From assembly GCA_964641255.1 (NCBI GenBank), contig CAZXMM010000001.1, positions 473,984 to 537,983 on the forward strand: a DNA stretch of 64,000 nt. Reading direction: 5' to 3'. How positions within the stretch are numbered: the first letter of the stretch is position 1; every line of letters begins with the position of its first letter. Below, piece after piece: positions 1 to 64,000 of this stretch. The notes below the pieces were generated by a model. That model was not told the origin of the DNA. It was given only the letters and a program-made list of their open reading frames with translations, and searched no databases. Source of the DNA: an uncultured Gammaproteobacteria bacterium. GTDB lineage: Bacteria; Patescibacteriota; Microgenomatia; JAMCZE01. The position numbers and the translations under genes were made by a program.

Positions 1-2
1 AT

Positions 3-521
3 TTGCCCAAGCCCTTAATTGTGTGTGTGGCTGCACTGGAGCCCGGCAAAAGAGTGGATCTCACCATTAAAGCGGTCAGTAGACTTAAAAAGGGGAGCCT
101 TCTCATTATGGGAGCTGGCGATGGGAAAAAAGCCTTGGAAGCGCTTGCCAGTGAACTGCTTCCCCATCGCTTTAAGATTATCCAAGTAACCCACGATGCA
201 ATCCCAGGTTATTATAATGCCGCCGATGTAGTGACTATGACCCCCCAGACTAGCGAGTCCTTCGGAATTGTCTATGTAGAAGCTATGGCCTGCAATAAAC
301 CCGTGGTGGCCACTAATGATCCCATTCGGAAGGAAATTATTGGGAAGGCAGGACTGCTGGTAGATCCGGAAAATACCCAGGAATATACAGCGGCTTTGGA
401 AAAAGCTTTGAGTAAAAGCTGGGGAGACATTCCGCGTAAACAAGCAGAAAAGTATTCCTGGGATACTATTGCTAATCAATATGAAGATCTTTTTGAGTCA
501 TTGTTAAAAAAGGAAAAATAA
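3..521 (+). CDS. Glycosyltransferase family 4 (GT-B fold), C-terminal fragment; 5' end lies outside the window
   Basis: C-terminal GT4 signature 'ESFGIVYVEAMACNKPVVATNDPIRKEII' (EX7E-like motif). The ORF is open to the window edge. Confidence 0.8.
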   Translation: MPKPLIVCVAALEPGKRVDLTIKAVSRLKKGSLLIMGAGDGKKALEALASELLPHRFKIIQVTHDAIPGYYNAADVVTMTPQTSESFGIVYVEAMACNKPVVATNDPIRKEIIGKAGLLVDPENTQEYTAALEKALSKSWGDIPRKQAEKYSWDTIANQYEDLFESLLKKEK

Positions 522-1711
522 TGGCAGATATTTTTACATCTATTATAAGATTCTTCCAAAAACAAACCACTCTTTTGTTCGTGGTGGTTATTGTTTTTCT
601 CACGGCACTGGTACTTACTATAGGGATTAATCGACCCTTTGTGGGACATCACGATGCTAATAATCGAATGTACCGCTTGGCGGCCCTCAACTATCTGAAA
701 CACGGTCTTATAGAAACAAAACTGGGGCAAGTGATTGCCCCTCCTACTGAAATAATGGCGATGGGACATTTCTACACTCATCACCCACCTCTACTATCCT
801 TGTTTTTAGCACTCTCCATTGGAATTTTTGGTGATACGTACTGGAGTGTGCGCTTAGTGCCTTTACTTTTTTCATCAATTACTGCTGGTGTGTTTTTTCT
901 GCTCCTTAGAAAATTTTTTTCCCTGGAATCATCATTGCTTGCAGTCGGATTTTGGCTAGCAAGCCCAATGTTTCTTTTCTTTGGAAAAATGGCCAACCAC
1001 GAGCCCTTGACTCTCCTCTTTCTTACTCTAGCGGTGTACGGGTGGGTGACTAAGAGAAAAAGACTACTCTATCTTGCCCTTTTCCTATGTCAGTGGACTG
1101 GGTGGCCAGCCTATTATCTAGCTGCCATCATTTTCATTTTTACACGGGATACTAAAGTAGTGCTTTTATCATTGATTGACGCTATTTTCTTTGTTGCCCA
1201 TACACTTCTTTTAACCGGTTCACCTACGGGTGGGGGACTAATGGAAATATTTCTTTTTAGAACCGGCCTGAGTCCTAAAGTGGGAAATGTGGTGGAAACA
1301 TATACGATGCAGAAATTTTTACACCAAGAAATATCCTGGCTTTACCACCTCTTTAATCCGGTGCTGGTATGGATAGCATCCCTCGGGGTTGTCTTAATCC
1401 TGAAAAGAAAAATTTTAGGAGAAAAGGAAAGAGTGGGGTTAACGTTCCTGCTTATTGCTACAATCCATATTTTCCTCTTCAGAACGGGTGCTAATAGACA
1501 TGATTACTGGCTCTATTATTATTTACCATTTTTGAGTTGGATGGTAGGCTATGTTTTCGCGTACTTTAGCGACCGGCGGCCATTGGTGAGAAGGGTCGTG
1601 GTCTATTTGGTTGGCGTACTACTGTTGGGGCTCGCCATCTTCCAAGGTCAACCATTCTTCTGGGCACTGCAAAATAGAATTGAAACTACTGAGTCTGGTC
1701 AACCACTTTAA
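521..1711 (+). CDS. Polytopic membrane protein, GT-C superfamily (PMT/ArnT-like, PMT_2-type)
   Basis: About 10 predicted TM helices. The N-terminal luminal loop has an acidic motif ('VGHHDANNRMY') and 'HHPPLL', as in the ArnT/PMT family. It sits in a glycosyltransferase cluster. Confidence 0.5.
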   Translation: MADIFTSIIRFFQKQTTLLFVVVIVFLTALVLTIGINRPFVGHHDANNRMYRLAALNYLKHGLIETKLGQVIAPPTEIMAMGHFYTHHPPLLSLFLALSIGIFGDTYWSVRLVPLLFSSITAGVFFLLLRKFFSLESSLLAVGFWLASPMFLFFGKMANHEPLTLLFLTLAVYGWVTKRKRLLYLALFLCQWTGWPAYYLAAIIFIFTRDTKVVLLSLIDAIFFVAHTLLLTGSPTGGGLMEIFLFRTGLSPKVGNVVETYTMQKFLHQEISWLYHLFNPVLVWIASLGVVLILKRKILGEKERVGLTFLLIATIHIFLFRTGANRHDYWLYYYLPFLSWMVGYVFAYFSDRRPLVRRVVVYLVGVLLLGLAIFQGQPFFWALQNRIETTESGQPL

Positions 1712-3140
1712 ATCTTTCGTACCACTCCACACTGGGGTTAGGAATTTTTTTATAGTATAGTTGCTTAGGTGTCACCGAAGTCATTATATAGTTTGGGTCC
1801 TGGTCTAGTCTTTCACTAAGCGTGATTACCGCCGCTTCATTCATAGGCCAAAAAGCATTGGGGTTTTGACCGTCACGCAGATCCAGAACAATAAGATCTG
1901 GCAGATATTTCCAATATTCTCCTCGCAGTAACATTAGTTTTTGTCGGTGAGTGAGATGAGCTCCCAAGCTATTTTGAGTCATGACAAAATTACTAGGCGG
2001 GAGACTGTCAAGAAACTTTCTTTCAAATTGCATAGTCTGGGTATGCTCATAAAAAGCAGAATTATATACCAGTGCTAGTGGCCCGTGGTAAAAAAATCGA
2101 TGTAAGACTATGACAACGGCGATAATGATTAGACCATGAAGCCAGATAACTTTTTGATACCACTTATATTTTGACAACCGTTCTACTCCTAGGATCGCTC
2201 CGAATGCTAGAAGCACACTCAAAATGGCATTATAGTGAAGGCCAAGATCCCATCTTGCAGCTCCAGAGTTAAGGACAAAGCGAGTAAATAAATCCTGAAG
2301 TATAGTGGGCAGAAAGGTTGTTGCAGATAGTGGCAGAAGTCCAAAGGTAAAGAAAGAGACTACTGTCATCTCTATTTTAATTGGGGGAGAGTAAAGCTGA
2401 GTAATCGTTGTTTCTAGTGTGTGGGAAACAGCACTGTATGGATAGGTATAACCCGCTATAGCTGGCATGACGAACTTAATGAGTGTGAAATAGTATAAAA
2501 ATGAAAACAGTAAGAGCAAGACTCCCCAAAGTAGTCTTTTTTCAAAGAACAAGTAAATACCTAGCCCCACTCCAATAGCTGCAAAATTTTCTTTTAAACC
2601 CATGGTTAAAAAAAGGAATGTAAAGAAAAAAGCGATCCTTTTCTTAATTAGGGAGAAAAGAGCTAAAGAGAGAAGCAGCATTGCAAACAAATCATTGTGA
2701 TAATTAGCGATGATGGCGTTTTGCGTACCAATATAGAAACAAAAAGCGAAGAGGAGGGCGAAAATCATCAGTTTATTTTTGATCTTTTCTTTTGCGATAA
2801 GAAAAAGCATAAAAGCACTAGCGGTGACAAATAAGTTTTCTGTTATGAGAAGTATCTCGTACTTGGAAGTAAAAAAATAAATCGGTGATAAAAGATACAT
2901 TACTGGGGAAAAATGGTCACCTAGCTGGTTAACTAGAGAGGGTCTGGTTAAATCTACCAAGGGGGCGTTACCATGGGCGACTTGCCAAAGAGCCGAGTCA
3001 AAGAAACCGTGATCCATGTAAAAAGCTTCAAACTGCCAAAATCTATTGAGTACAACTAGGTTGATAACTACGAAGTAAACCCCTAGAAAAAGGAGTATGT
3101 ACCACCATTGTTTAGTAAAAGTAATAAGTTTTGTTTTCAC
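1686..3140 (-). CDS. Integral membrane protein, DUF2079-like
   Basis: Multi-pass membrane protein. The N-terminal region 'FEAFYMDHGFFDSALWQVAHGNAPL' resembles the YDLGIFDQALW motif of DUF2079. It is convergent with the upstream gene, overlapping by 26 bp. Confidence 0.45.
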   Translation of the reverse strand: MKTKLITFTKQWWYILLFLGVYFVVINLVVLNRFWQFEAFYMDHGFFDSALWQVAHGNAPLVDLTRPSLVNQLGDHFSPVMYLLSPIYFFTSKYEILLITENLFVTASAFMLFLIAKEKIKNKLMIFALLFAFCFYIGTQNAIIANYHNDLFAMLLLSLALFSLIKKRIAFFFTFLFLTMGLKENFAAIGVGLGIYLFFEKRLLWGVLLLLFSFLYYFTLIKFVMPAIAGYTYPYSAVSHTLETTITQLYSPPIKIEMTVVSFFTFGLLPLSATTFLPTILQDLFTRFVLNSGAARWDLGLHYNAILSVLLAFGAILGVERLSKYKWYQKVIWLHGLIIIAVVIVLHRFFYHGPLALVYNSAFYEHTQTMQFERKFLDSLPPSNFVMTQNSLGAHLTHRQKLMLLRGEYWKYLPDLIVLDLRDGQNPNAFWPMNEAAVITLSERLDQDPNYIMTSVTPKQLYYKKIPNPSVEWYERFKVVDQTQ

Positions 3141-4801
3141 CTGAAATGCAGCCAGTTATTTATATCTTGATCAAACGACACCTTGGTTTCTTCCTCACTT
3201 AAATAAAATTGCTCCAGTTTGTAGCCATCTTTAAAGATTAGACTTTGTGATGGCTCTTTTTTTAATTGCAATGAATTTTGCAAAAAACCGCTCGGATCTG
3301 GTTGCCAGGGTAGATCGTACTCAGGTGGTCCTGCTAGCTCCACAAAAGTTTCTGGCAGTTTTTGGTACAAATGAACTTTTTTGTCAGGATGTAATTTTTG
3401 TTGAAAGACCACCGGATATTTGGACCGATACCCTTGAATATCCGGTGAGTAAAGAAAAAAACCAAAATCCTTGTTTCTTGCTTCCTCAAACGTTACTTTT
3501 GCTATCCGGTTGTGAAATTGCCAAGACATTTGCCGCTGGCCAATTTGTGACAGGTCAAAGACCAGTGTCATTGTTTGCCACTGGAGCTGGACGACTGTGA
3601 GAACTAAAACAACCACAATCATTAAGACACGGCTGAAGCTTTGTAAGGCGGCAACGAGAAATAAAAAGGCCACCGGAAAAAGAGGGAAGTAATAATAGAA
3701 GCCCCAACCACCCTGGTGAATAAGAGACAAAACATAGAAGCCAATGTAAAAATAGCCAAAGAAAAGTGACAGGTAGTCTTTTTTCAATGTAGCTCGAATG
3801 GTTAAGAGAGCTGCCCCAAGAAAAAGCCAAAAACTAAAATTATTCCACTCAGTTGGTAAAAAGAAAGTTCCAGAAGTTAGCATTGCCCCCGCACGGTCTG
3901 TGAGTTTGGCTACGAAACTTTGGTAGGCGGGGGCGTGGTGGCCACTTAGGTACAAGACCACAGCCCGGGATAAAGAGAAATTATGGCGGAGATCAAAAGC
4001 AATATAGCTAAGGAGGGGAGGAATAAAACCAACGAACCCTAGTGGGCTATAAGCGGGAAGGCGCTTCCTGAGGGTAAGTGTACCAATGAGCAAGAATGAT
4101 AGAACAAGTAACGGTGCTCCTACTGCAATCTGAAATTGAAAGATTAGCCCACCAATAAAAGCGTGTAGTAGCAAAAACTTTAATTCTTTTGTCTTAAGAA
4201 ATAATAAGAGTGTGCCTAAAAATATTGGCATGCAGATAAGAGCGCCACTCGGGTTAAAAAAAGCTCTAGTGAAGCTGACCATTTGCACACTGATAAGCAG
4301 TGTGACCAGATAGCTAGCGGTGGTTCCTAGAAACTTTTTCCCCAGCCAAAAGGTCGTTCCAATCTGAAAAATACTCAAGAGTACCCAGAACCAGCCAACA
4401 GCAATTGGGTCTCCTTGCCCAAGGAAAAAAGCGGGAAAGTTGAGATAGGACCATAGAGGCCCGTGGAAAAATCCTGGCGCTGCTCCAGATCTGGGACCAA
4501 TGAGAATAAAGCCTTTATCTTGAATTTCTTGAAGAAGAAGAAAGTCGCGAGCAATATCAGCGTCATACATAATATCGCCGGAAGCAACATATAATGCGGA
4601 GGCAATAATTGACCCAATGATGGGTAAACTAAGAAGAAAATTGCGGATGTTAAGACCGTCTGGCCAGTATTTCAAATTGAAATCAAAGGTAATTAAGCTT
4701 ACTATGAAGGAATAATCTCTATGACTAAACTTAGTGTGATTATACCAGTTTATAACGAGGCGGAAGTTATTACCAACTGCCTTGACAGCTTGTATAAGCA
4801 A
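3137..4801 (-). CDS. GT-C membrane glycosyltransferase (ArnT/PMT-like), 554 aa; start codon uncertain
   Basis: Many TM helices plus a C-terminal soluble domain. The annotated N-terminus overlaps the divergent GT2 start by 81 bp. An internal TTG (L43, 4673-4675) is an alternative start. Confidence 0.5.
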   Translation of the reverse strand: MLIQAVKAVGNNFRLVINWYNHTKFSHRDYSFIVSLITFDFNLKYWPDGLNIRNFLLSLPIIGSIIASALYVASGDIMYDADIARDFLLLQEIQDKGFILIGPRSGAAPGFFHGPLWSYLNFPAFFLGQGDPIAVGWFWVLLSIFQIGTTFWLGKKFLGTTASYLVTLLISVQMVSFTRAFFNPSGALICMPIFLGTLLLFLKTKELKFLLLHAFIGGLIFQFQIAVGAPLLVLSFLLIGTLTLRKRLPAYSPLGFVGFIPPLLSYIAFDLRHNFSLSRAVVLYLSGHHAPAYQSFVAKLTDRAGAMLTSGTFFLPTEWNNFSFWLFLGAALLTIRATLKKDYLSLFFGYFYIGFYVLSLIHQGGWGFYYYFPLFPVAFLFLVAALQSFSRVLMIVVVLVLTVVQLQWQTMTLVFDLSQIGQRQMSWQFHNRIAKVTFEEARNKDFGFFLYSPDIQGYRSKYPVVFQQKLHPDKKVHLYQKLPETFVELAGPPEYDLPWQPDPSGFLQNSLQLKKEPSQSLIFKDGYKLEQFYLSEEETKVSFDQDINNWLHFR

Positions 4802-5566
4802 ACCCTAGCTGATCAGATGGAAGTGATCGTTGTTGATGATGGATCAACAGATAGTACAAAGTTAAAAATTAAGAGCCCAAAGTTTAAAGAGCTCGTATTT
4901 CTTGAGCAGCAGCACGAAGGACCTGGGGCAGCCAGAAATCTGGGTGCCAGCAAAGCTAAGGGAGAGATTCTTGTTTTTGTTGATGCGGATATGGAATTCG
5001 CCCCCGATTTTTTAGAAAAACTTATTGCCCCGATTGGCAAAAATGGAGTTATTGGCACTTTTTCTAAAGAGGAATTTCTTTTGAATAAAGATTCTGCGTT
5101 AGCTCGGTGTTGGAACCTCAACCTAGGTCGGCAAGCCAATCGAATGCATCCGGACAATTACCCTAATACCCAAAATGTTTTCCGTGCTATTTTGAAAGCG
5201 AAATTTAATGAAGCTCAAGGTTTTGAAACAACTATTGGTTACACCGATGACTGGTCACTGTCTCGCAAGCTAAAAACCCTTGCTGTTGTTGCTCCTGGTG
5301 CAATCTATTTCCATGCTAACCCCCACAAATGGTTAGAGATTTGGCAGCAGGCCCGCTGGTTTGGGAAAAACGAATTTCTTACCGGTAGTTTTGTTAGAAA
5401 ACTTTACAATTTGTATCGGTATTTACCGTTCCTTTCCATGATTAAAGGCATCTATGGTGCGATAAAATATCAAGAGCCACAGTTCGTTGCTTTTAAGATT
5501 GTTTACGATACTGGAGTATTTATCAGTGTGCTATTTTCCTTTTTAGGTGAACAGAAAGCAAAATAA
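4721..5566 (+). CDS. Glycosyltransferase family 2
   Basis: 'LSVIIPVYNEAEVI...VIVVDDGSTDST...FVDADMEF' is the canonical GT2 N-terminal DXD region. Confidence 0.8.
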   Translation: MTKLSVIIPVYNEAEVITNCLDSLYKQTLADQMEVIVVDDGSTDSTKLKIKSPKFKELVFLEQQHEGPGAARNLGASKAKGEILVFVDADMEFAPDFLEKLIAPIGKNGVIGTFSKEEFLLNKDSALARCWNLNLGRQANRMHPDNYPNTQNVFRAILKAKFNEAQGFETTIGYTDDWSLSRKLKTLAVVAPGAIYFHANPHKWLEIWQQARWFGKNEFLTGSFVRKLYNLYRYLPFLSMIKGIYGAIKYQEPQFVAFKIVYDTGVFISVLFSFLGEQKAK

Positions 5567-6863
5567 TATGATTTTTTTGGTGGGGATTTTGGCACTATTT
5601 TTGCGATTGCTTCAATTGAATCAATCGCTTTGGCTTGATGAGGCCATCACTGCTGTCGCTCTTAGGAATCTAACACTTTGGGAACTTATCACCCGTTTCG
5701 CTCCGGGAGATTTCCATCCGCCACTTTATTATATTGTCCTTAAACTTTGGACCAATGTTTTTGGCTACAGCGAGGTGAGTTTGCGATTTCCGTCAGTGAT
5801 TTTTTCAGTACTGACGGTTTTTGCAGTCTATGTTATGGGCAAAACGCTGTGGAACAAAAGGGCAGGATTAATTGCTGCTTTTCTATGGGCAATCAATCCC
5901 TTAGCCCTCTATTACGGCCAAGAGGCGAGAATGTATTCACTGGAAACCCTTCTTGTTAGTCTTTCAATCCTCGCTTTTATTCAAAAGAAAAACCTTTCTT
6001 TCATTATTTTCTTCACCCTTGCCCTGTATACGGATTATCTTCCGGGCCTTTTGATTCCTGTGTTTCTAATTGCCACAAGAGAGAAGAAAAAGGAAATTCT
6101 TTCTCGCATTGGGGTAATTATGTTGTGTTTTGCGCCTTGGCTGCCTGTTTTGGGTAACCAACTACTCACGGCTCAACAGTCCCTTAGTAATTCACCTCTC
6201 TGGGCCAGTGTTCTTGGTAGTTTTGAACTCAAGGCTTTGCCCCTGACATTTACTAAATTCATTATTGGGCGAATCACCATTGATAATAAATATCTTTATG
6301 GGGGCACCATGGTGGTTCTGGGAGGACTCCACGCCTTTATTTTGTCTCACTCCCGAAGTCGTCTTGTATGGCTATGGCTGGTGGTTCCCGTTATTTTGGG
6401 CCTAATAGTGTCAATTAAGATTCCGATCTATTCGTACTTTCGTTTCCTCTTTGTTTTACCAGCCTTTAGTCTTCTTCTCACTGATGGCGTGCGAAAATCA
6501 AAAATACTTTTTTTGAGCGTTTTTCTTGTTAGCCTTGTTTCTTGTGGAGTTCTTTTGACGAAACCTCGCTTTCAAAGAGAAGATTGGAAAACCGCCGCAG
6601 CTTTCATTAATAGTCAAAGTGGCGAAGTCTTAATGCCAAGCACGGCACAAGCCGCTCCATTATATTATTACAATGTGGGTTGGCCAGTTAGAGACGATAC
6701 TCGGCCACCTAATAACCCAAGGGTCTATTTACTAAGGTATGTCCAAGAAATTTTTGATCCAATGGATAAATTGCGAGGTGCCTTAGAAATGGGTGGCTAT
6801 CAAAAAGTGAGCGAACATAATTTTAATGGAGTAATTATTTGGGTGTACGAAACAATTAATTAG
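5547..6863 (+). CDS. GT-C glycosyltransferase, PMT_2/ArnT family (polyprenyl-phosphate-sugar dependent)
   Basis: 'LWLDEAITAVALRNL...FAPGDFHPPLYYIVLKLW' contains the DEx and hPPL motifs typical of the ArnT/PMT N-terminus. The protein is polytopic. Confidence 0.75.
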   Translation: MNRKQNNMIFLVGILALFLRLLQLNQSLWLDEAITAVALRNLTLWELITRFAPGDFHPPLYYIVLKLWTNVFGYSEVSLRFPSVIFSVLTVFAVYVMGKTLWNKRAGLIAAFLWAINPLALYYGQEARMYSLETLLVSLSILAFIQKKNLSFIIFFTLALYTDYLPGLLIPVFLIATREKKKEILSRIGVIMLCFAPWLPVLGNQLLTAQQSLSNSPLWASVLGSFELKALPLTFTKFIIGRITIDNKYLYGGTMVVLGGLHAFILSHSRSRLVWLWLVVPVILGLIVSIKIPIYSYFRFLFVLPAFSLLLTDGVRKSKILFLSVFLVSLVSCGVLLTKPRFQREDWKTAAAFINSQSGEVLMPSTAQAAPLYYYNVGWPVRDDTRPPNNPRVYLLRYVQEIFDPMDKLRGALEMGGYQKVSEHNFNGVIIWVYETIN

Positions 6864-6929
6864 GGACAATTTACCAAGCCTGCTTTTAATTTTTTTACAA
6901 CTTAACCTTTACGGTATTTTTATATTTGT

Positions 6930-8177
6930 GTGATGTTTTCTCTGAGACGATATTGGTTTTATTTCTTGATCACAGCCGCGATCACGGTAAGTTATTATTT
7001 GCTCGCAACTAGAGGGACAACTCAGATCCCCCACGATCTTGATTACTTTAACCCCCTGGCCAGAAGTTTTTTGCAGGGCAAAACAGATCTCCCCAGCCCA
7101 GTGGTTACTTACGACCTCTCTAGCTTTGGGGGTAAATGGTATCCCTATTGGGGTCCGCTTCCGGCCTTATTACTCATTCCGGCCCAATTATTACTACGGA
7201 GATTTATTCCCACCCTTTACCTCTCGCTTTTTTGTCTTGGCGCTTCGGCCATTGTCGTTTGGGAATTACTTGGTCGGTTGCCAGCCATATTCAACATAGA
7301 ACCGTTAAGTCGTCTCACGAAGGTGATGTTCTTTAGCTTGTTGTATTTTGGCACTAGCCTTGTTTTTGTCGGTACCCACTCCGGCGTCTGGTATGTATCC
7401 CAAGCGGTGTCCTTCTTACCACAAGTTATTGCCTTAAGTATTTTACTCAAGAACCGTTTGACGCCCAGGGATTATTTATTGGCATCACTTTGCATTAGTC
7501 TGGAATTTCTGGGACGACACACAACGATCTTAACGGGTAGTTTGCTTGTTTTGCGATTGGCTGATGATTGGTTTTTCAATCATGAGAGTCTTTTGGTGCT
7601 TAAGAGGAAGATTTTGTTTGCGCTTGTTCCTTTTCTTTGTTTTTTGGGCTTGTTTTGTCTTTACAATCTGGCTCGCTTTGGGTCACCTTTAGAGACCGGC
7701 TTTAGATTTCAAGATCAGTCCAGGTGGGATCTTATTACCAGAGCACCCTTTGGACTATTAAGTTGGCACTATATTCCAAGAAATTTGTGGCTGATTTTTT
7801 TTGAATTGCCCCGAGTTACTTTAGGACCAGCCGGCATAAAATTAATTTTTAATCACGAGGCAATGTCTATCTTTTTTGTTACCCCGTTTCTTTTGACAAT
7901 TTTTCTGACTCTGCGAAAAGAAAAGGAGCGGTGGGCGAAACTTCCTTACCGACTCGTTGTTTACTTATGGGCGAGCTTTGTGCTCCTTCTTATTCCGTCC
8001 TTGTTGCTATTCTCTCCGGGTCTTTATCAGTTTGGTCTTCGCTATAGTGTTGACTTTATTCTCATTCTTTTAATCTTGGGGATAGTTGGGTTAAGGGGAA
8101 AACTAAGTTTCTTAGCTGTTCTAAGTATTATTGCTGCCGTGGCCATTAACCTATATAGTCTATTTATACTTCCTTAA
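6930..8177 (+). CDS. Polytopic membrane protein (possible GT-C glycosyltransferase)
   Basis: About 12 TM helices, 415 aa, located in the glycosylation locus. No decisive motif was found. Confidence 0.4.
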   Translation: MMFSLRRYWFYFLITAAITVSYYLLATRGTTQIPHDLDYFNPLARSFLQGKTDLPSPVVTYDLSSFGGKWYPYWGPLPALLLIPAQLLLRRFIPTLYLSLFCLGASAIVVWELLGRLPAIFNIEPLSRLTKVMFFSLLYFGTSLVFVGTHSGVWYVSQAVSFLPQVIALSILLKNRLTPRDYLLASLCISLEFLGRHTTILTGSLLVLRLADDWFFNHESLLVLKRKILFALVPFLCFLGLFCLYNLARFGSPLETGFRFQDQSRWDLITRAPFGLLSWHYIPRNLWLIFFELPRVTLGPAGIKLIFNHEAMSIFFVTPFLLTIFLTLRKEKERWAKLPYRLVVYLWASFVLLLIPSLLLFSPGLYQFGLRYSVDFILILLILGIVGLRGKLSFLAVLSIIAAVAINLYSLFILP

Positions 8178-8186
8178 TTAAATAAA

Positions 8187-9317
8187 ATGAGAATTGGTAT
8201 TGATATTAGTCAAATTGTGTTTTCGGGTACTGGCGTTGCCATGTATACCCGCATGCTAATTGACGAGCTCCTTAAAATTGACCACCAAAATGACTATATT
8301 TTGTATGGTTCCAGTTTGCGACAAAGCGGGCAATTTAGGTCATTTGCCAAAAACAAAAAAGTGACTTCCAGTTTTTGGTCCATTCCGCCAACCCTTAACA
8401 CCATTCTTCATAACGATCTTCACACTGTGCCCATAGAGACATTTACAGGCCAACTTAATCTCTTCCATGCCAGCGATTGGCTCTCTCCTAAAACCCAGTG
8501 TCCCAAGGTCACCACTATTCATGATTTGGTCGTCTACCGTTCCCCAGAGTCGACTCACCCTGCCATTATCGCCACCCAGAAAAAGACGCTAGCGCTGGCT
8601 AAAAAGGAATGTGCCCATATCATCGTCGACTCACAGGCAACAAAGCAAGATTGTATGGAAATTTTAGGAATTCCAGAAAAAATGATGTCTGTTATTCATT
8701 TAGCTTCTGGCAATAATGCTGTTGCCTTTTCGCAAAGAAGTGAGGTGGAAAAAAAGGAAGCTGCAAGGCGTGCGTTAAAGACCTATCAAATTACAAAGCC
8801 TTACTTTTTCGCTGTAGGTACTAGGCAACCTCGAAAAAATATCGACCGTCTCATTGAAGCTTTCAAACTTTTTCCAAAAGACAGTTGTGAGCTGGTTATC
8901 GCGGGCAACTACGGTTGGGGTAACGAAATGAGCAATGAGCAATTGGCAATGAATAATATAAAAATTCTGGGATTCGTTCCAGAACAGGAGCTTGGAGGTC
9001 TTTATTCTGGTGCACTGGCTTTTGTCTACCCGAGTTTGTATGAAGGATTTGGTATTCCTATCTTGGAAGCCATGACTATTGGCACGCCAGTGATCACCTC
9101 CAATTTATCCAGCATGCCGGAAGCGGGAGGTAAAGCTGCTATCTATATTGATCCTTTTTCAGCGAGTGATCTGGCCGAGAAAATGAAATTCGTTTTGGAT
9201 TTATCATCCAGTAAGCGGGAAAAGTTGATTGATCTGGGCAAAACTCACGCTAAGACATTTACCTGGGAAAAAACAGCTAACGAAACCTTGAAAATTTATC
9301 GAGCATTTTCCTCATGA
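8187..9317 (+). CDS. Glycosyltransferase family 4
   Basis: '[29 protein letters not shown]' is the GT4 EX7E region. Confidence 0.85.
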   Translation: MRIGIDISQIVFSGTGVAMYTRMLIDELLKIDHQNDYILYGSSLRQSGQFRSFAKNKKVTSSFWSIPPTLNTILHNDLHTVPIETFTGQLNLFHASDWLSPKTQCPKVTTIHDLVVYRSPESTHPAIIATQKKTLALAKKECAHIIVDSQATKQDCMEILGIPEKMMSVIHLASGNNAVAFSQRSEVEKKEAARRALKTYQITKPYFFAVGTRQPRKNIDRLIEAFKLFPKDSCELVIAGNYGWGNEMSNEQLAMNNIKILGFVPEQELGGLYSGALAFVYPSLYEGFGIPILEAMTIGTPVITSNLSSMPEAGGKAAIYIDPFSASDLAEKMKFVLDLSSSKREKLIDLGKTHAKTFTWEKTANETLKIYRAFSS

Positions 9318-10006
9318 ATGTAGCTTCGCTATCAGTTTTTTTCCCGGCTTTCAATGAAGAGGATAATATTGCTCGCACCATTACTGAGGCGAAAAAAGTT
9401 TTAGTGCCACTTAAGATCCCCTGGGAGATTATTGTTGTTGATGATGGATCCTTTGATGGTACAGCCAGAGAAGCAGTAAAGACTAGTCAGGGAGACAAAC
9501 GGATTCGCGTTATTAGTCAAAAAAACGGAGGTTATGGAGCGGCACTGCAAACAGGTTTTAAGGAAGCCAAATATGACTGGATAGTTTATACTGATGCCGA
9601 CGGACAATTTGATTTTAACGATCTTCACAGGTTTTTAGAACTTGCTAAGAGCTACGACGCAATCTGGGGCTTTAGAATGAAACGCAATGACCCTTGGTAC
9701 CGAGCTTTGTTTGCCAGGGTTTGGCGCATATCGGTTCTATTCCTTTTTCATCTGCCGCTTAGAGATTTAGATTGTGGATTCAAACTGATTAAAAAATCAG
9801 TAATTGAACAGGTGCTGCCTCTTAGGTCCAGGCGGGGAGCCATGATTAATGTGGAACTAGCGGCAAAAATAATAAAGAAAGGGTTCCGGCTAGGCGAAGT
9901 CGGGGTCCCCCATCGCCCTCGCCAATTTGGAACGCCCACCGGCTTTTCTTTACCCGTCATTATTATGTCCTACCTCGATTTAGTCCGCTTGCGCTTTGTT
10001 TTATGA
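9314..10006 (+). CDS. GT2 polyprenol-phosphate sugar synthase (Dpm1/GtrB/ArnC-like)
   Basis: 'LSVFFPAFNEEDNI...WEIIVVDDGSFDGT...YTDADGQFD', 230 aa. This is the typical donor-synthesising partner of GT-C enzymes. Confidence 0.75.
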   Translation: MNVASLSVFFPAFNEEDNIARTITEAKKVLVPLKIPWEIIVVDDGSFDGTAREAVKTSQGDKRIRVISQKNGGYGAALQTGFKEAKYDWIVYTDADGQFDFNDLHRFLELAKSYDAIWGFRMKRNDPWYRALFARVWRISVLFLFHLPLRDLDCGFKLIKKSVIEQVLPLRSRRGAMINVELAAKIIKKGFRLGEVGVPHRPRQFGTPTGFSLPVIIMSYLDLVRLRFVL

Positions 10007-11400
10007 ACGCGATGAAAATTGTCGGGTGTTTGGTGGGTGGAGGAATTGTCGTGGTTTTAAGTTTTCTTCTCCCCTTTACCTATTGGCCAGAAATGCTGAC
10101 CTGGCCCTATCTCATGGGTTTGGGTTGGTTACCCTACCGGGATATCACAATTATTCATACCCCGCTTTTACTGTGGAAGATTGAGCTCTTTTACCGTCTG
10201 CTAGGGCCAACACTATTCACTCTTCATTTAGTCGGAACGCTGCTTATCATTGGAAACGCCGCTAGTATTGTCCTTTTTACCAATAAACTTACAAACCAGT
10301 TTGTAAGATCGCTCGCCGCCGGAGCCCTCTTTGTTCTCTTAAGCTTTTGTTTTCAGGGAAATACTGTCTGGTTTGATACCGCTTTGCCGCTTCTACTTGT
10401 TCCCCTCTGGTGGTTTCTTACCCGACTGGAGAAGAAACAAACTAGGCCAGTACTTTTAGTGGCCGGGACATTGTTAGGGTTAGCTTTTTGGACCAAACAG
10501 ACCGCACTCTATTTGTTTCCGGTTTTTGTTTTATTTTTTGGCTACCTACATTTTGTCAAAAAACTTCTATTTACGGTGGTTTTGAAAAGCGCTATTTGGA
10601 TTTCTTTACCCTGTCTTATAATTTCCCTACTTGTCCTTTCTCCCCTTCTGATATGGGGAGTGGAGGACGACTTTTTCTATTGGGCCATTCGTTTTGTATT
10701 TTTTAAACCGTTTGAAAGTAGTGGGAGCCATAGTTACGTTCTTTTACCCGCCCTGCACCAGCTAGGAATAGTCTTGGTACTCATGGGTATTGGGGTATAC
10801 CACTCTTTTCGGGCCAAAACATTACCCGTTCTTCTTGCCTGCGCCTTTATGCTGTTTTCCCTACTGTTTGCTTTCCCCCGGTTTGAATACTTTCATTTAA
10901 TTCCCAGTCTGGCTTTTCTGGCTTTAATCTTAGGGCTAGCCACCGGAATTTCCAACCGGTGGCTTAGTGTTGGTTTGGTTGGCCTAGTCCTTATGTTGGC
11001 CCTTTTTGTTGGCTGGCGTAACCACCAGTTTACACACACTTTTGTAGATCCTAGTACTATCAAGCTAGCAGATACTATTACAAAGAACTACCCGACTAAA
11101 AGTATCTATACCCTTAATGGTCCTGATCAGGTTTATTTTCTCGCCAAACGTCAACCCGCTTTTAAACCCTGGTTTGCTCAATTACCCTGGTATTTTAAAT
11201 ACTATGGAGAAGAAAGGTATCTGAGCGATTTTAAAGCAAGTGAACCGGAAATTATTATCTATGTTCCGTACAGGGCTGTAGCCGATCACGGACTCGGGGC
11301 CTTTGTTCCCGAGATACTCTTGAGCTATGTTTCAAAGCGCTACACTAAGGTGGAGGAAATTGACGGTGTTTATATATTAAGACAGGTTCGTCATGACTAA
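10003..11400 (+). CDS. Polytopic membrane protein, GT-C-like
   Basis: 465 aa, many TM helices. 'IIHTPLLLWK' resembles the hPPL motif. Confidence 0.4.
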   Translation: MNAMKIVGCLVGGGIVVVLSFLLPFTYWPEMLTWPYLMGLGWLPYRDITIIHTPLLLWKIELFYRLLGPTLFTLHLVGTLLIIGNAASIVLFTNKLTNQFVRSLAAGALFVLLSFCFQGNTVWFDTALPLLLVPLWWFLTRLEKKQTRPVLLVAGTLLGLAFWTKQTALYLFPVFVLFFGYLHFVKKLLFTVVLKSAIWISLPCLIISLLVLSPLLIWGVEDDFFYWAIRFVFFKPFESSGSHSYVLLPALHQLGIVLVLMGIGVYHSFRAKTLPVLLACAFMLFSLLFAFPRFEYFHLIPSLAFLALILGLATGISNRWLSVGLVGLVLMLALFVGWRNHQFTHTFVDPSTIKLADTITKNYPTKSIYTLNGPDQVYFLAKRQPAFKPWFAQLPWYFKYYGEERYLSDFKASEPEIIIYVPYRAVADHGLGAFVPEILLSYVSKRYTKVEEIDGVYILRQVRHD

Positions 11401-12541
11401 GCTACTGTCGAAAATCGGGTCATACCTGGGGTGTCACTCCTGGCTAATTATTCTTGGAATCTGTGCTTCGGTGGGACTGTTTTACTTGTCTTCCTTTAGC
11501 GCGCCTTTTTATAGGGAGGATTATGAATTTCTTTTGATTCAGCTACCCCGGGATCTGTTTAGTGCTATTCCCCCAGTTCATTATCATCCGATCTCAATTC
11601 ACCTCTTTTACTACTTTTCAAAGCTGGCTTTCGGATCGAGTTACGGCCTCTACCATCTGGTTCTCTATCTCTTTTACATGGGGTCATTTTTCTTTATCTA
11701 TGCCATTGCCAGGGAATTTTTAAAGTCAAAGACAAAAGCCTTTCTTATTCTTATTCTTTACGGCTTTAATATCTCCTTTTTTCCCCATTTCTACTGGATA
11801 GCTGTTTCTTATTTTACAATTGGATCGTTTTTTTTCTTTGGAGCGGTCTATTTTTTTCTAAAACAGAAGCCGTGGGCGGCCTGGGCGACAGGGGGATTTA
11901 TTCTGGCTTCACTCGGCAGCAATGACGGTAGTGTGGTTATCTTTCCGCTTCTTTATCTGTTAAGTTGGTATCAACGCTTTTTCCCGCGGCGCCTCATTCC
12001 TGCTACCGTTCTTGCCGGTGTGTTTGTTGTTTTCCGTTTTTTCATTCTTAAGCTCCCAGCTGAACAAAGTTATAGTATGCATGTTGATTTTCGTATCGTC
12101 AAAACTATTCAGTGGTACATACTGCGGGCCCTCAATTTACCTGAGGGGATTCGCTTTAGTGGCGATTTATCACTTGTTATTTTGTTTGGCTTACTTCTCT
12201 TGGTGCTAGGACTCGGCTTTATAAGAGAGGTGGGAAGGGGAACTCTTAGCAAAAGACTCACAATTTTCGGTGTCCTTTGGTTTTTAATTGCCGGTGGCCC
12301 GTTTTTTCTTCTCCCCGATCACATGTCAGCTTACTACCTGACCTTTGCTTTCCTGGGCTTTGCCCTAATAGTCGTTCAACTTTTAAACACCAAAGCGCTA
12401 ATGGTCGTTTTTCTCATCATTTATTTCCTAATGGCGGTTAAGGGATTGACCTTTCTTGAGCGAACTCACTGGATTATACTAAAGACTATTGGTACGCCAG
12501 CAAAATTTTACCAGTTAGATAAATCCCATCTAGGAAATTAA
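11393..12541 (+). CDS. Polytopic membrane protein (possible GT-C)
   Basis: 382 aa and strongly hydrophobic. 'FYREDYEF' near the first luminal loop. Confidence 0.35.
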   Translation: MTKLLSKIGSYLGCHSWLIILGICASVGLFYLSSFSAPFYREDYEFLLIQLPRDLFSAIPPVHYHPISIHLFYYFSKLAFGSSYGLYHLVLYLFYMGSFFFIYAIAREFLKSKTKAFLILILYGFNISFFPHFYWIAVSYFTIGSFFFFGAVYFFLKQKPWAAWATGGFILASLGSNDGSVVIFPLLYLLSWYQRFFPRRLIPATVLAGVFVVFRFFILKLPAEQSYSMHVDFRIVKTIQWYILRALNLPEGIRFSGDLSLVILFGLLLLVLGLGFIREVGRGTLSKRLTIFGVLWFLIAGGPFFLLPDHMSAYYLTFAFLGFALIVVQLLNTKALMVVFLIIYFLMAVKGLTFLERTHWIILKTIGTPAKFYQLDKSHLGN

Positions 12542-12542
12542 C

Positions 12543-13694
12543 ATGCTAGTTGGAATCAACGGTAACGAAGCGAATGTGACTCACCGGGTGGGGAGTGGTC
12601 AATATGCGTTTGAACTCATTTCTCATTTGGCTACTCTGGCCAGTGGCGAGACCAAGTTTAAAATTTACTTGGAAGCGGAGCCGATGAGTGATTTTCCTAA
12701 ACCTTCAGACTTTTGGGAGTATAAAGTCATTCCCCACCAAAGATTATGGACACTTACGGCTTTACAAAAAGCCCTTCTTAGGGAAAAACTCCAAGGAACT
12801 GCTCCTGATGTTTTTTTTACACCTAGTCACTATGCTCCATTGTATATGCCCATTCCTTCCGTCATTGCTATCATGGATTTATCGTTTGAACGGTTTCCGA
12901 CCTATTTTAAGAAAAAAGATTATTTTCAACTAAAGTATTGGAGTTGGATTTGCGCGAAACAAGCCAAACATATTTTGACAATTTCCCAGTTTAGTAAAAA
13001 AGAAATAACAGCGATTTACAGCTTGCCTGAGAACAAAGTTACGGTGACTCTTTTAGGGTATGACGAGGCAAGGTTTAATGGGACCATTAAAAAACAAACC
13101 GCCAAGATTAAGGAAATTAAACAAAAATATAAAATTTCCGGGGATTATCTTCTTTTTTTGGGAACGCTACAACCGAGAAAAAATCTACTTCGCCTCATTG
13201 AAGCTTTTTCTCAGCTCGAAAATAAAAGCCTACAACTGGTTATTGTTGGCATGATTAATGAAGGCCGCGGGGGTTGGATGAACGCCCCGATCTTTGAACG
13301 AGTGAAGGAGCTAGGCTTGGAAACAAGAGTAGTCTTCACGGGCTTTGCTCCTGATCCTGAGGCACCCTATTTAATGGCGGGAGCAATGGGGTATGTCCTA
13401 CCTAGTCTTTACGAAGGCTTTGGTATCCCGCCGATTGAGGCAATGGCCGTGGGGACACCAGTGATTGTCTCGAAGGTCTCGAGTTTACCGGAGATTTGTG
13501 GTGAGGCTGCCATTTACATTGATGATCCCTACAGTGTGGACTCCATCAAAGTGGCTATGGAGGCGTTTTTAGCCTTGAGCCCAGCTGAGCGTGAGAAAAA
13601 GGCCAAACTTGGTCTGGGGTATGTAACACGATATAATTGGCAGGCTACTGCCCAGGAGACCCTGACAGTGCTTAAAAGGGTAGCTAGTTCTTAG
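12543..13694 (+). CDS. Glycosyltransferase family 4
   Basis: '[39 protein letters not shown]'. Confidence 0.85.
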
Positions 13695-13695
13695 T

Positions 13696-14292
13696 ATGTT
13701 TAAAGATAAACACGGACACCAACTCACACTTGCTCAAGCACTCCCCAAAATAGTGGGCAGATTTGGAAGCTACCTTCTTGATTTTGAACTGATGGTACTT
13801 ACGTTACTTGGCAACATTCCTTTGCATTTTATTCGCAACTTGGGTTATTCCTTTGCGGGATTAAAAATTGGTAAGGGAAGTGCCATTCACATGTGGGCAA
13901 GGTTTTACGAGCCCTCTAACATCACGGTAGGGCAGGGCACTATCATTGGTGACAATGCTTTTATTGATGGTCGAGACAAAGTCACTATTGGCAACCATGT
14001 AGACATTGCCTCGGCAGTTCTTATCTATAACTCCGAGCACGACATCAACTCAGCTGATTTTCACGCAATCCTGGGTCCGGTGACCATCGGCGACTATGTT
14101 TTTATTGGCCCCAGGGTTACTATTCTTCCCGGAGTAAGTATTGGTATCGGGGCCGTTATAGCTGCCGGGGCAGTAGTGACCAAGGATGTGCCTGAGTTTG
14201 CTATTGTGGGCGGGGTACCTGCCAAAGTAATTGGGGAGCGCAAAAATCGGGATTTGCACTATCGTTTGGGTCGGGCTAAGCTGTTTCAGTAG
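13696..14292 (+). CDS. Sugar O-acetyltransferase, hexapeptide-repeat (LbH) family
   Basis: Left-handed beta-helix hexapeptide repeats 'IGDNAFIDGRDKVTIGNHVDIASAV...IGPRVTILPGVSIGIGAVIAAGAVV'. Confidence 0.8.
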   Translation: MFKDKHGHQLTLAQALPKIVGRFGSYLLDFELMVLTLLGNIPLHFIRNLGYSFAGLKIGKGSAIHMWARFYEPSNITVGQGTIIGDNAFIDGRDKVTIGNHVDIASAVLIYNSEHDINSADFHAILGPVTIGDYVFIGPRVTILPGVSIGIGAVIAAGAVVTKDVPEFAIVGGVPAKVIGERKNRDLHYRLGRAKLFQ

Positions 14293-14299
14293 TCTAGAG

Positions 14300-17200
14300 A
14301 TGAAAAAGATTCTCACTTTTATCGACACGAATATCCTGGCTATTCTGGCGGGCTGTCTGCTCGCTTTTATTCCCTTGTATCCCAAAATTCCCCTGTTTGA
14401 CATTCTTCCTGGCTACATTGTTCGGGTAAGGGCAGAGGATTTCTTGGTGGGCTTTTCAATTTTAGTCTTTCTCAGCCAAATTCTTCGCAAGAGGGTAAAG
14501 CTTGAGAAGAACGTACCAACCGTGGGGCTTCTTTCCTATTTGGCTATTGGCCTACTGTCAGTCATAGTAGCAGTACTCGTAGTGCAAACCGTCCCCATGG
14601 AACTTAAGCACGTGGGAAAGACTCTGCTTCACTGGATGCGCCGCATTGAGTATTTTTCCCTATTTTTCATTGTATTTGGATCGATTAAATCGCTTAGGAC
14701 TGCCAAGGTCTTAGTGTGGATCTTTTTTATCGTTCTTCTTCTTATTACTCTCTATGGCTATGGTCAAAAATACTTTGCCTACCCCTATTTCCCTGCTTTC
14801 TCAACGATGAACCGGGAGTTTTCTAAGGGTTGGGTACTGTATTTGACGCAAAACGCCCGGGTCCTGTCTACTTTTGGAGGACACTACGATTTGGCGGGCT
14901 ATTTAGTGATTGCTCTTTCCCTGGGGTGGAGTTTCTTTTTTGGTGCCAAACGGCGCTTAGTGAAGGTGGCTTTTGGACTGATCATTCTCGCCGCTTTCTG
15001 GCTCTTGATTCTTACTGCCTCGCGGGCTTCCTTTTTGGGCTACTTAGCCGCAGTAGTGGCAGTGTGTTTTATTTGGATGTTTAAACGGGATTTTATGTGG
15101 GCGCTCTCCCGGTGTCTAGCAGTGATCTGTCTGAGCATACTTCTCATGTTGTCGTTTGGAGATCTCTCAGATCGGTTTCTGCATTTACTCCACCTGGAGG
15201 AACGAGTTACCGGTCTTAGGGAAATCGTGCTTCGTCCGATGTCTGCTCCCCCTCCCGGACAGACACTTCTTGAGAACAATTCTATTGCCGCCGTAACTTC
15301 CAAAACCGATATGCCTCCTACCCCGGCCGATAAATATTTTGACGAAGTAAAAAAGCAATCGCTACCGGCCGATGTTAACAAAGATGCTCCACCCCTAATG
15401 ATTCCTACTAAAACAGCCAGTGGATCAACAGTGATGGTAGAAAAGACTCGGACCTATTCCCAAAATGCCGTACTTTTTGATCTATCTACTGGTATTCGGT
15501 TTGATTCGACCTGGCCTCGGGCCATTGAAGGATTCAAAGCTAGTCCGCTGTTTGGGAGCGGTTATGCGACTCTAACCAAAAGTACCAAGTATGAGTTTTC
15601 CGAAGCTGAGTCGACCGATAATGGATTTTTACGTTCCTTAGGTGAGACTGGGCTACTTGGCTTTCTTGCCTATTTTGGAACCTTAATAGCCATGGTAGTG
15701 GTAGTCATTAAATCACTTGGCGGTATTAAAGACACTTTTATTTACTCTTTAGCTGCTGCCTTTGTGGCTTTTACAATGGGGCTATTGGTTAATGCGGTCA
15801 TGCTAGATATTTTTGAAGCCAGTAAGGTGGCCTATGTTTACTTTGGTATGGCCGGGTTAACTATGGGTACCATTTATCTTTTCAAGAAAAAAATAACAGA
15901 AGATTACGAGCCACTAAAAATTAATTTTGCCATTTTGCCCTTTTTAAAGTGGCTCTGGCGCTTTGTTCGTTCGGATTTTTTCCTTCTGGGAATAGTCGTG
16001 GTCTGTTCTTTTCAATTACGCACCTATCGGTTGAGCGAGCCATTGGCAGACTGGCATTCTTGGCGCCAAGCAGATACCTCGGCGGTAACAAGAGATTTTG
16101 ATAGGAATGGTCGCATTGATTGGCTCTATCCAACTTTTGAGGATCTCTCTTCTATTCCTTCCGGTCTTCCTAATCCCAGGGGGCTGCGGATGGTGGAGTT
16201 CCCTATTTATAATGCTGCGAGTGTCACTGTCAAAAAGATCTTTAAAGAACTTTCGGTTGAGGAGGCGGGGAGAGTGACTACCAATCTCATGTGGTCGGGA
16301 AGCGTAATCTTTCTTTTCCTCTTAACTAGACGCTATCTATCAAGGAGGATAGCCTACTGTGTTGCCATTAGCATGGCGGTTATTCCCTTTGGTATTTTCT
16401 ATGGTCGAAGCATTCTTCCCGATCCCACAATGGTAACTTTTTCTCTGGGGGCTCAGTGGGCGATGAGTCGCTATCTGGAAAAGAAGAAGATCGCCTCACT
16501 CTTTTTAAGTCTAGTCTTTGCGGCAGTCGCCCTTCTTGTTAAACCATTTGCAATTTTTCTCCTTCTTCCCATAGCTTATCTTTGGTGGGTGGCTAACAGG
16601 TTCAATCTAAAAAAATGGCTAGTGCTGGCAGTATTTTTTGGCATTGCCGCGGCTCCCATGCTCTGGTGGCGCCACTGGATTAGCCAGTTTCCTGAGGGGA
16701 TACCTGCCAGCGACTGGCTGTTTAATGGCGATAGTATTCGTTTCAAAGGGGCTTTTTTCTATTGGCTTTTTGCGGATCGGATTGGACGCCTTATTCTTGG
16801 CCATTGGGGACTGATTCTTCTAGGATTTGGGCTCATTAGAAATTACGAAGGCAAGGCCCGCTTTTATTCCCTAGTCTTATTTTTGTCTTCCCTGCTGTGG
16901 TTGTGCGTCTTTGCCACCGGAAACGTTCGTCACGATTATTATCAAATACTTCTTATGCCCTCTCTAGCGCTTTTAGTCGGGGGAGGAGTGGAACTGCTGC
17001 TCTTCAGTAAAATTGCTGGGCTTAACACTTATCTGAGTAAAGGATTGGGAACTGTGGCGTTTGTCTTTATGTGCGCCTTTGGGTGGTACTTTGTTAAGGA
17101 CTTTTTTAATGTCAATCACCCGGAACTAGCCCTGGCCGGTAAAGCGGTTCGTGAGGTAGCAAATGACCGGTCATTGGTTGTGGCTCCCTACAGCGGCGAT

Positions 17201-17434
17201 ACCGCCTTTTTGTACCAAACCGAGCGGAAGGGCTGGCCGATCATTGAAGGAACGATTCAGGACATGGTGGCAAAAGGGGCCGATTACTATGTTAGTGTTA
17301 ACTATGACGATCCTACCAAGGCCCTTATGCAGGAGGCCCTGGGTAACAATAATGTTCATGAGTATAAAATCTTAGTCACCGAGCCAGAGTATGTGATTAT
17401 CCAGCTAGTTCCCGACCGCTTACTACCAAAATAG
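14300..17434 (+). CDS. Fusion membrane protein: N-terminal O-antigen ligase/polymerase-like (Wzy_C-type) domain plus C-terminal GT-C (PMT_2/ArnT-like) domain
   Basis: The N-terminal half has about 12 TM helices, a large Pro-rich external loop and the O-antigen-ligase signature 'STDNGFLRSLGETGLLGFLAY'. The C-terminal half has 'PFGIFYGRSILPDPTMVTFSLGAQWAMSRYLE..LLVKPFAIFLLLPIAYLWW', typical of PMT_2. The probable start is the ATG at 14300 (MKKILTF), not the upstream GTG at 14231. Ends with a TAG stop. Confidence 0.6.
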   Translation: MKKILTFIDTNILAILAGCLLAFIPLYPKIPLFDILPGYIVRVRAEDFLVGFSILVFLSQILRKRVKLEKNVPTVGLLSYLAIGLLSVIVAVLVVQTVPMELKHVGKTLLHWMRRIEYFSLFFIVFGSIKSLRTAKVLVWIFFIVLLLITLYGYGQKYFAYPYFPAFSTMNREFSKGWVLYLTQNARVLSTFGGHYDLAGYLVIALSLGWSFFFGAKRRLVKVAFGLIILAAFWLLILTASRASFLGYLAAVVAVCFIWMFKRDFMWALSRCLAVICLSILLMLSFGDLSDRFLHLLHLEERVTGLREIVLRPMSAPPPGQTLLENNSIAAVTSKTDMPPTPADKYFDEVKKQSLPADVNKDAPPLMIPTKTASGSTVMVEKTRTYSQNAVLFDLSTGIRFDSTWPRAIEGFKASPLFGSGYATLTKSTKYEFSEAESTDNGFLRSLGETGLLGFLAYFGTLIAMVVVVIKSLGGIKDTFIYSLAAAFVAFTMGLLVNAVMLDIFEASKVAYVYFGMAGLTMGTIYLFKKKITEDYEPLKINFAILPFLKWLWRFVRSDFFLLGIVVVCSFQLRTYRLSEPLADWHSWRQADTSAVTRDFDRNGRIDWLYPTFEDLSSIPSGLPNPRGLRMVEFPIYNAASVTVKKIFKELSVEEAGRVTTNLMWSGSVIFLFLLTRRYLSRRIAYCVAISMAVIPFGIFYGRSILPDPTMVTFSLGAQWAMSRYLEKKKIASLFLSLVFAAVALLVKPFAIFLLLPIAYLWWVANRFNLKKWLVLAVFFGIAAAPMLWWRHWISQFPEGIPASDWLFNGDSIRFKGAFFYWLFADRIGRLILGHWGLILLGFGLIRNYEGKARFYSLVLFLSSLLWLCVFATGNVRHDYYQILLMPSLALLVGGGVELLLFSKIAGLNTYLSKGLGTVAFVFMCAFGWYFVKDFFNVNHPELALAGKAVREVANDRSLVVAPYSGDTAFLYQTERKGWPIIEGTIQDMVAKGADYYVSVNYDDPTKALMQEALGNNNVHEYKILVTEPEYVIIQLVPDRLLPK

Positions 17435-17445
17435 TTCATTCCTCT

Positions 17446-18651
17446 ATGAAGATACTTCTTTTGACTCTGTATTTGCCCTACCCTCCGAATTCAGGGGGCC
17501 AGATTAGGTCCTACAACCTCATTAAGCATCTGTCCAAAAAGCACCAAATTACTTTGGTCTCGCTTATTAAAAAGGGCGAGGAGAAATATGCCGGTGAGAT
17601 GGAAAAGTATTGTGAGAAAGTCGTCTACTTTTACCGCCCCGAGAAGCCCTGGACGCTTCCCAACATTCTTAAAACCGGCCTTAGTCTTTATCCCTTCGTG
17701 GTGATGCGCAACTACACTCCGGAAGTGAAGAAGTTTTTGGAAAACGAGCTGAAGCAAGTCGCTTATGATCTAATCCATGTAGAAACCTTTTACTTAATGC
17801 CCCATATCCCGCCAACAGTGACCCCAATTCTACTTGTTGACCAAACGATCGAGTTTGAAGTCTATCGTCACTACGTTGATACTTATCGTTTTTGGTTGTT
17901 ACGTCCGCTGCTTTATATTGATGTTCTTAAACTGAAGTTTTGGGAAACCAAACTCTGGAAAGAAGCCAAAATGGTGGGAGCGGTTTCTGAAGCCGACAAA
18001 AAGAAGATTTTAGAATTAGCTCCCAATGTTAAAGTAGGCATTATTCCTAACGCTCCCGGAGAGGACCTCTCTAATTTGTATGCTAAGCGCCACCCCGACT
18101 TTAAAAAACCGATTGTTTTTTACCAGAGCAACTTTCATTGGATGCAAAACATTGAAGGGGCCAACATTTTGGCCAACGAAGTTTTTCCAAAAGTAAAAAA
18201 ACAGATTCCGGAAGCGGTGTGTATGATAGCTGGACAAAATACTCAAGGAAAAGTAGACCACTTGGCTAGAGAAGATGTCTATATCGTTCCGATGGCTACC
18301 TCAGATATTGAAGGGGTGGTTAATGCCTACAAGCAAGGCACCATCTTTCTGGCCCCCCTAAGGGGACCAGGGGGGACGAGGCTTAAGATTCTTGGGGCAA
18401 TGACGGCCGGTGTTCCAGTCGTTACTACCTCAGTAGGGGCCCAAGGGTTAGATGTTGAAAGTGGAAAAAATATTATGATTGCTGATGATGCCAGGGGACT
18501 GGCTGATGCGGTAGTAAAACTCTTAAAGGATAAAAAACTGTATGATCAAATAGTAAAAAATGCTAAGGCTCTCGTAGAAAAAAATTATGATTGGGGAGCC
18601 ATATCTAAAAATTTAGAAAAGATTTATGAAGAAACCATTGAAAAAAGATAG
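17446..18651 (+). CDS. Glycosyltransferase family 4
   Basis: 'GGTRLKILGAMTAGVPVVTTSVGAQGLDVESGKN'. Confidence 0.8.
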   Translation: MKILLLTLYLPYPPNSGGQIRSYNLIKHLSKKHQITLVSLIKKGEEKYAGEMEKYCEKVVYFYRPEKPWTLPNILKTGLSLYPFVVMRNYTPEVKKFLENELKQVAYDLIHVETFYLMPHIPPTVTPILLVDQTIEFEVYRHYVDTYRFWLLRPLLYIDVLKLKFWETKLWKEAKMVGAVSEADKKKILELAPNVKVGIIPNAPGEDLSNLYAKRHPDFKKPIVFYQSNFHWMQNIEGANILANEVFPKVKKQIPEAVCMIAGQNTQGKVDHLAREDVYIVPMATSDIEGVVNAYKQGTIFLAPLRGPGGTRLKILGAMTAGVPVVTTSVGAQGLDVESGKNIMIADDARGLADAVVKLLKDKKLYDQIVKNAKALVEKNYDWGAISKNLEKIYEETIEKR

Positions 18652-19543
18652 CACTGGGAGTAAGACTAAACTCTCAATTGTGATCCTAAATCACAATACC
18701 TCAAAGCTTCTTAGCGAGTGTCTTGCTTCAATTCCCACCGCTTTAACACATGAAATTATTGTCGTTGATAATGCGAGTACTGACGATTCGGTCGCTATGC
18801 TTAAAAAGCAGTTTCCGACTGTCAAAGTAATAGAAAACAGTGACAATGTGGGTTATACCCGGGGCAATAATGCGGCGAAGGACTATGCCTTAGGAAAGTA
18901 TGTCCTATTTCTTAATTCAGATACTACAGTTGAGAAAAACACTCTTTCGGTAATGACAGAATTTATGGAGGAGCACCCTGATTGCGGGGCCTCCACTTGT
19001 TTGACCCTCTTGCCTACTGGCAAACTCTATTATGCTTGCCATCGCGGCTTCCCCACTCCCTGGAATTCTCTTTGCTACTTTAGTGGGCTGGCTAAACTAT
19101 TTCCTTGGAGTAAGTTTTTTGCCGGGTATACAGCCACCTATCTTCCGCTTACTACCGTTCATGAAATTGATGCTTGCTCGGGAACCTTTCTTCTCATTAG
19201 AAAAACGCTTCTTGATGAGATAGGTTGGTTTGATGAAGACTATTTCGCTTACGGCGAAGATATTGAAATGTGTTTCCAAGTAAAAGCTCGGGGGTTTAAA
19301 GTCATGTTTAACCCCCACGTAAAAATTACTCATTATTGGGGAGCGACCAGTGGCCTAAAAAGTACCTCAGCGCATCTAGCGGTGGCCAATGCTGAAATAA
19401 AAAAGAAATGGAATAGAGCCCGGTATCAGGCAATGAAGATCTTTTACGACAAGCACTACCGAAAAAATTATCCCGAATTTGTTCGCTGGCTGATCTTTCT
19501 CGGCATTAGGGCGACCATGTATCTGCGCCAAGGTCAGGACTAA
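18626..19543 (+). CDS. Glycosyltransferase family 2
   Basis: 'LSIVILNHNTSKLLSECLASI..IIVVDNASTDDS..FLNSDT'. Confidence 0.8.
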   Translation: MKKPLKKDSTGSKTKLSIVILNHNTSKLLSECLASIPTALTHEIIVVDNASTDDSVAMLKKQFPTVKVIENSDNVGYTRGNNAAKDYALGKYVLFLNSDTTVEKNTLSVMTEFMEEHPDCGASTCLTLLPTGKLYYACHRGFPTPWNSLCYFSGLAKLFPWSKFFAGYTATYLPLTTVHEIDACSGTFLLIRKTLLDEIGWFDEDYFAYGEDIEMCFQVKARGFKVMFNPHVKITHYWGATSGLKSTSAHLAVANAEIKKKWNRARYQAMKIFYDKHYRKNYPEFVRWLIFLGIRATMYLRQGQD

Positions 19544-19547
19544 AACT

Positions 19548-20654
19548 ATGAAGATTATCATTGACGCCAGATTTTGGGGGCCCAGTCACACTGGCCTAGG
19601 AGTCTATACCAGAGAGCTCGTGACGGCCCTTAGCAGGGTTTATGATAAAAACTCGTATATTCTTTTTATTCGGCGCGAGATGGAAAAGGAGATAATTCTC
19701 CCCGCAAACTTTACTTTACAAGTTGTTGAGGCCAAACCTTATACTTTTGCCGAGCAGCTACTACTAGCTTGGTACCTGTTTCGTTTCCGGCCCGATTTGG
19801 TACATTTTCCCAGTATTAATGTTCCCTTGCTGTTTTTTGGCCGCTACGTGGTTACGGTTCATGACATTATTAAGCACAATTTTCGAGGCAGAGACAGTAC
19901 TACCCTTCCCGAGATAACATACTGGCTTAAATATGGTGTTTACCGCTTAGCAGAGTGGTTAGTAGTAGCTAGAGCCAGTCGCGTTATCGTTCCCTCTTTT
20001 GCCGTCGCAGCTGAAGTAGAGCGGGTCTATCCTTTGGCAAAGGACAAAACGAGTGTAACTTTGGAAGCAGCAGTGCTAAGTAGTAAAGGAGACACTAGTG
20101 CTAAAGTAGATTTAAATCTTCCCAGGAAATTCGCGGTTTATACCGGCAATGCTTATCCGCATAAGAATCTTACTAAATTGGTTATTGCTTGGAAGGAAGT
20201 ATATAAAAATACAGGGATGGAGCTTGTTATTTCTTCTGGCAGGTCGGTTTTTAGTAACCGGATTGAACAGCTAATCCAGACAAATGGTGCCAAAGACTAT
20301 ATTCATTTTAAAGGCTACTTATCAGATGAGGAGTTAAAAACCGTTTATAGTCGGGCAAATTTATATGTATTTCCTTCCCTTATGGAGGGGTTTGGTATTC
20401 CAGCGCTTGATGCCATGAATTTTAATCTCCCCGTGGTGTGTTCGGACATTGCTGTGTTCAGAGAAGTGTACGGGGCAGCAGCCAGTTATTTTGATCCCCG
20501 GGATGTACAAGCAATCGCTAAGGCCGTAACTTGGGTCGAAAACCATCCGGGAGTGAAGCAGAAACTTAAGCTGGCGGGTAAAAAACAGGTGGCATTGTAT
20601 TCCTGGAAAAAAACAGCAGAGCAAACACTGGCTGTCTATAATAAGGCCCTATGA
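19548..20654 (+). CDS. Glycosyltransferase family 4
   Basis: 'LMEGFGIPALDAMNFNLPVVCSDIAVFREVYG'. Confidence 0.8.
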   Translation: MKIIIDARFWGPSHTGLGVYTRELVTALSRVYDKNSYILFIRREMEKEIILPANFTLQVVEAKPYTFAEQLLLAWYLFRFRPDLVHFPSINVPLLFFGRYVVTVHDIIKHNFRGRDSTTLPEITYWLKYGVYRLAEWLVVARASRVIVPSFAVAAEVERVYPLAKDKTSVTLEAAVLSSKGDTSAKVDLNLPRKFAVYTGNAYPHKNLTKLVIAWKEVYKNTGMELVISSGRSVFSNRIEQLIQTNGAKDYIHFKGYLSDEELKTVYSRANLYVFPSLMEGFGIPALDAMNFNLPVVCSDIAVFREVYGAAASYFDPRDVQAIAKAVTWVENHPGVKQKLKLAGKKQVALYSWKKTAEQTLAVYNKAL

Positions 20655-21739
20655 AGGTAGCACTTGTTTATGACCGGGTCAATAAATGGGGTGGGGCGGA
20701 ACGGGTACTGTTGGCTCTTCATGAGCTTTTTCCTGACGCCCCCTTGTACACCTCTGTCTACGACTCCCAAAAAGCACCCTGGGCCAGTGTTTTTTCAGTT
20801 AAAACCTCCTTTTTACAGCATCTTCCTCTTCCTAAAGATCATCATGAACTTTATCCATTTCTAATGGGGCCGGCTTTTGAAGCGTTTAATTTTGATGAAT
20901 TTGATTTGGTTATTTCGGTCACTTCCGAGTATGCCAAAGCGGTTATCACTAAGCCCAAAACAAAGCATATTTGCCTTTGTCTCACACCAACGGGCTATTT
21001 GTGGTCCAATTACGATAGTTATTTTTCTTCAAAGAGCCAGTGGTTTAAATGGCTTAGTACGCCGCTTGTTAAATGGTTGCGCTTTTACGACAGGATCATT
21101 GCTCAGCGGCCTGACTCTTATATCGCTATCTCAGAAATCGTAAAAGAGCGCATCGAGACTTATTACAAGCGAAGTAGCACAGTTATCTACCCCTTTCTGG
21201 AGTTTAAAGAATTTGTTAAAAGCCAGCAAAAACCGGAAAATTTTTATTTACTTGTGTCTAGACTGGTGCCTAACAAGAGATTAGATGTGGCAATTACCGC
21301 GTTTAACCAGTTAGGGTGGCCACTAAAAATTGTAGGAGTAGGCGGTGAGATGGGTAGGCTCAAAAAACTAGCCAAAGCTAATATTGAATTTGTGGGTTAT
21401 TTGACAGACACGAAGTTAGCAAGCTACTATAGACGCACCAAAGCTCTTATTGTTCCTGGGGCCGAGGATTTTGGCTTAGTGGCTCTTGAGGCTCAATCGT
21501 TTGGCAAGCCGGTGATAGCTCTTGCCAAGGGTGGGGTTTTAGAGACGGTAATTGCTGATAAAACCGGGGTGCTTTACGAAGACCAAACGGTAGTTGGCTT
21601 ACTAGAGGCGTTAAAAAGATTTGAGTCGCTTACCTTTGATCCCAAGGACTGTCAAAAGCAGGCTAAGAGGTTTTCCAAAGAAAAATTTAACCGGGCAGTG
21701 CTTGCCTATATCGACAAAGTATGGTGTACAGTTTCTTAA
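20651..21739 (+). CDS. Glycosyltransferase family 4
   Basis: N-terminal 'MKVALVYDRVNKWGGAERVL' and C-terminal 'DFGLVALEAQSFGKPVIALAKGGVLETV'. Confidence 0.75.
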   Translation: MKVALVYDRVNKWGGAERVLLALHELFPDAPLYTSVYDSQKAPWASVFSVKTSFLQHLPLPKDHHELYPFLMGPAFEAFNFDEFDLVISVTSEYAKAVITKPKTKHICLCLTPTGYLWSNYDSYFSSKSQWFKWLSTPLVKWLRFYDRIIAQRPDSYIAISEIVKERIETYYKRSSTVIYPFLEFKEFVKSQQKPENFYLLVSRLVPNKRLDVAITAFNQLGWPLKIVGVGGEMGRLKKLAKANIEFVGYLTDTKLASYYRRTKALIVPGAEDFGLVALEAQSFGKPVIALAKGGVLETVIADKTGVLYEDQTVVGLLEALKRFESLTFDPKDCQKQAKRFSKEKFNRAVLAYIDKVWCTVS

Positions 21740-22371
21740 AAAGATCTTTAGATGTATGCAGTGCCGTTGGAATTGCCCTAATATTTTCTCCTCTTTTGTT
21801 TCTCATTTCGATTGCTATTAAATTTGATTCTCCTGGTCCGGTAATTTTTAAACATCGACGTATTGGGCTGAATGGAAAAATTTTTTACTTGTGGAAATTC
21901 CGTTCGATGGTAGAGAACGCAAATACTAAGGATTTTGCCAACAACAAAGCCTTTATCAGCAAGTTTAAGAAAAAAGAGGGTTGGAAACTGCAAGCCAGTG
22001 AAGATCCGAGGATAACCCGGGTGGGTCGGTTCATTAGGAAATACAGCTTTGACGAACTTCCTAATCTGTGGAATATCTTTATTGGGGATATGAGCATTGT
22101 AGGTCCTAGAGCGTACCGTCGAGATAGTTTCGGGGATGAGGTAGAGGAACAGTTAAAGCTTTATCCCGACCGTCCGGATTTGCGAGAGAAACTAAAGATT
22201 GCCTGGTCGGTTAAGCCCGGTCTTACTGGGCCATGGCAAACGTCTGGTCGTAATAAACTGTCTTGGGATAAGCGGGTGGAATTAGACGCGGCTTATGCTC
22301 AGTCAAAGTCAATTCTTGGAGATATTAGCTATATTCTCAAAACGCCATTTGTGATGTTAAATAAATGGTAA
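21721..22371 (+). CDS. Polyprenyl-phosphate sugar-1-phosphate transferase (bacterial sugar transferase family, WbaP/WcaJ-like C-terminal domain)
   Basis: 'DSPGPVIFKHRRIGLNGKIFYLWKFRSM...DELPNLWNIFIGDMSIVGPRA' is the canonical PF02397 motif set. This is the initiating enzyme for Und-PP-linked glycans. Confidence 0.85.
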   Translation: MVYSFLKRSLDVCSAVGIALIFSPLLFLISIAIKFDSPGPVIFKHRRIGLNGKIFYLWKFRSMVENANTKDFANNKAFISKFKKKEGWKLQASEDPRITRVGRFIRKYSFDELPNLWNIFIGDMSIVGPRAYRRDSFGDEVEEQLKLYPDRPDLREKLKIAWSVKPGLTGPWQTSGRNKLSWDKRVELDAAYAQSKSILGDISYILKTPFVMLNKW

Positions 22372-22395
22372 AGATGTTAAGATTGTCTCTGCCCT

Positions 22396-24348
22396 ATGGA
22401 CGAAACAATTGAAAAATTAGATTTATCTTCCCCGACTGCTGTAACTACTGAGGAAGAAACAGTAGTCCCTTCCTACCCTAAGTCTCGGCGTTCATTTAAA
22501 AAGCCGCTACTTATTTTGGGGGTAGTTTTACTGGTACTCCTACTAATTGGTGGGATACTTGGGTTACTGCTTGGTGTTCCTTTATCAAAAACTTATGCTG
22601 ATACCCAAAAAACTATCGCTTCCGCTCGAGAAATAAACACTGCTCTAAAGAGCCAAGATATTAAAAAAACCAGCGAGGCTATTAGTAAAACCCAAAGCTT
22701 AGTGAAAGTGGTCCAAGCTGACCTCAGAGCCATTGGTTGGGCAAAATCTCTCCCGGTGGTTGGCCCCTACATCGCCGATGGTGAACATGGGGCAACAGCC
22801 GCATTACACGGATTGCGGGCTGCTTCGATTATGACCCAAGCGGTCGAGCCCTATGCTGACCTATTGGGACTCGAGGGACAAGGGACTTATGTGGGAGGAA
22901 CGGCTGAAGATCGACTAGCTAAGATGGTAGAAACTTTCGACAAAGTTACTCCCCAGATAGATCAGGTGGCGGTAGAAATTGAGGCAGTTAAAAAGGAGCT
23001 GGCCTTCATTGACCCCAATCGTTATCCAGAGGAGTTCCGGGGTCGCTTAGTTCGTTCTCAGATAGTGGAAGCTAAAAATATTGTTACTGGAGTAGATGAG
23101 ATTTTAACCCAAGCTAGGCCACTAGTTAAGCATATGCCGGCCCTGTTAGGGTCAAAAGGAGAGGCCAAATACATGATTCTTTTCCAAAATGATAAAGAGT
23201 TGCGCCCAACCGGAGGTTTTATTACTGCTTATGCGGTCTTTAGAATTGAAAAAGGCAAGATTGCCCTTGATGCCGCTGACGATATCTACAAACTTGATGA
23301 CACTGTAGGAAAAAAAGTTGCTCCGCCTGACCCGATTGCTAAATATCTTAACGTCTTTTCTTGGAGATTGAGAGATTCAAATTTTTCGCCAGATTTTTAC
23401 AATTCCATGAAAGCATTCGAGGATATTTATGCTTCCTCTAGTCAAAAAAAGAAACTTGATGGGATTTTAGCTGTGGATACTCATTTGTTGGTCCGGATGA
23501 TGGACGTGCTGGGGCCAATTAAAGTTTACGACACCGAGTTTAATACTAAAATCGTCCCTCAGTGTAATTGTCCAATGGTGGTCTACGAACTCTTAAAGCA
23601 AGCTGGTACACCACGCGGTTACTGGGTTGATAATCGTAAAGACATGATTGGTCAACTGTTATCGGCGATGATGAAAAAAGCTCTTGCTACCCCCAAACAA
23701 GTCTATGCACCTCTGTTTCAAGCGGCAATCGAAGAAGCCACCCAAAAGCACCTCCTTATCTATTTGCATAACGAAGATGCTGAAAAGGGTATTGAAGTGC
23801 TAAACTTTGCTGGCAGGATCAAGACTAATCCAGGTGGAGACTATCTTCACATTAACGATGCAAACTTAGGGGGGGCCAAATCAAATCTCTATGTCACTCA
23901 AGCTGTAACTGATAAGGTGATGATTCATGACGGTGGAGCAGACGTTGAGTTAACGATTGATTATAAATTCCCCCACGGTGCGGATAATTGTTCTCTCGAG
24001 CGCAAAGAGGGACTCTGTCTTGCCGGTATTTACCGTGACTACCTGCGTGTTTACCTACCGCTTGGAGCCAGTGTTAAAGAGGTTAAGGGGTTTGAAAATA
24101 AAAGTACCACCTTTGAAGATTTGGGCCACACCGTGGTTGACGGCTTCTTTACAGTTGTTCCCCAAGGGTTAGCGCAAATCAAGATTAAGTATACGGTAAA
24201 GGGAGACTTTAAGAAAAATGGCGAGTATAAACTGATGATTCAAAAACAACCCGGGACTGTAGGTAATCTTTACAAGTTAAGTGTTGACGGCAAAGACCAA
24301 CAACCCTTTAATCTTACGGAAGATAAGGAAATCGTTATCAAGCTGTGA
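22396..24348 (+). CDS. Membrane-anchored exported protein, DUF4012-like
   Basis: An N-terminal TM helix then a roughly 580-aa extracytoplasmic domain. 'MILFQNDKELRPTGGFITAYAVF' resembles the conserved DUF4012 core. This family typically neighbours polysaccharide gene clusters. Confidence 0.45.
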   Translation: MDETIEKLDLSSPTAVTTEEETVVPSYPKSRRSFKKPLLILGVVLLVLLLIGGILGLLLGVPLSKTYADTQKTIASAREINTALKSQDIKKTSEAISKTQSLVKVVQADLRAIGWAKSLPVVGPYIADGEHGATAALHGLRAASIMTQAVEPYADLLGLEGQGTYVGGTAEDRLAKMVETFDKVTPQIDQVAVEIEAVKKELAFIDPNRYPEEFRGRLVRSQIVEAKNIVTGVDEILTQARPLVKHMPALLGSKGEAKYMILFQNDKELRPTGGFITAYAVFRIEKGKIALDAADDIYKLDDTVGKKVAPPDPIAKYLNVFSWRLRDSNFSPDFYNSMKAFEDIYASSSQKKKLDGILAVDTHLLVRMMDVLGPIKVYDTEFNTKIVPQCNCPMVVYELLKQAGTPRGYWVDNRKDMIGQLLSAMMKKALATPKQVYAPLFQAAIEEATQKHLLIYLHNEDAEKGIEVLNFAGRIKTNPGGDYLHINDANLGGAKSNLYVTQAVTDKVMIHDGGADVELTIDYKFPHGADNCSLERKEGLCLAGIYRDYLRVYLPLGASVKEVKGFENKSTTFEDLGHTVVDGFFTVVPQGLAQIKIKYTVKGDFKKNGEYKLMIQKQPGTVGNLYKLSVDGKDQQPFNLTEDKEIVIKL

Positions 24349-24887
24349 AAGTAAGTACGAGCTTTGGTGTGGTTCTTAGACGTGACAACTTCGGTGAAGC
24401 TGACAAACTGATTACGCTTTTCACTCGTGATCAAGGGAAAATTAAGGTGCTCGCCAAAGGCATAAGACGGATCAAAAGTCGCCGCGCCTCTCATCTCGAG
24501 TTGTTTAACTCCGTTACGGTCACTCTCTATCAAGGCATAAAATGGCCGATTGTTTCTGGAGCTAAAGAAAAGAAACTTCTTTCCACCGCTAAAACTGACC
24601 TTAAAAAGGCTGCCTACCTGTTTTACATAGCGGAAGTGGTGGAGAGACTCCTTCCTGAGAACCAGTCGCATCCGGATGTTTACGCACTTCTTACAAGTGC
24701 TTTACTGGATCTGGAAACTTGTAGTAATGAAGAAGTTAGAGAAAAAGTTAAAGAGTTTGTCATTGCTTTACTTTGGCTTCTAGGCTACCTTCCCAGGGGG
24801 CAGTACCCAGAACTGGGAGTAACTGCACTGGTTGAGGAAATCCTTGAGCACAGGATTAAAAGCGTGTCTTTTATTGACAAAATCTAG
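24345..24887 (+). CDS. recO: DNA repair protein RecO (short form)
   Basis: N-terminal OB-fold pattern 'GVVLRRDNFGEADKLITLFTRDQGKIKVLAKGIRRIKSRRAS'. GTG start in a GTGA overlap with the upstream stop. Confidence 0.55.
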   Translation: MKVSTSFGVVLRRDNFGEADKLITLFTRDQGKIKVLAKGIRRIKSRRASHLELFNSVTVTLYQGIKWPIVSGAKEKKLLSTAKTDLKKAAYLFYIAEVVERLLPENQSHPDVYALLTSALLDLETCSNEEVREKVKEFVIALLWLLGYLPRGQYPELGVTALVEEILEHRIKSVSFIDKI

Positions 24888-25258
24888 ACTGCAGTGTGTT
24901 GGTGATGGGGATGAATTGTTTCGAGTTTTTCTACGCGATCGTCAATTTCGTTGATTTGAGAAGTTCGCCTATTTAACATTGTTTGTTCTTCGCGCATGGC
25001 TCTCATTTCCCCTACAAACTCGTCCTTCATTTGAACAACATCATTACGATATTCGGCAACTAATTCCTTGAGAGAACTAATAATCTCCTCTTTGAAGCGA
25101 GCAAACTTAAGATCTAGTTTTTGTTCAAAAGGCGTAAGTTCTTCTTTTACTACTTCTCGAACGATCTTTTTGAGCACGGTATCTGTTTGCATGTAATTCA
25201 TAATAGCAAGGGTAAAGGAATTTACAATATTGTAATTTAATAAAAAGCGGAATAACAT
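24884..25258 (-). CDS. Hypothetical coiled-coil protein; real start possibly the internal Met at 25201
   Basis: ORF only. A charged helical sequence with no recognisable domain. Confidence 0.3.
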   Translation of the reverse strand: MLFRFLLNYNIVNSFTLAIMNYMQTDTVLKKIVREVVKEELTPFEQKLDLKFARFKEEIISSLKELVAEYRNDVVQMKDEFVGEMRAMREEQTMLNRRTSQINEIDDRVEKLETIHPHHQHTAV

Positions 25259-25279
25259 ATAGGTAGGTTTGGTGATGAT

Positions 25280-25390
25280 TGCACTGGCACTGCAGGAGCC
25301 ACTATCAAAAATTAAGAAGTAACAAGGGTGGAACCACGGCTATGACCGTCCCTTATATCAGGTTGTTGATGTAGTGAGGACGGATTTTTT
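25280..25390 (+). promoter_or_regulatory. Compact T-box-like riboswitch leader (Gly specifier GGC) preceding the MazG-like/glyQS genes
   Basis: T-box sequence 'AAGGGTGGAACCACGG' at 25324-25339. A canonical antiterminator can be drawn: A1 aaggg/ccctt, 7-nt bulge UGGAACC, A2 acgg/ccgt. A competing hairpin ccgtcc(25346-25351)/ggacgg(25378-25383) plus T6 runs into the ATG and sequesters a GAGGA SD. The small hairpin TGCA-cuGGCAc-TGCA (25280-25294) displays GGC+A. Confidence 0.5.
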
Positions 25391-25492
25391 ATGGATTTTC
25401 AAACACTTAATAAGCGAGCACAGGAAGTGCGAATAAAATACGATAACTTAAATCGCACTCAACGGGGAAAATCCTGGGGCAATGAGTAGCTC

Positions 25493-25717
25493 ATGGAAGG
25501 TCTAGTAGGAGATATAGGGGACCTGATGAAGCTCGTCATGGCCAAAGAGGGTTGGCGGGCGGGAGATGATATTGATAATAAACTGGCCCATGAGCTGTCC
25601 GATTGTCTGTGGGTACTGTTGGTTCTTGCCGATCGCTATAACATTAAACTTGATGAAACTTTTCTAAAAACAATGGATGAGTTAGATAGTCGGATTGCTA
25701 AAGAATTAGGGAAATAA
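25493..25717 (+). CDS. MazG-like nucleotide pyrophosphohydrolase, C-terminal segment. The upstream 32 codons (25391-25486) continue the same domain but are separated by an in-frame TAG at 25487-25489.
   Basis: 'EGLVGDIGDLMKLV...AHELSDCLWVLLVLADRYNIKLDETF' matches the EVGEL/ELaDvl motifs of the MazG-like family. The N-terminal helix 'MDFQTLNKRAQEVRIKYD' is encoded in-frame upstream of the TAG. Confidence 0.6.
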   Translation: MEGLVGDIGDLMKLVMAKEGWRAGDDIDNKLAHELSDCLWVLLVLADRYNIKLDETFLKTMDELDSRIAKELGK

Positions 25718-25718
25718 C

Positions 25719-27104
25719 ATGGAAAGCACCACGCTTGAAAAAATTATCGCTCTTTGTAAACGTCGGGGCTTTGTTTTTCCTACCTCAGAAATTTACGGGG
25801 GACTGGCTAATTCCTATGACTACGGGCCTGTAGGTGCGCCCCTGCTTCGTAATATTCGCAACCTGTGGTGGAGAGAATTTATTGAGAAAAGGATTGATAT
25901 GGTGGGGATCGACAGCCAAATTCTTCTCCACCCTCGTACTTGGGAGGCCTCAGGGCATGTGGGTAGTTTTAATGACCCCGCTGTTACAGACAGTCTTAAT
26001 CACAAGCGCTACCGTGCCGATCATTTGATTGAAGCCTGGCTGAAAAAAAATCCCAAGGCGGAACAAATTGTCGTGGAAAACTTAAGCATCGAGCAAATGG
26101 GAGAGTTCATAGAGGAGAATAAAATCACGAGTCCGGAAGGGAACTCTTTGTCAAAACCCCAGCAATTTAATCAACTGTTTGAAACCCATATTGGAGCGGT
26201 GGAGGGAGATAAGTCACTGGTTTATCTTCGTGGTGAGACAGCCCAAGGCATCTTTACTGATTTTAAAAGCGTTGTTGATAGCTCTCGAGTAAAACTCCCC
26301 TTTGGTATTGGCCAAATTGGCAAAAGTTTCCGAAATGAAATCACCACTGGGCAATTTGTTTTTCGTACCCTTGAGCTGGAGCAAGCGGAGATCGAGTATT
26401 TCTTTGATCCCGAAGTTACAAACTGGGAAACATTGATGGAGGAGTGGAAAAGTTCTATGTGGTCGTTTGTTACGAAAACATTGGGTGTCAGTGAAAATAA
26501 ATTGCGCTGGCGCAGGCACACCGATAAAGAACGAAGCCACTATAGTAAAGATACTTATGATCTCGATTTTGAGTTCCCCTTTGGTTTTAAGGAACTGTGG
26601 GGAATTGCTTACCGCACTGATTATGACCTTAAGCAACATATGGAATTTTCGGGGCAAAGTCTTATGTACCGAGACCCAAATAGTGGCAAAGAGTTTATCC
26701 CCCATGTTATCGAGCCTGCAGTCGGGGTCAACAGACTTTTCCTGATGGTGCTTTGTAGTGCCTATACCGAAGAAGAAAACCGGGTAGTACTTAAACTTGC
26801 TCCCAAGCTCGCCCCCTACAAAGTGGCTGTTTTCCCACTGGTAGGGAATAAAGAAAATATCACAGCTAAAGCTTTGGAGGTTTTTAGAGAATTGAATGAT
26901 CAAATGCCCACAGTGTGGGACGATCGGGGCAATATTGGAAAGAGATACCTTGCTCAAGATGAAATTGGTACTCCCTGGTGCGTTACTATTGATTACCAAA
27001 CTTTAGAAGATAGCACCGTGACAGTCCGTGACCGTGACACCACTTTACAAGACCGGATTGCAGTTGCTAATCTTAAAGAATACTTTTATGCCAAACTTAA
27101 TTAG
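25719..27104 (+). CDS. glyQS: Glycine--tRNA ligase, dimeric alpha2 type
   Basis: 'KRRGFVFPTSEIYGGLANSYDYGPVGAPLLRNI' and class II motifs; 461 aa. Confidence 0.9.
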   Translation: MESTTLEKIIALCKRRGFVFPTSEIYGGLANSYDYGPVGAPLLRNIRNLWWREFIEKRIDMVGIDSQILLHPRTWEASGHVGSFNDPAVTDSLNHKRYRADHLIEAWLKKNPKAEQIVVENLSIEQMGEFIEENKITSPEGNSLSKPQQFNQLFETHIGAVEGDKSLVYLRGETAQGIFTDFKSVVDSSRVKLPFGIGQIGKSFRNEITTGQFVFRTLELEQAEIEYFFDPEVTNWETLMEEWKSSMWSFVTKTLGVSENKLRWRRHTDKERSHYSKDTYDLDFEFPFGFKELWGIAYRTDYDLKQHMEFSGQSLMYRDPNSGKEFIPHVIEPAVGVNRLFLMVLCSAYTEEENRVVLKLAPKLAPYKVAVFPLVGNKENITAKALEVFRELNDQMPTVWDDRGNIGKRYLAQDEIGTPWCVTIDYQTLEDSTVTVRDRDTTLQDRIAVANLKEYFYAKLN

Positions 27105-27600
27105 TAAAAAGTTCATCCTCGGTGGTTTAGGCGTTGTAGGTGTTCTCCTGCTAGTAATGGTTGTGGTCATTTTTTTGAAATCTCAGACGAGTACTCCTAA
27201 GCCAGTTGCTAGGAACATTCCTACTACTCCTCAAGTCCAAAGAGTAGACCTGGATAGTCAACCCGAATGGGTAAAACAACTAGAGGTTAGTGTTACCCGG
27301 GGTCGTAGTCCTAACGGACTGGCAAATGTGACTGTTAAGGTGGTTGGCATTCCAGAGGGGCTAGTGGATAGTGTAGATTACGTTCTCCAGTATCAGACGA
27401 GTAACAAGGGGTCCCAAGGAGCGTTGTCTACGAAGTCTCTGGAGCTTAAGGGTGCCACTACCTGGTCAAAGACGATTGACCTGGGGACATGTTCTACTAA
27501 CACTTGTATCGACCACCAGGGAGTAACTGCTGTTGACCTGGAAGTCGACTTTAATACTTCAGAGGGTCGCTTCGTCTGGACTAACACTATCGAGCTTTAA
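27088..27600 (+). CDS. Hypothetical membrane-anchored exported protein
   Basis: An N-terminal TM helix then a Ser/Thr-rich beta-type domain. Start taken as the ATG at 27088 (MPNLISKKF). Confidence 0.4.
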   Translation: MPNLISKKFILGGLGVVGVLLLVMVVVIFLKSQTSTPKPVARNIPTTPQVQRVDLDSQPEWVKQLEVSVTRGRSPNGLANVTVKVVGIPEGLVDSVDYVLQYQTSNKGSQGALSTKSLELKGATTWSKTIDLGTCSTNTCIDHQGVTAVDLEVDFNTSEGRFVWTNTIEL

Positions 27601-27621
27601 TCGTCTTTGTTTTTGATTTTT

Positions 27622-27676
27622 TCACCCAGTAATTGTGCCTTTTGGGTGTTGACAGTTCGTGAAAACTAGTTCAAAC
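27622..27676 (+). promoter_or_regulatory. Candidate dcw promoter (TTGACA at 27647-27652, weak -10) with flanking inverted repeat CACCCA/TGGGTG (possible MraZ operator)
   Basis: Exact -35 hexamer. The 6-bp inverted arms at 27622-27627 and 27641-27646 lie in the 104-bp gap upstream of mraZ. The -10 is poor. Confidence 0.3.
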
Positions 27677-27704
27677 TTAGAACAAGTTAGTACGAATTAG
27701 TGCA

Positions 27705-28088
27705 ATGTTTTTAGGCACCTACCATCATCGATTGTTAGGAGGCGGGCAAGTAGCACTACCCTCAAAGATTCGTAGTGTCCTTAAAAACGGCAAGGCCATT
27801 TTAAGTACTGGTTTTGGTGATAAATGCATTTATGGGTACTCAATTGAGGACTGGGAGAAAATTGCTGAGCAAGAGCTTACTTCTAAGCCACTGTCTACTA
27901 CCGAAGGCCAGAGAGTCAGACGACAATTGTTCGGAGCTGCTGAAGAAATTAAAACCGATGGTCAGGGTAGATTTGTCGTCCCGCCCAACTTGCGTACTCA
28001 TGCTGGTATTAAAGATGAAATAGCCGTGATTGGAGCTGGGGACCACTTTGAACTTTGGGACAGAGCTGAGTGGGACAAGCTTAAGTAA
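27705..28088 (+). CDS. mraZ: Transcriptional regulator MraZ
   Basis: 'MFLGTYHHRLLGGGQVALPSKIRSVL' and a duplicated MraZ fold. First gene of the dcw cluster. Confidence 0.85.
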   Translation: MFLGTYHHRLLGGGQVALPSKIRSVLKNGKAILSTGFGDKCIYGYSIEDWEKIAEQELTSKPLSTTEGQRVRRQLFGAAEEIKTDGQGRFVVPPNLRTHAGIKDEIAVIGAGDHFELWDRAEWDKLK

Positions 28089-28960
28089 TGGAACCCTACC
28101 ATGTACCAGTCTTATTAAAAGAAACGCTTGATTATTTAGACGTTAAGCCGGGAAGAACTTATATCGATTGCACATTGGGAGGGGGCGGACATACAGAAGC
28201 AATACTAAGCGCCAAAGGAAGAGTGATTGGGATAGATCAGGATTCTGAAGCGATAACACACGTAAAGAATCGGCTGGGAGACCGCAGCACGAACTTAACG
28301 ATAAAGCACGAAAACTTTGCACATTTACAAGAGATCGCACAAGAAATGGGAATGAGTAAGGTTTCCGGTATCCTGCTTGATCTAGGGGTCTCGAGTTATC
28401 AGTTAGGAACGGCAAAAAGGGGATTTAGCTTTAATCTACCAGGAAAACTCGATATGCGGATGGATACGAAGACCCTGGGAGTAACAGCAGCAGATCTAGT
28501 GGCAGCAGGGTCAGAAGAGGAACTAGCACAGATATTTTGGAACTATGGGGAAGAGAGGATGAGTAGGAAAATCGCCAGAGCCATTGTGGCTACCCGAGGG
28601 GGAGAGCCAATTACTACAACAGAACAGTTAGCAAGACTTGTGGCCAGAGTAAAACCAAGGAAGAGAGAGAGTCATATTCATCCGGCGACCCAAGTGTTTC
28701 AGGCACTAAGAATAGCTGTCAATAGTGAACTTGTAAATTTGGAGACTGTAATTCCAAGTGCGGTTAACCTTTTGGAAAGTGGTGGCAGGCTGGTTATTAT
28801 CAGCTTCCATTCTCTCGAGGACCGGATAGTAAAAACGAGATTGGACGAATCTAGAGATCTTTTTGTACTGACAAAAAAGCCAGTGGTGGCAAGTACAGAG
28901 GAGATTACAAAAAATCCAAAAAGCAGGAGCGCCAAATTAAGAGCCGCGCAAAAAAAATAA
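28088..28960 (+). CDS. rsmH: 16S rRNA (cytosine1402-N4)-methyltransferase RsmH (MraW)
   Basis: 'HVPVLLKETLDYLDVKPGRTYIDCTLGGGGHTEAIL'. Confidence 0.9.
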   Translation: MEPYHVPVLLKETLDYLDVKPGRTYIDCTLGGGGHTEAILSAKGRVIGIDQDSEAITHVKNRLGDRSTNLTIKHENFAHLQEIAQEMGMSKVSGILLDLGVSSYQLGTAKRGFSFNLPGKLDMRMDTKTLGVTAADLVAAGSEEELAQIFWNYGEERMSRKIARAIVATRGGEPITTTEQLARLVARVKPRKRESHIHPATQVFQALRIAVNSELVNLETVIPSAVNLLESGGRLVIISFHSLEDRIVKTRLDESRDLFVLTKKPVVASTEEITKNPKSRSAKLRAAQKK

Positions 28961-28962
28961 CT

Positions 28963-29301
28963 ATGCAAAAGCTTATCGCTGAACAAGAAGAGCGAACAAC
29001 AAAAAAATCAAAGCACGTGATGCTTGGTCTTTTCTTTGTGTTGGCAATTTTGTCAGTAGTTAGAGTAGTGCTTGCCAACCGATTGGTAGAAGATTCCGGT
29101 AGGCTTCACACTGTGGATGCTAAGATTGCTGTTTTGGAAAGGACGAATGCTCTTTTGTCTGAGGAAGTACGAGAAAAAAGCGCCATAGTTTATGTAGAAA
29201 GTAAGGCTATAGCTAAAGGGTTCACCCAGGTTAAAACCTACTCCTATATTCACCCCGAACGACCGGTGGCTAGTAATATGGTGATTAGTACGCTGCGATG
29301 A
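28963..29301 (+). CDS. ftsL: Cell division protein FtsL-like (small bitopic coiled-coil protein)
   Basis: 112 aa with one TM helix then a coiled coil. Position between rsmH and ftsI. Confidence 0.45.
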   Translation: MQKLIAEQEERTTKKSKHVMLGLFFVLAILSVVRVVLANRLVEDSGRLHTVDAKIAVLERTNALLSEEVREKSAIVYVESKAIAKGFTQVKTYSYIHPERPVASNMVISTLR

Positions 29302-31085
29302 GCTTCGAAAAAAAAGTCCGTCTCTTAACAGCTGTCCTCCTGCTTTGTTTCGTTGCTGTTTGGTTGCGATTAGCTGTTTGGCAAGTTTTATCAGCCGAAT
29401 CCTTGTCAGCAGCTGCTGAAGCTCAACATTTCAGTGTTCTTAAGATTCCGGCTAGTCGGGGGGAAATTACTTTTGTAGATGGCGAGACGCTAGTAGCTAA
29501 CAAAAGCGCCTCGCTCCTCTATGCCAACCTGAACGTTCTTTCGGGAGATAAATCAGCGATAGCTGAATCTTTAGCGACGGTGCTAGCTTCTGAAGTGCCG
29601 ATGGTGACTACCGGCAGTGCCGAAATCACTGTGGAAGACCGAGAAAATTTCCTTAAGTCTACTAAAGACGAACTCCAAATTCGTATTGCAAAGCGGCTTA
29701 ATATTGAAGGCTCCACTTGGGTGAATCTAGCCCATTTTATTCCTGCCGAGGTAAAAAAGAAAATCGAAGACTTCAAGTACGAAGGACTGGGATTTTTGGA
29801 AGAAGAAACACGAGATTACCCTGAGGCTTCACTCTCTGCCCATTTGATTGGATTTGTGGGCTCCGACCGCCTGGGCAATCCTAAAGGGTACTTCGGGCTG
29901 GAAGGCTACTACGAACGGGAGCTCGCGGGGAAAAACGGGGAACTACGACAAGAAAAGGATGCTTTCGGAAGGCCCATTGCTATTGGATCGGAGACTAGAC
30001 GTGATAAGAAGGACGGGAGCAAGCTCGTAACCACGGTTAATCGCGCCGTTCAGCTTTTTACCGAGAAAGAATTGCTACAAGCCATTACCGACTGGAAAGC
30101 CAGTGGGGGCAGCGCTATCGTGATGGACCCGACTAATGGAGAGATTCTTGCTCTAGCTAATTTCCCTCAATACGATCCAAAGAATTTTTCTTACTTTCCC
30201 ACCACGCTTTATAAAAATCCAGCAATCACCAGTATCTACGAGCCGGGATCCATTATTAAGCCGCTGGTTATGGCGGCCGCGATAAATGAGGGGAAGCTCA
30301 CTCCAGAGAGCCGTTGTCCTGATAAGCTATGCGATGGACCAGTTGGGGTCGGGGGTTATTTTATCCGGACGTTTAACAATCAGTACCACCCCAATCTAAC
30401 TATGACCGAAGTGCTTATCAACTCAGACAACACTGGGATGGTTTATGTTCAGGACCTCCTAGGCTTTCGCAAGTTATATGACTATTATCAGTCATATGGA
30501 TTTAGCGAAAAAACCGGTATCGATTTACAAGAAGAAGAAAGCGGCGTACTACGACCAATAGATAGTTACTATCCAGTAGAACAGGCTAACCTGTCTTTTG
30601 GCCAGGGGATTGCAGTTAACGCCATGCAGATGATGCGAGCTTGGGCTTCCTTGGCTAATAGTGGTTTTTTGATTACTCCCCACCTGGTGAGAACCGTCAG
30701 TGCTAGTGATGAAGATATTAATCTGTCATGGCCTCGGGGTCGGCAGGTTCTAAAGACCTCTACAGCCAAAATTATGACTGAAATGCTGGTCCGGGTAGCG
30801 AACGAAAGCGCTGTCCATTTTCCTAAGGACCGGGTAAAAAGCCTAGCTAATTTTCGGATTGCCGCTAAAAGCGGGACTGCCCAAATTGCTTCCGGGGGAG
30901 GGTATAAGGAGACAGGTACTACTGCTTCGGTTATTGGCTACTTCCCGGCTGATGACCCTCGATTTTTGGTGATGGTAAAGCTAAACGAGCCTGAGGTCCG
31001 TCCTTGGGGATCAGATACGGCCGGGCCACCCTTTTTTGCGATTGCCGATCATTTGCTACACTATTATAATGTCGTGCCAAACTAG
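29298..31085 (+). CDS. ftsI: Penicillin-binding protein (FtsI-type transpeptidase)
   Basis: SXXK 'SIIKP', SXN 'NSDNTG' and KTG 'KSGTAQ' motifs, plus an N-terminal TM anchor. Confidence 0.85.
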   Translation: MSFEKKVRLLTAVLLLCFVAVWLRLAVWQVLSAESLSAAAEAQHFSVLKIPASRGEITFVDGETLVANKSASLLYANLNVLSGDKSAIAESLATVLASEVPMVTTGSAEITVEDRENFLKSTKDELQIRIAKRLNIEGSTWVNLAHFIPAEVKKKIEDFKYEGLGFLEEETRDYPEASLSAHLIGFVGSDRLGNPKGYFGLEGYYERELAGKNGELRQEKDAFGRPIAIGSETRRDKKDGSKLVTTVNRAVQLFTEKELLQAITDWKASGGSAIVMDPTNGEILALANFPQYDPKNFSYFPTTLYKNPAITSIYEPGSIIKPLVMAAAINEGKLTPESRCPDKLCDGPVGVGGYFIRTFNNQYHPNLTMTEVLINSDNTGMVYVQDLLGFRKLYDYYQSYGFSEKTGIDLQEEESGVLRPIDSYYPVEQANLSFGQGIAVNAMQMMRAWASLANSGFLITPHLVRTVSASDEDINLSWPRGRQVLKTSTAKIMTEMLVRVANESAVHFPKDRVKSLANFRIAAKSGTAQIASGGGYKETGTTASVIGYFPADDPRFLVMVKLNEPEVRPWGSDTAGPPFFAIADHLLHYYNVVPN

Positions 31086-31102
31086 GGTGTAGGCGCTAAA
31101 AA

Positions 31103-31111
31103 TGCTATAAT
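31103..31111 (+). promoter_or_regulatory. Candidate extended -10 promoter (TGcTATAAT) for murE and downstream genes
   Basis: A perfect TATAAT at 31106-31111 preceded by TG, 27 nt upstream of the murE ATG. A GGGAAG SD lies at 31127-31132. Confidence 0.35.
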
Positions 31112-31138
31112 ATAGGCTCAAGAGTTGGGAAGACCAAT

Positions 31139-32293
31139 ATGATACAGCAGCTCAAAAATTTCTTTCATTTGGGCGAAGCCATCGCGGCTACCATTGTCTT
31201 TGGTTTTCCTGGTCGAAAACTAACGGTCGTGGGAGTTACTGGTACCGATGGAAAAACCACCACCTCTACTCTGATCCACCATATTTTAGAAACCGCTGGG
31301 TATAAAACAGGAATTTCTTCCACCCTATCATCAGCTCATACTAGCACCCCAGGTAGATGGAGAGTGCAAAAGTTTTTAGCGCAATGCGTTAAAAACGGCT
31401 GTACCCATGCAGTACTCGAGGTTACCTCGATTGGTATTGACCAGCACCGGGTCTCTGGCACACCGTTTGCAGTGGGAGTGCTTACGAACATTGCTGACAA
31501 CGAGCACTTGGACTATCACAAAAGCTTTGCAAAATATAAAGCGGCTAAAATGAAGTTTCTTTTGTCCTGCAAAGTAGTCGTAGCCAACGCTGATGACCCC
31601 GTCTTTGCCGAACTTAAGCTACAGGCAAAAAACTCCAAAGTAATTAGTTTTGGACTGAAGAATCCTGCCGATGTTGATCGAAAAACACTGGCTTACACCA
31701 CTAAGTTGATTGGGGAATTTAATACCTACAACATCTTGGGAGCAATTGCTGCCACCATGGCGCTAGGGGTTGATAGTGGTATTATTACTCGAGCTATAAG
31801 TTCGTTTACTCCGCCACTAGGACGGCTCGAGATAGTCAAGAAAAAGCCTTACACAGTGGTGGTTGATTTTGCTCATACGCCCCAGGCATTTGAAAAAGTA
31901 TTGCCAGTAGCCAAAAGTCTTAAATTAAAAGTTTCTAATCGTTTAATTCATGTGTTTGGCGCTACGGGGGACCGAGACAAATCCAAGCGCCCCATCATGG
32001 CAACCATCGCAGCTAAATATGACGACAACATCATTCTTACCCACGAGGACACATATACGGAAAAAAGGGAGCGGATAATTTCGGAGATTGAAAAGGGGTT
32101 AATTGATAAGAAGTACGAAAACTACGAGAAGATTTTTGACCGGAAAAGCGCGATTGAGAAAGCACTTCTAATGGCAAGCCCTGGTGACGTAGTGCTAATT
32201 ACGGGTGTCGGACACCAAAAATCCATGAACGTGGATGGCAAAGAAATTCCCTGGAGTGACCAAAAAGTAGTCAAGGAGTTCCAAGGCAAGTAG
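31139..32293 (+). CDS. murE: Mur ligase family protein, MurE-like (UDP-MurNAc-L-Ala-D-Glu:diamino acid ligase) lacking the usual N-terminal domain
   Basis: P-loop 'VGVTGTDGKTTTSTL' lies only about 33 aa from the start. 'DNEHLDYH' and 'GATGDRDKSKRP' are present. dcw position between ftsI and murD. The DNPR meso-DAP motif is replaced by 'HEDTYTEKR'. Confidence 0.6.
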   Translation: MIQQLKNFFHLGEAIAATIVFGFPGRKLTVVGVTGTDGKTTTSTLIHHILETAGYKTGISSTLSSAHTSTPGRWRVQKFLAQCVKNGCTHAVLEVTSIGIDQHRVSGTPFAVGVLTNIADNEHLDYHKSFAKYKAAKMKFLLSCKVVVANADDPVFAELKLQAKNSKVISFGLKNPADVDRKTLAYTTKLIGEFNTYNILGAIAATMALGVDSGIITRAISSFTPPLGRLEIVKKKPYTVVVDFAHTPQAFEKVLPVAKSLKLKVSNRLIHVFGATGDRDKSKRPIMATIAAKYDDNIILTHEDTYTEKRERIISEIEKGLIDKKYENYEKIFDRKSAIEKALLMASPGDVVLITGVGHQKSMNVDGKEIPWSDQKVVKEFQGK

Positions 32294-32297
32294 GCCT

Positions 32298-33065
32298 ATG
32301 TTTAAAAAACACCCCTTAGGCTTTTATCAGTTGGAGAAGTTTTTGCTTCCGGCTCTTAAACATGGTTTTTCCACTAAATCGTTTGGCAATATGGCCTATA
32401 AATTTGGTGACAAAGCGACAGTGGACCAAAGCAGGATAAATTTTGCCAAAGCCGTTCCTATTAATCATCAACAAACCGTTCAGCTCAGTCTTAATCATGG
32501 GACTACGGTGGCGATTGCAGCGGGTGGAGATATTGGTCCACTCACTGATCTAGGCAGAGCCATCAGTGAGACTGACGCGGTCTTAACAAACCGGAGGGGG
32601 GTGGCCTTATGGATGATGACGGGAGACTGCGCCCCCTTCATATTTTTTGATCCGACCCAATCTGTTATTGGGATTGCTCACGCGGGCTGGAGGGGAACAA
32701 TCGGAAAGATTGCGGTGATGACCGTTGGTAAAATGGTGGCCGAATTTGGATCAAGACCCAAAGATATTCTAATCGGTATTGGTCCCACCGTGGAAAAGTG
32801 TTGCTACAGTGACAACGTAGATCCAATTCAAGCCCAGCTCCCCGAGTGGCAAAACTATGCGGTTAAAAACCCCGACGGAAAACATAGTGTGGATTTGAAT
32901 GGTTTTTCTATTCACGCACTGTTAGAAATAGGCATTCAAGAAGACAACGTTGATTTCGCTAACTATTGCACCCAAGATCATAGTGACGAGTTTTTTTGTT
33001 CGCAAGAAGAAACCGCACAAATAGCTAAGCCCGGAAGATTTGCTACGACTATTCAAATACAATGA
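32298..33065 (+). CDS. pgeF: Peptidoglycan editing factor PgeF (YfiH/DUF152 family, purine nucleoside phosphorylase/laccase-like)
   Basis: 'TNRRGVALWMMTGDCAPFIFFDPTQSVIGIAHAGWRGT' is the conserved Cys/His catalytic region of YfiH. Confidence 0.8.
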   Translation: MFKKHPLGFYQLEKFLLPALKHGFSTKSFGNMAYKFGDKATVDQSRINFAKAVPINHQQTVQLSLNHGTTVAIAAGGDIGPLTDLGRAISETDAVLTNRRGVALWMMTGDCAPFIFFDPTQSVIGIAHAGWRGTIGKIAVMTVGKMVAEFGSRPKDILIGIGPTVEKCCYSDNVDPIQAQLPEWQNYAVKNPDGKHSVDLNGFSIHALLEIGIQEDNVDFANYCTQDHSDEFFCSQEETAQIAKPGRFATTIQIQ

Positions 33066-33832
33066 ATAATGCACCGATTGCTATTTTTGACTCAGGACTG
33101 GGTGGACTCACTGTGGCCAAAGAAATCGTTGCGCAATTTCCCGATGAAAGCACGATCTATTTGGGTGATACCAAAAGGGTGCCTTACGGCACAAGAAGTG
33201 TGGAGGCAATTCGGCAGTTTGCCAAGGAACTAGTTACTTTTCTTCTTAAAAAACAGGCGAAAGTACTCATTGTTGCTTGCAACACAATGTCAGCCGTGGC
33301 GCTTTCGGAAATTAAAGCGATCTCTTCTGTTCCAGTAATTGATGTCATCACACCAACAGCGAAAGCAGCCACGGGAAGGGTGGTGGCAGTGATTGGTACT
33401 AACGCCACCATCAACAGTGGGGCTTATCAAAAAAAGATTGATCCCATAATAACAGTCATTGCCAAAGCTTGTCCGATTTTCGTTCCATTGGTGGAAGAAG
33501 GACTGGCACACAGACCTGAAGTGGAACCCATTGTTGAATATTACTTAAAAGATATTGTTGCTCAAAATCCTGATCAACTCATTCTTGGCTGCACCCATTA
33601 CCCTATCCTGAGGGAGGCGATTTGTAAGGCGGTAGGGACTATCTCTATTATTGACTCAGCTCAGCCAACCGCAAAAGCTCTTGGCGAGCTATTTTTAGAC
33701 GAAACTTTAGCCAGAGGAGAAGACCCTAGTCATGAATTTCTGGTTACAGACAGCGTGGAAAGGGCCCACAGCACAGTTGCCAACTTTTGGCCTGAAGCGC
33801 TACAGTATAATTGGAAGCAAGTCACCACATGA
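33062..33832 (+). CDS. murI: Glutamate racemase
   Basis: 'IAIFDSGLGGLTVAKEI...LIVACNTMSAVAL...GCTHYP'. Confidence 0.9.
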   Translation: MNNAPIAIFDSGLGGLTVAKEIVAQFPDESTIYLGDTKRVPYGTRSVEAIRQFAKELVTFLLKKQAKVLIVACNTMSAVALSEIKAISSVPVIDVITPTAKAATGRVVAVIGTNATINSGAYQKKIDPIITVIAKACPIFVPLVEEGLAHRPEVEPIVEYYLKDIVAQNPDQLILGCTHYPILREAICKAVGTISIIDSAQPTAKALGELFLDETLARGEDPSHEFLVTDSVERAHSTVANFWPEALQYNWKQVTT

Positions 33833-35190
33833 TTGATTTAAGAAATAAAAGAATAGCGGTTTTAGGATTTGGAATTGATACCTCTGATTTAATTGCCTGG
33901 TTTTTGGAACAGGGAATTAGCTTCACTGTTTGTGACGAAAATGAAAGCGTTGTTATTCCAGACAATTTAAAAAGTAAGTCAGAGCTACGCTTAGGAAAGG
34001 ACGCCTTTGCAAAGTTAACAGATTTTGATGTGATTGTGCGGAATCCTGCAATCTATCGATACCGCAAAGAAATCATTGAAGCTGAAAATAAAGGAGTAGA
34101 GATTACATCAAAAATAAAGATTTTTTTTGATCTGTGCCCGGCAAAGATTATTGGAGTCACAGGGACCAAGGGCAAAGGGACAACCTCAACTCTTGTGTAC
34201 CAAATTCTAAGAGATGCCGGAAAAGAAGTTTTCATCGGTGGAAATATTGGTTTGGGGATTTTTGATTTTCTTCCCACCCTCACAAAGAATTCCTGGGTGG
34301 TTTTAGAAATGTCGAGCTTTCAACTTATTGATCTTCATAAGTCGCCTCATATTGGTGTGCATTTGATGACAACTACTGATCATCTGGATTGGCATGTTAG
34401 TTCAGAGGAGTATGTGCGTGCTAAAGGCAATATCTTTAAATGGCAGAAGCTGGAAGACTTTGCAGTAGTGAATGCTGATTATCCCAATTCTCGTAAAAAT
34501 GGTGAACTTGGAGCCGGGAAAAAGTACTTTTTTAGTCGGAAAGAAAGACAGCAACCCGGAGCCTATCTTAAAGATCAGGCAATTTATCTTGATGATGAAA
34601 AGCTAATTGACATTTCTGAAATTCGCTTGCGGGGAGAGCATAATCAAGAAAACATCATGGCGGCAGCTTTAGCTGCAAGATTAGCGGGGGTGAATTTGCC
34701 GACAATAGTGCAAACAATTAAGAATTTTCGGGGACTTGAACACCGACTGGAAGAAGTGGCAACTGTTGGGGGTGTGACGTATTTCAATGATTCATTCTCA
34801 ACTGTTCCCGAAACAGCCATCGCGGCGGTTAAAGCCTTTAAAGAGCCGATTATTCTTATTGCTGGGGGTAGTGATAAAGGATCAGACTTTACGGAACTGG
34901 GAAAAGTGATTGCTGAAAGCAAAAATGTTAAAGCGGTGATTCTGATTGGCCTAATGACAGAAAAAATCCGCGAGGCAATTCACAAACACACAAACAAACC
35001 AGAATTCCAAATAGTTACAGGACTAAAAACGATGAAAGAAATTGTGAAGACGGCAAAGGCTTTAGCTAAGGCTGGGGATGTGGTTTTATTGTCTCCAGCC
35101 GCGGCCAGTTTTGATATGTTTAAATCATACAAGCACCGAGGGCAAGAATTTAAAGAACAAGTATTAAAATTGGCAGATTATGAAAGATAA
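33811..35190 (+). CDS. murD: UDP-N-acetylmuramoylalanine--D-glutamate ligase
   Basis: 'IIGVTGTKGKGTTSTLVYQIL...FIGGNIG' and the Mur ligase C-terminal domain. Confidence 0.85.
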   Translation: MEASHHMIDLRNKRIAVLGFGIDTSDLIAWFLEQGISFTVCDENESVVIPDNLKSKSELRLGKDAFAKLTDFDVIVRNPAIYRYRKEIIEAENKGVEITSKIKIFFDLCPAKIIGVTGTKGKGTTSTLVYQILRDAGKEVFIGGNIGLGIFDFLPTLTKNSWVVLEMSSFQLIDLHKSPHIGVHLMTTTDHLDWHVSSEEYVRAKGNIFKWQKLEDFAVVNADYPNSRKNGELGAGKKYFFSRKERQQPGAYLKDQAIYLDDEKLIDISEIRLRGEHNQENIMAAALAARLAGVNLPTIVQTIKNFRGLEHRLEEVATVGGVTYFNDSFSTVPETAIAAVKAFKEPIILIAGGSDKGSDFTELGKVIAESKNVKAVILIGLMTEKIREAIHKHTNKPEFQIVTGLKTMKEIVKTAKALAKAGDVVLLSPAAASFDMFKSYKHRGQEFKEQVLKLADYER

Positions 35191-36913
35191 AAAACGCCGC
35201 GTTCATATCATGGGCATTGGCGGTTCGGGGGCCAGTAGTATTGCCCGTTTGGCTCATGGCATGGGTTACGAAGTCTCTGGCTGCGATTTAGAAGAAGGGG
35301 TAAATACTAAAGCATTAAAGGTCGAGGGAATCCCTGTTTCCATAGGGCCCCACGATGTGGCTCATCTCGAAGGAATTGATATTCTTGCCCACACGGTAGC
35401 GGTTGATGATCAAAGTCCGAATGAGCGGGAATATCTGGAAGCGAAAACACGCGGCATTGCGATGACCTGGGAGCAGTTCCTTGCCAACTATCTGCATAAA
35501 GATAAATTTCTGATTGCTGTTGCCGGCACCCATGGTAAAGGAACCACTGCCTCGCTTTTGTCCCGAACACTAGAAAGCGCTGGATTGGATCCGACCTGTG
35601 AAATTGGTGCCAATCTTATTGACTGGGACAAGAAGAATTTCCGGATTGGGAAGAGTAAGTATTTTGTATCAGAAGCTGACGAGTATCGTGCCAAATTCTT
35701 ACACTATTCACCAAGTTTGATTCTTATCACATCAATTGAAATGGATCATCCTGATTTTTTTCCCACACTTGATAGTCTGTATGAAACCTTTTTGAAATTT
35801 GTCGGCAAACTGATTGGTCCCAAAGTTCTTGTTCTAAACAAAAATGATCACGGCTGTCAGGAACTGGTTAAAAGAATGTTAGGTGAATTGAAAAATGAAA
35901 TTAAGATTGTTTGGTACTCTAATTTGCCCGAGAAAGTGAATTTGCAACTTCCTGGTGAACATGTCCGCCAAGATGCCGCTGGGGCCTGGGCTGTTGCCAA
36001 AGAACTCGGTGTACCAGACAAAGAAATTAAGAAAGGATTGGAATCTTTCTCGGGACTGGAAAGAAGGTTTGAAATTCGGGGAGAAAAGGATGGCGTCGTC
36101 ATCATTGATGACTATGCCCATCATCCGACAGCGGTCAAAGTGAATATTGATGCGGTGCGAGAAAAATATCCCAATTCCAGGGTAGTGGCCCTGTTCCAAC
36201 CGCATATGTACTCCCGGTTGCAACTTTTGTTCCAAGAATTTGCCGATGCCCTTAGGGGTGCCGATAGGGTTTTTGTTACCGATGTTTACACCCGCCGCGA
36301 ACAAGGATTGACTCGTCCCACTGGTGAAGAATTGGCAGCAGCCGTTGGAGACAAAGCGAGTTTTGTTAAAGGCTCAACTGAAGAAATAGCGACAGCAATT
36401 AAACCAGAGCTTAACCATGGCGATGTACTTCTCGTTATGGGAGCGGGTGACATTTATAAAGTCTCAACATCATTGATAGCAGCAGACGTTGAAGAAACAA
36501 ACATCGGGGCCAACGCCCTTCTAGTAAATTCTAAAGGTGAGGTAATTTTGCAACAAAGGGACAATAATCCAAATATCTATTTCCCCGGGGGCATAACAAT
36601 GTTTGGAGGAACGATAAAAAAGGGAGACAGCCCCGAAGACGGTTTAAAGCGAGAACTTCTCGAGGAATTAAATTTGCAGGTGGAGCCAGGAAATGTAAAA
36701 AAATTTAATACTTACAAAAAAACCAAAGCAGTAGATGGAATCGATTACAGTGTGAACGTTTTTATCATTGAATCAGTTGAGATTAGCGATCTCACTTTAA
36801 ATGAAGGCGCTGGGTTCGTTGTTGCCCCCCCAATAGATTTATTAAAGAAAGATAAGTTAACAAGGATAACGAGGATAGCTCTTGAAGATTATTTAAAGGC
36901 TAGAGGACAATAA
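35180..36913 (+). CDS. murC: UDP-N-acetylmuramate--L-alanine ligase MurC fused to a C-terminal NUDIX-like hydrolase domain
   Basis: MurC N-terminus 'VHIMGIGGSGASSIARLAHGMGYEVSGCD'. The C-terminal ~130 aa carry a Nudix-box-like 'GGTIKKGDSPEDGLKRELLEELNL' (Gx5Dx7RELxEE). 577 aa versus about 450 for a typical MurC. Confidence 0.8.
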   Translation: MKDKKRRVHIMGIGGSGASSIARLAHGMGYEVSGCDLEEGVNTKALKVEGIPVSIGPHDVAHLEGIDILAHTVAVDDQSPNEREYLEAKTRGIAMTWEQFLANYLHKDKFLIAVAGTHGKGTTASLLSRTLESAGLDPTCEIGANLIDWDKKNFRIGKSKYFVSEADEYRAKFLHYSPSLILITSIEMDHPDFFPTLDSLYETFLKFVGKLIGPKVLVLNKNDHGCQELVKRMLGELKNEIKIVWYSNLPEKVNLQLPGEHVRQDAAGAWAVAKELGVPDKEIKKGLESFSGLERRFEIRGEKDGVVIIDDYAHHPTAVKVNIDAVREKYPNSRVVALFQPHMYSRLQLLFQEFADALRGADRVFVTDVYTRREQGLTRPTGEELAAAVGDKASFVKGSTEEIATAIKPELNHGDVLLVMGAGDIYKVSTSLIAADVEETNIGANALLVNSKGEVILQQRDNNPNIYFPGGITMFGGTIKKGDSPEDGLKRELLEELNLQVEPGNVKKFNTYKKTKAVDGIDYSVNVFIIESVEISDLTLNEGAGFVVAPPIDLLKKDKLTRITRIALEDYLKARGQ

Positions 36914-37979
36914 CTTCTCGTTCTAGCTCAATGTCATAGTTTTTTAAGATATCCTCCCGCATTTGTTCACTAAAGTCAAAAACTTCTTTTCCTGTTGCGC
37001 CCCCCAAATTTACTATAGATAAAGCTTGGTAGGAATGAGTGCTAACTTTACCAATGACTTTTCCTTTCCAACCAAGCTCGTCCAGAAGTCTTCCCGCGGG
37101 AACTTTGACATGATTTGCATGATCGAAGGTGGGGTCGTCGTGCATGGGGTAGGTAAGTTTATCAATCGGATATGATTGTAAATCAGTTACTTTAGTGGAT
37201 AATTCCATGAATTTTTCTTTTGTTACCACCGGATTTTTGAAAAAACTGCCAGCAGTGCCAACCTTATGCCAATCAGGTTGGGTGAATTTACGAATAGAAA
37301 TAATTGTTTCAGCAATATCAAGGGAAGAGTAAGGAGGCTTCTTTCCTGCTTTGTCTAGTTCGCTCTGGAGTGAGAATCGTAATCTGTGTAGCTCGTGATA
37401 ACTAGTGTCACTAAGGGGAACTTTTGAAAGTTTAACTCTCACTGAGCTGACTAAAAACTTTCCTCGGAGTTCTTTTTTAAAAACACTTTCCCTATAGGCA
37501 AACTTGCACTGTTCTTTTGTAAAAGTGGTCTTTTCGAAGGAATCCAAGTAGATTCCTTCGAGAGAATGAAAGATGTCTTCAAAGTTTTGACCGTAAGCAG
37601 CAATATTTTGGACTGGAGCTGCCCCCACGGTTCCCGGGATGTAAGCCATGTTTTCCATGCCGGACCAACCCTCATTGGCAGCCCACATCACAAACTCGTG
37701 CCAGTTTTCTCCCGAGGCCAGTTCGACCACTACCGACTCCTCGTCTTCGCTGATGATTTTCCTTCCTTTTAGTTCATTTTTAAGGATCAAGCCGTCAAAG
37801 TCTTTGGTAAAGAGAATATTGGCTCCTTCTCCCAGTACCAAGATCGGTAAGTTTTTAGGAAGCAGAGCTTTGAGACCTAACAGGTCCTCTTGGTCTTTTG
37901 GGACAACAAACTGACTGGCTAAAGCCGCCACATGGAACGTGTTTAAAGAGAGGAGGTCAACATTTTTTTGCAGCTTCAT
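36900..37979 (-). CDS. murB: UDP-N-acetylenolpyruvoylglucosamine reductase
   Basis: 'LSLNTFHVAALASQFVVPKDQEDL...ILVLGEGANILF' is the FAD-binding MurB N-terminus. It is convergent with murC, overlapping by 14 bp. Confidence 0.85.
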   Translation of the reverse strand: MKLQKNVDLLSLNTFHVAALASQFVVPKDQEDLLGLKALLPKNLPILVLGEGANILFTKDFDGLILKNELKGRKIISEDEESVVVELASGENWHEFVMWAANEGWSGMENMAYIPGTVGAAPVQNIAAYGQNFEDIFHSLEGIYLDSFEKTTFTKEQCKFAYRESVFKKELRGKFLVSSVRVKLSKVPLSDTSYHELHRLRFSLQSELDKAGKKPPYSSLDIAETIISIRKFTQPDWHKVGTAGSFFKNPVVTKEKFMELSTKVTDLQSYPIDKLTYPMHDDPTFDHANHVKVPAGRLLDELGWKGKVIGKVSTHSYQALSIVNLGGATGKEVFDFSEQMREDILKNYDIELEREVIVL

Positions 37980-38028
37980 TGCTCAATTGTATCAAAATGT
38001 GTACAATTCAAGCGGGCGGATCAAGCAT

Positions 38029-39360
38029 ATGGCAAAATTCACTATCACCGGTGGCGCGCCACTAAAAGGCCGAGTGGAGCTCATGGGGGCCAAGAACGCA
38101 GGTTTTAAGGCCATGATTGCCACCCTTCTTGCTGATTCCCCATCAGAAATTCACGGGCTGGGGCTCATTTCAGAAATTGACTTTGCTCGGAGTGTTATTG
38201 CTAGCCTGGGAGGCCAAACCAGCACGCTTGTCGATCCCCACAATCTTCTTATTGACCCAAGGGGTCTAAACACCTTCGAAATTCCTTTGGCAATTGCCGG
38301 CAAATCCCGCTCGACTACCATGTATGTGGGACCTCTGTTACACCGGTTTGGCAAAGCCGTGTTGCCGTCTCCTGGTGGGGACCCCATCGGCAACCGCCCA
38401 GTGGATCGTCATTGGGAAGGGCTAAGGGCCTTGGGAGCAACCGTGTCCTCTCAAAATGGAGCCTATCTGGTGACGGCCCCAAACGGTCTCAAGGGGACTA
38501 CTTTTCGATTCGAAAAAAACACCCATACTGGCACCGAGACATTGATTTTGGCCGCGGCTACCGCCTCAGGCGACACTATCCTTGAAAATGCTGCCGCCGA
38601 GCCGGAAGTGGACGGTTTAATTACGCTTCTAAACGCCATGGGGGCCAGAATTCTCAGGCGCAGTCCCCGCACGATCAAAATCACCGGGGTTAAAAAACTG
38701 TCTGGAGTGCGTCATACCGTTATGAAAGATCGGATTGAAGCGGCAACCTTTGGTTGCATTGCTCTTGCTACCAAGGGTGACGTTACTGTTCTTGATGCCG
38801 ACCCACTAGTTTTAAATGATTTTTTGGTGAAGCTAAATGAAGTGGGGGGTAGATGGGAAAAACTGGATGATGGGATTCGTTTTTGGTGGGACAGGCCCCT
38901 AGTGGCCACCAATCTTGAGACGGCTCCATACCCAGGGTTTATGACTGATTGGCAGCCGCTCTGGACCACTCTCATGACTCAGGCTAGTGGCACCTCAGTT
39001 GTCCACGAAACCATTTTTGAAAGTCGGTTTGCCTACGTAGATGATTTAATGGCAATGGGCGGACAGTTTGATTTTTTTAATCCTCCCGTAACTAACCCCG
39101 ACGAGGTTTATAATTTTGATCTTAAAGACCAAAAAGCCGAGACCAGGCACGCCGTCAGGATCTTTGGTCCAGTAAATTTTAGTCCCAAATCAATTGAAGT
39201 AGCAGATATCAGGCGGGGAGCCACAGTCCTATTGGCCGGTCTGATGGCACAAGGGGAGACAATTCTTAGTGATCCTTTGGATCAAATGAAACGAGGCTAC
39301 GAGGATCTTCCCGGTCGCCTGATTAAACTTGGGGCTCACATTAAAGTTGAAGACTCTTAA
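38029..39360 (+). CDS. murA: UDP-N-acetylglucosamine 1-carboxyvinyltransferase
   Basis: 'FTITGGAPLKGRVELMGAKNAGFKAMIATLLA'. ATG at 38029 is preferred over the upstream GTG at 37939, which would overlap murB. Confidence 0.9.
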   Translation: MAKFTITGGAPLKGRVELMGAKNAGFKAMIATLLADSPSEIHGLGLISEIDFARSVIASLGGQTSTLVDPHNLLIDPRGLNTFEIPLAIAGKSRSTTMYVGPLLHRFGKAVLPSPGGDPIGNRPVDRHWEGLRALGATVSSQNGAYLVTAPNGLKGTTFRFEKNTHTGTETLILAAATASGDTILENAAAEPEVDGLITLLNAMGARILRRSPRTIKITGVKKLSGVRHTVMKDRIEAATFGCIALATKGDVTVLDADPLVLNDFLVKLNEVGGRWEKLDDGIRFWWDRPLVATNLETAPYPGFMTDWQPLWTTLMTQASGTSVVHETIFESRFAYVDDLMAMGGQFDFFNPPVTNPDEVYNFDLKDQKAETRHAVRIFGPVNFSPKSIEVADIRRGATVLLAGLMAQGETILSDPLDQMKRGYEDLPGRLIKLGAHIKVEDS

Positions 39361-39381
39361 CTAAGAGGTATAATACTTGTC

Positions 39382-40395
39382 ATGGCTCAACTTTTGGGGT
39401 TAATGCTACTTTCGTTCTTCATTTCGGCAGTGCTTTTTGTCCCCTTCATTGATTATCTCTACAAAATGCATCTGCACCGGAGTAATGAAGATAAACGGGT
39501 GGATGCCCAAAACAAGGCCACCCCGATTATTGCTAAGTTGTTTGCTAATAAAGGCAAAAAACCGATTGGCGGGGGAATCTTAATTATTGTCGTGACCACG
39601 ATTTTATCGTTATGGTCCTTTGGGCTTCTTGATATTGCCGCTCCTCCCCAGGAACTTTTCATTTTAATTTTTGCGATGCTGTCTTTTGCCGCCTTGGGTT
39701 TTTATGACGACTTTCGGAAGAACTTTCATATGGAGCGAACTGGTTTTTTTGGTTTGCGTTGGCGGCACAAGCTTTTTATCCAAATTGGGTTAGCTTTTTT
39801 AATCGGCCTCTATTTTTATTTCGTCCTGGGCTATGATTTTATCAATATTCATTGGTTTGGAGCCTGGCCAGTGGGGATTCTTTTCGTGCCGATTACTACC
39901 TTCGTTGTTGTCTCTTTTGCTAACGCATTCAACATTACCGATGGAATGGATGGTCTTTCTTCTGGAGTCTTACTTATTTGTCTTACCGCCTTTTTGATCC
40001 TGGCCTCCCAACTACTGCACCCCGCTCTTGCTCTCTTTATTGCTGTCTGGATCGGGGCTATTGTTGCCTTTCTTTATTTTAATGTTTTTCCGGCCCGGAT
40101 CGAACTAGGTGATACCGGAGCCTTGGCTTTTGGAGCTACCCTGGCAGTGGTTGGGCTGCTGACGGGAAAGATCTTTGCTCTAGGAGTTATTGGGGGGATT
40201 TTTATTGTTGAGGTGCTAAGCTCACTACTCCAGATGCTGTCTAAGAAATATCGAGGCAAAAAACTTTTTGCGGTCGCTCCAATTCATCTTTGGTTTATGT
40301 ATAGAGGGTGGGAAGAGCCAAAAGTTGTAACGCGTTTTTGGATTGCTGCCATACTCTTTGCTATTTTTGGACTATGGCTCGGGGTCATAGGCTAG
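39382..40395 (+). CDS. mraY: Phospho-N-acetylmuramoyl-pentapeptide transferase
   Basis: 'NAFNITDGMDGLSSG' and 10 TM helices. Confidence 0.9.
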   Translation: MAQLLGLMLLSFFISAVLFVPFIDYLYKMHLHRSNEDKRVDAQNKATPIIAKLFANKGKKPIGGGILIIVVTTILSLWSFGLLDIAAPPQELFILIFAMLSFAALGFYDDFRKNFHMERTGFFGLRWRHKLFIQIGLAFLIGLYFYFVLGYDFINIHWFGAWPVGILFVPITTFVVVSFANAFNITDGMDGLSSGVLLICLTAFLILASQLLHPALALFIAVWIGAIVAFLYFNVFPARIELGDTGALAFGATLAVVGLLTGKIFALGVIGGIFIVEVLSSLLQMLSKKYRGKKLFAVAPIHLWFMYRGWEEPKVVTRFWIAAILFAIFGLWLGVIG

Positions 40396-41459
40396 TCTTC
40401 GACATTACCCCTATTGTTATGGTCTGTTTCCTGCTGGGATTTGGGCTCCTCATGGTTTATGACGCCTCTTCGGCCCAGGCACTCCAGTCCTTTAACGATA
40501 AGTACTATTTCCTTAAGGAACAGGCTCAATGGGTGATAGTCGGTTTAATCGCCGCGGTAGCAGCCAGCTTTTTTGACTATCGTCGGCTAAAATTATTGGC
40601 CGTTCCAGCTTTAATTGGATCAATCTTACTGTTAATAGCTGTTTTTATTCCTGGCATTGGTGTCTCAGCCAACGGAGCCCACCGGTGGATTAATTTGGGT
40701 TTCACAGTTTTTCAACCATCAGAGATCGCCAAGCTATCTTTGATTATCTACCTATCTGCTTGGTTTACGACTAAAGAGAAGGGCAGGTTATTGTCATTTC
40801 TTCTTTTAATTGGGCTGATGGTGGGACTTATCATGGCCCAGCCAGATATGGGAACGGCTATTGTTCTTTTGGGGACGTCATTTTCACTCTACTTTTTATC
40901 AAATAGCGAAATGAGGGGGTTCCTATTCTTTATTCCATTTGTAGTCGCTGGGGGAACTTTGCTCGCTATCCAGTCACCCTATCGGCTAAGGCGAGTGCTC
41001 ACTTTTTTAAATCCCGATTCTGATCCCCTGGGAGCATCTTACCATGTCCGTCAGGTTCTGATAGCGTTGGGAAGTGGGGGATTGTTTGGTTTAGGGCTGG
41101 GTAACTCGCGGCAAAAATATTCTTATCTTCCAGAGGCTACCACGGATTCAATTTTTGCAATCATCGGCGAGGAGTTAGGTTTTATTGGAGCCACCATGAT
41201 TATTGTTGTCTTCGTAGTTTTCTTTTACCGAGCAATAAAACTTACTGTCACCACAGAAGATTTGTTTGGACGAATGCTTGGCTTGGGTATCTTATTCTGG
41301 ATAATTATCCAGACACTTGTTAATCTTGGGTCAATGGTTAGTTTAATTCCGCTAACCGGAGTCCCGTTGCCTTTTATCTCCTACGGCGGGTCGGCTTTGG
41401 TTGCCGAGTTAATAGGCATGGGTATACTGTGTAATATTTGGAAATCCCACCACTCGTGA
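40374..41459 (+). CDS. ftsW: SEDS-family peptidoglycan glycosyltransferase FtsW
   Basis: SEDS topology and motifs; dcw position. Start chosen at ATG 40374 (MARGHRLVF). Confidence 0.8.
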   Translation: MARGHRLVFDITPIVMVCFLLGFGLLMVYDASSAQALQSFNDKYYFLKEQAQWVIVGLIAAVAASFFDYRRLKLLAVPALIGSILLLIAVFIPGIGVSANGAHRWINLGFTVFQPSEIAKLSLIIYLSAWFTTKEKGRLLSFLLLIGLMVGLIMAQPDMGTAIVLLGTSFSLYFLSNSEMRGFLFFIPFVVAGGTLLAIQSPYRLRRVLTFLNPDSDPLGASYHVRQVLIALGSGGLFGLGLGNSRQKYSYLPEATTDSIFAIIGEELGFIGATMIIVVFVVFFYRAIKLTVTTEDLFGRMLGLGILFWIIIQTLVNLGSMVSLIPLTGVPLPFISYGGSALVAELIGMGILCNIWKSHHS

Positions 41460-42595
41460 AACAAAAGATTTTTATCACCGGTGGCCACTTTACACCAGCC
41501 AAGGCAGTGGTTAGTGTGCTTTTAAAATCCCAAACCTGGGAGATTTTCTATGTGGGACGAAAACACGCGCTTGAAGGTGACCGGGCTCTATCACTCGAGT
41601 ATTTAGAAATGCACCAGCAAAAAGGAGTAACCTTTTTAGAGTTGACGGCTGGTAAAATTCCTCGAACGCTCACTGCCCAGGCGATCTGGTCGATTATAAA
41701 AATCCCCGTCGGTTTAGTGCAGAGCCTAGCCTATCTGCTTTACTATCGCCCCAGTATCATCATGAGTTTTGGGGGTTATATAGCAGTTCCAATGGTACTT
41801 ATTGGTAGATTACTGGGAATTAAGATTGCCCATCACGAGCAAGTGGCTGTTTTTGATATCCCTAGCCGATTGCTGGCTAAACTATCCAACCGAGTAATGG
41901 TTAGTTTTCCCTCTCTCATTCCTCCAATTGATTCGGCCAAATGGTGTTATACGGGCAACCCTGTCAGAGACGAGGTTTTCCAGGTTAACCCAGCGCCAGA
42001 GCTTGAGATGCTCACAAGAGTTAAAAAGCACCAGAACTTAAAAGCAATCTATATTACTGGCGGCAATCAGGGGTCGCACGTGATTAACACAGTGGTTCTC
42101 AGTTTACTCCCGAGATTGCTAAGTCGGTTTGTGGTTATTTGGCAAACAGGCGATAGCCAACAATTTCGTGATTATGATGTTGCCCTGGGCCAGATTAGGA
42201 ACCTTCCCCAAGAGCAACAAGAGCGAATTGTGCTACAAAAATTTATTCTCGGCCACTCCATTGGGGCAGTTTTTGCCCTGGCTGATTTAGTGGTGGGACG
42301 CAGTGGGGCCAATACCGTCTTTGAGTTGGCAGCTTTAGCTAAACCAGCGATTTTAATTCCGATTCCCTGGGTACATGACCAGGAACAGTTGGCAAACGCC
42401 CAATTGTTAACTAGCAGGGGAGGGGCAGTAGTTTTACCACAAACCCATCTTAGTGATGGGGAGTTGTGGAGCAGTATTGAAACTGTTTTTAATCGTTATG
42501 ATGATTATCACAGTGGAGCGCTCCTTGCTTGCCAGTCATTACCCAAAAACCCGGCTTTGCAAATAGTTACTATTCTAAGAGAACTAGTTTCATGA
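41438..42595 (+). CDS. murG: Undecaprenyl-PP-MurNAc-pentapeptide N-acetylglucosaminyltransferase
   Basis: 'KIFITGGHFTPAKAV...GGNQGSHVIN' is the GT28 pattern. dcw position. Confidence 0.8.
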   Translation: MEIPPLVKQKIFITGGHFTPAKAVVSVLLKSQTWEIFYVGRKHALEGDRALSLEYLEMHQQKGVTFLELTAGKIPRTLTAQAIWSIIKIPVGLVQSLAYLLYYRPSIIMSFGGYIAVPMVLIGRLLGIKIAHHEQVAVFDIPSRLLAKLSNRVMVSFPSLIPPIDSAKWCYTGNPVRDEVFQVNPAPELEMLTRVKKHQNLKAIYITGGNQGSHVINTVVLSLLPRLLSRFVVIWQTGDSQQFRDYDVALGQIRNLPQEQQERIVLQKFILGHSIGAVFALADLVVGRSGANTVFELAALAKPAILIPIPWVHDQEQLANAQLLTSRGGAVVLPQTHLSDGELWSSIETVFNRYDDYHSGALLACQSLPKNPALQIVTILRELVS

Positions 42596-42954
42596 TTAAA
42601 AAGATTGGATTAACTGTACTAATTGTGGCTTTACTACTCACTGGGGTCCTAGTAACAAGCAAACTGTTTTTCCCGCCTAGCCTGGTTGTACCAATTTCTG
42701 GTCCAAGTGTGGTGGCTACCCTAGGAGCCACCCTAGAAAAAGAGCATTTGTTCCCAAGTGGGCCGTTTATATTACAAGGAGACACGATCGAGGCGACAAT
42801 TTCCGGGGTCCGGGTTCTTCTCAGTAAGGAAAAAGACTTTTTTTCGCAAGCCCGGGCTTTACAACTAGTTCTTTCACAGCTTACAATGAATGCGAATTCA
42901 AATATAACCATAAAAGAAATCGACTTGCGGTTTAACAAAGTAATTATTCGCTAA
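42592..42954 (+). CDS. Small bitopic protein at the ftsQ/divIB position (FtsQ-like, no recognisable POTRA)
   Basis: 120 aa, N-terminal TM, between murG and ftsA. The call rests on synteny only. Confidence 0.3.
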   Translation: MIKKIGLTVLIVALLLTGVLVTSKLFFPPSLVVPISGPSVVATLGATLEKEHLFPSGPFILQGDTIEATISGVRVLLSKEKDFFSQARALQLVLSQLTMNANSNITIKEIDLRFNKVIIR

Positions 42955-44312
42955 TGGCAAAAGACAAAATCATTACTGCTATTGATGTAGGTTCTTCAAA
43001 GGTGACCACGGTTATTGCTACTTACCTAAAAGACGAAAAGCTTTCAGTTATTGGAGTCTCTAATGTTTTGTCTCGAGGTATTCGTAAGGGGCAGGTGGTA
43101 GACATCGAGGAGGCAGTAGCTAGTATTTCTGAAAGCGTTGATGCCGCCGAGAGAATGGCGGGGGTGTCAATTGGTACCGCTTTTGTTTCTATTGGCGGGT
43201 CGCATATTACCAGCCAAAACAGCAAGGGAATTGTGGCGGTGTCACAGCCAGAGGGTGAGATTACTGCACCTGATGTTGAACGGGTGATTGAGGCGGCGGA
43301 GGCAATTTCGCTGCCCTCTTCTAGGGAGATTCTTCATGTTCTGCCCCGTGATTTTACTGTAGATGGCCAAGCAGGTATTAAGGATCCGTTAGGGATGACG
43401 GGGGTAAGGCTGGAAGTAGATACTCAGATCGTGACTGGAGCTACAACCTCAGTTCGTAATTTGGCCAAATGTGTCGCGGAAGTAGGCATTGACGTCGAAC
43501 GGGTAGTATTTTCCGGGTTGGCGTCATCAGAAGCGGTGTTATCCTCGACAGAAAAGGAATTAGGTGTTGTGCTAGTAGATATTGGGGCGGGAACTACCGA
43601 TGTGGCCATTTGGGTTGATGGGGCACTGTCGTATTCGTCGGTTTTGCCCATGGGTGCCAGAAATGTCACTAACGATATTGCTGTCGGTTTAAGGGTGAGC
43701 CTGGAAAGCGCAGAAAAAATTAAACTGCTTTTGGGACAAATTCCCAAGGCCTTGCCAGTCGTTGCTAGTGAAGGTGAGGTTAAAAGTCACAAACTACCGG
43801 ACGAACTAGATCTCTCTGCGTTAAATCTGCCAGAAGATTTGAAAAAAATTTCCCGGAAGACCCTAATGGACGGCATAATAAAGGACCGTTTGTTAGAAAT
43901 GTTTGTATATGTGGGTCAAGAGATTCAAAAAAGTGGTTTCGGGGGTATGACCCCATCTGGCGTAGTGATTACGGGTGGGGGGGCTTTGACCGCTGGGATA
44001 ATCGAAGCCTGTCGCCAGCGGTTGGCCATGCCCTGTCGTGTGGGATCGGCGATTGGTCAGACAGAATTGTATGGGCAGACCTCGCCGCTGTCTGGTCTCA
44101 CCGATGAAATAACTGGCCCCCAGTTTTCTACAGTTATTGGTCTTATCCAGTTTGGTTTGCAGCGGCCAATTAATTTACGGACCAAGAGGGGGAGCGGTCA
44201 GTCACAATTTAGCTTGCCAAACTTAGGGGGCTTTGGTAAGATGGCCGAAAAGCTGCCCCTGGGGAATGCTACCGCTAAAATAGCAAAACTCCTCAAGTCA
44301 TTTTTGCCATAA
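42954..44312 (+). CDS. ftsA: Cell division protein FtsA
   Basis: Actin-like ATPase motifs '[16 protein letters not shown]' and '[13 protein letters not shown]'. Confidence 0.9.
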
Positions 44313-45484
44313 TGCTTATTAAACCTGATCTTACTCGTTTCGCAAAAATCAAAGTAGTGGGAGTTGGTGGTGCCGGGGGTAACGCAGTATCTTCAATGAT
44401 TGCCTCGGGTTCGATTCATGGAGTGGATTTTGTCGCTATCAATACCGACGCCCAAGTATTACTCGGTAATCCGGCTCCCACTAAAATTCAAATTGGGGAA
44501 AGTCTCACCCGAGGCCTTGGCTCAGGAGGAAATCCTGAAACTGGAATGAAGGCGGCGGAAGAATCAACCAAGAAGATCGAAGAGAAAATTGCTGATGCTG
44601 ATATGGTCTTTGTGACGGCCGGTATGGGTGGAGGAACTGGGACGGGGGCCTCACCGGTAGTAGCTGATATTGCTCGGAAAGCGGGTGCCTTGACGGTGGC
44701 CGTTGTTACCAAACCGTTTGCATTTGAGGGGGCTGCTCGGGCGGTAGCGGCTGAGGAAGGTATTGAAAACCTTAAAGACAAAGTTGATGCCCTAATTGTC
44801 ATCCCTGATCAAAGAATTCTTGAAGTTGTTGATAAAAAAGTAACCCTCATTGAGGCTTTTAAGATGGCCGATTCGGTACTAACTGCCGGTGTCCAGGGTA
44901 TTTCTGATCTGATTGTTATGCCAGGACTGGTGAACGTTGATTTTGCTGACGTTAGATCCATTATGACTAACGCCGGATCAGCTCTCATGGGTATTGGAAC
45001 GGGTAGTGGAGATAATCGGGCGGGAATAGCTGCGAGACAAGCTATTTCTTCACCACTACTGGAAATTTCTATCGATGGAGCCAAGGGTGTTCTCTTTAAC
45101 ATTATTGGTGGCCCGGATATGACAATGGCCGAGGTGGGAGAAGCGGCAGAAATTATTCGGGCGGCGGCTGATGCCGATGCCAAGATAATTTTTGGGGCCA
45201 CGATTGACGAAACCATGATTGACCAGCTCAAAATTACGGTAATTGCGACCGGATTTGACGAGAACAGGCAAAAGTTACGTGACCTTCGCTACGAGCGCTC
45301 CGTTAGTACTGCCCAGCCTTACTCTGGTCCCACTGGGGTAGTGAGTGATACCACAACTGTTAAGACGTCCCAACCAAACCAGATCCAGGATGATGATTTG
45401 GATTTACCAAAACAAGCGACTCCTCTTCCCGAAGGCTTTGATGAAGAAATCGATATCCCCGCTTTTCTTAGAAAAGGTAAATAG
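44312..45484 (+). CDS. ftsZ: Cell division GTPase FtsZ
   Basis: '[18 protein letters not shown]' and tubulin signature '[17 protein letters not shown]'. Confidence 0.95.
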
Positions 45485-45493
45485 AAGTTACCT

Positions 45494-45838
45494 ATGTCTG
45501 AAAAGATAATCGGCTATAGTCTCCTTGCTGTTGGGATTTTCCTTATGATTGGCCCAACCGCGAGTGTCCTGTTGGTTTTTACTCACGTTACCACTCCTAT
45601 CCAGCTCTTCGCTTTCTCTGGTATTTCTCTTGATTTGGGTCAGCTCGTGGCTGCCAACCTACCCACCGGTCTAACTGTGCCAACGGTTGAAACGGAAATC
45701 ATCCCGGCGGCTATGCTTAACGAAAGTGCCAACCTCTTTGCCCACGTCTTTTTAATGGGTTTCATTCTTAATCTGGGATATAAACTAGCTTCACTGGGAA
45801 TTGCCCTACTACGTCCGATCCAGGTGACTTCTAAATGA
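45494..45838 (+). CDS. Small membrane protein of unknown function
   Basis: 114 aa, 3 predicted TM helices, immediately downstream of ftsZ. Confidence 0.35.
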   Translation: MSEKIIGYSLLAVGIFLMIGPTASVLLVFTHVTTPIQLFAFSGISLDLGQLVAANLPTGLTVPTVETEIIPAAMLNESANLFAHVFLMGFILNLGYKLASLGIALLRPIQVTSK

Positions 45839-47244
45839 GTAAAACCTTCCGAAACAAACTAATTTTGGCAGGCGTCTCGGTTTTTCTTCAAGCGCTTCTC
45901 AATAGCGTTACTACTATTGTTATCTTCATGGAACTTTATTTTTTCCCCTGGCTTGTAAAGGTGGGACAGATACCTTACAAAGACTTTTTTGATCACCACG
46001 GATTTCTTATTTACCTTCTTCTCGCACCTTTGGCACTGGCGGGCGATGTCAGCTTACTTAAATGGCTGACCATCGTCATCAGTGCAGTAAATCTTTTGCT
46101 GTTTTTGTTCCTACTTCGCAAATATAGCGTCAGAATCATGGCTGTGGGGGCCACTCTCTTTATACTCTTTTCGTATGTTATGGTCCAAAATACCCTGTCA
46201 TACGACCTATTTTTGATGCCGGTCTTTCTTGGCGTTGCCGCTCTATTACAGGTACCAGCACCAAAGCATAGTAGCTTGGTAGGAGTTGCTTTGGGAACAT
46301 TAATCGCTAGTGTTAGCCTCATAAAGTTTCTTCCTGGACTATTAGTACTAGCGCTAGTACTCTATTTTAGAAAAGCTGTTTACTACGTTCTTGGGGTCTT
46401 TTTTCTGTCTTGGATGGCTGCTCTTAGCTACCTAGTCTATTTTGGTGCCCTTAGCGACTTTATTGACGGGTATTTTCGCTTTAACACCTTTCTTCTTTGG
46501 CGAATGCCACTTATCAAATTTGATGGCCTGCTAGATCCGCAGCTACCAATTCTGGCGGTGCTCGGGACTGTGCTCGCCGCCGCGTTTCGCCTAGCAGCGC
46601 ACAACTCTCGGGTAATTGGTAAAGACGGCCAACTCTACTGGGCACTCATACTCAGCGCACTTCCATTTCTGGCGTCGGGAATTCATGTTGGCCACCTCTT
46701 AGCCCTTTTCCCCTTTGTTCTTCTGCTGTTCCTCGGTCACTACTCAGAGCTAACACGAGTAAAGAAAAAATCTTGGAGTGTTTTACTAATAGTTCTAGTG
46801 GTGGCCCTTGTGCTAATTGCAGGGCGAACCTTTCGTCATCTAAACTTTAGAGTCACTGAATATGTTAACGACCCGATCTCGGCGTCAATTATCTCCCTGT
46901 TGCAACAAAGAAAACTGGAGCGAAAACGTCTTTTTATAAACGCTGGCTATATCAACGTTTACTACCTACTCGATAATCCTTCCCTTCACCGTTATCCGAT
47001 GAAGTTTCCCCTCATGCCTTACCCAAAACTTGAGGAATTCAACCCAGATTATGAAGCGAGCTTGATAAGGAGCCTAGTGGACAGGGACGTGGAAGTAGTG
47101 GTGTGGGTGACCCGCCCCTATCAACAGTGGGGAGAGTTAAGGGGTCTTCATTTGTTTGTCCAACATAACTATCAGTTGGTGGAGAAAGTTGATACTCCTG
47201 TTGTCAAATTTGTGCTCTACCAAAAGTCATTTCGGGGTGTATAA
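45835..47244 (+). CDS. Polytopic membrane protein (possible GT-C-like) with a C-terminal soluble domain
   Basis: 469 aa, about 11 TM helices. The stop/start junction with the preceding ORF is shared. Confidence 0.4.
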   Translation: MSKTFRNKLILAGVSVFLQALLNSVTTIVIFMELYFFPWLVKVGQIPYKDFFDHHGFLIYLLLAPLALAGDVSLLKWLTIVISAVNLLLFLFLLRKYSVRIMAVGATLFILFSYVMVQNTLSYDLFLMPVFLGVAALLQVPAPKHSSLVGVALGTLIASVSLIKFLPGLLVLALVLYFRKAVYYVLGVFFLSWMAALSYLVYFGALSDFIDGYFRFNTFLLWRMPLIKFDGLLDPQLPILAVLGTVLAAAFRLAAHNSRVIGKDGQLYWALILSALPFLASGIHVGHLLALFPFVLLLFLGHYSELTRVKKKSWSVLLIVLVVALVLIAGRTFRHLNFRVTEYVNDPISASIISLLQQRKLERKRLFINAGYINVYYLLDNPSLHRYPMKFPLMPYPKLEEFNPDYEASLIRSLVDRDVEVVVWVTRPYQQWGELRGLHLFVQHNYQLVEKVDTPVVKFVLYQKSFRGV

Positions 47245-47245
47245 T

Positions 47246-47400
47246 ATTAGTCAAAGGCGGTGAAGGAGCTATCACTCCCGAGCTTAGGAAGAACGGCGCA
47301 AGCTTAGTAGACCCTGCTAAATGAGAAGTAAACAAGGTGGTACCACGTTTCGATTAACCTCGATCCGTCCTTGCACAGTAGTGGATTGGCGGATTTTTTT
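47246..47400 (+). promoter_or_regulatory. Compact T-box riboswitch leader (Ile specifier AUC) controlling ileS
   Basis: T-box 'CAAGGTGGTACCACG' at 47333-47347 with an antiterminator: A1 caagg/ccttg(47369-47373), bulge UGGUACC, A2 acg/cgt. Competing helix atccg(t)cc(47363-47370)/ggcggat(47388-47394) followed by T6 runs into the ATG and occludes a GGA SD. Hairpin GGAG-cuAUCA-CUCC (47265-47278) presents AUC+A. A TATAAT -10 candidate lies at 47240-47245. Confidence 0.6.
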
Positions 47401-50313
47401 ATGGCAAAAAAACCCACATTTTCGGCTGTACCCAGCCAAGTAGATTTTCCCGCTAAGGAGCGGGAACTGCTTGAGTTCTGGTACAAAACCGGAATTGTTG
47501 ATAAGCATCTTCACAAAAACGACAAGGCCAAAAAAACCTTCTCTTTTATTGATGGTCCTATTACTGCCAATAATCCGATGGGGGTTCACCATGCCTGGGG
47601 CCGAAGTTATAAAGACCTCTGGCAGCGTTATCACACCATGAAAGGGGAGGCACAGCGCCATCAAAATGGTTTTGATTGTCAAGGACTGTGGGTTGAAGTC
47701 GAAGTCGAAAAGGAGCTTGGCTTTAAAAGCAAAAAAGATATCGAAGTTTACGGAGTAGGGAACTTTGTTAATCGCTGTAAAGAGCGCGTCCTTAAATTCT
47801 CTGCGATCCAAACCGAACAAACTAAACGCCTCGGTAACTTCATGGATTGGGACAATTCCTACTTTACGATGAGTGACGAGAATAACTTCATGATTTGGCA
47901 CGCTCTAAAAACCTGTTGGCAGCGGGGCTGGATCTATAAAGGGCATGAGTCTGTACCCTGGTGCCCCAGGTGTGAAACTGCTATTTCTCAGCACGAAATG
48001 CTCACTGAAGACTATAAAGAAGTGACTCACCAGTCTGTCTATTTTGCCCTCCCGCTACTGGGGACCGGTAATGAACACCTGCTTGTCTGGACGACTACTC
48101 CCTGGACGCTTCCGGCCAACATTGCCGTGGCAGTTGATACTACTTTTGACTATGTGTTAGTTGCCGGTGGTAATGGGAGGAACTATTGGGTAGTAAAAGG
48201 GAAAGAAAATTTAGTTTCGCTTACTCCAAGCGTTCTTAAAGAAGTAAAAGGCAAAGAGTTGGTGGGACTAAAATACGAGGGATTGTTTGACACTTTGGCA
48301 AAAGTTAAAAAAGTAGCACGGGAACACCCCAAGTTTCATACGGTCGTTGCCACTGATCCCCGCATCATGCCGATTACTAAGACTGAAGGAACGGGCCTTG
48401 TTCATACTGCCGTAAGTGCCGGAACTGAGGATTTTCAGTTGGGCAAGAAATTAGGACTTCCCATGATCCCCGTTATTGAGGACAACGCAGATTATCTTTC
48501 TGATATGGATTTCCTTTCCGGATTAAATGCTAAGAAGCACCCTGAAGTTGTACTTGACTACTTACTAGCGGAAACGGAAAAGGGAAAACCGTGGATTTTT
48601 AAGATTGAAAACTACACTCATAGGTACCCTGCTTGCTGGCGATGTAAAACGGAACTAGTTTGGAAAGTTGCTGATGAATGGTACATCAGCATGGATACTC
48701 CTGACCCCACCGACAGTAAGAAGCGTACTTTACGACAGCAGCTAAAAGAGGTCGCGAAGAAGATTACCTGGCTACCAAGTTTTGGGCTGGATCGGGAACT
48801 GGACTGGTTAACCAACATGCACGATTGGCTCATCTCCAAGAAAAATCGCTACTGGGGACTCGCTCTTCCTATCTATGAATGTGGTAAATGTGGCCACTTT
48901 GAGGTAATCGGCGGAAAAGAGGAATTAAAAAAAAGAGCGGTTACTGGTTGGGATCAGTTCCTTGGTAACTCTCCTCACAAACCTTGGATTGATGAAGTAA
49001 AAATTAATTGTAGTCAGTGTGGGGAGGCTGTTCCACGTATTCCTGATGTGGGTAATGTCTGGCTCGATGCTGGTATTGTTCCCTTCTCGACGCTTCATTT
49101 CCTTGATGATCCAAAATACTGGGAAAAGTGGTTCCCAGCGGACTTTATCACCGAGTCATTTCCCGGTCAATTTAAAAACTGGTTTTATTCTCTTTTAGTC
49201 ATGGGAACTATTCTTACGAAATCTCCCCCATTTAAGACGGTCCTTGGATATGCCTCACTGCTTGCGGAAGACGGTCGTCCCATGCACAAGTCCTGGGGTA
49301 ACGCGATTGAATTTAATGAAGGGGCGGATAAAATTGGCGCCGATGTGATGCGGTGGATGTTTGCGTCAGCTAATCCCACAGACAACATGCTGTTTGGCTA
49401 TAAAAAGGCCGATGAAGTAAGACGCCGGTTTTTCTTAATTCTGTGGAATTGTTATAGCTTTTTCGTTAACTATTACAATGTTGATAGAGTTGACTTGGAA
49501 AAGAAAACCGAGTTTTCAGTCTTAGACTTCTGGATTATTAGCCGACTGGATGACACCGTAACTATCGTCACGCAAAAGCTTGATCGGTTTAGTGCCTATG
49601 AGGCCACCCAGGCCCTAGAGGGATTTGTTTCTGACTTTTCAACCTGGTACATTCGCCGAAGTCGGGGGCGGGTTGGTCCTGCGAATGTGGATGAAAACGA
49701 TAAGGTTGCTTTTTATCGCACCAGCTATACCGTACTCATAACTCTTTCGCAGTTATTGGCCCCAATAATGCCATTTGTCAGCGATGAGATCTATCGCAAT
49801 TTAACTTTCCAAGAGAGTGTCCATTTATCTGACTGGCCCAAAGTTTCTAAAAGCCACAGTCATCTGGCTAACCAAAAACCTCAGACGATTATGAAATTTG
49901 TTCGTCAAGTTACTGAACTGGGTCATGCTGAGCGAAAAGCTGCAAACATCAAGGTGCGTCAGCCCCTCTCTCTCATGACAATTACCGGTCCCTATAAGAC
50001 CATTGATTCAGATTTTGTCCAGATTATAAAAGAGGAATTAAATGTTAAAGGTGTTGTGCTCAAATATAAAAAGGGAGCGGAAGTGCAAGTGGTCTTTGAC
50101 CTAAAGCTTACCCCCGAACTAAGTGCTGAGGGCAAAGCCCGAGACATTATTCGGGAAATTCAAGATGCCAGAAAAGCTGCTGGTACGGCACTTGACGAAA
50201 AAGTCGTAGTTCATCTTCCCGATTGGCCCGAGGAATTCACGGAGTATATTGCCAAAGAGACACTTGCCAAACAATTAGTCAAAGGAACTGATCTCAGAGT
50301 GGAAAGACTGTAG
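47401..50313 (+). CDS. ileS: Isoleucine--tRNA ligase
   Basis: HIGH-like 'NPMGVHHAWG', editing domain, KMSKS-like 'MHKSWGN', and Zn-ribbon cysteines 'CPRCE...CGKCGHF...CSQCGE'. Confidence 0.9.
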   Translation: MAKKPTFSAVPSQVDFPAKERELLEFWYKTGIVDKHLHKNDKAKKTFSFIDGPITANNPMGVHHAWGRSYKDLWQRYHTMKGEAQRHQNGFDCQGLWVEVEVEKELGFKSKKDIEVYGVGNFVNRCKERVLKFSAIQTEQTKRLGNFMDWDNSYFTMSDENNFMIWHALKTCWQRGWIYKGHESVPWCPRCETAISQHEMLTEDYKEVTHQSVYFALPLLGTGNEHLLVWTTTPWTLPANIAVAVDTTFDYVLVAGGNGRNYWVVKGKENLVSLTPSVLKEVKGKELVGLKYEGLFDTLAKVKKVAREHPKFHTVVATDPRIMPITKTEGTGLVHTAVSAGTEDFQLGKKLGLPMIPVIEDNADYLSDMDFLSGLNAKKHPEVVLDYLLAETEKGKPWIFKIENYTHRYPACWRCKTELVWKVADEWYISMDTPDPTDSKKRTLRQQLKEVAKKITWLPSFGLDRELDWLTNMHDWLISKKNRYWGLALPIYECGKCGHFEVIGGKEELKKRAVTGWDQFLGNSPHKPWIDEVKINCSQCGEAVPRIPDVGNVWLDAGIVPFSTLHFLDDPKYWEKWFPADFITESFPGQFKNWFYSLLVMGTILTKSPPFKTVLGYASLLAEDGRPMHKSWGNAIEFNEGADKIGADVMRWMFASANPTDNMLFGYKKADEVRRRFFLILWNCYSFFVNYYNVDRVDLEKKTEFSVLDFWIISRLDDTVTIVTQKLDRFSAYEATQALEGFVSDFSTWYIRRSRGRVGPANVDENDKVAFYRTSYTVLITLSQLLAPIMPFVSDEIYRNLTFQESVHLSDWPKVSKSHSHLANQKPQTIMKFVRQVTELGHAERKAANIKVRQPLSLMTITGPYKTIDSDFVQIIKEELNVKGVVLKYKKGAEVQVVFDLKLTPELSAEGKARDIIREIQDARKAAGTALDEKVVVHLPDWPEEFTEYIAKETLAKQLVKGTDLRVERL

Positions 50314-50314
50314 T

Positions 50315-51388
50315 ATGAAATCACTGCCGCATTTTGACTTCGTTATTCTTGTTTGCATTCTTCTTTTAATGGGTTTTGGGGGAGCTATTATTGCGAGTGT
50401 GGTCCCGGAGCTATTTCTGGCACAACTGACCTTCTATATTATCGGATTGGGGTTATTTCTCTTTTTTTCTGTTCTGGACTATCGTATTTTTCAAAATCTT
50501 CACAAACTTACTTATATTGTGATAATTGCCGGGCTCATTATCACTATGATCATCGGTTTTGAGTCTAAGGGGGCAGTACGCTGGATTCCCTTAGGACTTT
50601 TCCACTTACAGTTTTCCGAGTTAGGAAAACCGTTCCTAGTCACTGTTTTAGCGACCTTGCTCACTAGCTCACCAAAGAAGTTTTTCCATTTCTTAGTCAT
50701 GGTGACGGTTTTCCTGGGTCCAGCTTTTTTGGTTTTTCGCCAGCCAGATTTAGGCAGCTCAGTGGTTTATATCGCAACTGGCTTTTCTCTACTATTTGTT
50801 TCCGGAACACGTATCCGTTACTTTTTGTTCCCGTTCGCCTTAGTTTTTGCTTTTCTCCCGGTCGCTTGGCATTTTCTAGCTAACTATCAAAAGAATCGTA
50901 TTCTGACCTTTCTTAATCCGAGTCTGGATCCTTTGGGAGTAAGCTATAACGCTATCCAGGCGGTAATGACTGTTGGTTCCGGAATGTTTTTGGGGCGTGG
51001 ACTTGGGAGAGGCACTCAATCTCATTTACTTTTTCTTCCGGAAAAGCACACTGATTTTGTCTTTGCTTCAGTGGCTGAAGAACTTGGATTTGTCGGGTGT
51101 ATTTTTCTTTTGACAATTTATTTCGTGCTCATCTGGCGTATTTTGACTGTTGCCAGAAACTGTAGTGACCGCTTTGGTTTACTAATTGCCGTGGGAATGG
51201 GACTTATCATTACCACCCAAGTAGTTATCAATGTGGGAATGAACGTGGGGTTGTTGCCGGTTACCGGCATTACCTTACCCCTTGTTTCATACGGCGGCAG
51301 CTCAATCCTTTCCGTCCTTATTTGTTTGGGAATTGTCGAAAACATCGCTAGGAGCAAGAAGCTCGAAAACACCATCCATCTTGCTTGA
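50315..51388 (+). CDS. rodA: SEDS-family protein (RodA/FtsW paralogue)
   Basis: SEDS topology; 'LDPLGVSYNAIQAVMTVGSGMFLGRGLG' is the conserved SEDS loop. Confidence 0.8.
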   Translation: MKSLPHFDFVILVCILLLMGFGGAIIASVVPELFLAQLTFYIIGLGLFLFFSVLDYRIFQNLHKLTYIVIIAGLIITMIIGFESKGAVRWIPLGLFHLQFSELGKPFLVTVLATLLTSSPKKFFHFLVMVTVFLGPAFLVFRQPDLGSSVVYIATGFSLLFVSGTRIRYFLFPFALVFAFLPVAWHFLANYQKNRILTFLNPSLDPLGVSYNAIQAVMTVGSGMFLGRGLGRGTQSHLLFLPEKHTDFVFASVAEELGFVGCIFLLTIYFVLIWRILTVARNCSDRFGLLIAVGMGLIITTQVVINVGMNVGLLPVTGITLPLVSYGGSSILSVLICLGIVENIARSKKLENTIHLA

Positions 51389-51419
51389 TGTGTGCTTCGT
51401 CTGTTAGAATCAGTCTATT

Positions 51420-51806
51420 ATGCAATTTGCCGTAGTTCGTTTTGCCGGAAAACAGTTTCTTGTTTCTCCTGACTCCAAGTTTCTGGTCAATGGCACTTGG
51501 GGAGTGGAAAATGAAGAAATCACTCTGTCTGAGGTGTTACTCCTTTCGAATGACGCTAATGTCCAAGTGGGTACACCTCTGCTTCCTGGTGAAAGCGTTG
51601 TAGCTAAGGTACTCTCCACAGGCAAGGGTGACAAAATCATGGTTAGTAAGTTTAAAGCTAAAAGTCGCTACCGCAGAACAGTCGGATTTCGCCCCCAACT
51701 TACTACTCTTCAGGTGGTTTCCTTAGGAGGAGCTACCAAATCTGCTATTAAAAGTGTGCCTAAAAAGGCTCCGGCTCCCCGTGCCAAAAAGACAACCAAA
51801 CAGTAG
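51420..51806 (+). CDS. rplU: 50S ribosomal protein bL21 with a Lys-rich C-terminal tail
   Basis: 'MQFAVVRFAGKQFLVSPDSKF...' is the L21 fold. The tail is 'KKAPAPRAKKTTKQ'. Confidence 0.85.
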   Translation: MQFAVVRFAGKQFLVSPDSKFLVNGTWGVENEEITLSEVLLLSNDANVQVGTPLLPGESVVAKVLSTGKGDKIMVSKFKAKSRYRRTVGFRPQLTTLQVVSLGGATKSAIKSVPKKAPAPRAKKTTKQ

Positions 51807-51821
51807 AATAACAAGGTTACT

Positions 51822-52973
51822 ATGACGTATCTCTTTCTTCTAGGAAATGCTCCTGAGCTTGCGACTGCCGAGCTGGCAGCGGTCCTAAGTAGGTATAAAG
51901 TTACTCCCGTCTTCGCGTCAGTTGACCCCAGACTCCTAAGGGTGAGTGTCGATAAACCCCTAACTCCTGAAATATTAAATGTCTTGGGGGGGACAATAAA
52001 GGTAGTCGAAGTCGGAGCTGATTTTTCTGATCTTAAGGGTGCTCTTAAAGCTATTGAGGCTTTTTTAAGAACCTTTGATAAGCGAATCGTTTTTACTGTG
52101 TCGATTCATCCCTCAATTCTTAAAGCGGTCCCTCCTAACATGGAGAAGACCCTTAAAAAGAAACTAGAAGCTGATGGTTACAAGGCACGCTTTGTAGCAC
52201 CACAACGGCCTGAGTGGAATCTCTCCAGCGTGGTAGTTACCAAGCAAAAAGTTATTGAATTTGTTTTAATCCCGGGAGAACTTAGTGAATTTACCCTGGG
52301 ACAAACCTATTGGGTCCAAGAATTTGAGGAGTGGGGGAAAAGGGACTATGGTCGTCCTGCCGCAGAAGCTCACTTAGGTATGCTGCCCCCTAAAGTTGCT
52401 CGGATGATGGTAAATCTTGGATTCTCGAGTAAGATTGTCGATCCCTTCTGTGGAGCCGGAACAATTGTCGCTGAAGCGTTGGTTCTTGGAGCTCAAGCAA
52501 AGGGGATTGACCAAGATCCCAATCAGGTGAAGCGAACCAAAGATAACCTAGAGTGGCTGTGCACCGAATTCAATCTTCCTAAGAACTATCAAGTCATCCA
52601 AGGGGATGCCCGCAGAGCTACCCAACTATTAAAAACTACTGTCGGCTCAATTGTTACCGAGCCATTCTTAGGTCCCAATGACAGTCAAAATAAGGTCGTA
52701 GCATCACAAAAACTCCACAATTTAATGCAGGAACTCATTGGTCTCTATATTCGCTGTCTGGAAAACTGGAAAGAAATGTTATCTCCAGGGGGCAAAGTAG
52801 TGATTGCTCTGCCGAGCTTTACTCAGTCAAACTATATAGAAGAACATCTCGTGAAAACAATCGTTGACAAAGCAAATCTTATGGGCTATAGTTTGCTCCA
52901 AGGTCCGTTTCCTTACTTTCGTGCCCAGGCCGTAGTAAGAAGAAACATCTGTGTATTTGTTAAAAATAAGTAA
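51822..52973 (+). CDS. Class I SAM-dependent RNA methyltransferase with an N-terminal THUMP-like domain (Trm14/RlmL/Trm11-like)
   Basis: 'DPFCGAGTIVAEALVLGAQAKGIDQD' is motif I. 'TEPFLG' occupies the (D/N)PPY position. It sits between rplU and rpmA. Confidence 0.55.
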   Translation: MTYLFLLGNAPELATAELAAVLSRYKVTPVFASVDPRLLRVSVDKPLTPEILNVLGGTIKVVEVGADFSDLKGALKAIEAFLRTFDKRIVFTVSIHPSILKAVPPNMEKTLKKKLEADGYKARFVAPQRPEWNLSSVVVTKQKVIEFVLIPGELSEFTLGQTYWVQEFEEWGKRDYGRPAAEAHLGMLPPKVARMMVNLGFSSKIVDPFCGAGTIVAEALVLGAQAKGIDQDPNQVKRTKDNLEWLCTEFNLPKNYQVIQGDARRATQLLKTTVGSIVTEPFLGPNDSQNKVVASQKLHNLMQELIGLYIRCLENWKEMLSPGGKVVIALPSFTQSNYIEEHLVKTIVDKANLMGYSLLQGPFPYFRAQAVVRRNICVFVKNK

Positions 52974-52979
52974 ACATCT

Positions 52980-53231
52980 ATGGCACACGTCAAGGCTGGT
53001 GGTACAGTTAAGGGAAATAGAGATTCGATTGCCAAACGATTAGGCATTAAGGTTTATGCCGGTCAACCGGTTAAAAATGGCAATATTATTGTGCGCCAAA
53101 AAGGCTCCAGATATTATGCAGGACTAGGGACCAGACTCGGTAAAGATTTTACTCTTTACGCAGTTCAAGATGGTGTAGTTCGTTTCATGCAAAAACTGGG
53201 TAAAAAAATGATCACTGTCCAAACTCAATAG
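52980..53231 (+). CDS. rpmA: 50S ribosomal protein bL27
   Basis: 'MAHVKAGGTVKGNRDSIAKRLGIKVYAGQPVKNGNIIVRQKGSRYYAG'. Confidence 0.9.
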   Translation: MAHVKAGGTVKGNRDSIAKRLGIKVYAGQPVKNGNIIVRQKGSRYYAGLGTRLGKDFTLYAVQDGVVRFMQKLGKKMITVQTQ

Positions 53232-53234
53232 CTC

Positions 53235-54116
53235 ATGGCTGACGACCAAATTACTTATCTTGATATTAATCTTCTTCAGCCTAATCCGCTGCAGCCCCGT
53301 GGTCTCATCACACCCGAGTCTTTAGCTGATCTCGTAGAGTCAATTCGTGAGCACGGCATTATGCTCCCTCTGGTGGTGGCAGAAACTCCCGCCGGCTATC
53401 AAATTATTGCGGGAGAGCGGCGGTGGAGAGCCAGTAAAATTGTTGGTTTAGAAAAGGTTCCTACTATTGTGCGCAAAACCTCTCATCGTGGAATGCTTGA
53501 GATGGCAATTGTCGAAAACGTTCAGCGTGTAGATCTTAATCCCCTTGAGCGTGCCCAAGGATTTAAGAGAATGATGGATGAATTCGGACTAGGAACGGCT
53601 GAGATTGCCCAAAGAATTGGAAAGTCTCAGTCATTTGTTAGTAACTCCCTTCGGCTTTTGACTTTGCCTGATGCTCTCAAAGATGCTCTGCTGGCTGGAA
53701 TTGTAACCGAGGGTCATATTCGCGCCCTAGCTGCCATCGATGACCCCAATCAAATGGTCGAGGCTCTAAGACAAATTTTACGTGAGGAGGGTAGTGTTAG
53801 GCGGGCCGAAGAGTTAGCGAGAGAGTATAAAGCTAAGGAAGACATTGCTCCTAAGCGTTCCGAAGAGAGGATTCACAGTGAAGAATTTATAGCCATGGAA
53901 AAGGACCTCACTGCTAAGCTGGGAGCCAAAGTGAAAATTACCCAATCAATGAGAGAAGCAAGACTGGTCCTTATTCTTAAAGGCAATATGGACAAGACAA
54001 GTACTGTGCTGAGAAAGATTAAAGAGGCACTTGGCGGTCTTGACGTTGCCGAACTCCAGCTCGAAGCATCAGAAGCTGTAGTCATTGAACCAGAAACACC
54101 TCATTCTACTAACTAA
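53235..54116 (+). CDS. parB: Chromosome partitioning protein ParB/Spo0J
   Basis: ParB box 'VVAETPAGYQIIAGERRWRASKIVGLEKVPTIVR' and an HTH 'GTAEIAQRIGKSQSFVSNSLRLL'. Confidence 0.85.
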   Translation: MADDQITYLDINLLQPNPLQPRGLITPESLADLVESIREHGIMLPLVVAETPAGYQIIAGERRWRASKIVGLEKVPTIVRKTSHRGMLEMAIVENVQRVDLNPLERAQGFKRMMDEFGLGTAEIAQRIGKSQSFVSNSLRLLTLPDALKDALLAGIVTEGHIRALAAIDDPNQMVEALRQILREEGSVRRAEELAREYKAKEDIAPKRSEERIHSEEFIAMEKDLTAKLGAKVKITQSMREARLVLILKGNMDKTSTVLRKIKEALGGLDVAELQLEASEAVVIEPETPHSTN

Positions 54117-54132
54117 TTTCTCCCAGACTCAT

Positions 54133-54705
54133 TTACTCGGTCGCGTAAGTTGCTGAGTCAATTTTGCCAAAACGGTCGACTGGCCAGTAGCGGAAAAACA
54201 CCTTCCCAACAAATTCGGCTGTAGTTACAGGACCAAAATCCCGAGAATCACTCGAGTGGGGACGATTGTCACCCACGACAAAATACTGCCCTTCAGGAAC
54301 AACAATTTCCTGATCCTCGGCCAAATAGCCCTCGGGTCCAGTATAGACTGAGGGGTCAAGATATTCGCTTTCGTCCAGTGGCGCCCCATTTAGGTAAAGC
54401 TTACCCTGAGAGATTTTTACCTGATCCCCGGGCAACCCAATGATACGTTTAATAAAATCAATATCGTTATTCTTGGGAGAGCGAAACACTACCACATCGC
54501 CACGTTTGGGCAGACCCATTCGGTAGCTAATCTTATCAGTAAAAATGTATTCCCCATCTTTAAAAGTGGGATACATTGAGCTACCTTTGACTTGGTTGGG
54601 TTGGAAAAGAACTAAGTAAGCCACTACAAAGATGGCAGCCGCAAAAACAAAGGCCTCAACAAATTCCCACATGACTCCGAAAACACTTTTAAAGGCTCCA
54701 AACAT
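54133..54705 (-). CDS. lepB: Signal peptidase I
   Basis: S26 boxes 'GSSMYPTF', 'RGDVVVF', 'IKRIIGLPGD', 'YFVVGDNRPHSSDSR'. Confidence 0.85.
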   Translation of the reverse strand: MFGAFKSVFGVMWEFVEAFVFAAAIFVVAYLVLFQPNQVKGSSMYPTFKDGEYIFTDKISYRMGLPKRGDVVVFRSPKNNDIDFIKRIIGLPGDQVKISQGKLYLNGAPLDESEYLDPSVYTGPEGYLAEDQEIVVPEGQYFVVGDNRPHSSDSRDFGPVTTAEFVGKVFFRYWPVDRFGKIDSATYATE

Positions 54706-54794
54706 AATGACATTAGTGTAGAGTTTTTTTACTAAGCATGCAAGCGTAATAGCTACTAATCCTTTTTGAGCTACGTTATAATTGAATCCTCGTT

Positions 54795-54866
54795 GGACTT
54801 GTGGCTCAGTGGTAGAGCGTCCCGTTCACATCGGGAAGGTCGAAGGTTCGATTCCTTCCAGGTCCA
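54795..54866 (+). tRNA. tRNA-Val (anticodon CAC)
   Basis: A manual cloverleaf gives a 7-bp acceptor stem ggacttg/caggtcc (one G-U), D-stem gctc/gagc, and anticodon stem tcccg/cggga with loop uuCACau. The T-arm is gaagg-TTCGATT-ccttc. Discriminator A; no encoded CCA. A TATAAT lies 11 nt upstream. Confidence 0.85.
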
Positions 54867-54883
54867 CTAGCCTATTGGCGGTT

Positions 54884-57652
54884 TTAATTTATTGGGGGCA
54901 ATAAATGCTGAATCCCCCTACTAATCCACTCAGCTTTAAAAAGCTCTCCAGCTTCATAAAGCGTTCTTGATTCTTGCTGCCAGAGCTGGGCGTCATAAAG
55001 ATTAGCGGCTACGGGATTCCAAATTGGAGTAATTTTTTTAGCTGAGTCAATATATCTATCCGCCTTCTCCACCTGATACAGTACGTAAGAAGGGGCCCTT
55101 TGGCCACTATATTTATGGTAAAGATTGTTTAGAATGTCCCAAAAAAAGTAATTTGCAGCTATCAAGTTTTGTCTAACCTGGGAATTCGATTGTTGTCTTA
55201 GCAGCCAAGACAACTCGTTTTGTTGGTAGGTAAGGTCGTAACTTATACTCAGCCATTTTGATCTATTAGTAATGGCATTAACATAAGTGTTGACTTTGTT
55301 AGAAATTATTTTGGCTCTGGCACCAGGTACCCGCGCTATAGCTTCGTTAAATCGGTCAAGCAGAGAGGTGATGGTTTCCTCTGTAAACAGTTGTGAGGGA
55401 TTAGCAACAAAGGCAAACTTTTTGTTTTGCACAGTTCCCGAAGAAATTGTGCCGCCGGTTTCGCGAATAAGCGTTTGCTGGTTGTAAGCAGCAAAGTAAC
55501 TTTCTAATTTATAGCTGCCCGTTCCCGTGCCCTCCAGCTGGATTGTGTAAGTCTGAGGGCTGGGGTTTTTAACAAAAACCGCTTGTTGATTAATATTAAT
55601 TCCAACTTCAACACCACTTCCGTCATAGACTTTAATCTTGGCTGGAGAGTGAATTAAGAACAGTAAGATGGAGTCAGTAGCTGGCCCGCTAATCTCAATC
55701 GGCCCAGAAAGCGAGAATGTAGCTAAAACAGTCGCTAGCCCGTGGTTACTGCTGAAATAATTAGTGTGGGTAACTGGAATTTTTTCATCAGACACGTCAC
55801 TAAGTGATGAACTGGTTGCTAATACTGTGCCATCACCAGTGTTGGTTGTAGCTGACACGAATTTACCGTCAGTCCAAAGCCCCAGCCTTTGCTCAAAGGC
55901 TAGTGGACTGCTTACTTGATAGGTACTGTCGGTGGGTGTATTTAGCCCAGACAGGGTTTTAAGATTTTGTTTCAAATCATCTGAAGGGGCTTGCAAGGCC
56001 ATAAGGGTTGGGTTTTGAGCTTGTGAGCTCATTTGTGAATAGGGCTTACCATCAATGTAGTTAAATATTGGCAAAATATCTTTAACCGAGGGAATATTTG
56101 CCTGAACGATATCTTTGCGAGTGAGATTGGTCCCTCCGGTCGCCCTGATGGCAACCTCCTCAATCACTCTGAGAATTGGATTCGGCTCATCAATGACTCC
56201 CCCCTCCCAAAACTTATAGGCCCCTAAAGCGCCCTTGACTGGTGACCCGCCGGTAATTAGCTTATCAATATGGTCAGCACAACCGGAAATTTTTTCGTAG
56301 CAGTAGATGGCAACAATGCCGCCCAGACTGTGGCCTACAATATTCGCTTTTTTACCAGGACTTTGGCTTTCAACTGTAGATTGAAGATAAGTTTTAAGTT
56401 GCTGAGCAGAGCTGGCTACAGGCTGGCGCCAATCGTAAGCAAAAACAAAAAGATTTTGATTTTCCACCAAACCGGAATTCTTAAGGGTCTTAAGCAGCGG
56501 CTGGTAGTAATCATCGGTGAAGAGGGGCGTAAGTATCCATTCGTCTGGAGTGGTAGCACCCTTTTCTACTAAGCCTTTGTAAGACCAGCTACCACCCAAC
56601 CCTGGTAAAAAAACCACCGGGTTCGCGGTGGGGGGCGGTGGTGGGGTTACATTCACGTCTGCGTAGTATATTCCTAGACCTTCGACACCAACAAAGACCC
56701 TTCCATCTTTGACATCCAGCCCCAAGGTATTTCTTGTTCCCCAAGCTGGATCCTGAATATTTTCCCAAGTCTCCGCCCCATCCCTGCTCATCCAAAGCCC
56801 ACCGCCATAATTTAGCCTACTAGCAAATAGGTTTCCATTTTGGTCCTGAGCTAATCGAAACGCCGGGCTATTGATACCATTACTTTTGATAGTCCAGTTA
56901 CTACCCTCATTGACCGATTTATAAATACCAGCGCTGGGCGGATACTGAGATGCATAAAGGACACTTTCATTATTTTTGTCAATTAGTACATTAGAGTAAA
57001 CTCTGTTTAAAGGTAGTAAGTTCCAGCTTGTGCCGTTGTCGGCACTTTTAAACAAATTAGGATCCGCACCAGCGTATACTCTCAGGGAGTTCTGGTCAAT
57101 TGAAATTTGGCCACTATTTTGGTTTCCGAAGGCTTGAATTTTTGACCAATTAGCACCTCCGTTTGTAGTTTTATAAAGCCCTGACTCAGGACTCCCGTTT
57201 GTATTGCCTATCCCGACGTAGAGTACGCTTTGGGTTTGCGGATGGATTTCAACGGATCTTGGGTAGTCAGAAGTAAAAATTTTGTTCCAGTTTGCTCCCA
57301 TGTTGGGTGACGTATAAATACCACCGCCCCATAAGCTGATTGCAATAGTATTCTCTGGTCCAAGTGAAATCCAGTTAATATCATGGCCGCCTACAAGGTC
57401 ACCCTTAACACTGGTCCAGGATTCACCAAAATCGTCTGTTTTAAGCAGGTCATATGTATCGCTATTGTCTGACTGTATTGCTGCATATAGTGTTAAGCTG
57501 TCATAAACCGATCCTCTTATGAAAGAAGTTGCTCCGTTGAATTCATAAGATGGGATCCATGTAACTGCTAGTATCTGTTTAGGAAAGAAAAAAATAATGA
57601 TAAGGAGAATTGTTAAAAGGTAGCAAATGGTGATTGAAGTAAATTTGATCAA
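54884..57652 (-). CDS. Secreted multidomain protein: N-terminal BNR/Asp-box beta-propeller, Pro linker, LCAT-like alpha/beta-hydrolase (lipase/acyltransferase) domain, and C-terminal domain of unknown function
   Basis: N-terminal signal/TM. At least six S-x-D-x-G-x-(T/N)-W repeats ('TDDFGESWTSV','SPNMGANWNKI','TTNGGANWSKI','SADNGTSWNLL','SVNEGSNWTIK','SRDGAETWENI'). Then 'TPPPPPTANPVVFLPGLGGSW', 'AYDWRQ' and nucleophile elbow 'GHSLGG', the hallmark of LCAT/PGAP1-type lipases. Confidence 0.6.
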   Translation of the reverse strand: MIKFTSITICYLLTILLIIIFFFPKQILAVTWIPSYEFNGATSFIRGSVYDSLTLYAAIQSDNSDTYDLLKTDDFGESWTSVKGDLVGGHDINWISLGPENTIAISLWGGGIYTSPNMGANWNKIFTSDYPRSVEIHPQTQSVLYVGIGNTNGSPESGLYKTTNGGANWSKIQAFGNQNSGQISIDQNSLRVYAGADPNLFKSADNGTSWNLLPLNRVYSNVLIDKNNESVLYASQYPPSAGIYKSVNEGSNWTIKSNGINSPAFRLAQDQNGNLFASRLNYGGGLWMSRDGAETWENIQDPAWGTRNTLGLDVKDGRVFVGVEGLGIYYADVNVTPPPPPTANPVVFLPGLGGSWSYKGLVEKGATTPDEWILTPLFTDDYYQPLLKTLKNSGLVENQNLFVFAYDWRQPVASSAQQLKTYLQSTVESQSPGKKANIVGHSLGGIVAIYCYEKISGCADHIDKLITGGSPVKGALGAYKFWEGGVIDEPNPILRVIEEVAIRATGGTNLTRKDIVQANIPSVKDILPIFNYIDGKPYSQMSSQAQNPTLMALQAPSDDLKQNLKTLSGLNTPTDSTYQVSSPLAFEQRLGLWTDGKFVSATTNTGDGTVLATSSSLSDVSDEKIPVTHTNYFSSNHGLATVLATFSLSGPIEISGPATDSILLFLIHSPAKIKVYDGSGVEVGININQQAVFVKNPSPQTYTIQLEGTGTGSYKLESYFAAYNQQTLIRETGGTISSGTVQNKKFAFVANPSQLFTEETITSLLDRFNEAIARVPGARAKIISNKVNTYVNAITNRSKWLSISYDLTYQQNELSWLLRQQSNSQVRQNLIAANYFFWDILNNLYHKYSGQRAPSYVLYQVEKADRYIDSAKKITPIWNPVAANLYDAQLWQQESRTLYEAGELFKAEWISRGIQHLLPPIN

Positions 57653-57712
57653 CGTATAAATTACTATAAGAGTACTATATTATTAGTAGAATCTAATTTA
57701 ACTAATGTCAAG

Positions 57713-58477
57713 ATGTCAAAAATTTCTGTAGTTATACCCACATATAATAGTGAAGATCTACTGGGTCGATGTTTGTCGAGTATTAAGTGGGCAAACGAAA
57801 TTATTGTTATCGACATGGGTTCCACGGACAAAACTGTAGAAATTGCTAAAAAGTTCGGCGCTAAAATATACAAGCGTATCCCGCTTAATGGTAATTTTGA
57901 TCTTAACCGAAAGTATGGAATGCAACTTTGTAAGGGCGACTGGATTTTAAAGTTGGATAGTGACGAGGTTTTGAGCAGCGAGCTTCAAGATGAGATTAAG
58001 ACCTTCTTGAAAAATGACACAAAAGAAAAAGCTAATGGATTTTATTTCTATAATAGACTTTTTTGGTTTGGGCTGCAGATAAAGCATGGTTGTGTTAAGC
58101 CAAAATCTCATGAGTTGCGCTTAGTTAGAAACGGGCACTGGCAATATGAACCGTTTTGTTTTCACCAGCTAATAACCGTGAATGGGAAAGTTGGTTTCTT
58201 TAAGAATTACTACGACCACTATAACTATAGAACGGTTTCCGAATTTATCCAAAAAACAAACAATTACACTTCGCTTGATTCAAAAATAATCGCTAGCGCA
58301 AAGAGATATGGGTTTACACAGAGTATATTCTTTCCGTTTGCCACTTTTTTTCGATTATATTTTTTCCAAAAAGGATTTATTGACGGTAATATAGGATTTA
58401 TTTCCAGTTTTCTATTTTCTTTCTATAATTTTGTGCTTAAGACCAAGGTTTGGGAGCAACACAACTGCAAGCAATAA
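57713..58477 (+). CDS. Glycosyltransferase family 2
   Basis: 'ISVVIPTYNSEDLLGRCLSSI...IIVIDMGSTDKT..LDSDE'. Confidence 0.8.
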   Translation: MSKISVVIPTYNSEDLLGRCLSSIKWANEIIVIDMGSTDKTVEIAKKFGAKIYKRIPLNGNFDLNRKYGMQLCKGDWILKLDSDEVLSSELQDEIKTFLKNDTKEKANGFYFYNRLFWFGLQIKHGCVKPKSHELRLVRNGHWQYEPFCFHQLITVNGKVGFFKNYYDHYNYRTVSEFIQKTNNYTSLDSKIIASAKRYGFTQSIFFPFATFFRLYFFQKGFIDGNIGFISSFLFSFYNFVLKTKVWEQHNCKQ

Positions 58478-58478
58478 T

Positions 58479-59351
58479 TTATTTGTAAGCAAATATAATT
58501 ATATCCTGGAATATACCTTGCTCAAACGGTGCTTTTAGTGGGGTCGTTAGAAGGTATGAAAATTTATTGTTCTCGAGAATTCTTAGAAATTTAGACAAAT
58601 CATCAGGTTTTTCTGAATGGTGATGATGATATTCTGTCACTATTTTTTTAATAAGTGGGAGCCGCTTACTTTTCTGTAGTTCTGCAAGAACTACGTCTTC
58701 AGCCCCCTCAATATCTAACTTTAGAAGATCAACCCTTCCTTTTATGAAGGGGGATAGGGTTTTGGCCTCAACAGTTTTAGGCCTGTTGATTGCTTTTCGC
58801 ATGGAATAAACACTTTTATAGAGACTATTTAATCCGGATCCAGGTTCAGTTGGGTTTGAGTAAAATTTTATTCGAGTGTTCTTATCATAAACTGCATAGT
58901 TATAAATCTTGACATCGCGTAAGTTGTTTTCTTCAACGTTTCGCTTAAGTAGTCTAAAGGTAATAGGATCAGCCTCAAAAGTAATTATTTTAGCTGTGGG
59001 GTAAAGCCACTTAAAGTAAAGTGCAGTATCGATGTTTCCGCCGCAATCGAATATAGTTGGACTTTTAGAATCTGGTTCAAAATAGTATTCATTTCGAATA
59101 TATGATTCCTCAAACAAATGAATATAGTGAATCAGACTATAAAAGTTGATGGTATAGTCAAATATTTGAACGCTTTTAAGTTTAAAACCAAGTATAATCT
59201 CGAATAGGATATGCTTTGCACATAGCTCAAAGTAGGTTTTAAGGATTAGCCATTTTTTGGGTTTGATTGGGGCGGGTAGTTGTATCCAGATTGATATGCA
59301 ATTTCTGAAAAAGCTTTTGGTTGATTGGAGTAATATGAATAGACTATTCAT
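58479..59351 (-). CDS. FkbM-family methyltransferase
   Basis: 'FDCGGNIDTALYFKWLYPTAKIITFEADPITFRLLKRNV' fits the FkbM domain. The long N-terminal extension may not be real. Confidence 0.65.
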   Translation of the reverse strand: MNSLFILLQSTKSFFRNCISIWIQLPAPIKPKKWLILKTYFELCAKHILFEIILGFKLKSVQIFDYTINFYSLIHYIHLFEESYIRNEYYFEPDSKSPTIFDCGGNIDTALYFKWLYPTAKIITFEADPITFRLLKRNVEENNLRDVKIYNYAVYDKNTRIKFYSNPTEPGSGLNSLYKSVYSMRKAINRPKTVEAKTLSPFIKGRVDLLKLDIEGAEDVVLAELQKSKRLPLIKKIVTEYHHHHSEKPDDLSKFLRILENNKFSYLLTTPLKAPFEQGIFQDIIIFAYK

Positions 59352-59368
59352 GGTTGTTTGATTTTACT

Positions 59369-60502
59369 ATGAAAATAGCGATAGTACGAGGGGACTATTT
59401 ATCCTCATGGGAAATATCAAATTATTTGAGTCTTCTTAAGAATAATGAGGTTACTATCTTCATTGGGAGAGCACCAGTGTATAAAGTGGCAATACCGTCA
59501 AGTTTTAAGGTGGTTTCTTTAATTTCCCCAGCTGATTTAAACTTCGGAAAGGTTTCGAGAATAAAAATGTCAATACTTAATAGATTATTTATTGACGCAC
59601 ATTTGTTATTTGGTCTTGAGCAGAGGCTAAAAGACTTCGATGTAGCTTATGTGTCCGAAACGTTTTACGGTTTTACCCAACAATGTATATGGGCGAAAAA
59701 CAAAGGATACTTGAAAAGTGTAGTTAGTCACGCTAGTGAGAACACGCCTTTTAATAATGAAGGAATCTGGGGAAGAAAAGCTTTCAAACAAAGAGCTTTA
59801 AAAGAGGTTGATAAATTTGTAGCAATTACGGAGGGCGCTAAAAAGGTGTTGTTACAAGAGGGCTGTGATCCTAAGAAAATCGTTCGGCTGCAGCCAGGTG
59901 TTGATCTGGAAGTTTTTAAGCCAGTTAAGGTCGTTAAATATCGTAATCTTGATAAGAATAAAAATGTGAAATTACTTTTTGTGGGTAGGTTAGTTCCAGA
60001 AAAGGGAATTCTTCAAATTATGGAAAAGTTTTCCAATCTTTATAAAAAACATCCTAATATCGAATTAATTATTGCAGATCGGGGCCCCTTAGCGCCTCTA
60101 GTTGAGGAGTTTGCAAAAAGCCATAAAAATGTTTTCTATTTAGGAAGAATTGACGATTATTCAAAAATGAACCAGCTGTATTCCTTGTGTGACATATATT
60201 TACATTATTCTATAGGTTCCAGTACCTGGGTAGAACAATACGGTTTCACTCCGATTGAGGCAATGGCTTGTGGGCTTCCGGTTCTTGGTCTTGATAAGGG
60301 ATCGGTCAAAGAAGTAGTAAGAGAAGGCGGATTTGTTGTAGATGCAAAAAAGTATGATAGTATACTGGAAAAGCTAATACTGGATTCAGGACTTAGAAGT
60401 AGGACAGGTAAAAAAGCGCTAAAATTAGTTAATAAAAGATATAACGCACTTCAACATGGCAAGGATCTCGAAAAAATCTTCAGAGCTACACTGTCAGCAT
60501 AA
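59369..60502 (+). CDS. Glycosyltransferase family 4
   Basis: 'MKIAIVRG' N-terminus and 'FTPIEAMACGLPVLGLDKGSVKEVV'. ATG at 59369 is preferred to the upstream TTG at 59354. Confidence 0.8.
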   Translation: MKIAIVRGDYLSSWEISNYLSLLKNNEVTIFIGRAPVYKVAIPSSFKVVSLISPADLNFGKVSRIKMSILNRLFIDAHLLFGLEQRLKDFDVAYVSETFYGFTQQCIWAKNKGYLKSVVSHASENTPFNNEGIWGRKAFKQRALKEVDKFVAITEGAKKVLLQEGCDPKKIVRLQPGVDLEVFKPVKVVKYRNLDKNKNVKLLFVGRLVPEKGILQIMEKFSNLYKKHPNIELIIADRGPLAPLVEEFAKSHKNVFYLGRIDDYSKMNQLYSLCDIYLHYSIGSSTWVEQYGFTPIEAMACGLPVLGLDKGSVKEVVREGGFVVDAKKYDSILEKLILDSGLRSRTGKKALKLVNKRYNALQHGKDLEKIFRATLSA

Positions 60503-61259
60503 CTGGCAGAAATTCTTTTCTATCCCCAAGTGTACGCTCGAGAAATGTACCAACTGTGGACTCATAAGAACAGTCAGTAAAAAAAAGACGCTTAATGAGT
60601 ATAGTGAGACTGATATCGAAGAAGCCGTCAAACTTTATTGGCTCCGTGGCGAGGAATGGAGAGCTTTTTCTAGAAAATTTATTGATAACCTTCCTACCAA
60701 AAAGGGGAGACTTTTAGATATAGGCTGTGGCTCAGGATATGTAGTTGCTGAAGCTAACAGGAGAGGCTTAATAGCCACTGGAATCGATCCGTCGAAAGGT
60801 ATGATCTATTTTGGTAAGAAGAGAATTGATCCTAATCTCATTGCTATTCCCCTTGAAAAATACCACCCCAAGGATAAGTTTGATTATGTAACGATGAATC
60901 ACGTTTTGGAGCACATTACGGAATTGTCTACGTGTTTAAAACAAATTAAGAGCTTACTGAAGTATAATGGAAAACTTATGGTGGCTTGTCCTAATATTAA
61001 CTCCCTAACTTTTAGAATTTTTCAAGAAAGATGGTACCCACTTTCTCCATGGGAGCATATATGGCAATTTACGCCGGAAACCTTGGAAATGGTGATAAAG
61101 AATGAAGGATATACAATAAAGAAGCGTGTAGTTAACAGCATGAGCTATAATCCCAAAAATCCCATAAAGAAGCTAGCCTTTATTATCCTTACTACTCTAG
61201 CAAACATTTCAGGCTATGGCGATCAAATAATAATTGTCGCTCAAAAAGATGAAAAGTAA
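60456..61259 (+). CDS. Class I SAM-dependent methyltransferase with an N-terminal Cys-rich (zinc-ribbon-like) segment
   Basis: 'LLDIGCGSGYVVAEANRRGLIATGIDPS' is motif I. 'CTLEKCTNCG' is upstream. Start uncertain (47-bp overlap with the preceding gene). Confidence 0.65.
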   Translation: MARISKKSSELHCQHNWQKFFSIPKCTLEKCTNCGLIRTVSKKKTLNEYSETDIEEAVKLYWLRGEEWRAFSRKFIDNLPTKKGRLLDIGCGSGYVVAEANRRGLIATGIDPSKGMIYFGKKRIDPNLIAIPLEKYHPKDKFDYVTMNHVLEHITELSTCLKQIKSLLKYNGKLMVACPNINSLTFRIFQERWYPLSPWEHIWQFTPETLEMVIKNEGYTIKKRVVNSMSYNPKNPIKKLAFIILTTLANISGYGDQIIIVAQKDEK

Positions 61260-61971
61260 TCTCCAAGTAATCATTGTTGATTTTCGTAGCACGAATATCA
61301 TTTCTCCGTTAGTAAAAAAATTAACTCCATATCTTAAAAGCGTGATTGTCATAGACAACAACAAGATAAATCGTGGATTTGCTGGAGGAGCTAATCAGGG
61401 GTTTAAAAAAGCCGCTAAAAGTAAACCTTCTTACTACCTTCTTCTTAATCCCGATCTTAAATTTTCTCCCACAATTATCTCGACGCTTATCAAAAACGGC
61501 AGTGACATAGTCGGTCCAGTTCTTAAATTCAAACGGCATGGAAATTGGGTTTATGACTTTGGTGGTAAGGTTAACTGGTTCTTAGGAAGAACCACTCACA
61601 TTGAGACCCCTACCCTTGATTTAGGCATGGCCAAAAAAAATATCGATTATGTCAGTGGGGCCTGCATGCTGATTAAAAAAGAAGTCATTGATAAGATCGG
61701 ATATTTCGATGAGCGCTTCTTCATGTACTTTGAAGATGTAGATTTTTGTTTGAGAGCCAAAAAAGCCGGTTTTTCGATTGCGGTAGAGTCAAAAGCCGTC
61801 GTTGAACATGAAATCAAGGAACACCGAGATAGTAACGATGCCACAAAAAAACAATATGCTTTTGCCAGCAATCTCATTTTCGCTCGTAAGTGGGTTCCCG
61901 TTTTTTTTCAGCCCCTTGCCACTATTTATCTTCTTTGGCTCGCGATTAGGATATCTGCCCAATCTCGATGA
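61234..61971 (+). CDS. Glycosyltransferase family 2
   Basis: 'GFAGGANQGFKKA...LLNPDLKF...MYFEDVDFCLRAKKAGF' is a GT2 rhamnosyltransferase-like pattern. Confidence 0.7.
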   Translation: MSLKKMKSNLQVIIVDFRSTNIISPLVKKLTPYLKSVIVIDNNKINRGFAGGANQGFKKAAKSKPSYYLLLNPDLKFSPTIISTLIKNGSDIVGPVLKFKRHGNWVYDFGGKVNWFLGRTTHIETPTLDLGMAKKNIDYVSGACMLIKKEVIDKIGYFDERFFMYFEDVDFCLRAKKAGFSIAVESKAVVEHEIKEHRDSNDATKKQYAFASNLIFARKWVPVFFQPLATIYLLWLAIRISAQSR

Positions 61972-62710
61972 AAAAGTGGCAGCCCTATCTTTCGGTAGTA
62001 ATCCCTGCCTTTAACGAAGCGGCAAATTTCAAAGCCGGGGTCCTAGCCCCAGTCTTTACATTTCTTAAAAAGCAAAAATTTACCTGGGAAGTGATTATTG
62101 TTGATGATGGTTCCAGTGATAACACTTTTAAAACACTTCAAGAATTTAGTAAAAGACAGCAAGGTTGCAGAGTTATTCATATTAAACACGGTGGTAAAGC
62201 TTTTGCAGTTCAAGCAGGAATGCTAGCGGCAAAAGGTAATATCCGTCTCTTTACTGACTTTGATCAATCTACCCCCCTAAAACATTGTCTAGACTTTATC
62301 GAGGCTCACAAGCAGGGAAGCGATGTAGTAATTGGGATTCGCCATGCGTCTACTAAAACCCCTACTAAGGAAGACACTCTGTTTCGCAGATTTCGTAGTT
62401 GGGTATTTGTCGTGATTGTCAGAGTGGTACTTGGGGTTAAGGCCAGGGATACCCAGTGTGGTTTCAAGTCCTTCACTGCCGCTTCCGCAAAAAAGCTTTT
62501 CAGTTCGCTTCCTATTACCACTAGAAATAGGGAGGGGGGGCGTATATGGGGGCATTTGATGTGGAGCTACTATACCAAGCAAAAAAGCATGGCTATAAGA
62601 CAACAGAAGTACCCGTAAGCTGGATAAAGATAGAGTCGACTCGTTTAAATGCCTGGAGAGAGCCTATCAAAATGCTTGTAGATGTTTTTCGTATGAAGTT
62701 ATCAAATTAG
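61968..62710 (+). pseudogene. GT2 polyprenol-phosphate sugar synthase (Dpm1/GtrB-like) interrupted by a frameshift at a G7 homopolymer (62534-62540)
   Basis: The N-terminal 'LSVVIPAFNEAANF...WEVIIVDDGSSDNT...FTDFDQSTP' is in one frame. The conserved C-terminus 'AFDVELLYQAKKHGYKTTEVPVSWIKIESTRLNAW' is in another frame after the poly-G. One extra G would restore a continuous roughly 247-aa protein. Confidence 0.6.
62534..62540 (+). repeat. Homopolymeric G7 tract inside the GT2 coding sequence
   Basis: Counted directly: aaatagGGAGGGGGGGcgt, with G at 62534-62540. It lies in an AT-rich (about 33% GC) region. Confidence 0.9.
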
Positions 62711-62714
62711 CTTC

Positions 62715-63314
62715 ATGAAACAGCTAGCCTTCATTCGCCACTATAAACTAGCTTATCCCTTCGATCACTGGTCAAATCTAACGGTCAAGCAGTTTGTTAA
62801 CTTTACTGAGGGAAGAATTGATCCCGAGATTGACCAGTCTCTAGGCAAGTTTCTTGTTAATAATCCGTTGAGCAAGACGGCAGATCTAATTATATGTGGA
62901 AGCCTACGTAGATCAATTCAAACAGCAGAAATAATCAGTAAAAGTTTTGCAAACAACCCTCCACTAATATCCAATCAATTATTTGATGAAATTCCACAAA
63001 TAATAATGGAAAAGTTATCTGAGCCACAGTTTGAAGCAATGAAGCTTAATAAAAAGCTGCAAGTCAAAAAGAAGCGAGTATTAAATACTAGAGAAAAGCT
63101 CAGTCGGATAATGAAGATAGATAACTATTTAGCAACTTTGCCAGAATCCAAAATATTAATTGTTACCCACAGTTACCTTATTGGACTTCTGAATTATTGG
63201 TATGCGGTAATAGATAGGAACCGAACAACTTTTAATGTCAATGATGCCGAACATAACGAGCTGGGTGGTGTATTGAAGGGATTTACCGTAAGAATACCTG
63301 ATGAGAACAGATAA
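62715..63314 (+). CDS. Histidine phosphatase superfamily protein (phosphoglycerate-mutase-like branch)
   Basis: N-terminal 'AFIRHYKLAYP' (RHG-like motif) and C-terminal 'ILIVTHSYLIGLL' (catalytic His). Confidence 0.5.
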   Translation: MKQLAFIRHYKLAYPFDHWSNLTVKQFVNFTEGRIDPEIDQSLGKFLVNNPLSKTADLIICGSLRRSIQTAEIISKSFANNPPLISNQLFDEIPQIIMEKLSEPQFEAMKLNKKLQVKKKRVLNTREKLSRIMKIDNYLATLPESKILIVTHSYLIGLLNYWYAVIDRNRTTFNVNDAEHNELGGVLKGFTVRIPDENR

Positions 63315-63317
63315 GTG

Positions 63318-64000
63318 TTATTGGTTATTGCTCTTAATGATTGTTGTTTCTCCGAGGTATACACTATTACTGCCTTCGGGTTTTAGCCCTTCTATTACAG
63401 AAGTTAAGCCCTTGAGCCGAGTTGCATCCTTTAAGCCGGTCTTCTCATCATCCCATACAATGTAATAAGTTTTTTCAATTGGCTCCAGAGGTAATGAACG
63501 TAGCATGATTGGCTGCAATGCTAGGCCCCTGGGTGTAAAGCAGTGGTTATCTTTAATATCTTGAGTGGTAAGGGGCCAACGCTCCTCAATATAGATATTG
63601 CGATTGTGCCAAAACTCAAGCCAAAACGCGTTGGGGTAATGGCTATAGCTCCCCTCTATTATCAGGCAGATAGTTTTATCCTGACTTTCGTTGTGGAGGT
63701 ACTTAAATATAGGTTCAAAACCGTAGCCCGAGGGAAAGCCAGTAACATATTGCCATCTGTCTTCCTCAGGAAATGCCGCAGTTGGAGGATTAAAAAGTAG
63801 GCCATAAGTAAACTGCAGGGGCAGCAGAAGGAGAAGTAGTCCTATCGACAGTGCCATTACCTTTGACTTTCTGACAACTCCACATATTAGGTAGGCTGCG
63901 GAGATTACAAAATAGGGAGCTACAAAAACAATATAGCGGGGGAAATAGATTCTGGCGGCCAAAGAAAAGGCGAGAATGGGAAGAATACCAAGGAGGAACA
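63318..64000 (-). CDS. C-terminal part of a larger membrane protein (likely a GT-C glycosyltransferase); the ORF continues upstream beyond the window edge
   Basis: The frame stays open to position 64000 ('...FLLGILPILAFS' precedes the listed TTG). A hydrophobic segment is followed by a roughly 150-aa soluble C-terminal domain. Confidence 0.4.
   Translation of the reverse strand, partial: FLLGILPILAFSLAARIYFPRYIVFVAPYFVISAAYLICGVVRKSKVMALSIGLLLLLLPLQFTYGLLFNPPTAAFPEEDRWQYVTGFPSGYGFEPIFKYLHNESQDKTICLIIEGSYSHYPNAFWLEFWHNRNIYIEERWPLTTQDIKDNHCFTPRGLALQPIMLRSLPLEPIEKTYYIVWDDEKTGLKDATRLKGLTSVIEGLKPEGSNSVYLGETTIIKSNNQ

Follow-up and report, generated by a model that had tools for sequence, protein, structure and literature searches.

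A complete MurC ligase joined in frame to a small Nudix domain in a Patescibacteria cell-wall operon

The window analysed here is a stretch of 64,000 nucleotides from contig CAZXMM010000001.1 of assembly GCA_964641255.1, placed by GTDB in the Patescibacteriota. It contains a series of mur genes, in which a single reading frame, unbroken over exactly 35180..36913 of the forward strand, spans both a Mur ligase and a Nudix domain. The features of this locus are as follows.

32298-33065, + strand: Cu-oxidase_4/YfiH-family gene, upstream of the fusion (Pfam; gene calls on an identical Logan contig)
33062-33832, + strand: murI, upstream (Pfam; gene calls on an identical Logan contig)
33811 or 33829-35190, + strand: murD, overlapping the murC start (Pfam; Logan contig gene calls)
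35180..36913, + strand: murC::nudix fused ORF, 577 aa plus stop, with an ATG start (ORF list)
35180..36484, + strand: MurC part, aa 1-435, UDP-N-acetylmuramate--L-alanine ligase of three domains (TIGR01082, Pfam, motifs, Foldseek)
36479..36502, + strand: fusion junction or hinge, aa 434-441, IAADVEET, with neither stop codon, spacer nor start Met
36485..36910, + strand: Nudix domain, aa 436-577, corresponding to an entire free-standing protein of ~145 aa from a Patescibacteria subfamily (PF00293, homologues, AlphaFold, Foldseek)
36608..36676, + strand: Nudix-box variant GTIKKGDSPEDGLKRELLEELNL, aa 477-499, with catalytic core R491, E492, E495 and E496 (regex)
36900..37979, - strand: murB, convergent with the fusion (ORF list; Pfam FAD_binding_4 and MurB_C), the two 3' ends overlapping by 14 nt

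The 577-aa product matches Mur_ligase (residues 8-102), Mur_ligase_M (114-233), Mur_ligase_C (295-423) and NUDIX (442-524) in Pfam, and its full-length AlphaFold model has a mean pLDDT of 90.7 and a pTM of 0.80. The exact protein is recorded on three contigs across NCBI and Logan, with precomputed Pfam matches to Mur_ligase, Mur_ligase_M, Mur_ligase_C and NUDIX. A first-pass annotation, made from the DNA letters, had read this frame as MurC followed in frame by a Nudix domain, and the ORF list, Pfam and NCBIfam all confirm it; one polypeptide almost certainly combines a complete MurC with a complete small Nudix domain, in a genuine fusion. The domain sizes were less accurate. MurC is complete, as claimed, but ends at about residue 435 rather than after ~450 aa, and the in-frame tail is not ~125 aa but a module of ~142 aa that corresponds to a whole protein.

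The MurC half exceeds the cutoff of the NCBIfam murC equivalog TIGR01082 (369.5 against 335.1 bits), with residues 8-432 aligned to model positions 2-448 of 449. It contains the Mur ligase Pfam trio PF01225, PF08245 and PF02875, and the MurC motifs GTHGKGT (residue 116), EADE (165), GLERRFE (292) and DDYAHHP (310). In Foldseek comparisons with H. influenzae and Y. pestis MurC (1p3d, 1p31 and 4hv4) it reached TMt values of 0.84-0.85 at an rmsd of 2.6-2.8 Å, and in alignment its C-terminus falls where 10 homologues naturally end. Hence we infer an ordinary UDP-MurNAc:L-Ala ligase, with activity predicted. The fusion fell below the cutoff of the bifunctional MurC-Ddl model NF011171 (217.5 against 1015 bits), the match covering only model positions 3-448 of 809, which are the MurC part.

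For the tail, the search for a NUDIX profile that the first-pass annotation had proposed returned PF00293 at 42.3 bits (E 9.6e-11) with the full protein and 44.9 bits with the tail alone, against a gathering score of 21.1. The AlphaFold model of the tail (pLDDT 92.6) has the canonical alpha/beta/alpha Nudix fold, with its loop-helix-loop catalytic motif, by Foldseek (TMq 0.63-0.78), with 589 PDB matches at E<=0.001, the best 50 of which are almost all described as Nudix or MutT-family proteins. Both the model and Foldseek indicate a single domain of ~140 aa without an accessory substrate-binding domain. The predicted Nudix box, described earlier as the variant Gx5Dx7RELxEE, is indeed present at aa 477-499 and fits that pattern. 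It departs from the strict GX5EX7REUXEEXGU at position 7 (E to D) and position 22 (G to N), such that a strict regular expression fails while a relaxed one matches, with the REx2EE core intact.

These departures, together with the recognition of non-enzymatic Nudix-fold proteins as a class (PMC5389931), would suit an allosteric regulator of MurC, in which the domain binds a nucleotide or nucleotide-sugar but hydrolyses nothing. This we consider highly improbable, as the REx2EE core, which binds metal and carries out catalysis, is preserved here and does not vary within the subfamily (the core R, E and E in an alignment of 32 members), and the same two deviations are common to the free-standing orthologues, none of which has a MurC to regulate. 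Rather, the tail is predicted to work on its own as a Mg2+-dependent pyrophosphohydrolase, one of the small enzymes of MutT/NudG/NudI type.

The free-standing orthologues define both the tail and the point at which it was joined. Against 29 such proteins the tail is 51-60% identical over 93-99% of its length (E 1e-43 to 1e-34), a similarity that by sequence comparison is far beyond chance. With the MurC half 52-60% identical to its own relatives, there is no sign of decay; both halves are complete, folded in the models, and keep their catalytic motifs. The orthologues are 139-159 aa long, open directly at the first Nudix strand, and share the motifs D-x-EETN-[IV]-G, ILQQR[DE], FGGT and KLTRITR, which are not found in the mutT, NudG, NudI or MTH1 families. 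They begin M-[VI]-D-x-EETNIG, to which the fusion residues A-A-D-V-EETNIG align, and MurC homologues terminate 2-7 aa past ...VSxxLL. Hence the natural C-terminus of MurC is joined directly to the natural N-terminus of the Nudix proteins. In the model, the last MurC helix (425-433) and the first Nudix strand (442-449) flank a hinge at which pLDDT falls to 64 (block 431-440).

An assembly artefact is unlikely. A sequencing error or chimeric join that removed a stop between two truly separate genes would explain why the fusion was seen in one genome only, with every homologue of either half unfused, and the three contigs that carry it may share a read set, or have related ones, and so not be independent samplings. 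Nevertheless, we give this very little credence. Firstly, identical DNA was recovered by two assembly pipelines, with an independent Logan contig 100% identical to the fusion region over 7,734 bp. Secondly, the halves share one frame, with no more than two codons (GCA GCA) between the last MurC-like and the first Nudix-like residue. Thirdly, the start Met is missing too, and as ATG and GCA differ at all three bases, several changes or a clean deletion would be needed, not one base error. Fourthly, the GC content of the tail (0.387) is close to that of murD, the neighbouring genes spanning 0.399-0.498, and both domains and the hinge are well modelled. A frameshift at the junction was also considered, since the +1 frame reads TGA TAG exactly there; yet the existing frame fits MurC homologues through ...VSTSLI and Nudix homologues from DVEETN, and therefore no frameshift is indicated. 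Nor was a separate Nudix product from an internal start adopted: the sole in-frame candidate is a TTG at 36473 (aa 432), where the absence of a Shine-Dalgarno motif is uninformative because few of the real starts in this genome have one. The first-pass annotation had regarded absence of the extension from close relatives as a sign of artefact. The extension is absent from all related MurCs, but the junction is reproduced base for base by an independent assembly, and as no MurC relative is more than 60% identical, there is no truly close genome for comparison.

The history we propose is that a small Nudix gene once lay in the dcw cluster where murC and murB converge, and that it would have been joined to murC when the stop codon of murC, the intervening spacer and the start codon of the Nudix gene were lost in frame. 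The outcome would be a pair of self-contained enzymes with a hinge of about 8 residues between them, in a gene fusion that is very probably genuine and restricted to this lineage.

The fusion is a singleton among the sequences searched. No second MurC-Nudix fusion was found among the 120 closest MurCs, 15 metagenomic loci and 150 cluster representatives, or by a junction-spanning search, and in every relative found the Nudix partner is a separate gene, not joined to MurC. A scan of genome contigs with the full protein recovered no fusion and only distant MurCs (32-38% identity), as matches to the generic MurC peptide IIDDYAHH predominated, and it missed even the source genome. Searches of the literature on MurC with Nudix, Nudix with the dcw cluster, and Nudix with peptidoglycan and Patescibacteria yielded no account of the fusion. 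A survey of natural Mur chimeras, filtered to proteins of >600 aa and thus above the 577 aa of this one, names only Mur, Ddl, FtsW and MraY partners, in MurC-Ddl, MurB/MurC, MurG-MurC, MurE-MurF and MurD-FtsW combinations (PMC10214165). The earlier judgement that the fusion is unusual therefore holds, both in that survey and in our own searches. Like those chimeras, it combines in a single frame a Mur ligase of the dcw cluster and the protein encoded by a gene next to it, and one MurE-MurF class shares its essentially linker-less C-terminus-to-N-terminus join. Unlike them, its partner is a Nudix hydrolase rather than a peptidoglycan-pathway enzyme, and it is known from one genome.

The nearest characterised relatives of the tail point to nucleotides. 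By subfamily profile, the best match among solved proteins, with the longest aligned stretch, was the E. coli CTP pyrophosphohydrolase NudG/ORF135 (2rrk, 1.1e-7), the other top relatives being BdRppH, MutT, NudI and MTH1. NudG/ORF135, MutT, NudI and MTH1 share with the tail a single-domain Nudix fold of 130-145 aa, and are its best profile-sequence matches and among its best structural matches. The tail also matched NCBIfam equivalogs for mutT, NudG and NudI, in each case below threshold: TIGR00586 at 25.5 against 97.9 bits, NF007834 at 21.9 against 156 bits, and NF012016 at 19.1 against 95 bits. Substrate class could not be read from fold, with GDP-mannose hydrolase, MutT, RppH, NudI, NudB and YfcD all at similar TM-scores. 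On these grounds the Nudix half most likely cleaves a substrate of the nucleoside di- or triphosphate type, in sanitation of the nucleotide pool and possibly with a pyrimidine bias; the assignment is putative, and in our estimate evenly balanced. The fusion would then give co-expression with the cell-wall operon, and not substrate channelling with MurC.

BdRppH is in addition the top single-sequence PDB match (3ees, 3.7e-5) and the second-best profile match, and the structural neighbours include RppH and its complexes with DapF (7sp3, 6vck, 6d1q). The domain might accordingly act on RNA 5' ends, stripping off pyrophosphate or a UDP-sugar cap, with MurC linking decay or decapping to precursor metabolism in parallel to DapF, a peptidoglycan-precursor enzyme that stimulates E. 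coli RppH (PMC4227774, PMC6061855). In both cases a Nudix protein is physically joined to a peptidoglycan-precursor enzyme (6d1q, 6vck; PMC6061855), but the RppH-DapF association is non-covalent, its partner is DapF and its substrate RNA 5' ends. The tail scores below cutoff on every RppH NCBIfam model (NF001934-NF001938; 12-19 bits against 116-259), its similarity to BdRppH is essentially confined to the Nudix-box region, and RNA-metabolism neighbours occur in none of the orthologue contexts examined, making an RppH-like role quite improbable.

Gene neighbourhoods bear on both nucleotide sanitation and a role in the Mur pathway itself. In the latter, the Nudix domain would cleave UDP-MurNAc, UDP-MurNAc-L-Ala or mis-ligated UDP-MurNAc-amino acids to UMP and a sugar-1-phosphate, and, tethered to MurC, would trim flux or remove faulty products. 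Its fusion partner is MurC itself, and a distant lineage (MurC 33%, Nudix 41% identity), seen in four samples, keeps the orthologue as a gene of its own between murB and murC, with translational coupling to murB (TAATG). Elsewhere, orthologues lie beside two class-A PBP genes (PBP1a) and next to the gene for undecaprenyl-PP synthase (UppS). If the placements are independent, two mur placements of a rare Nudix subfamily are unlikely to arise by chance. Against this, mur-cluster placement accounts for 2 of ~12 independent contexts, with about 10 outside, and three adjoin nucleotide or DNA-sanitation genes: a MutT-like Nudix with a DNA-alkylation repair gene, Ham1/ITPase, and UDG with a dNK/AAA_33 kinase. 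In the nearest relative by synteny, no gene lies between murC and murB, the fusion was found once only, and insertions are readily tolerated where convergent operons end. We also considered the 163-aa Nudix genes of two other loci (L001 and L005) as one mur-linked family; at 39% identity over 46 aa they are not orthologous, and that argument was dropped.

The same Patescibacteria subfamily also forms the C-terminus of another two-enzyme polypeptide, the HAD-Nudix fusions P0153, P0157, P0162, P0166, P0179 and P0235. These differ in having a HAD-IA phosphatase at the N-terminus in place of MurC, and in recurring across at least six 50%-identity clusters. The partner has weak YjjG-like nucleotidase similarity and sub-threshold scores against glucose-1-phosphatase models; every equivalog score being under cutoff, no specific phosphatase family was assigned. 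YjjG-like similarity would fit a route from NTP to NMP to nucleoside; the glucose-1-phosphatase matches would fit NDP-sugar cleavage equally well, in which the phosphatase could dephosphorylate the sugar-1-phosphate product. Further fusion partners of the subfamily are a P-loop kinase and HD, and there is an insertion in a tRNA synthetase.

Experimental precedent for a role in the Mur pathway comes from S. pneumoniae SP_1669, a Nudix enzyme in the ddl-murF operon that hydrolyses UDP-MurNAc and UDP-MurNAc-L-Ala, demonstrating that Nudix enzymes can cleave the substrate and product of MurC, albeit with a low kcat/KM of 800-2,900 M-1 s-1 (PMC3655063). As SP_1669 resembles NTP/NDP hydrolases most in fold, similarity to NudG or MutT is weak evidence for the substrate of the tail. 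SP_1669 and B. cereus CDP-Chase belong to a UDP-X diphosphatase/CDP-Chase family of 200-210 aa with an N-terminal helix-loop-helix bundle carrying the motif GUXXarX2DXXarDX[E/D]RXar (PMC3655063). The fusion resembles SP_1669 in that a Nudix hydrolase has a genetic link to mur genes; it differs in that SP_1669 is a separate protein, whereas here a bare Nudix domain of ~142 aa is fused to MurC. The tail lies outside that family: the helix bundle is absent, the C-terminal domain of MurC preceding the Nudix domain, and 4HFQ (SP_1669) is absent among the best 60 profile matches and best 50 Foldseek matches listed. Even from outside the family, the tail might hydrolyse UDP-MurNAc(-L-Ala). The operon also carries the YfiH/Cu-oxidase_4 family gene, and E. 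coli YfiH/PgeF edits UDP-MurNAc-Ser/Gly. Taken together, we regard a Mur-pathway hydrolase as possible but doubtful. A stronger putative form, in which the domain is a dedicated cis-acting hydrolase of the MurC substrate or product, an attached undo or proof-reading module beside the YfiH/PgeF-family enzyme three genes upstream, within a Patescibacteria-wide family controlling peptidoglycan-precursor pools, seems to us somewhat less likely again; more remote than this is a version in which it would decap UDP-MurNAc-capped RNA made by MurA/B/C.

Mur-ligase chimeras serve as evidence for a cytoplasmic complex of Mur enzymes, and as leads for inhibitor design, and the partners of those described are all cell-wall or division proteins. 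If the tail can destroy the substrate or product of MurC, this would be a different kind of chimera, combining synthesis with controlled breakdown, and would offer a natural handle on the question raised by SP_1669, of whether Nudix enzymes regulate or proof-read UDP-MurNAc pools. If instead the tail merely sanitises nucleotides, the fusion would represent neighbouring genes merged in a streamlined genome, and a caution against deriving function from singleton 'Rosetta-stone' fusions. The fusion also draws attention to an uncharacterised Nudix subfamily that is restricted to Patescibacteria and whose several fusion partners are informative.

The fusion of MurC to a Nudix hydrolase is real, and its architecture is confirmed. 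The first-pass annotation had read the ORF as a complete MurC followed in frame by a domain carrying a variant Nudix box, and both parts were recovered. Firstly, the frame is open throughout its 577 aa, with Pfam placing three Mur-ligase domains at residues 8-102, 114-233 and 295-423, and a NUDIX domain at 442-524 (42.3 bits; gathering score 21.1). Secondly, the product passes TIGR01082, the murC equivalog model (369.5 against 335.1 bits), and the MurC motifs GTHGKGT, EADE, GLERRFE and DDYAHHP are all intact. Thirdly, the full-length AlphaFold model (pLDDT 90.7, pTM 0.80) matches solved MurC structures with a TMt of 0.84-0.85, and the tail modelled alone (pLDDT 92.6) adopts a canonical single-domain Nudix fold. 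Fourthly, the Nudix motif, at residues 477-499, departs from the strict box at two positions, where Asp replaces the first Glu and Asn replaces Gly, and retains the REx2EE metal-binding core.

The ORF lies in a dcw cluster typical of Patescibacteria (Microgenomates-like), ordered mraZ, rsmH, ftsL, ftsI, short murE-like ligase, Cu-oxidase_4/YfiH-family gene, murI and murD, then the murC::nudix ORF, convergent murB, murA, mraY, ftsW, murG, ftsA and ftsZ. Features of the window are as follows.

31139-32293 (+): murE-like ligase, 384 aa, with Mur_ligase_M and Mur_ligase_C and without the N-terminal domain
32298-33065 (+): Cu-oxidase_4 (YfiH/PgeF-family) gene, between the murE-like gene and murI
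33811: TTG start of the longest murD ORF, versus 33829 (453 aa) in the Logan-contig gene call
35180-36913 (+): murC::nudix ORF, with MurC at aa 1-435 and the Nudix tail at aa 436-577
36900-36913: 14-nt overlap of murC::nudix (+) with murB (-), at the 3' end of each
37939: GTG start of the longest murA ORF, versus 38029 (443 aa) in the Logan-contig gene call
58001-60000: GC 0.348, versus 0.40-0.47 in the rest of the window; possibly foreign DNA or an AT-rich stretch

The short murE-like form also occurs in two relatives, L004 and L005 (370 and 354 aa), and the syntenic L005 carries a 163-aa Nudt16-like Nudix gene in the slot of the Cu-oxidase_4 gene. No terminator-like hairpin was found between murC::nudix and murB.

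At the junction, the natural C-terminus of MurC runs directly into the natural N-terminus of the Nudix protein, as judged from the starts of free-standing orthologues and the ends of the ten closest MurCs. A search with residues 430-577 retrieved 29 free-standing proteins (139-159 aa), which share 47-60% identity with the query across 91-99% of it. When aligned with the tail (alignment A1), these orthologues begin M-[VI]-D-x-EETNIGAHALL, where the window has ...SLIAA-D-V-EETNIGANALL; the ten MurCs end 2-7 residues past the conserved ...GAGDIYKVSxxLL, where the window has ...VSTSLIAA. The stop codon, intergenic spacer and start Met are all absent from the join, which reads ...TCATTGATAGCAGCAGACGTT... 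within 36440-36520 of the assembled sequence, and the codon at the former start-Met position is GCA, differing from ATG at all three bases. Hence a clean deletion is needed to explain the join, rather than a single base error. The model ends the MurC half with a helix reaching residue 433 and opens the Nudix half with a strand from 442; confidence drops only in the hinge that separates them.

It is very improbable that the fusion is an artefact. The exact 577-aa product is recorded on three contigs, from NCBI (a 950,062-bp contig) and Logan assemblies, and 7,734 bp of the SRR14932608 Logan contig match the window with 100% identity. There is no indication of a frameshift, as a single frame serves both halves, and each matches its own homologues right up to the join. 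Nor does the Nudix half appear to be decaying, since it resembles its orthologues (51-60% identity) as closely as the MurC half resembles its homologues (52-60%).

The fusion is nevertheless a singleton. The 120 best MurC homologues all lacked a NUDIX domain and were at most 479 aa long, with no MurC compared being above 60% identity to that of the window. The matches to a junction-spanning query were all free-standing Nudix proteins, which aligned to 38-51% of it; none of 15 metagenomic loci extended into the MurC part; and no MurC fusion was present among the 150 best cluster representatives, the protein searches returning only such representatives, so that cluster members can stay hidden. 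The window protein's own match was missing because its 90%-identity cluster has as its representative a 51-aa JGI fragment that appears unrelated (P0303, LCFGMLALG...); this looks like a clustering oddity able to hide proteins. No description of a MurC-Nudix fusion was found in the searchable literature. The published survey of Mur chimeras reported only MurE-MurF, MurC-Ddl, MurC-MurB, MurG-MurC, MurD-FtsW and MraY-MurG, from a screen of proteins above 600 aa (PMC10214165), a length the 577-aa window fusion does not reach.

The tail belongs to a small Nudix subfamily, the few members with a source name all being Patescibacteria, with its own motifs D-x-EETN-[IV]-G, ILQQR[DE], FGGT and KLTRITR. 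Besides free-standing genes, it includes, among the closest relatives of the tail, domains that repeatedly form the C-terminal part of a HAD-IA phosphatase fusion; these make up six or more clusters at 50% identity.

P0153, P0157, P0162, P0166, P0179, P0235: N-terminal HAD-IA and C-terminal Nudix, about 340-350 aa
P0194: 1396-aa IleRS-like class-I tRNA synthetase (tRNA-synt_1, Anticodon_1, DUF5915) whose inserted segment combines an LMW phosphatase (249-385) with a Nudix of the tail's subfamily (405-533)

The HAD parts fall below cutoff for the epoxide-hydrolase-N-terminal phosphatase, YjjG nucleotidase and glucose-1-phosphatase models, and in more remote relatives the fusion partner is an AAA_33/zeta-like kinase or an HD domain. 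The association of LMWPc with Nudix recurs, as LMWPc genes also adjoin free-standing orthologues (locus L091; the P0146 contig).

Neither sequence nor fold assigns the tail a substrate. The best solved relatives of the subfamily profile are NudG/ORF135 (a CTP pyrophosphohydrolase, 1.1e-7), BdRppH, MutT, NudI and MTH1; Foldseek gave similar TM-scores for GDP-mannose mannosyl hydrolase, MutT, YfcD, RppH, NudI and NudB; and all curated Nudix equivalog models scored far below cutoff. The suggestion that the domain hydrolyses UDP-sugars has a precedent in SP_1669, a Nudix from the ddl-murF operon of S. pneumoniae that acts on UDP-MurNAc (kcat/KM 800 M-1 s-1) and UDP-MurNAc-L-Ala (2,900 M-1 s-1) (PMC3655063). 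However, the tail is not a member of that family, as it lacks the N-terminal helix bundle of SP_1669, whose structure (4HFQ) is not among the profile matches listed or the Foldseek matches shown; it may still have the same activity.

Gene neighbourhoods vary across the subfamily. The P0150 lineage, seen in four samples, has the orthologue between murB and murC, overlapping the murB stop with its start (TAATG) and convergent with murC; this is the window's own slot in reversed orientation. The mur cluster of this lineage (L102, 4510-5865 and 7449-10337) has a MurL-type epimerase (PF26299/PF26298) adjoining a MurD-like ligase, and a pair of adjacent Mur ligases that each contain PF01225. Between murC and murB, the closest syntenic relative shows only an empty gap of 214 nt. 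Other cell-envelope neighbours are two PBP1a genes in one context, and undecaprenyl-PP synthase with mevalonate-pathway genes in the Woesebacteria-type context (L106 9076-9594; L108 4881-5399). In the latter, the orthologue shares an overlap with a PEMT/ICMT methyltransferase gene and has undecaprenyl-PP synthase facing it, and a second, 172-aa Nudix, which might be of IPP-isomerase type, sits beside mevalonate-pathway kinases and a decarboxylase. Neighbours linked to sanitation of nucleotides or DNA comprise a MutT-like Nudix with a DNA-alkylation repair gene, Ham1, and LMWPc with UDG and a dNK-like kinase; the remaining contexts have unrelated neighbours.

Four considerations were weighed together: Nudix enzymes acting on Mur intermediates have a low prior, the mur linkage is strong but seen in two instances, most contexts are not cell-wall ones, and the affinities of the tail are NTPase-like. 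There is an even chance that the tail performs nucleotide-type house-cleaning, with its fusion to MurC incidental. A dedicated hydrolase of Mur intermediates is a distinctly less probable, though serious, candidate. An RppH-like role at RNA 5' ends, paralleled by RppH and its partner DapF and by MurA/B/C acting on capped RNA, is improbable, and a non-catalytic module slightly more so.

MurC-Nudix is best classed as a further form of the known Mur chimeras: like them, it joins a dcw-cluster ligase to a neighbour, here without a linker and with a hydrolase as the partner. The fusion would gain in interest if its Nudix half acts on the substrate or product of MurC itself.

Follow-up and report, generated by a model that had tools for sequence, protein, structure and literature searches.

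T-boxes are the paradigm of RNA-RNA recognition, and of the sensing of aminoacylation by RNA alone. The closest known counterparts of the leader described here are the ultrashort-Stem-I (US) ileS T-boxes of Actinobacteria (Mycobacterium smegmatis/tuberculosis; Sherwood, Grundy & Henkin 2015, via PMC7583486, and 10.1101/2023.02.28.530422), the dynamics of which have also been described (PMC10651847). In studies of model T-boxes the distal Stem I platform has been called necessary for transcriptional action (PMC7583486), the Stem IIA/B pseudoknot necessary if Stems I and II are to pre-dock (PMC10651847), and Stem III likewise necessary (PMC7583486, PMC11404447). Here we analyse a leader of about 150 bases, contained in a 64,000-nucleotide stretch of DNA (the window) from an ultra-small Patescibacteria bacterium, that lacks the Stem I distal platform, the IIA/B pseudoknot and the Stem III helix. 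As later papers describe the US class, the two have in common a K-turn and, after it, a very short Stem I, the Ile codon AUC in its terminal loop, the absence of a distal T-loop platform, an adjoining Stem II S-turn, a canonical T-box bulge, an ileS gene downstream and a competing helix reaching the translation start. The present leader differs in its phylum (Patescibacteria rather than Actinobacteria), in a 7-nt linker that stands in for the IIA/B pseudoknot, in a purine string without a Stem III helix, in an A-U pair that replaces G.U at the base of helix A2, and in a U7 tract after the competing helix, which makes an intrinsic-terminator platform where the US class sequesters the Shine-Dalgarno (SD) sequence and has no terminator; in addition, Val, Arg, Pro and Gly genes carry the design in its relatives, while regulation by the US class is said to be confined to ileS. 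An earlier note on this DNA had argued for a lineage-specific reduced design. The ultrashort Stem I as such is already known from actinobacterial ileS (10.1101/2023.02.28.530422; PMC7583486). What is new, relative to the US class as those papers present it, is that IIA/B and the Stem III helix have been lost, that the platform is of terminator type, that the phylum is another one and that further amino acids are served.

Positions 47256-47400 (all features are on the forward strand) are confirmed as a genuine, drastically reduced T-box leader of ileS (ATG 47401), specific for tRNA-Ile; the earlier note had proposed a compact T-box with the Ile specifier AUC directly before ileS, and each element that it listed is present in its place. 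The regulated gene (47401..50313) encodes isoleucine--tRNA ligase (NCBIfam TIGR00392, 652.5 bits against a cut-off of 621.4) with Pfam tRNA-synt_1 and Anticodon_1 domains, and the N-terminus of the product, MAKKPTF, aligns with those of its relatives from residue 1. Like a canonical transcriptional T-box (RF00230; e.g. Bacillus subtilis tyrS), the leader has a GA/K-turn at the base of Stem I, a specifier followed by a purine, a 14-nt T-box sequence, an A1/bulge/A2 antiterminator set against a terminator hairpin with a U-run, and an aminoacyl-tRNA synthetase (aaRS) gene downstream. Unlike such a T-box, it possesses neither IIA/B nor Stem III, its aptamer and antiterminator together amount to about 120 nt (about 220 in the canonical form), and in the RF00230 alignment 76 Stem I model positions, comprising the specifier internal loop, the AG bulge and the distal loop, are reduced to a 6-nt loop.

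Rfam at its gathering threshold returned from the whole window a tRNA only, and no T-box match. With permissive settings on a 401-nt slice, RF00230 aligned to the leader at 25.2 bits, below the gathering score of 93, and the associated E-value of 8.7e-4 refers to the 401-nt search and is not significant at window scale; the alignment retains the GA motif, the T-box sequence and the antiterminator. Six relatives of the leader also lie below the RF00230 gathering threshold. Our family covariance model (R1), in contrast, found both T-box leaders of the window and had no further match in the 64 kb, so that the covariance-model match by which the earlier note had suggested checking its claim is sub-threshold in Rfam and strong with a family-specific model. 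In terms of features, the leader has those by which T-boxes are broadly recognised (T-box bulge, mutually exclusive folds, cognate specifier with purine, K-turn), and falls short of RF00230 in gathering score, long Stem I and Stem III helix.

A -10-like hexamer, TATAAT (47240..47245), coincides in part with the stop codon that ends the ORF upstream, and is predicted to set the RNA 5' end a few bases ahead of the K-turn stem. Comparable hexamers (at least 5/6 matching) precede 25 of 38 family members and end 7-11 nt before the first model position, with a modal spacing of 9 in the family and a spacing of 10 in the window. A hidden longer Stem I further upstream was ruled out, since the -10 box and the K-turn stem are just 10 nt apart and there is therefore no room for more of it. 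The ultrashort Stem I itself (47256..47283), defined by the Rfam alignment, RNAalifold and covariation, comprises a C-stem (G57C58/G82C83), a K-turn with the 3-nt bulge GGU and the sheared pairs G62.A81 and A63.G80, a 4-bp helix (G65-G68/C75-C78; GGAG 47265-68 with CUCC 47275-78) and the 6-nt apical loop CUAUCA, which together confirm the hairpin GGAG-CUAUCA-CUCC (47265-47278) in which the earlier note had seen AUC+A displayed. UGA and GAG of the leader align with the Rfam GA motif; the K-turn positions G7, A8 and G25-A26-G27 do not vary in the family seed, the C-stem covaries, and the Stem I helix is predicted de novo by RNAalifold, with all seven Stem I pairs (7/7) covarying across 48 leaders. 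The specifier AUC (47271-73), followed by the conserved purine A47274, is an Ile codon complementary to the anticodon GAU. This anticodon, and A73 of tRNA-Ile, are assumed for this organism and not read from its DNA; tRNA-Val alone was found in the window, and no tRNA-Ile gene.

Stem II with its S-turn (47285..47316), defined by seed conservation and covariation, follows directly. Its lower helix pairs U85A86G87G88 with C13C14U15G16, its S-turn-type internal loop is formed by AAGAAC (47289-94) and UAGUAGAC (47305-12), and its upper helix, GGC/GCU, is capped by a GCAA tetraloop. The GAA...AGUA motifs are unvarying in the family seed and both helices covary, the upper one occurring with, for example, GU, UA, GC and CG pairs. 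The place taken in other T-boxes by the IIA/B pseudoknot (F-box) is held here by the 7-nt A/U-rich linker CUAAAUG (47317..47323). Such a short linker alone is seen in the window leader and about 12 others (L105, L114, L135, L140, L152, L162, L197, L103, L107, L120, L001, L088), yet many relatives do have IIA/B, and ACGGGUAAGCCCGUUAUAGC stands at the linker position in L100, L115, L124, L146, L156, L198, L010 and L050. The succeeding purine string AGAAG-U-AA (47324..47331) contains no helix: the Rfam alignment shortens the 17-nt Stem III block to 2 nt, keeping the Stem III flanks (AGAAG ... AA; the flanking motif, 5'-RRRxG and AA-3', is defined in PMC7583486) and replacing the helix with a single U. 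A hidden Stem III helix was ruled out, as the region cannot fold. An identical helix-less string was found in at least 120 metagenome loci, among them L089, a canonical T-box that passes Rfam (Stem III block reduced from 17 to 0). The K-turn, Stem II with its S-turn, the purine string and the -10 box had been missed by the earlier note.

Downstream of the purine string lies the antiterminator (47333..47373), identified from minimum free energy (MFE) folding and covariation. It consists of helix A1 (CAAGG 47333-37 with CCUUG 47369-73), the 7-nt bulge UGGUACC (47338-44), whose UGGU can pair with the tRNA 3'-ACCA, and helix A2 (ACG 47345-47 with CGU 47366-68, with an A-U closing pair), the T-box core AAGGUGGUACCACG spanning 47334-47347 and an extra hairpin, UCGA (47350-53)/UCGA (47360-63), standing atop A2. 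For RNA 47324-47376, that is before the 3' arm of the competing hairpin exists, the MFE structure is exactly this fold (-10.3 kcal/mol), with the A1, bulge and A2 elements that the earlier note had assigned. The competing element (47362..47400), recognised from energies, from a ranking of U-runs and from covariation, is a hairpin (47362-47395) with an 8-bp stem, GAUCCGUC/GGCGGAUU, and an inner helix CAC/GUG, whose U7 tract (47394-47400) leads directly into AUG 47401. Its presence next to the ATG and its incompatibility with the antiterminator are as previously described; the bulged U drawn in the stem is instead part of a continuous helix containing a U.G wobble (U68.G89), and the U-run has seven bases, not six. 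Alone, the hairpin is worth -15.2 kcal/mol, and in the complete platform the terminator state is preferred (-17.8 vs -11.9 kcal/mol for the antiterminator state), energies that agree with TBDB averages (10.1101/2020.06.17.157016). Covariation here is three-way: changes at the base 5' of CGUCC are matched in the A2 5' strand as well as at the position that precedes the U-run. A simple terminator scan did not pick up the leader hairpin locally because its loop exceeds the size rule of the scan, and a ranking of all runs of at least six U was used in its place: by stability of the preceding hairpin, the ileS leader stands second among the 175 such runs in the window, and the Gly leader (below) first. 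A lax terminator scan, applied genome-wide and window-wide, gave no enrichment over shuffles, leaving the use of intrinsic terminators by this organism without independent support.

The same hairpin might act on translation. Riboswitch platforms in which one hairpin serves both as terminator and as sequestrator of the ribosome-binding site form a general class. The ileS platform shares with these the SD-like bases in the 3' arm of the helix, with a U-tract and then the start codon after it; it differs in that its ligand would be a tRNA, and a dual action would follow from the layout alone. The earlier view that the hairpin sequesters a GGA SD fares less well, because an SD-like motif is missing from 37 of the 50 long ORFs in the window and the GGA in the 3' arm is forced by its pairing with the conserved CCGUCC; we retain it in the form of start-site occlusion. 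We consider it unlikely that the leader is a translation-only T-box, in which the hairpin would just hide the ribosome-binding region, the U7 would serve as A/U-rich spacing or as a standby site, with transcription being constitutive. The AUG does adjoin the hairpin, but SD sequences are rare in this genome, and of the terminator-like signals in the 64 kb the ileS hairpin with its U7 is one of the best two. Helices that lack a U-run and cover the SD or the AUG are found in the nearest relatives, L001, L110, L049 and L027, and the platforms of L001 and L110, the two closest by IleRS, are without a U-run, which indicates that termination is not universal in the lineage; however, U5-9 directly follows a GC-rich stem in 47 of 50 family members. 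In many relatives the start codon lies 10-120 nt further downstream and the hairpin holds no SD, so that there it can only terminate. Relatives with a clear SD and an inserted U-run have an SD-AUG spacing of 12-13 nt, compared with 6 nt in the U-less L049; the U-run thus worsens SD spacing, which suggests that it is selected for termination. In favour of purely translational action, the known ultrashort class is translational (10.1101/2023.02.28.530422; PMC7583486), and a slow-binding minimal aptamer would fit equilibrium better than kinetic control (an argument of PMC7583486).

The family to which the leader belongs had not been catalogued before and has members for at least five amino acids; a custom covariance model finds about 48 relatives. 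The pattern used to gather these was derived from the discriminator in this window, and the conservation of A1 and the bulge is therefore in part ascertainment. Several leader and start-codon assignments were set by hand and by BLAST to IleRS, ProRS and GlyRS; organism names attach to genome-collection loci only (Microgenomates groups, Dojkabacteria), L081-L200 being metagenome leaders. In the family, 95.9% of pair cells are complementary, vs 74.4% in shuffles (0/500 reach the observed value) and 32-52% for slid partners, and compensatory, both-side changes occur at 20 of the 24 pairs, which answers the earlier proposal to look for covariation in related leaders. Whilst the family alignment (named A2, and distinct from helix A2) is fitted to the model, RNAalifold recovered 23 of the 24 pairs de novo from an unfitted MAFFT alignment. 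All IleRS-linked relatives, about 28 leaders, show AUC in the apical loop, the specifier conservation that the earlier note had looked to, and other loop codons are cognate to the downstream gene (GUC with ValRS, CGC with ArgRS, CCC with ProRS/proB, GGC/GGA with GlyRS), the match extending to all relatives with an identifiable gene and to five amino acids. The fourth bulge base also follows tRNA identity, being A in 6/6 Gly leaders (UGGA) and U in those for Ile, Val and Pro (UGGU). U73 versus A73 at the discriminator base is established bacterial tRNA identity, and the two bulge types fit this distinction.

These data bear on whether the element could be a decaying or inactive T-box remnant, or a chance resemblance, with ileS constitutive or otherwise controlled, which we regard as highly improbable. 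Its Rfam score is far under threshold, most Microgenomates ileS loci are without any T-box, and the MFE fold of the whole leader is no more stable than shuffles (z = -0.46). The last result is expected of a bistable RNA, for which the MFE mixes both states. Against such a reading stand about a dozen independent leaders in which exactly the same reduced architecture recurs and each helix shows compensatory changes, a specifier and bulge that are perfectly conserved and cognate, and a second leader of the same design in the window. Given the R1 matches, the covariation and the codon concordance, this explanation is close to refuted, and covariation, codon-gene concordance and energetics put chance resemblance out of the question.

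We consider it probable that 47256-47400 serves the ileS mRNA as its 5' leader and as a miniaturised sensor of tRNA-Ile, most likely acting by antitermination with start-site occlusion as a second lock. Transcription would start a few bases after TATAAT, and the nascent RNA would fold the K-turn and the 4-bp Stem I, the apical loop of which would offer AUC+A to the tRNA-Ile anticodon, with the Stem II S-turn bracing the neighbouring codon-anticodon helix. In an uncharged tRNA the free 3'-ACCA would pair with UGGU of the T-box bulge, and the purine string would help to lock the A1/A2 antiterminator, such that RNA polymerase reads into ileS and the start region stays open. With a charged tRNA, or none, 47363-69 (the 3' strands of A2 and A1) would pair with 47388-95, and the more stable hairpin with its U7 would terminate transcription just before the AUG; in any read-through transcript the hairpin, 6 nt from the AUG, might occlude the ribosome landing site and so provide the translational lock. 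Anatomy, the mutually exclusive folds with their energies, covariation and codon/discriminator concordance are what the analysis shows, and from them we infer the binding of tRNA, termination and translational occlusion by this leader.

An RNA so reduced may need a helper to make up for the lost platform, IIA/B and Stem III, either a tRNA-binding protein or an unusually slow or pausing RNA polymerase. We think this improbable, even though three elements reported essential are absent (PMC7583486, PMC10651847, PMC11404447). Free-standing tRNA-binding proteins do exist in these organisms, as Pro-type members of the family have a small tRNA_bind (PF01588) protein co-regulated with proS at five loci; the ileS leaders of the family, however, are accompanied by no conserved protein gene, and the conserved S-turn, purine string and bulge are exactly the features that contact tRNA in solved complexes, such that an RNA-only mechanism remains the simplest reading.

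More tentatively, and with rather less than even confidence, we propose that Patescibacteria possess a distinct, self-sufficient T-box of about 85-120 nt, consisting of a K-turn mini-hairpin with an anticodon-loop-like codon loop, with or without a Stem II S-turn, a helix-less discriminator and an A-U sensor pair, which would sense tRNA identity and aminoacylation co-transcriptionally with no elbow contact, IIA/B or Stem III helix, and would be a general aaRS regulator (Ile, Val, Arg, Pro, Gly). If true, this would overturn the generalisations that US T-boxes are ileS-only and translational, that transcriptional T-boxes need a long Stem I, and that Stem III occurs in all T-boxes, and would define the true minimal tRNA-sensing RNA. 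The leader and its relatives amount to natural deletions of all three elements that are yet under selection, as seen from covariation and perfect codon-gene match, and offer a minimal 85-120 nt system in which to ask what reading a tRNA requires and whether ultrashort T-boxes act co-transcriptionally. No report of a T-box in CPR/Patescibacteria was found in the limited literature collection searched. Inheritance of the ultrashort design from the non-CPR group nearest by IleRS was ruled out, the ileS leaders of these Chloroflexota being canonical, with long Stem I and Stem III. As the family lies far below the Rfam threshold, tools that rely on RF00230, or on an ileS model limited to Actinobacteria, would miss these aaRS leaders of Patescibacteria, and T-boxes of gut and rumen bacteria with a helix-less Stem III would likewise be missed.

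The second, independent leader in the window, a Gly-type compact T-box (25271..25390), was matched by R1 at 36.6 bits (E ~4e-6) and was absent from the R1 seed; its Rfam T-box score is 22 bits. It has a K-turn, a hairpin UGCA-CUGGCAC-UGCA displaying GGC+A, the string AGAAG-U-AA, the bulge UGGAACC, and a hairpin with U6 adjoining an AUG. The two leaders do each display the cognate codon in a small apical loop (AUC+A for Ile, GGC+A for Gly), as had been claimed, but the architecture is not the same, since the Gly leader has no Stem II. Stem I is also joined directly to the discriminator, with no Stem II, in L171, L184 and L143, and in this these leaders and the Gly leader of the window resemble the glyQS T-boxes of Bacilli, which naturally lack Stem II and IIA/B. 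Bacillus glyQS leaders, however, make up for the loss by stacking a long Stem I on the tRNA elbow, and they still possess Stem III; neither feature is found in the compact Gly leaders, and the ileS leader, unlike them, retains Stem II. Although the earlier note had assigned the Gly leader to glyQS, a MazG-like ORF comes first downstream of it, followed by glyQS at 25719-27104.

The ileS gene (NCBIfam TIGR00392, 652.5 bits against a cut-off of 621.4; product with the Pfam domains tRNA-synt_1 and Anticodon_1) begins with the ATG at 47401, and a 156-nt spacer separates it from the stop codon (47242-47244) of an unannotated 469-aa ORF. All elements that the earlier note had assigned to a T-box leader in this spacer are found in the sequence, i.e. 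the T-box core AAGGUGGUACCACG (47334-47347), helix A1 (CAAGG 47333-47337 / CCUUG 47369-47373), the bulge UGGUACC (47338-47344), helix A2 (ACG/CGU), a competing hairpin (47362-47395) and the Stem I hairpin GGAG-CUAUCA-CUCC, which displays AUC (47271-47273) followed by A. Two details require correction: the competing helix does precede the ATG but its stem runs without a break, a U.G wobble standing in place of the bulged U, and the U-run that abuts the ATG comprises seven bases rather than six (47394-47400), continuing directly into the AUG. Four further T-box hallmarks are present. Stem I rises from a K-turn (C-stem G57C58/G82C83; sheared pairs G62.A81 and A63.G80); Stem II (47285-47316) has a GCAA tetraloop and an internal loop, GAA/AGUA, of the S-turn type; a purine string AGAAG-U-AA occupies 47324-47331; and a TATAAT box lies at 47240-47245. 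As this box sits 10 nt before the start of the K-turn stem, the promoter position rules out a longer Stem I hidden upstream. A 7-nt linker occupies the place of the Stem IIA/B pseudoknot, a single U stands where the Stem III helix would be, and A2 has A-U in place of G.U as its basal pair; the motifs that contact tRNA, namely the specifier loop, S-turn, purine string and bulge, are retained.

At curated thresholds Rfam finds only tRNA, and no T-box, in the window. When a 401-nt slice is searched permissively, the T-box model RF00230 does match the ileS leader end to end, yet at 25.2 bits against a gathering score of 93 (E = 8.7e-4, valid for this slice only); the alignment preserves the GA motif, T-box sequence and antiterminator, while 6 nt stand in for the 76 model positions of Stem I and 2 nt for the 17 of the Stem III block. 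Since this match is unconvincing alone, relatives were gathered from a genome collection and from metagenomes (loci with L numbers, of which L081-L200 are metagenomic). By its IleRS homologues in the genome collection, the window belongs to the Patescibacteria, Microgenomates group, the best matches being Amesbacteria-like with at most 65% identity, and a T-box core lies upstream of ileS in a minority of the Microgenomates-group IleRS loci examined. The metagenomes were scanned with the pattern AGAAGYAANNARGGTGGWACCNC, which describes only the discriminator (purine string plus T-box antiterminator region) and leaves Stem I, Stem II and terminator unconstrained; at least 120 loci were obtained, and about 50 compact leaders of the ileS-leader design are among the matches listed.

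A family covariance model (R1), built from seven hand-curated leaders including that of the window's ileS, gives the latter 99.7 bits, as expected for a seed member. The window's second leader, a Gly-type compact T-box (25271-25390) outside the seed, scores 36.6 bits (E about 4e-6), and an R1 search of the 64-kb window gave nothing credible besides these two. In the R1 alignment of 49 leaders, standard pairs fill 95.9% of pair cells, compared with 74.4% in column shuffles (none of 500 reaching the observed value, although shuffles ignore phylogeny) and 32-52% when 3' partners were slid. Covariation among related leaders is borne out by both-side changes in 20 of the 24 pairs, and extends to every pair of the K-turn stem, Stem I and both Stem II helices. 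Because this alignment is model-fitted, RNAalifold was run on a plain MAFFT alignment of the seed, and recovered 23 of the 24 pairs de novo, 10 with compensatory changes. Part of the conservation seen in A1 and the bulge follows from the way relatives were found, the discriminator sequence having served as the search pattern.

Wherever the downstream gene is identifiable, the apical-loop triplet of the compact leaders listed is cognate to it, in loops of the form NN(N)-codon-R of 6-8 nt. The specifier is conserved as an Ile codon, AUC preceding IleRS in about 28 leaders among the matches listed; GUC precedes ValRS (L088, L134), CGC an ArgRS with an N-terminal B3_4 domain (L081, L160), CCC either ProRS (L082, L119), proB (L194) or a tRNA_bind ORF followed by proS (L131, L136, L169, L172, L155), and GGC or GGA GlyRS (the window's second leader, L148, L171, L178, L184). 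In the bulge, the fourth position holds A in all six Gly leaders (UGGA, pairing with U73) and U in the Ile, Val and Pro leaders (UGGU, pairing with A73). Bacterial tRNA identity predicts U73 for Gly and A73 for Ile, Val and Pro, and the bulge base is a second, independent read-out that agrees with the loop codon. The only tRNA gene in the window is tRNA-Val(CAC). Covariation in relatives and the match of codon to gene support the proposal of a reduced T-box with an Ile specifier and, judged from these sequence comparisons, the ileS leader is a genuine T-box.

Two loci fall outside the simple Ile/A73 pattern: L191:1657-1762 and L200 (~1146, oriented) have an AUC loop yet a UGGA bulge, implying a U73 tRNA, and are followed not by an aaRS but by short ORFs, one of 120 aa without a Pfam match and the other ending at the contig edge. 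The Pro-type leaders preceding proS by one gene (L131, L136, L169, L172, L155; loops UAUCCCG, UUUCCCG, AUUCCCA) head a two-gene unit in which a free-standing tRNA-binding-domain protein of 110-118 aa (PF01588) is followed by proS. The ArgRS genes at L081:~1682 and L160:~1717 (oriented coordinates) encode an unusual fusion, B3_4 (PF03483) being a domain usually seen in the beta subunit of PheRS.

The minimum-energy structure of the RNA through 47376, a point at which the competing helix still lacks its 3' arm, is exactly the A1/bulge/A2 antiterminator (-10.3 kcal/mol). For the full platform the terminator state is calculated at -17.8 kcal/mol against -11.9 kcal/mol for the antiterminator state, the competing hairpin by itself giving -15.2 kcal/mol; these energies resemble TBDB averages for transcriptional T-boxes (10.1101/2020.06.17.157016). 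Across the family, the variable base immediately 5' of the conserved CGUCC covaries both with the A2 5' strand (A-U 21, G-C 10, C-G 5, G-U 6) and with the base preceding the U-run (U-A 19, C-G 9, U-G 9, G-C 3), and such three-way covariation is the signature of two alternative helices with one common strand.

A hairpin followed by U5-9 forms the 3' end of 47 of the 50 compact leaders (among the matches listed). In many (e.g. L100, L114, L115, L124, L129, L162, L198) the hairpin lacks an SD and stands 10-120 nt ahead of the start codon, so that there it can only be a terminator. The window's two leaders are the two most stable hairpin-then-U≥6 signals of its 175 U-runs (-18.5 and -15.2 kcal/mol); scanning the window with a lax terminator consensus was uninformative. 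The U-run abuts the start codon in about 14 leaders among the matches listed, as in the window's ileS leader (also L012, L025, L098, L121, L131, L133, L136, L150, L157, L169, L194), and in several of these the hairpin's 3' arm contains an evident AGGAG. SD-to-AUG spacing is 12-13 nt in AGGAG leaders with a U-run and 6 nt in the U-less L049, and this stretched spacing suggests that the U-run is maintained for termination even at translational cost. In the window's two nearest IleRS relatives (L001, L110), and in L027 and L049, a U-less helix covers the SD or AUG, as in the ultrashort-Stem-I (US) ileS T-boxes of Actinobacteria; platform type therefore differs within the lineage. The earlier suggestion that a GGA SD is sequestered is doubtful, since an SD-like motif is absent from the 20 nt upstream of 37 of 50 window ORFs of at least 150 aa (start crudely taken as the first ATG) and the GGA follows in any case from pairing with CCGUCC. 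Even so, a hairpin whose end is 6 nt from the AUG would impede 30S loading. Our best reading, in which we infer both components, is that transcription attenuation would be the main lock and start-site occlusion a secondary one.

Around the ileS AUG (47394-47412), the U7 tract faces a complementary A7 just past the start codon (Lys-Lys codons), and the two may pair as a weak A-U hairpin; read on the minus strand, this A7 is a U7 behind a -14.4 kcal/mol hairpin, third of the 175 U≥6 runs. At L178 (~2381, oriented) a three-codon ORF, AUG GCA AAA UAA, abuts the terminator U-run, with the GlyRS start 16 nt downstream, and may be a relic of the U-run-then-AUG layout or a tiny leader ORF.

The closest known relatives of the ileS leader are the US class, in which, according to two accounts (10.1101/2023.02.28.530422; PMC7583486), a K-turn and short helix show the specifier in a terminal loop, alongside a Stem II S-turn and IIA/B. 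The likeness lies in Stem I, and in this respect alone the claim of a lineage-specific design does not hold; the ileS leader differs in lacking IIA/B and the US platform, its own being of terminator type. It lies outside the canonical Rfam model, and shows every sequence-testable feature of the broad T-box family. Chloroflexota, the nearest non-CPR group by IleRS, have canonical ileS T-boxes. None of six compact leaders tested passed the Rfam threshold, and TBDB relied on RF00230 and an ileS model searched in Actinobacteria only (10.1101/2020.06.17.157016), which explains the absence of the compact family from catalogues; no paper joining T-boxes with CPR/Patescibacteria was found in the limited literature collection searched. 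A 2020 review (PMC7583486) ties transcriptional action to a long Stem I with an elbow-binding platform, terms Stem III indispensable and defines the purine string as 5'-RRRxG-Stem III-AA-3'. The ileS leader is a natural minimal T-box, at odds with three published generalisations and directly testable; its interest is chiefly for RNA specialists, being for general genome biology an expected kind of aaRS regulator.

Its exact architecture, without IIA/B or a Stem III helix, occurs in about a dozen relatives. Others retain IIA/B (L100, L115 and others) or Stem III (L059, from Dojkabacteria, L027, L049, L012, L025), and Stem II is also missing from L110 (Ile) and the Gly leaders, so that the window's two leaders share a compact Stem I, as claimed, but not a Stem II. 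In the IleRS-linked L093:2587-2756 and L129:1859-2013, Stem I is intermediate: the specifier AAUCAC lies in an internal loop beneath a short distal hairpin. Both leaders recall the 'short Stem I' class, suggesting that long and ultrashort forms of Stem I are linked by a gradation of sizes. A helix-less Stem III (AGAAG-Y-AA directly 5' of A1) is common beyond the compact family: the matches listed include about 70 such T-boxes, Firmicutes-like and with a long Stem I, sampled from gut, rumen and digesters; one, L089:2762-2946, exceeds the Rfam threshold (106.8 bits) with its Stem III block aligned 17 to 0. The base after the bulge, which the pattern leaves unconstrained, is A (ACCACG) and never the consensus G in at least 116 genuine pattern matches, and A-U therefore replaces the G.U 'steric sensor' at the A2 base (47345/47368 in the window), in strict coupling with helix-less Stem III in all genuine pattern matches listed. 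Behind the second leader, a MazG-like ORF (25391-25717, plus strand; Pfam MazG E = 2e-4) precedes glyQS, which starts at 25719; an in-frame TAG (25487-25489) splits it into 32 aa, the stop, one codon and 74 aa in the same frame, which could reflect a pseudogene, a sequencing error or stop-codon read-through.

Follow-up and report, generated by a model that had tools for sequence, protein, structure and literature searches.

What does a bacterium gain from an exported protein in which a β-propeller is joined to a lipase-like hydrolase, and why should its gene lie beside a tRNA gene and a region of low GC? These questions are raised by an open reading frame within the window (the whole 64-kb stretch of DNA that was analyzed), for which the original prediction was a BNR propeller fused to a hydrolase of the LCAT/PGAP1 type. 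Translation confirmed that the frame at 54884–57652 encodes a protein of 922 residues, and the fusion was borne out by Pfam, profile, and fold matches. Based on its sequence and its predicted structure (pLDDT 93.5, with a disordered linker), the gene product is an exported four-domain enzyme in which a seven-bladed propeller precedes a lipase-type hydrolase, followed by a β-sandwich and a helical tail. The features of the gene are as follows.

54884..57652, minus strand: propeller-hydrolase open reading frame, 922 residues, TTG start
57566..57652, minus strand: predicted Sec signal peptide, residues 1–29 (n-region K3, h-region ~5–23, P24, I-L-A29 then V30)
56648..57565, minus strand: predicted seven-bladed BNR/Asp-box β-propeller head, residues 30–335 (six Asp-boxes, in blades 1–6)
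56630..56647, minus strand: TPPPPP linker, residues 336–341 (poly-Pro at 337–341)
55688..56629, minus strand: lipase-type α/β-hydrolase, residues 342–655 (cap insertion at ~477–596, ~120 residues)
56327..56329, minus strand: codon of the putative nucleophile Ser442 (GHSLGG), invariant or nearly so in alignments
55832..55834, minus strand: codon of the putative catalytic Asp607 (GDGTV), invariant, aligned with the Asp of the Burkholderia cepacia lipase (NDGVV)
55766..55768, minus strand: codon of the putative catalytic His629, invariant, aligned with the His of the B. cepacia lipase (NHLDEI)
55397..55687, minus strand: β-sandwich domain, residues 656–752 (motifs FxxxSPA and GxGxYxL, conserved in the family)
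54887..55396, minus strand: seven-helix bundle tail, residues 753–922, fast-evolving

The protein had been described as signal-anchored. Its hydropathy peaks over residues 1–17 of the 922, and in the predicted structure residues 4–22 are helical and pLDDT is low at residues 25–27. In an alignment of 15 sequences the −1 position of the signal is Ala in 13 and Ser or Gly in one each, the −3 position is V, I, A, C, L, or S, and Pro is found at −6 in nine; a hydrophobic N-terminal segment is present in 124 of 139 family members. An N-terminal Sec signal is therefore present as described, but because the Pro(−6) and small-x-Ala(−1) site, which is of the signal peptidase I type, is conserved, the signal peptide is probably cleaved, after Ala29, rather than serving as an anchor.

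The propeller was originally proposed from repeats of the motif SxDxGxTW. In its strict form this motif is absent from the 922-residue protein, but there are six degenerate Asp-boxes, five of them matching [ST]x[DN]xGxx[WFY] and the sixth looser (residues 72, 115, 162, 203, 246, and 289, a spacing of ~43 residues), compared with averages of 0.15 and 0.74 motifs for the two Asp-box patterns in shuffles of the protein. The head scores above the cut-off of one BNR-type Pfam model, Sortilin-Vps10 (40.9 bits vs. 33), while the short-repeat BNR model PF02012 had no match in the protein and PSII_BNR fell below its cut-off. The family profile matches the GH74 xyloglucanases with an E-value of 1.6e-25, as does the head by Foldseek (E 2.6e-12), and the Foldseek match to the seven-bladed Ycf48 has a target-normalized TM-score (TMt) of 0.66–0.73. 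Consistent with these matches, structure prediction, which had been suggested as a check, resolved the head into seven four-stranded blades (pLDDT >90), followed by the expected PPPPP linker at residues 337–341, of which 337–339 are disordered (pLDDT <50). Homologs have P/T-rich or PKD-containing insertions at the position of the linker.

Like the head, GH74 xyloglucanases are seven-bladed Asp-box propellers, but they need two in tandem, with a catalytic Asp pair across the cleft between them. Here a single propeller (residues 30–335) is followed by the linker and the hydrolase, so that a two-propeller cleft is impossible, and we rejected the possibility of an active GH74 glycosidase. As the head is too small for such an enzyme, its modeled structure leads us to regard it as most likely a ligand-binding or targeting domain. 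BNR propellers are known to bind peptides or proteins (e.g., Ycf48, sortilin, and DAIP). By analogy the ligand may be of this kind or a glycan, as BNR propellers bind both classes. The Ycf48/HCF136-type propellers resemble the head in fold, although Ycf48 itself is a lipoprotein that stands alone and has the D1 peptide as its ligand.

In the hydrolase, the motifs VFLPGLGGSW and YDWRQ were found in the translation as had been reported, and GHSLG begins at residue 440. The Pfam LCAT model (PF02450) scored 45.9 bits against a cut-off of 21, in a match that spans only profile positions 66–177 of 392, and the PGAP1 model (PF07819) scored 29.5 bits against a cut-off of 24.3 over residues 343–475; the PGAP1 match overlaps that of LCAT, scores lower, and does not separate the two families. 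Among 57 family representatives, LCAT was matched in 56, and PGAP1 passed its cut-off in the same proportion. The codons for Ser442, Asp607, and His629 were checked against the DNA, and in alignments of 17, 139, 57, and 24 sequences all three residues are invariant or nearly so. The passing of both Pfam thresholds and this putative triad uphold the assignment of GHSLGG as the nucleophile motif of a lipid-acyl hydrolase of the LCAT/PGAP1 type. Further motifs characterize the family as a whole (PGxGGSW, YDWR, GHS[LM]GG, GSPxxG...WEGG, DLLPxFxY, LGxWxDGKP, GDxTV, and H).

Comparison of the hydrolase profile with the PDB gave E-values of 8.5e-10 for the B. cepacia lipase, 4.4e-9 for LPLA2, 6.7e-8 for LCAT, and 3.7e-6 for PGAP1, and all significant matches were to a lipase, LPLA2, LCAT, PGAP1, a thioesterase, or a lipase-like depolymerase. 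The top matches, in sequence and in fold, are each a lipase, phospholipase, acyltransferase, or deacylase, and not a non-lipase hydrolase family. In Foldseek, the first pure hydrolase matches were LPLA2 (4x92; E 2.3e-9, of moderate similarity, with TMt 0.50 and rmsd 8.4 Å over 413 aligned columns) and the lipase BlEst2. By sequence the hydrolase therefore appears about equally distant from the Burkholderia family I.2 lipases, LPLA2/LCAT, and PGAP1, and the earlier label of "LCAT-like," while consistent with the Pfam match, is too specific. Lipase or transacylase chemistry is, at this level of evidence, well supported.

Each of these relatives shares part of the protein's organization. With LCAT and LPLA2 (PF02450; 4x92, 4x90, 4x96) the hydrolase has in common PGxxG, YDWR, GHSLG, the Ser-Asp-His triad, and, apparently, a cap that interrupts the fold beyond the strand next after the nucleophile. 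Those enzymes are extracytoplasmic and act on phospholipid acyl esters, as the propeller-hydrolase may also do, and they have no propeller head, β-sandwich, or helical tail. At the sequence level the C-terminal half of the hydrolase, with the Asp and His, aligns not with LCAT but with the family I.2 lipases (1hqd, 1ys1), which gave the best profile match in the PDB (the E-value of 8.5e-10 above), spanning nucleophile, Asp, and His. The family I.2 lipases and Bacillus LipA (1i6w) are also secreted, but they are single-domain proteins that do not have the family motifs WEGG, DLLPxFxY, and LGxWxDGKP; the AHSMGG motif of LipA we take to match the HS[ML]GG elbow of the propeller-hydrolase family. 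PGAP1/Bst1, the GPI inositol deacylase (PF07819; 8k9r), is lipase-like and strips an acyl chain from a glycolipid, but it is a eukaryotic multi-pass ER membrane protein of which ~50 residues around the nucleophile align.

C-terminal to the hydrolase, a domain of roughly 370 residues had been left unassigned. Since the region then attributed to the hydrolase ends before Asp607 and His629, the remainder is really ~270 residues (656–922), and it is predicted to form two domains. The first is a sandwich of eight strands (pLDDT >90) through which most family matches run, covering core query positions 3–375, and whose matches in the PDB were all weak and generically Ig-like (E 0.03 or worse). The second is the helical tail, with pLDDT ~95 for helices 761–917, for which Foldseek found no PDB match below E 0.03. 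Mean identity to orthologs is 18% for the tail vs. 44% for the hydrolase, and in three family members (P0051, P0061, and P0243) the tail is replaced by a P/T linker and a C-terminal TM helix. An apolipoprotein-like tail was considered but dropped, as none of the lipid-binding helical bundles matched it in fold. BlEst2 (6wpx) and EstA3 of T. tengcongensis also combine a lipase domain with an adjoining C-terminal β-sandwich; the match to BlEst2 (Foldseek E 2.3e-9 over ~540 columns, ~12% identity) has an rmsd of ~17 Å, indicating that the domains are arranged differently, and neither protein has a propeller head or helical bundle. The sandwich of BlEst2/EstA3-type enzymes has been tied to long-chain substrate use or autoinhibition (PMC10816834).

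At E ≤ 1e-30 the protein falls into a family that numbers at least 416 representative clusters, and every named member of this family is from Microgenomates, Roizmanbacteria, Shapirobacteria, or Patescibacteria; judging from these homologs, the source organism would be a CPR bacterium. Positional orthologs bear differing heads (BNR, Kelch, GH130/GH43/GH32-like, or lectin-like), and some members are headless. Among the 57 representatives, the GH-like heads were GH130 (18), GH32N (7), and GH43 (5). The combination of a constant catalytic core and an exchanged head fits a single chemistry aimed at different surface ligands. In literature on CPR, Patescibacteria, or Microgenomates in connection with LCAT, PGAP1, or lipase we found no description of this family.

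The neighborhood of the gene offers further evidence as to its role, and comprises the following features.

54133..54705, minus strand: signal peptidase I (Peptidase_S26; Pfam E 3.8e-52)
54795..54867, plus strand: tRNA-Val(CAC), identified by ARAGORN and Rfam, convergent with the gene and 16 nt from its stop codon
57713..62618, plus strand: surface-glycan cluster identified by Pfam, separated by 60 bp from the divergently oriented gene

The tRNA gene and the low GC of the adjoining region (0.373 at 57.7–62.6 kb) had been pointed out earlier, and both are real, but they do not mark an acquired island. No repeat of the 3′ end of tRNA-Val was found in the window and no integrase among the neighbors of the gene, whose own GC (0.434) equals the mean of the window (0.433). 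In addition, related CPR genomes share the order IleRS-FtsW-L21-L27-ParB-signal peptidase I-tRNA-Val-gene-glycosyltransferase cluster. The arrangement recurs in loci L002–L004 and L008–L011, signal peptidase I is at the equivalent position in these loci and in L001, and tRNA-Val also separates it from the gene in L002, L003, and L004. On these grounds we rejected a tRNA-associated genomic island; the tRNA-Val gene is part of a conserved synteny and not an integration site. A profile search of genome contigs with a seven-sequence alignment yielded three true relatives, with CPR-like gene content. Within the window there is no paralog of the gene, and promoter and terminator predictions at the locus were no better than those for shuffled sequences.

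Taking these data together, we think it probable that the gene product is a Sec-exported, four-domain extracytoplasmic serine acyl-hydrolase (a lipase, phospholipase A, or transacylase) that acquires or remodels acyl lipids at the cell surface. The protein would be exported and its signal peptide removed after Ala29, and the propeller, tethered by the flexible poly-proline linker, would bind a ligand or target. By homology, the hydrolase, with its triad of Ser442, Asp607, and His629 and its cap, would release a fatty acyl chain held in ester linkage by a lipid or glycolipid, with water or an acceptor hydroxyl as the recipient. More speculatively, the sandwich and bundle may assist in binding of the acyl chain or substrate or in retention at the cell surface. 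One example of such a role would be the release of lysolipids and fatty acids from partner-derived lipids, by which a bacterium thought unable to make its own lipids could acquire them; a lack of lipid synthesis in this organism lies beyond what a 64-kb window, from a total of ~950 kb, can show. The physiological role, be it harvesting of a partner's lipids or modification of the cell's own envelope, we can only infer.

It was suggested originally that the propeller delivers the enzyme to the membrane of a partner cell. We consider a role in the cell's own envelope equally plausible, because adjacency to the cell's own glycan-synthesis cluster is conserved, and this constant adjacency points at least as much to the envelope as to partner lipids. 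In a specific form of this alternative, the enzyme would work with the adjacent Wzx/Wzy-type cluster and acylate, deacylate, or lipid-anchor the cell's own surface glycopolymer or glycolipid, with the variable head recognizing the lineage-specific glycan made next door. Two routes can be envisaged, namely transacylation in the manner of LCAT, with a phospholipid as donor and a sugar hydroxyl as acceptor, and PGAP1-style deacylation of a glycolipid. In the window the cluster encodes a GT2, an FkbM methyltransferase (on the minus strand), a GT1/GT4, a methyltransferase, and two further GT2 proteins, and in eight of the nine loci examined the family gene is divergent, across 33–135 bp, from such a methyltransferase/GT2/GT4 cluster, to which PMT_2, Wzy_C, and a flippase are added in some cases. 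This arrangement holds whatever the head (BNR, GH130-like, Kelch, or none), nearly all head types are carbohydrate-related folds, and the cut-off for PGAP1, a glycolipid deacylase, was passed in 56/57 members. LCAT, LPLA2, and PDAT are, moreover, transacylases. Conversely, the opposite flank (signal peptidase I-ParB-L27-L21-FtsW-IleRS) is equally conserved and functionally unrelated, so the synteny may reflect just the general collinearity of these small genomes, and the most distant member checked (L013) is not adjacent to a glycan cluster. Known glycan O-acyltransferases have SGNH/AT3 or MBOAT folds, not lipase folds. Overall we see this specific form as possible, at perhaps one chance in four.

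Fatty-acid and phospholipid synthesis are generally missing in CPR bacteria (Patescibacteria), and the origin of their membranes is an open question. CPR bacteria, whose lipid synthesis is incomplete, appear to have membranes rich in lysolipids, products that can arise through phospholipase A (PMC7242380), and in Vampirococcus the acquisition of lipids has been suggested to involve a secreted phospholipase (PMC8080830). It is tempting, if rather doubtful, to view the whole family as the extracellular lipid-harvesting machinery of Microgenomates, in which a surface-displayed phospholipase A or transacylase would dock by its exchangeable head on a glycan of a partner cell or the environment, and the stripped acyl chains or lysolipids would be built into the cell's own membrane or surface glycolipids. 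If true, this would explain the lysolipid-rich membranes of organisms without lipid synthesis, and the swapping of heads beside a hypervariable glycan cluster would be a determinant of host range or surface specificity.

An accessory enzyme of the CAZyme kind, whose esterase would free hemicellulose of acetyl or feruloyl esters and whose GH74/GH130/GH43/GH32-like heads would bind or cleave the glycan, feeding a fermentative CPR cell, seems to us improbable. Heads in the family do resemble hemicellulose- and fructan-active GH families, including the GH74-like head here, and fusions of a GH to an esterase are common among CAZymes. However, the hydrolase profile matches lipid-acyl enzymes and not carbohydrate esterases (Pfam Esterase PF00756 had an E-value of 0.007, under its cut-off), the lone propeller is unable to form the GH74 cleft, and the large cap and β-sandwich are as in long-chain lipases. 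The gene is, in addition, a core syntenic one beside biosynthetic glycosyltransferases, not part of a polysaccharide-utilization locus. A prolyl-oligopeptidase-like (S9) peptidase, whose N-terminal propeller would gate a C-terminal α/β-hydrolase, is very hard to credit and was rejected on Pfam, predicted structure, and Foldseek superpositions, since although the domain order is alike and acylaminoacyl peptidases and prolyl oligopeptidases were matched at E ~1e-10, the high rmsd (17–20 Å) and low query-normalized TM-score (~0.23) mean that each domain was matched on its own rather than the pair as one assembly, the 922-residue protein has no Peptidase_S9 Pfam match, the linker is a disordered poly-Pro stretch, other members have a jelly-roll/lectin head or no head, and the sequence profile matches lipases.

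Returning to the surface acyl-hydrolase that we favor, the family offers a tangible candidate, open to cloning, for the step of lipid acquisition or envelope lipidation that is missing in CPR, because it is a conserved, exported, lipase-type positional ortholog with interchangeable heads beside a surface-glycan locus. Were it an ordinary secreted esterase, its value would be limited to the correction of "PGAP1 family protein" and "hypothetical protein" annotations. The family is also a clear case of domains being swapped in situ around a catalytic core that stays constant, and its sandwich and helical-bundle module is confidently modeled with no solved structural relative. A protein identical to the 922-residue product is already present in NCBI, and members of the family are labeled "PGAP1 family protein" in public databases.

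The open reading frame at 54884-57652 (minus strand) has a TTG start codon and encodes a protein of 922 residues, an identical copy of which is present in NCBI on a contig of 950,062 bp. Modelling of this protein by AlphaFold2 from an alignment of 70 sequences was very confident (mean pLDDT 93.5, pTM 0.74) and predicted the following layout:

Residues 4-22, helix of a signal peptide
Residues 33-332, seven-bladed propeller, blades 1-6 each with an Asp-box between strands 3 and 4
Disordered linker (pLDDT <50 at residues 337-339)
Residues 346-650, alpha/beta hydrolase, interrupted at ~477-596 by a helical and hairpin cap
Residues 661-748, eight-stranded beta-sandwich
Residues 761-917, seven-helix bundle (the tail)

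The translation contains the features on which the original prediction of a propeller fused to an LCAT-like lipase drew, namely a hydrophobic N-terminus (residues 1-28), a PPPPP linker (337-341), GHSLG at residue 440, VFLPGLGGSW and YDWRQ, and it scored above the curated Pfam cut-offs for LCAT (45.9 bits, cut-off 21), PGAP1 (29.5 bits, cut-off 24.3) and, as BNR-type domain, Sortilin-Vps10 (40.9 bits, cut-off 33). Residues H441, S442, G444, G445, D607 (in GDGTV) and H629 were invariant in an alignment of 17 orthologues of the same architecture, and invariant or nearly so across 139 representatives of the family with this type of hydrolase core. As D607 and H629 are conserved and the hydrolase was modelled over 346-650, it reaches approximately residue 655, and consequently the unassigned C-terminus, initially put at ~370 residues, is really ~270. 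Mean identity to the orthologues was 44% in the hydrolase, 37% in the propeller, 32% in the sandwich and 18% in the tail. We consider it well supported that the protein is exported and is a serine acyl-hydrolase (lipase, phospholipase A or transacylase type) acting via Ser442/Asp607/His629, with a seven-bladed propeller on a flexible tether as its putative ligand-binding head.

When a hydrolase profile (24 sequences, residues 342-655) was searched against the PDB, the best match was to the Burkholderia family I.2 lipases (E 8.5e-10), in an alignment spanning the nucleophile, the catalytic Asp (GDxTV versus NDGVV) and the catalytic His. LPLA2 (E 4.4e-9), Bacillus LipA-type lipases (E ~1e-8), LCAT (E 6.7e-8) and PGAP1 (E 3.7e-6) were also matched, with palmitoyl thioesterase and the lipase-like PHB depolymerase PhaZ7 ranked lower, and the first pure-hydrolase matches by Foldseek were LPLA2 (E 2.3e-9, target-normalised TM-score 0.50) and the lipase BlEst2. 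Every informative match is to an enzyme acting on fatty-acyl esters or thioesters, and thus the central domain is placed with the lipase-type enzymes and not in a non-lipase hydrolase family. The label "LCAT-like" is nevertheless too narrow; the hydrolase represents a family of its own, at about the same distance from LCAT/LPLA2, from PGAP1 and from the family I lipases.

Residues 655-922 were modelled separately (pLDDT 94.4), and a Foldseek search of this model against the PDB returned nothing better than E 0.03, the sandwich being generically Ig-like and the helical bundle having no PDB counterpart. The lipases BlEst2 (6WPX) and EstA3 also have a C-terminal beta-sandwich, which affects long-chain substrate use or autoinhibition (PMC10816834). 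In a few family members a P/T-rich linker and C-terminal transmembrane helix replace the helical tail, a weak hint that attachment to the cell surface is through the tail end. The sandwich and tail may aid substrate handling or surface retention. At the other terminus, a basic n-region precedes a long h-region with a Pro at -6, and in the 15 aligned orthologues position -1 is A (13), S (one) or G (one) and position -3 is V, I, A, C, L or S. The Pro at -6 and small residue at -1 fit a cleaved Sec signal, which we infer in preference to the signal anchor originally proposed. A hydrophobic N-terminal segment is present in 124 of 139 family members, most of the exceptions resembling truncated gene calls, and a Cys451/Cys458 pair conserved within the BNR subfamily agrees with an extracytoplasmic protein.

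The propeller has six degenerate Asp-boxes (residues 72, 115, 162, 203, 246 and 289) at a spacing of ~43 residues, five of which fit [ST]x[DN]xGxx[WFY] and the sixth a looser pattern; shuffled versions of the protein gave on average 0.15 and 0.74 matches to the stricter and looser pattern, respectively. The claimed repeats are therefore present above shuffled expectation, but none of the six fits the strict SxDxGxTW in which they had been written. The top Foldseek match of the protein was GH74 (E 2.6e-12), the family profile of the head matched GH74 xyloglucanases (E 1.6e-25) and sortilin (E ~1e-8), and the head matched the seven-bladed Ycf48 with a target-normalised TM-score of ~0.7. GH74 catalysis requires two propellers, whereas the modelled head is a single one, leading us to consider it most likely a binding module; ligands of BNR propellers are glycans, peptides or proteins.

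A full HMMER pass with the core (residues 342-922) over 1.84 billion representatives matched 3128 proteins at E<=1e-3, 1368 at <=1e-10 and 416 at <=1e-30, most of them 750-1000 residues long with the hydrolase beginning 220-400 residues in, and the match typically spanned hydrolase and sandwich. All source-named members are from the "Microgenomates group", Candidatus Roizmanbacteria, Candidatus Shapirobacteria or "Patescibacteria group", and their database annotation is generic ("PGAP1 family protein", "alpha/beta fold hydrolase", "hypothetical protein"). Together with the 950-kb contig and the gene content, these homologues suggest that the window itself comes from a CPR/Microgenomates bacterium. 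LCAT and PGAP1 were matched in 56 of 57 family representatives, the heads of which include GH130-like (18), 3-keto-disaccharide-hydrolase (lectin-like, 10), GH32N (7), Sortilin/BNR (6), Kelch (6) and GH43 (5) domains; the BNR head is a minority variant, and headless members exist (e.g., P0154, 608 residues). No published description of the family was found in the literature searched. The chemistry is of an already known kind; what appear to be undescribed are the combination of four domains, a C-terminal module lacking any solved relative, and the head-swapping positional orthologues beside a glycan locus.

A tRNA-Val(CAC) gene lies on the opposite strand 16 nt past the stop codon, and the neighboring region at 57.7-62.6 kb has a GC content of 0.373, compared with 0.434 in the gene and 0.433 across the window. 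Both parts of the supposed tRNA and low-GC island setting are present, but as there is no tRNA-derived repeat in the 64-kb window, no integrase near the gene, and the GC of gene and window agree, we reject an acquired island; this is a conserved core neighborhood in which the low GC is that of the surface-glycan cluster. The order IleRS-FtsW-L21-methylase-L27-ParB-SPase I-tRNA-Val-hydrolase gene-GT2-GT1-methyltransferase-GT2 is shared with three related MAG contigs and one JGI contig, among which ParB is 78-88% and the propeller-hydrolase 36-46% identical. Distant family members (~30% identity) hold the same slot with other heads: GH130-like in locus L009, unassigned in L010, Kelch in L011 and none in L012. 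In these four loci the gene is divergent, across a spacer of 33-135 bp, from a glycan-biosynthesis cluster (methyltransferase, GT2, GT4, with or without PMT_2, Wzy_C and a Wzx-type flippase), and the opposite flank is usually SPase I, ParB, L27, L21 and FtsW; of the members checked, L013 alone, the most distant, lacks this setting. Heads have been swapped in place on a positional orthologue.

The substrate would be a fatty acyl chain in ester linkage on a lipid or glycolipid, and the protein may act in acquiring or remodelling lipids at the cell surface. We favor this role, which fits the reports that CPR lack lipid synthesis and are enriched in lysolipids (PMC7242380), and the proposal that Vampirococcus acquires lipids by means of a secreted phospholipase (PMC8080830). 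The chief alternative is a role in the cell's own envelope, coupled to the adjacent glycan cluster, by transacylation onto, or deacylation of, a glycoconjugate of the cell itself. It is supported by the conserved divergent adjacency, but the opposite, unrelated flank is just as conserved, which weakens that evidence. We regard a carbohydrate esterase in the manner of a CAZyme as less likely and a POP-like peptidase as unlikely. The protein would be of high interest only if a lipid-harvesting or glycolipid-transacylase role were demonstrated.

Several additional observations were made in these loci. Within the glycosyltransferase cluster, an FkbM-type methyltransferase (Methyltransf_21; 58479-59351, minus strand, thus opposite to the cluster) has the region's lowest GC (0.344) and is unmatched at the syntenic loci of MAG contigs CAYPLU010000003.1 (L002), CAYHYP010000002.1 (L003) and CAZNUP010000001.1 (L004); it is probably a lineage-specific insertion. 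The last GT2 frame of the cluster (61968-62618, plus strand; overlapped by 62289-62603, minus strand) is short (216 residues) and looks atypical past approximately residue 165, where the Pfam match stops, and a frameshift or truncation is possible. Two tandem diverged signal peptidase I copies occur in L002 (8914-10087) and L004 (11455-12678), ~51-53% and 74-78% identical to the one copy in the window. Contigs L002-L004, one of them 709,729 bp, are filed as "uncultured Gammaproteobacteria bacterium". Their gene order and proteins match the CPR window, and the filed name looks like a placeholder or a taxonomic error. In L012, a resolvase, an EcoRI-methylase-like gene, a GmrSD_N/HNH protein and a Hypoth_Ymh protein (9711-12183) replace the SPase I-ParB flank, which looks like a small mobile or defense insertion adjoining the headless gene. 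Elsewhere in the window are the following:

1686-3140, DUF2079 membrane protein
10003-11400, second PMT_2 protein
14231-17434 (plus strand), 1067-residue protein with Wzy_C (O-antigen ligase/polymerase-like, residues 251-482) fused to PMT_2 (ArnT/PMT-type GT-C, residues 670-813)
29298-31085, PBP transpeptidase
35180-36913 (plus strand), Mur ligase (Mur_ligase, Mur_ligase_M, Mur_ligase_C) with a C-terminal NUDIX domain (residues 442-524)
37939-39360, MurA-like EPSP_synthase-fold protein

The first three of these indicate a second surface-glycan locus within the window, and the PBP transpeptidase and MurA-like protein form a dcw-like cluster around the NUDIX-bearing Mur ligase.
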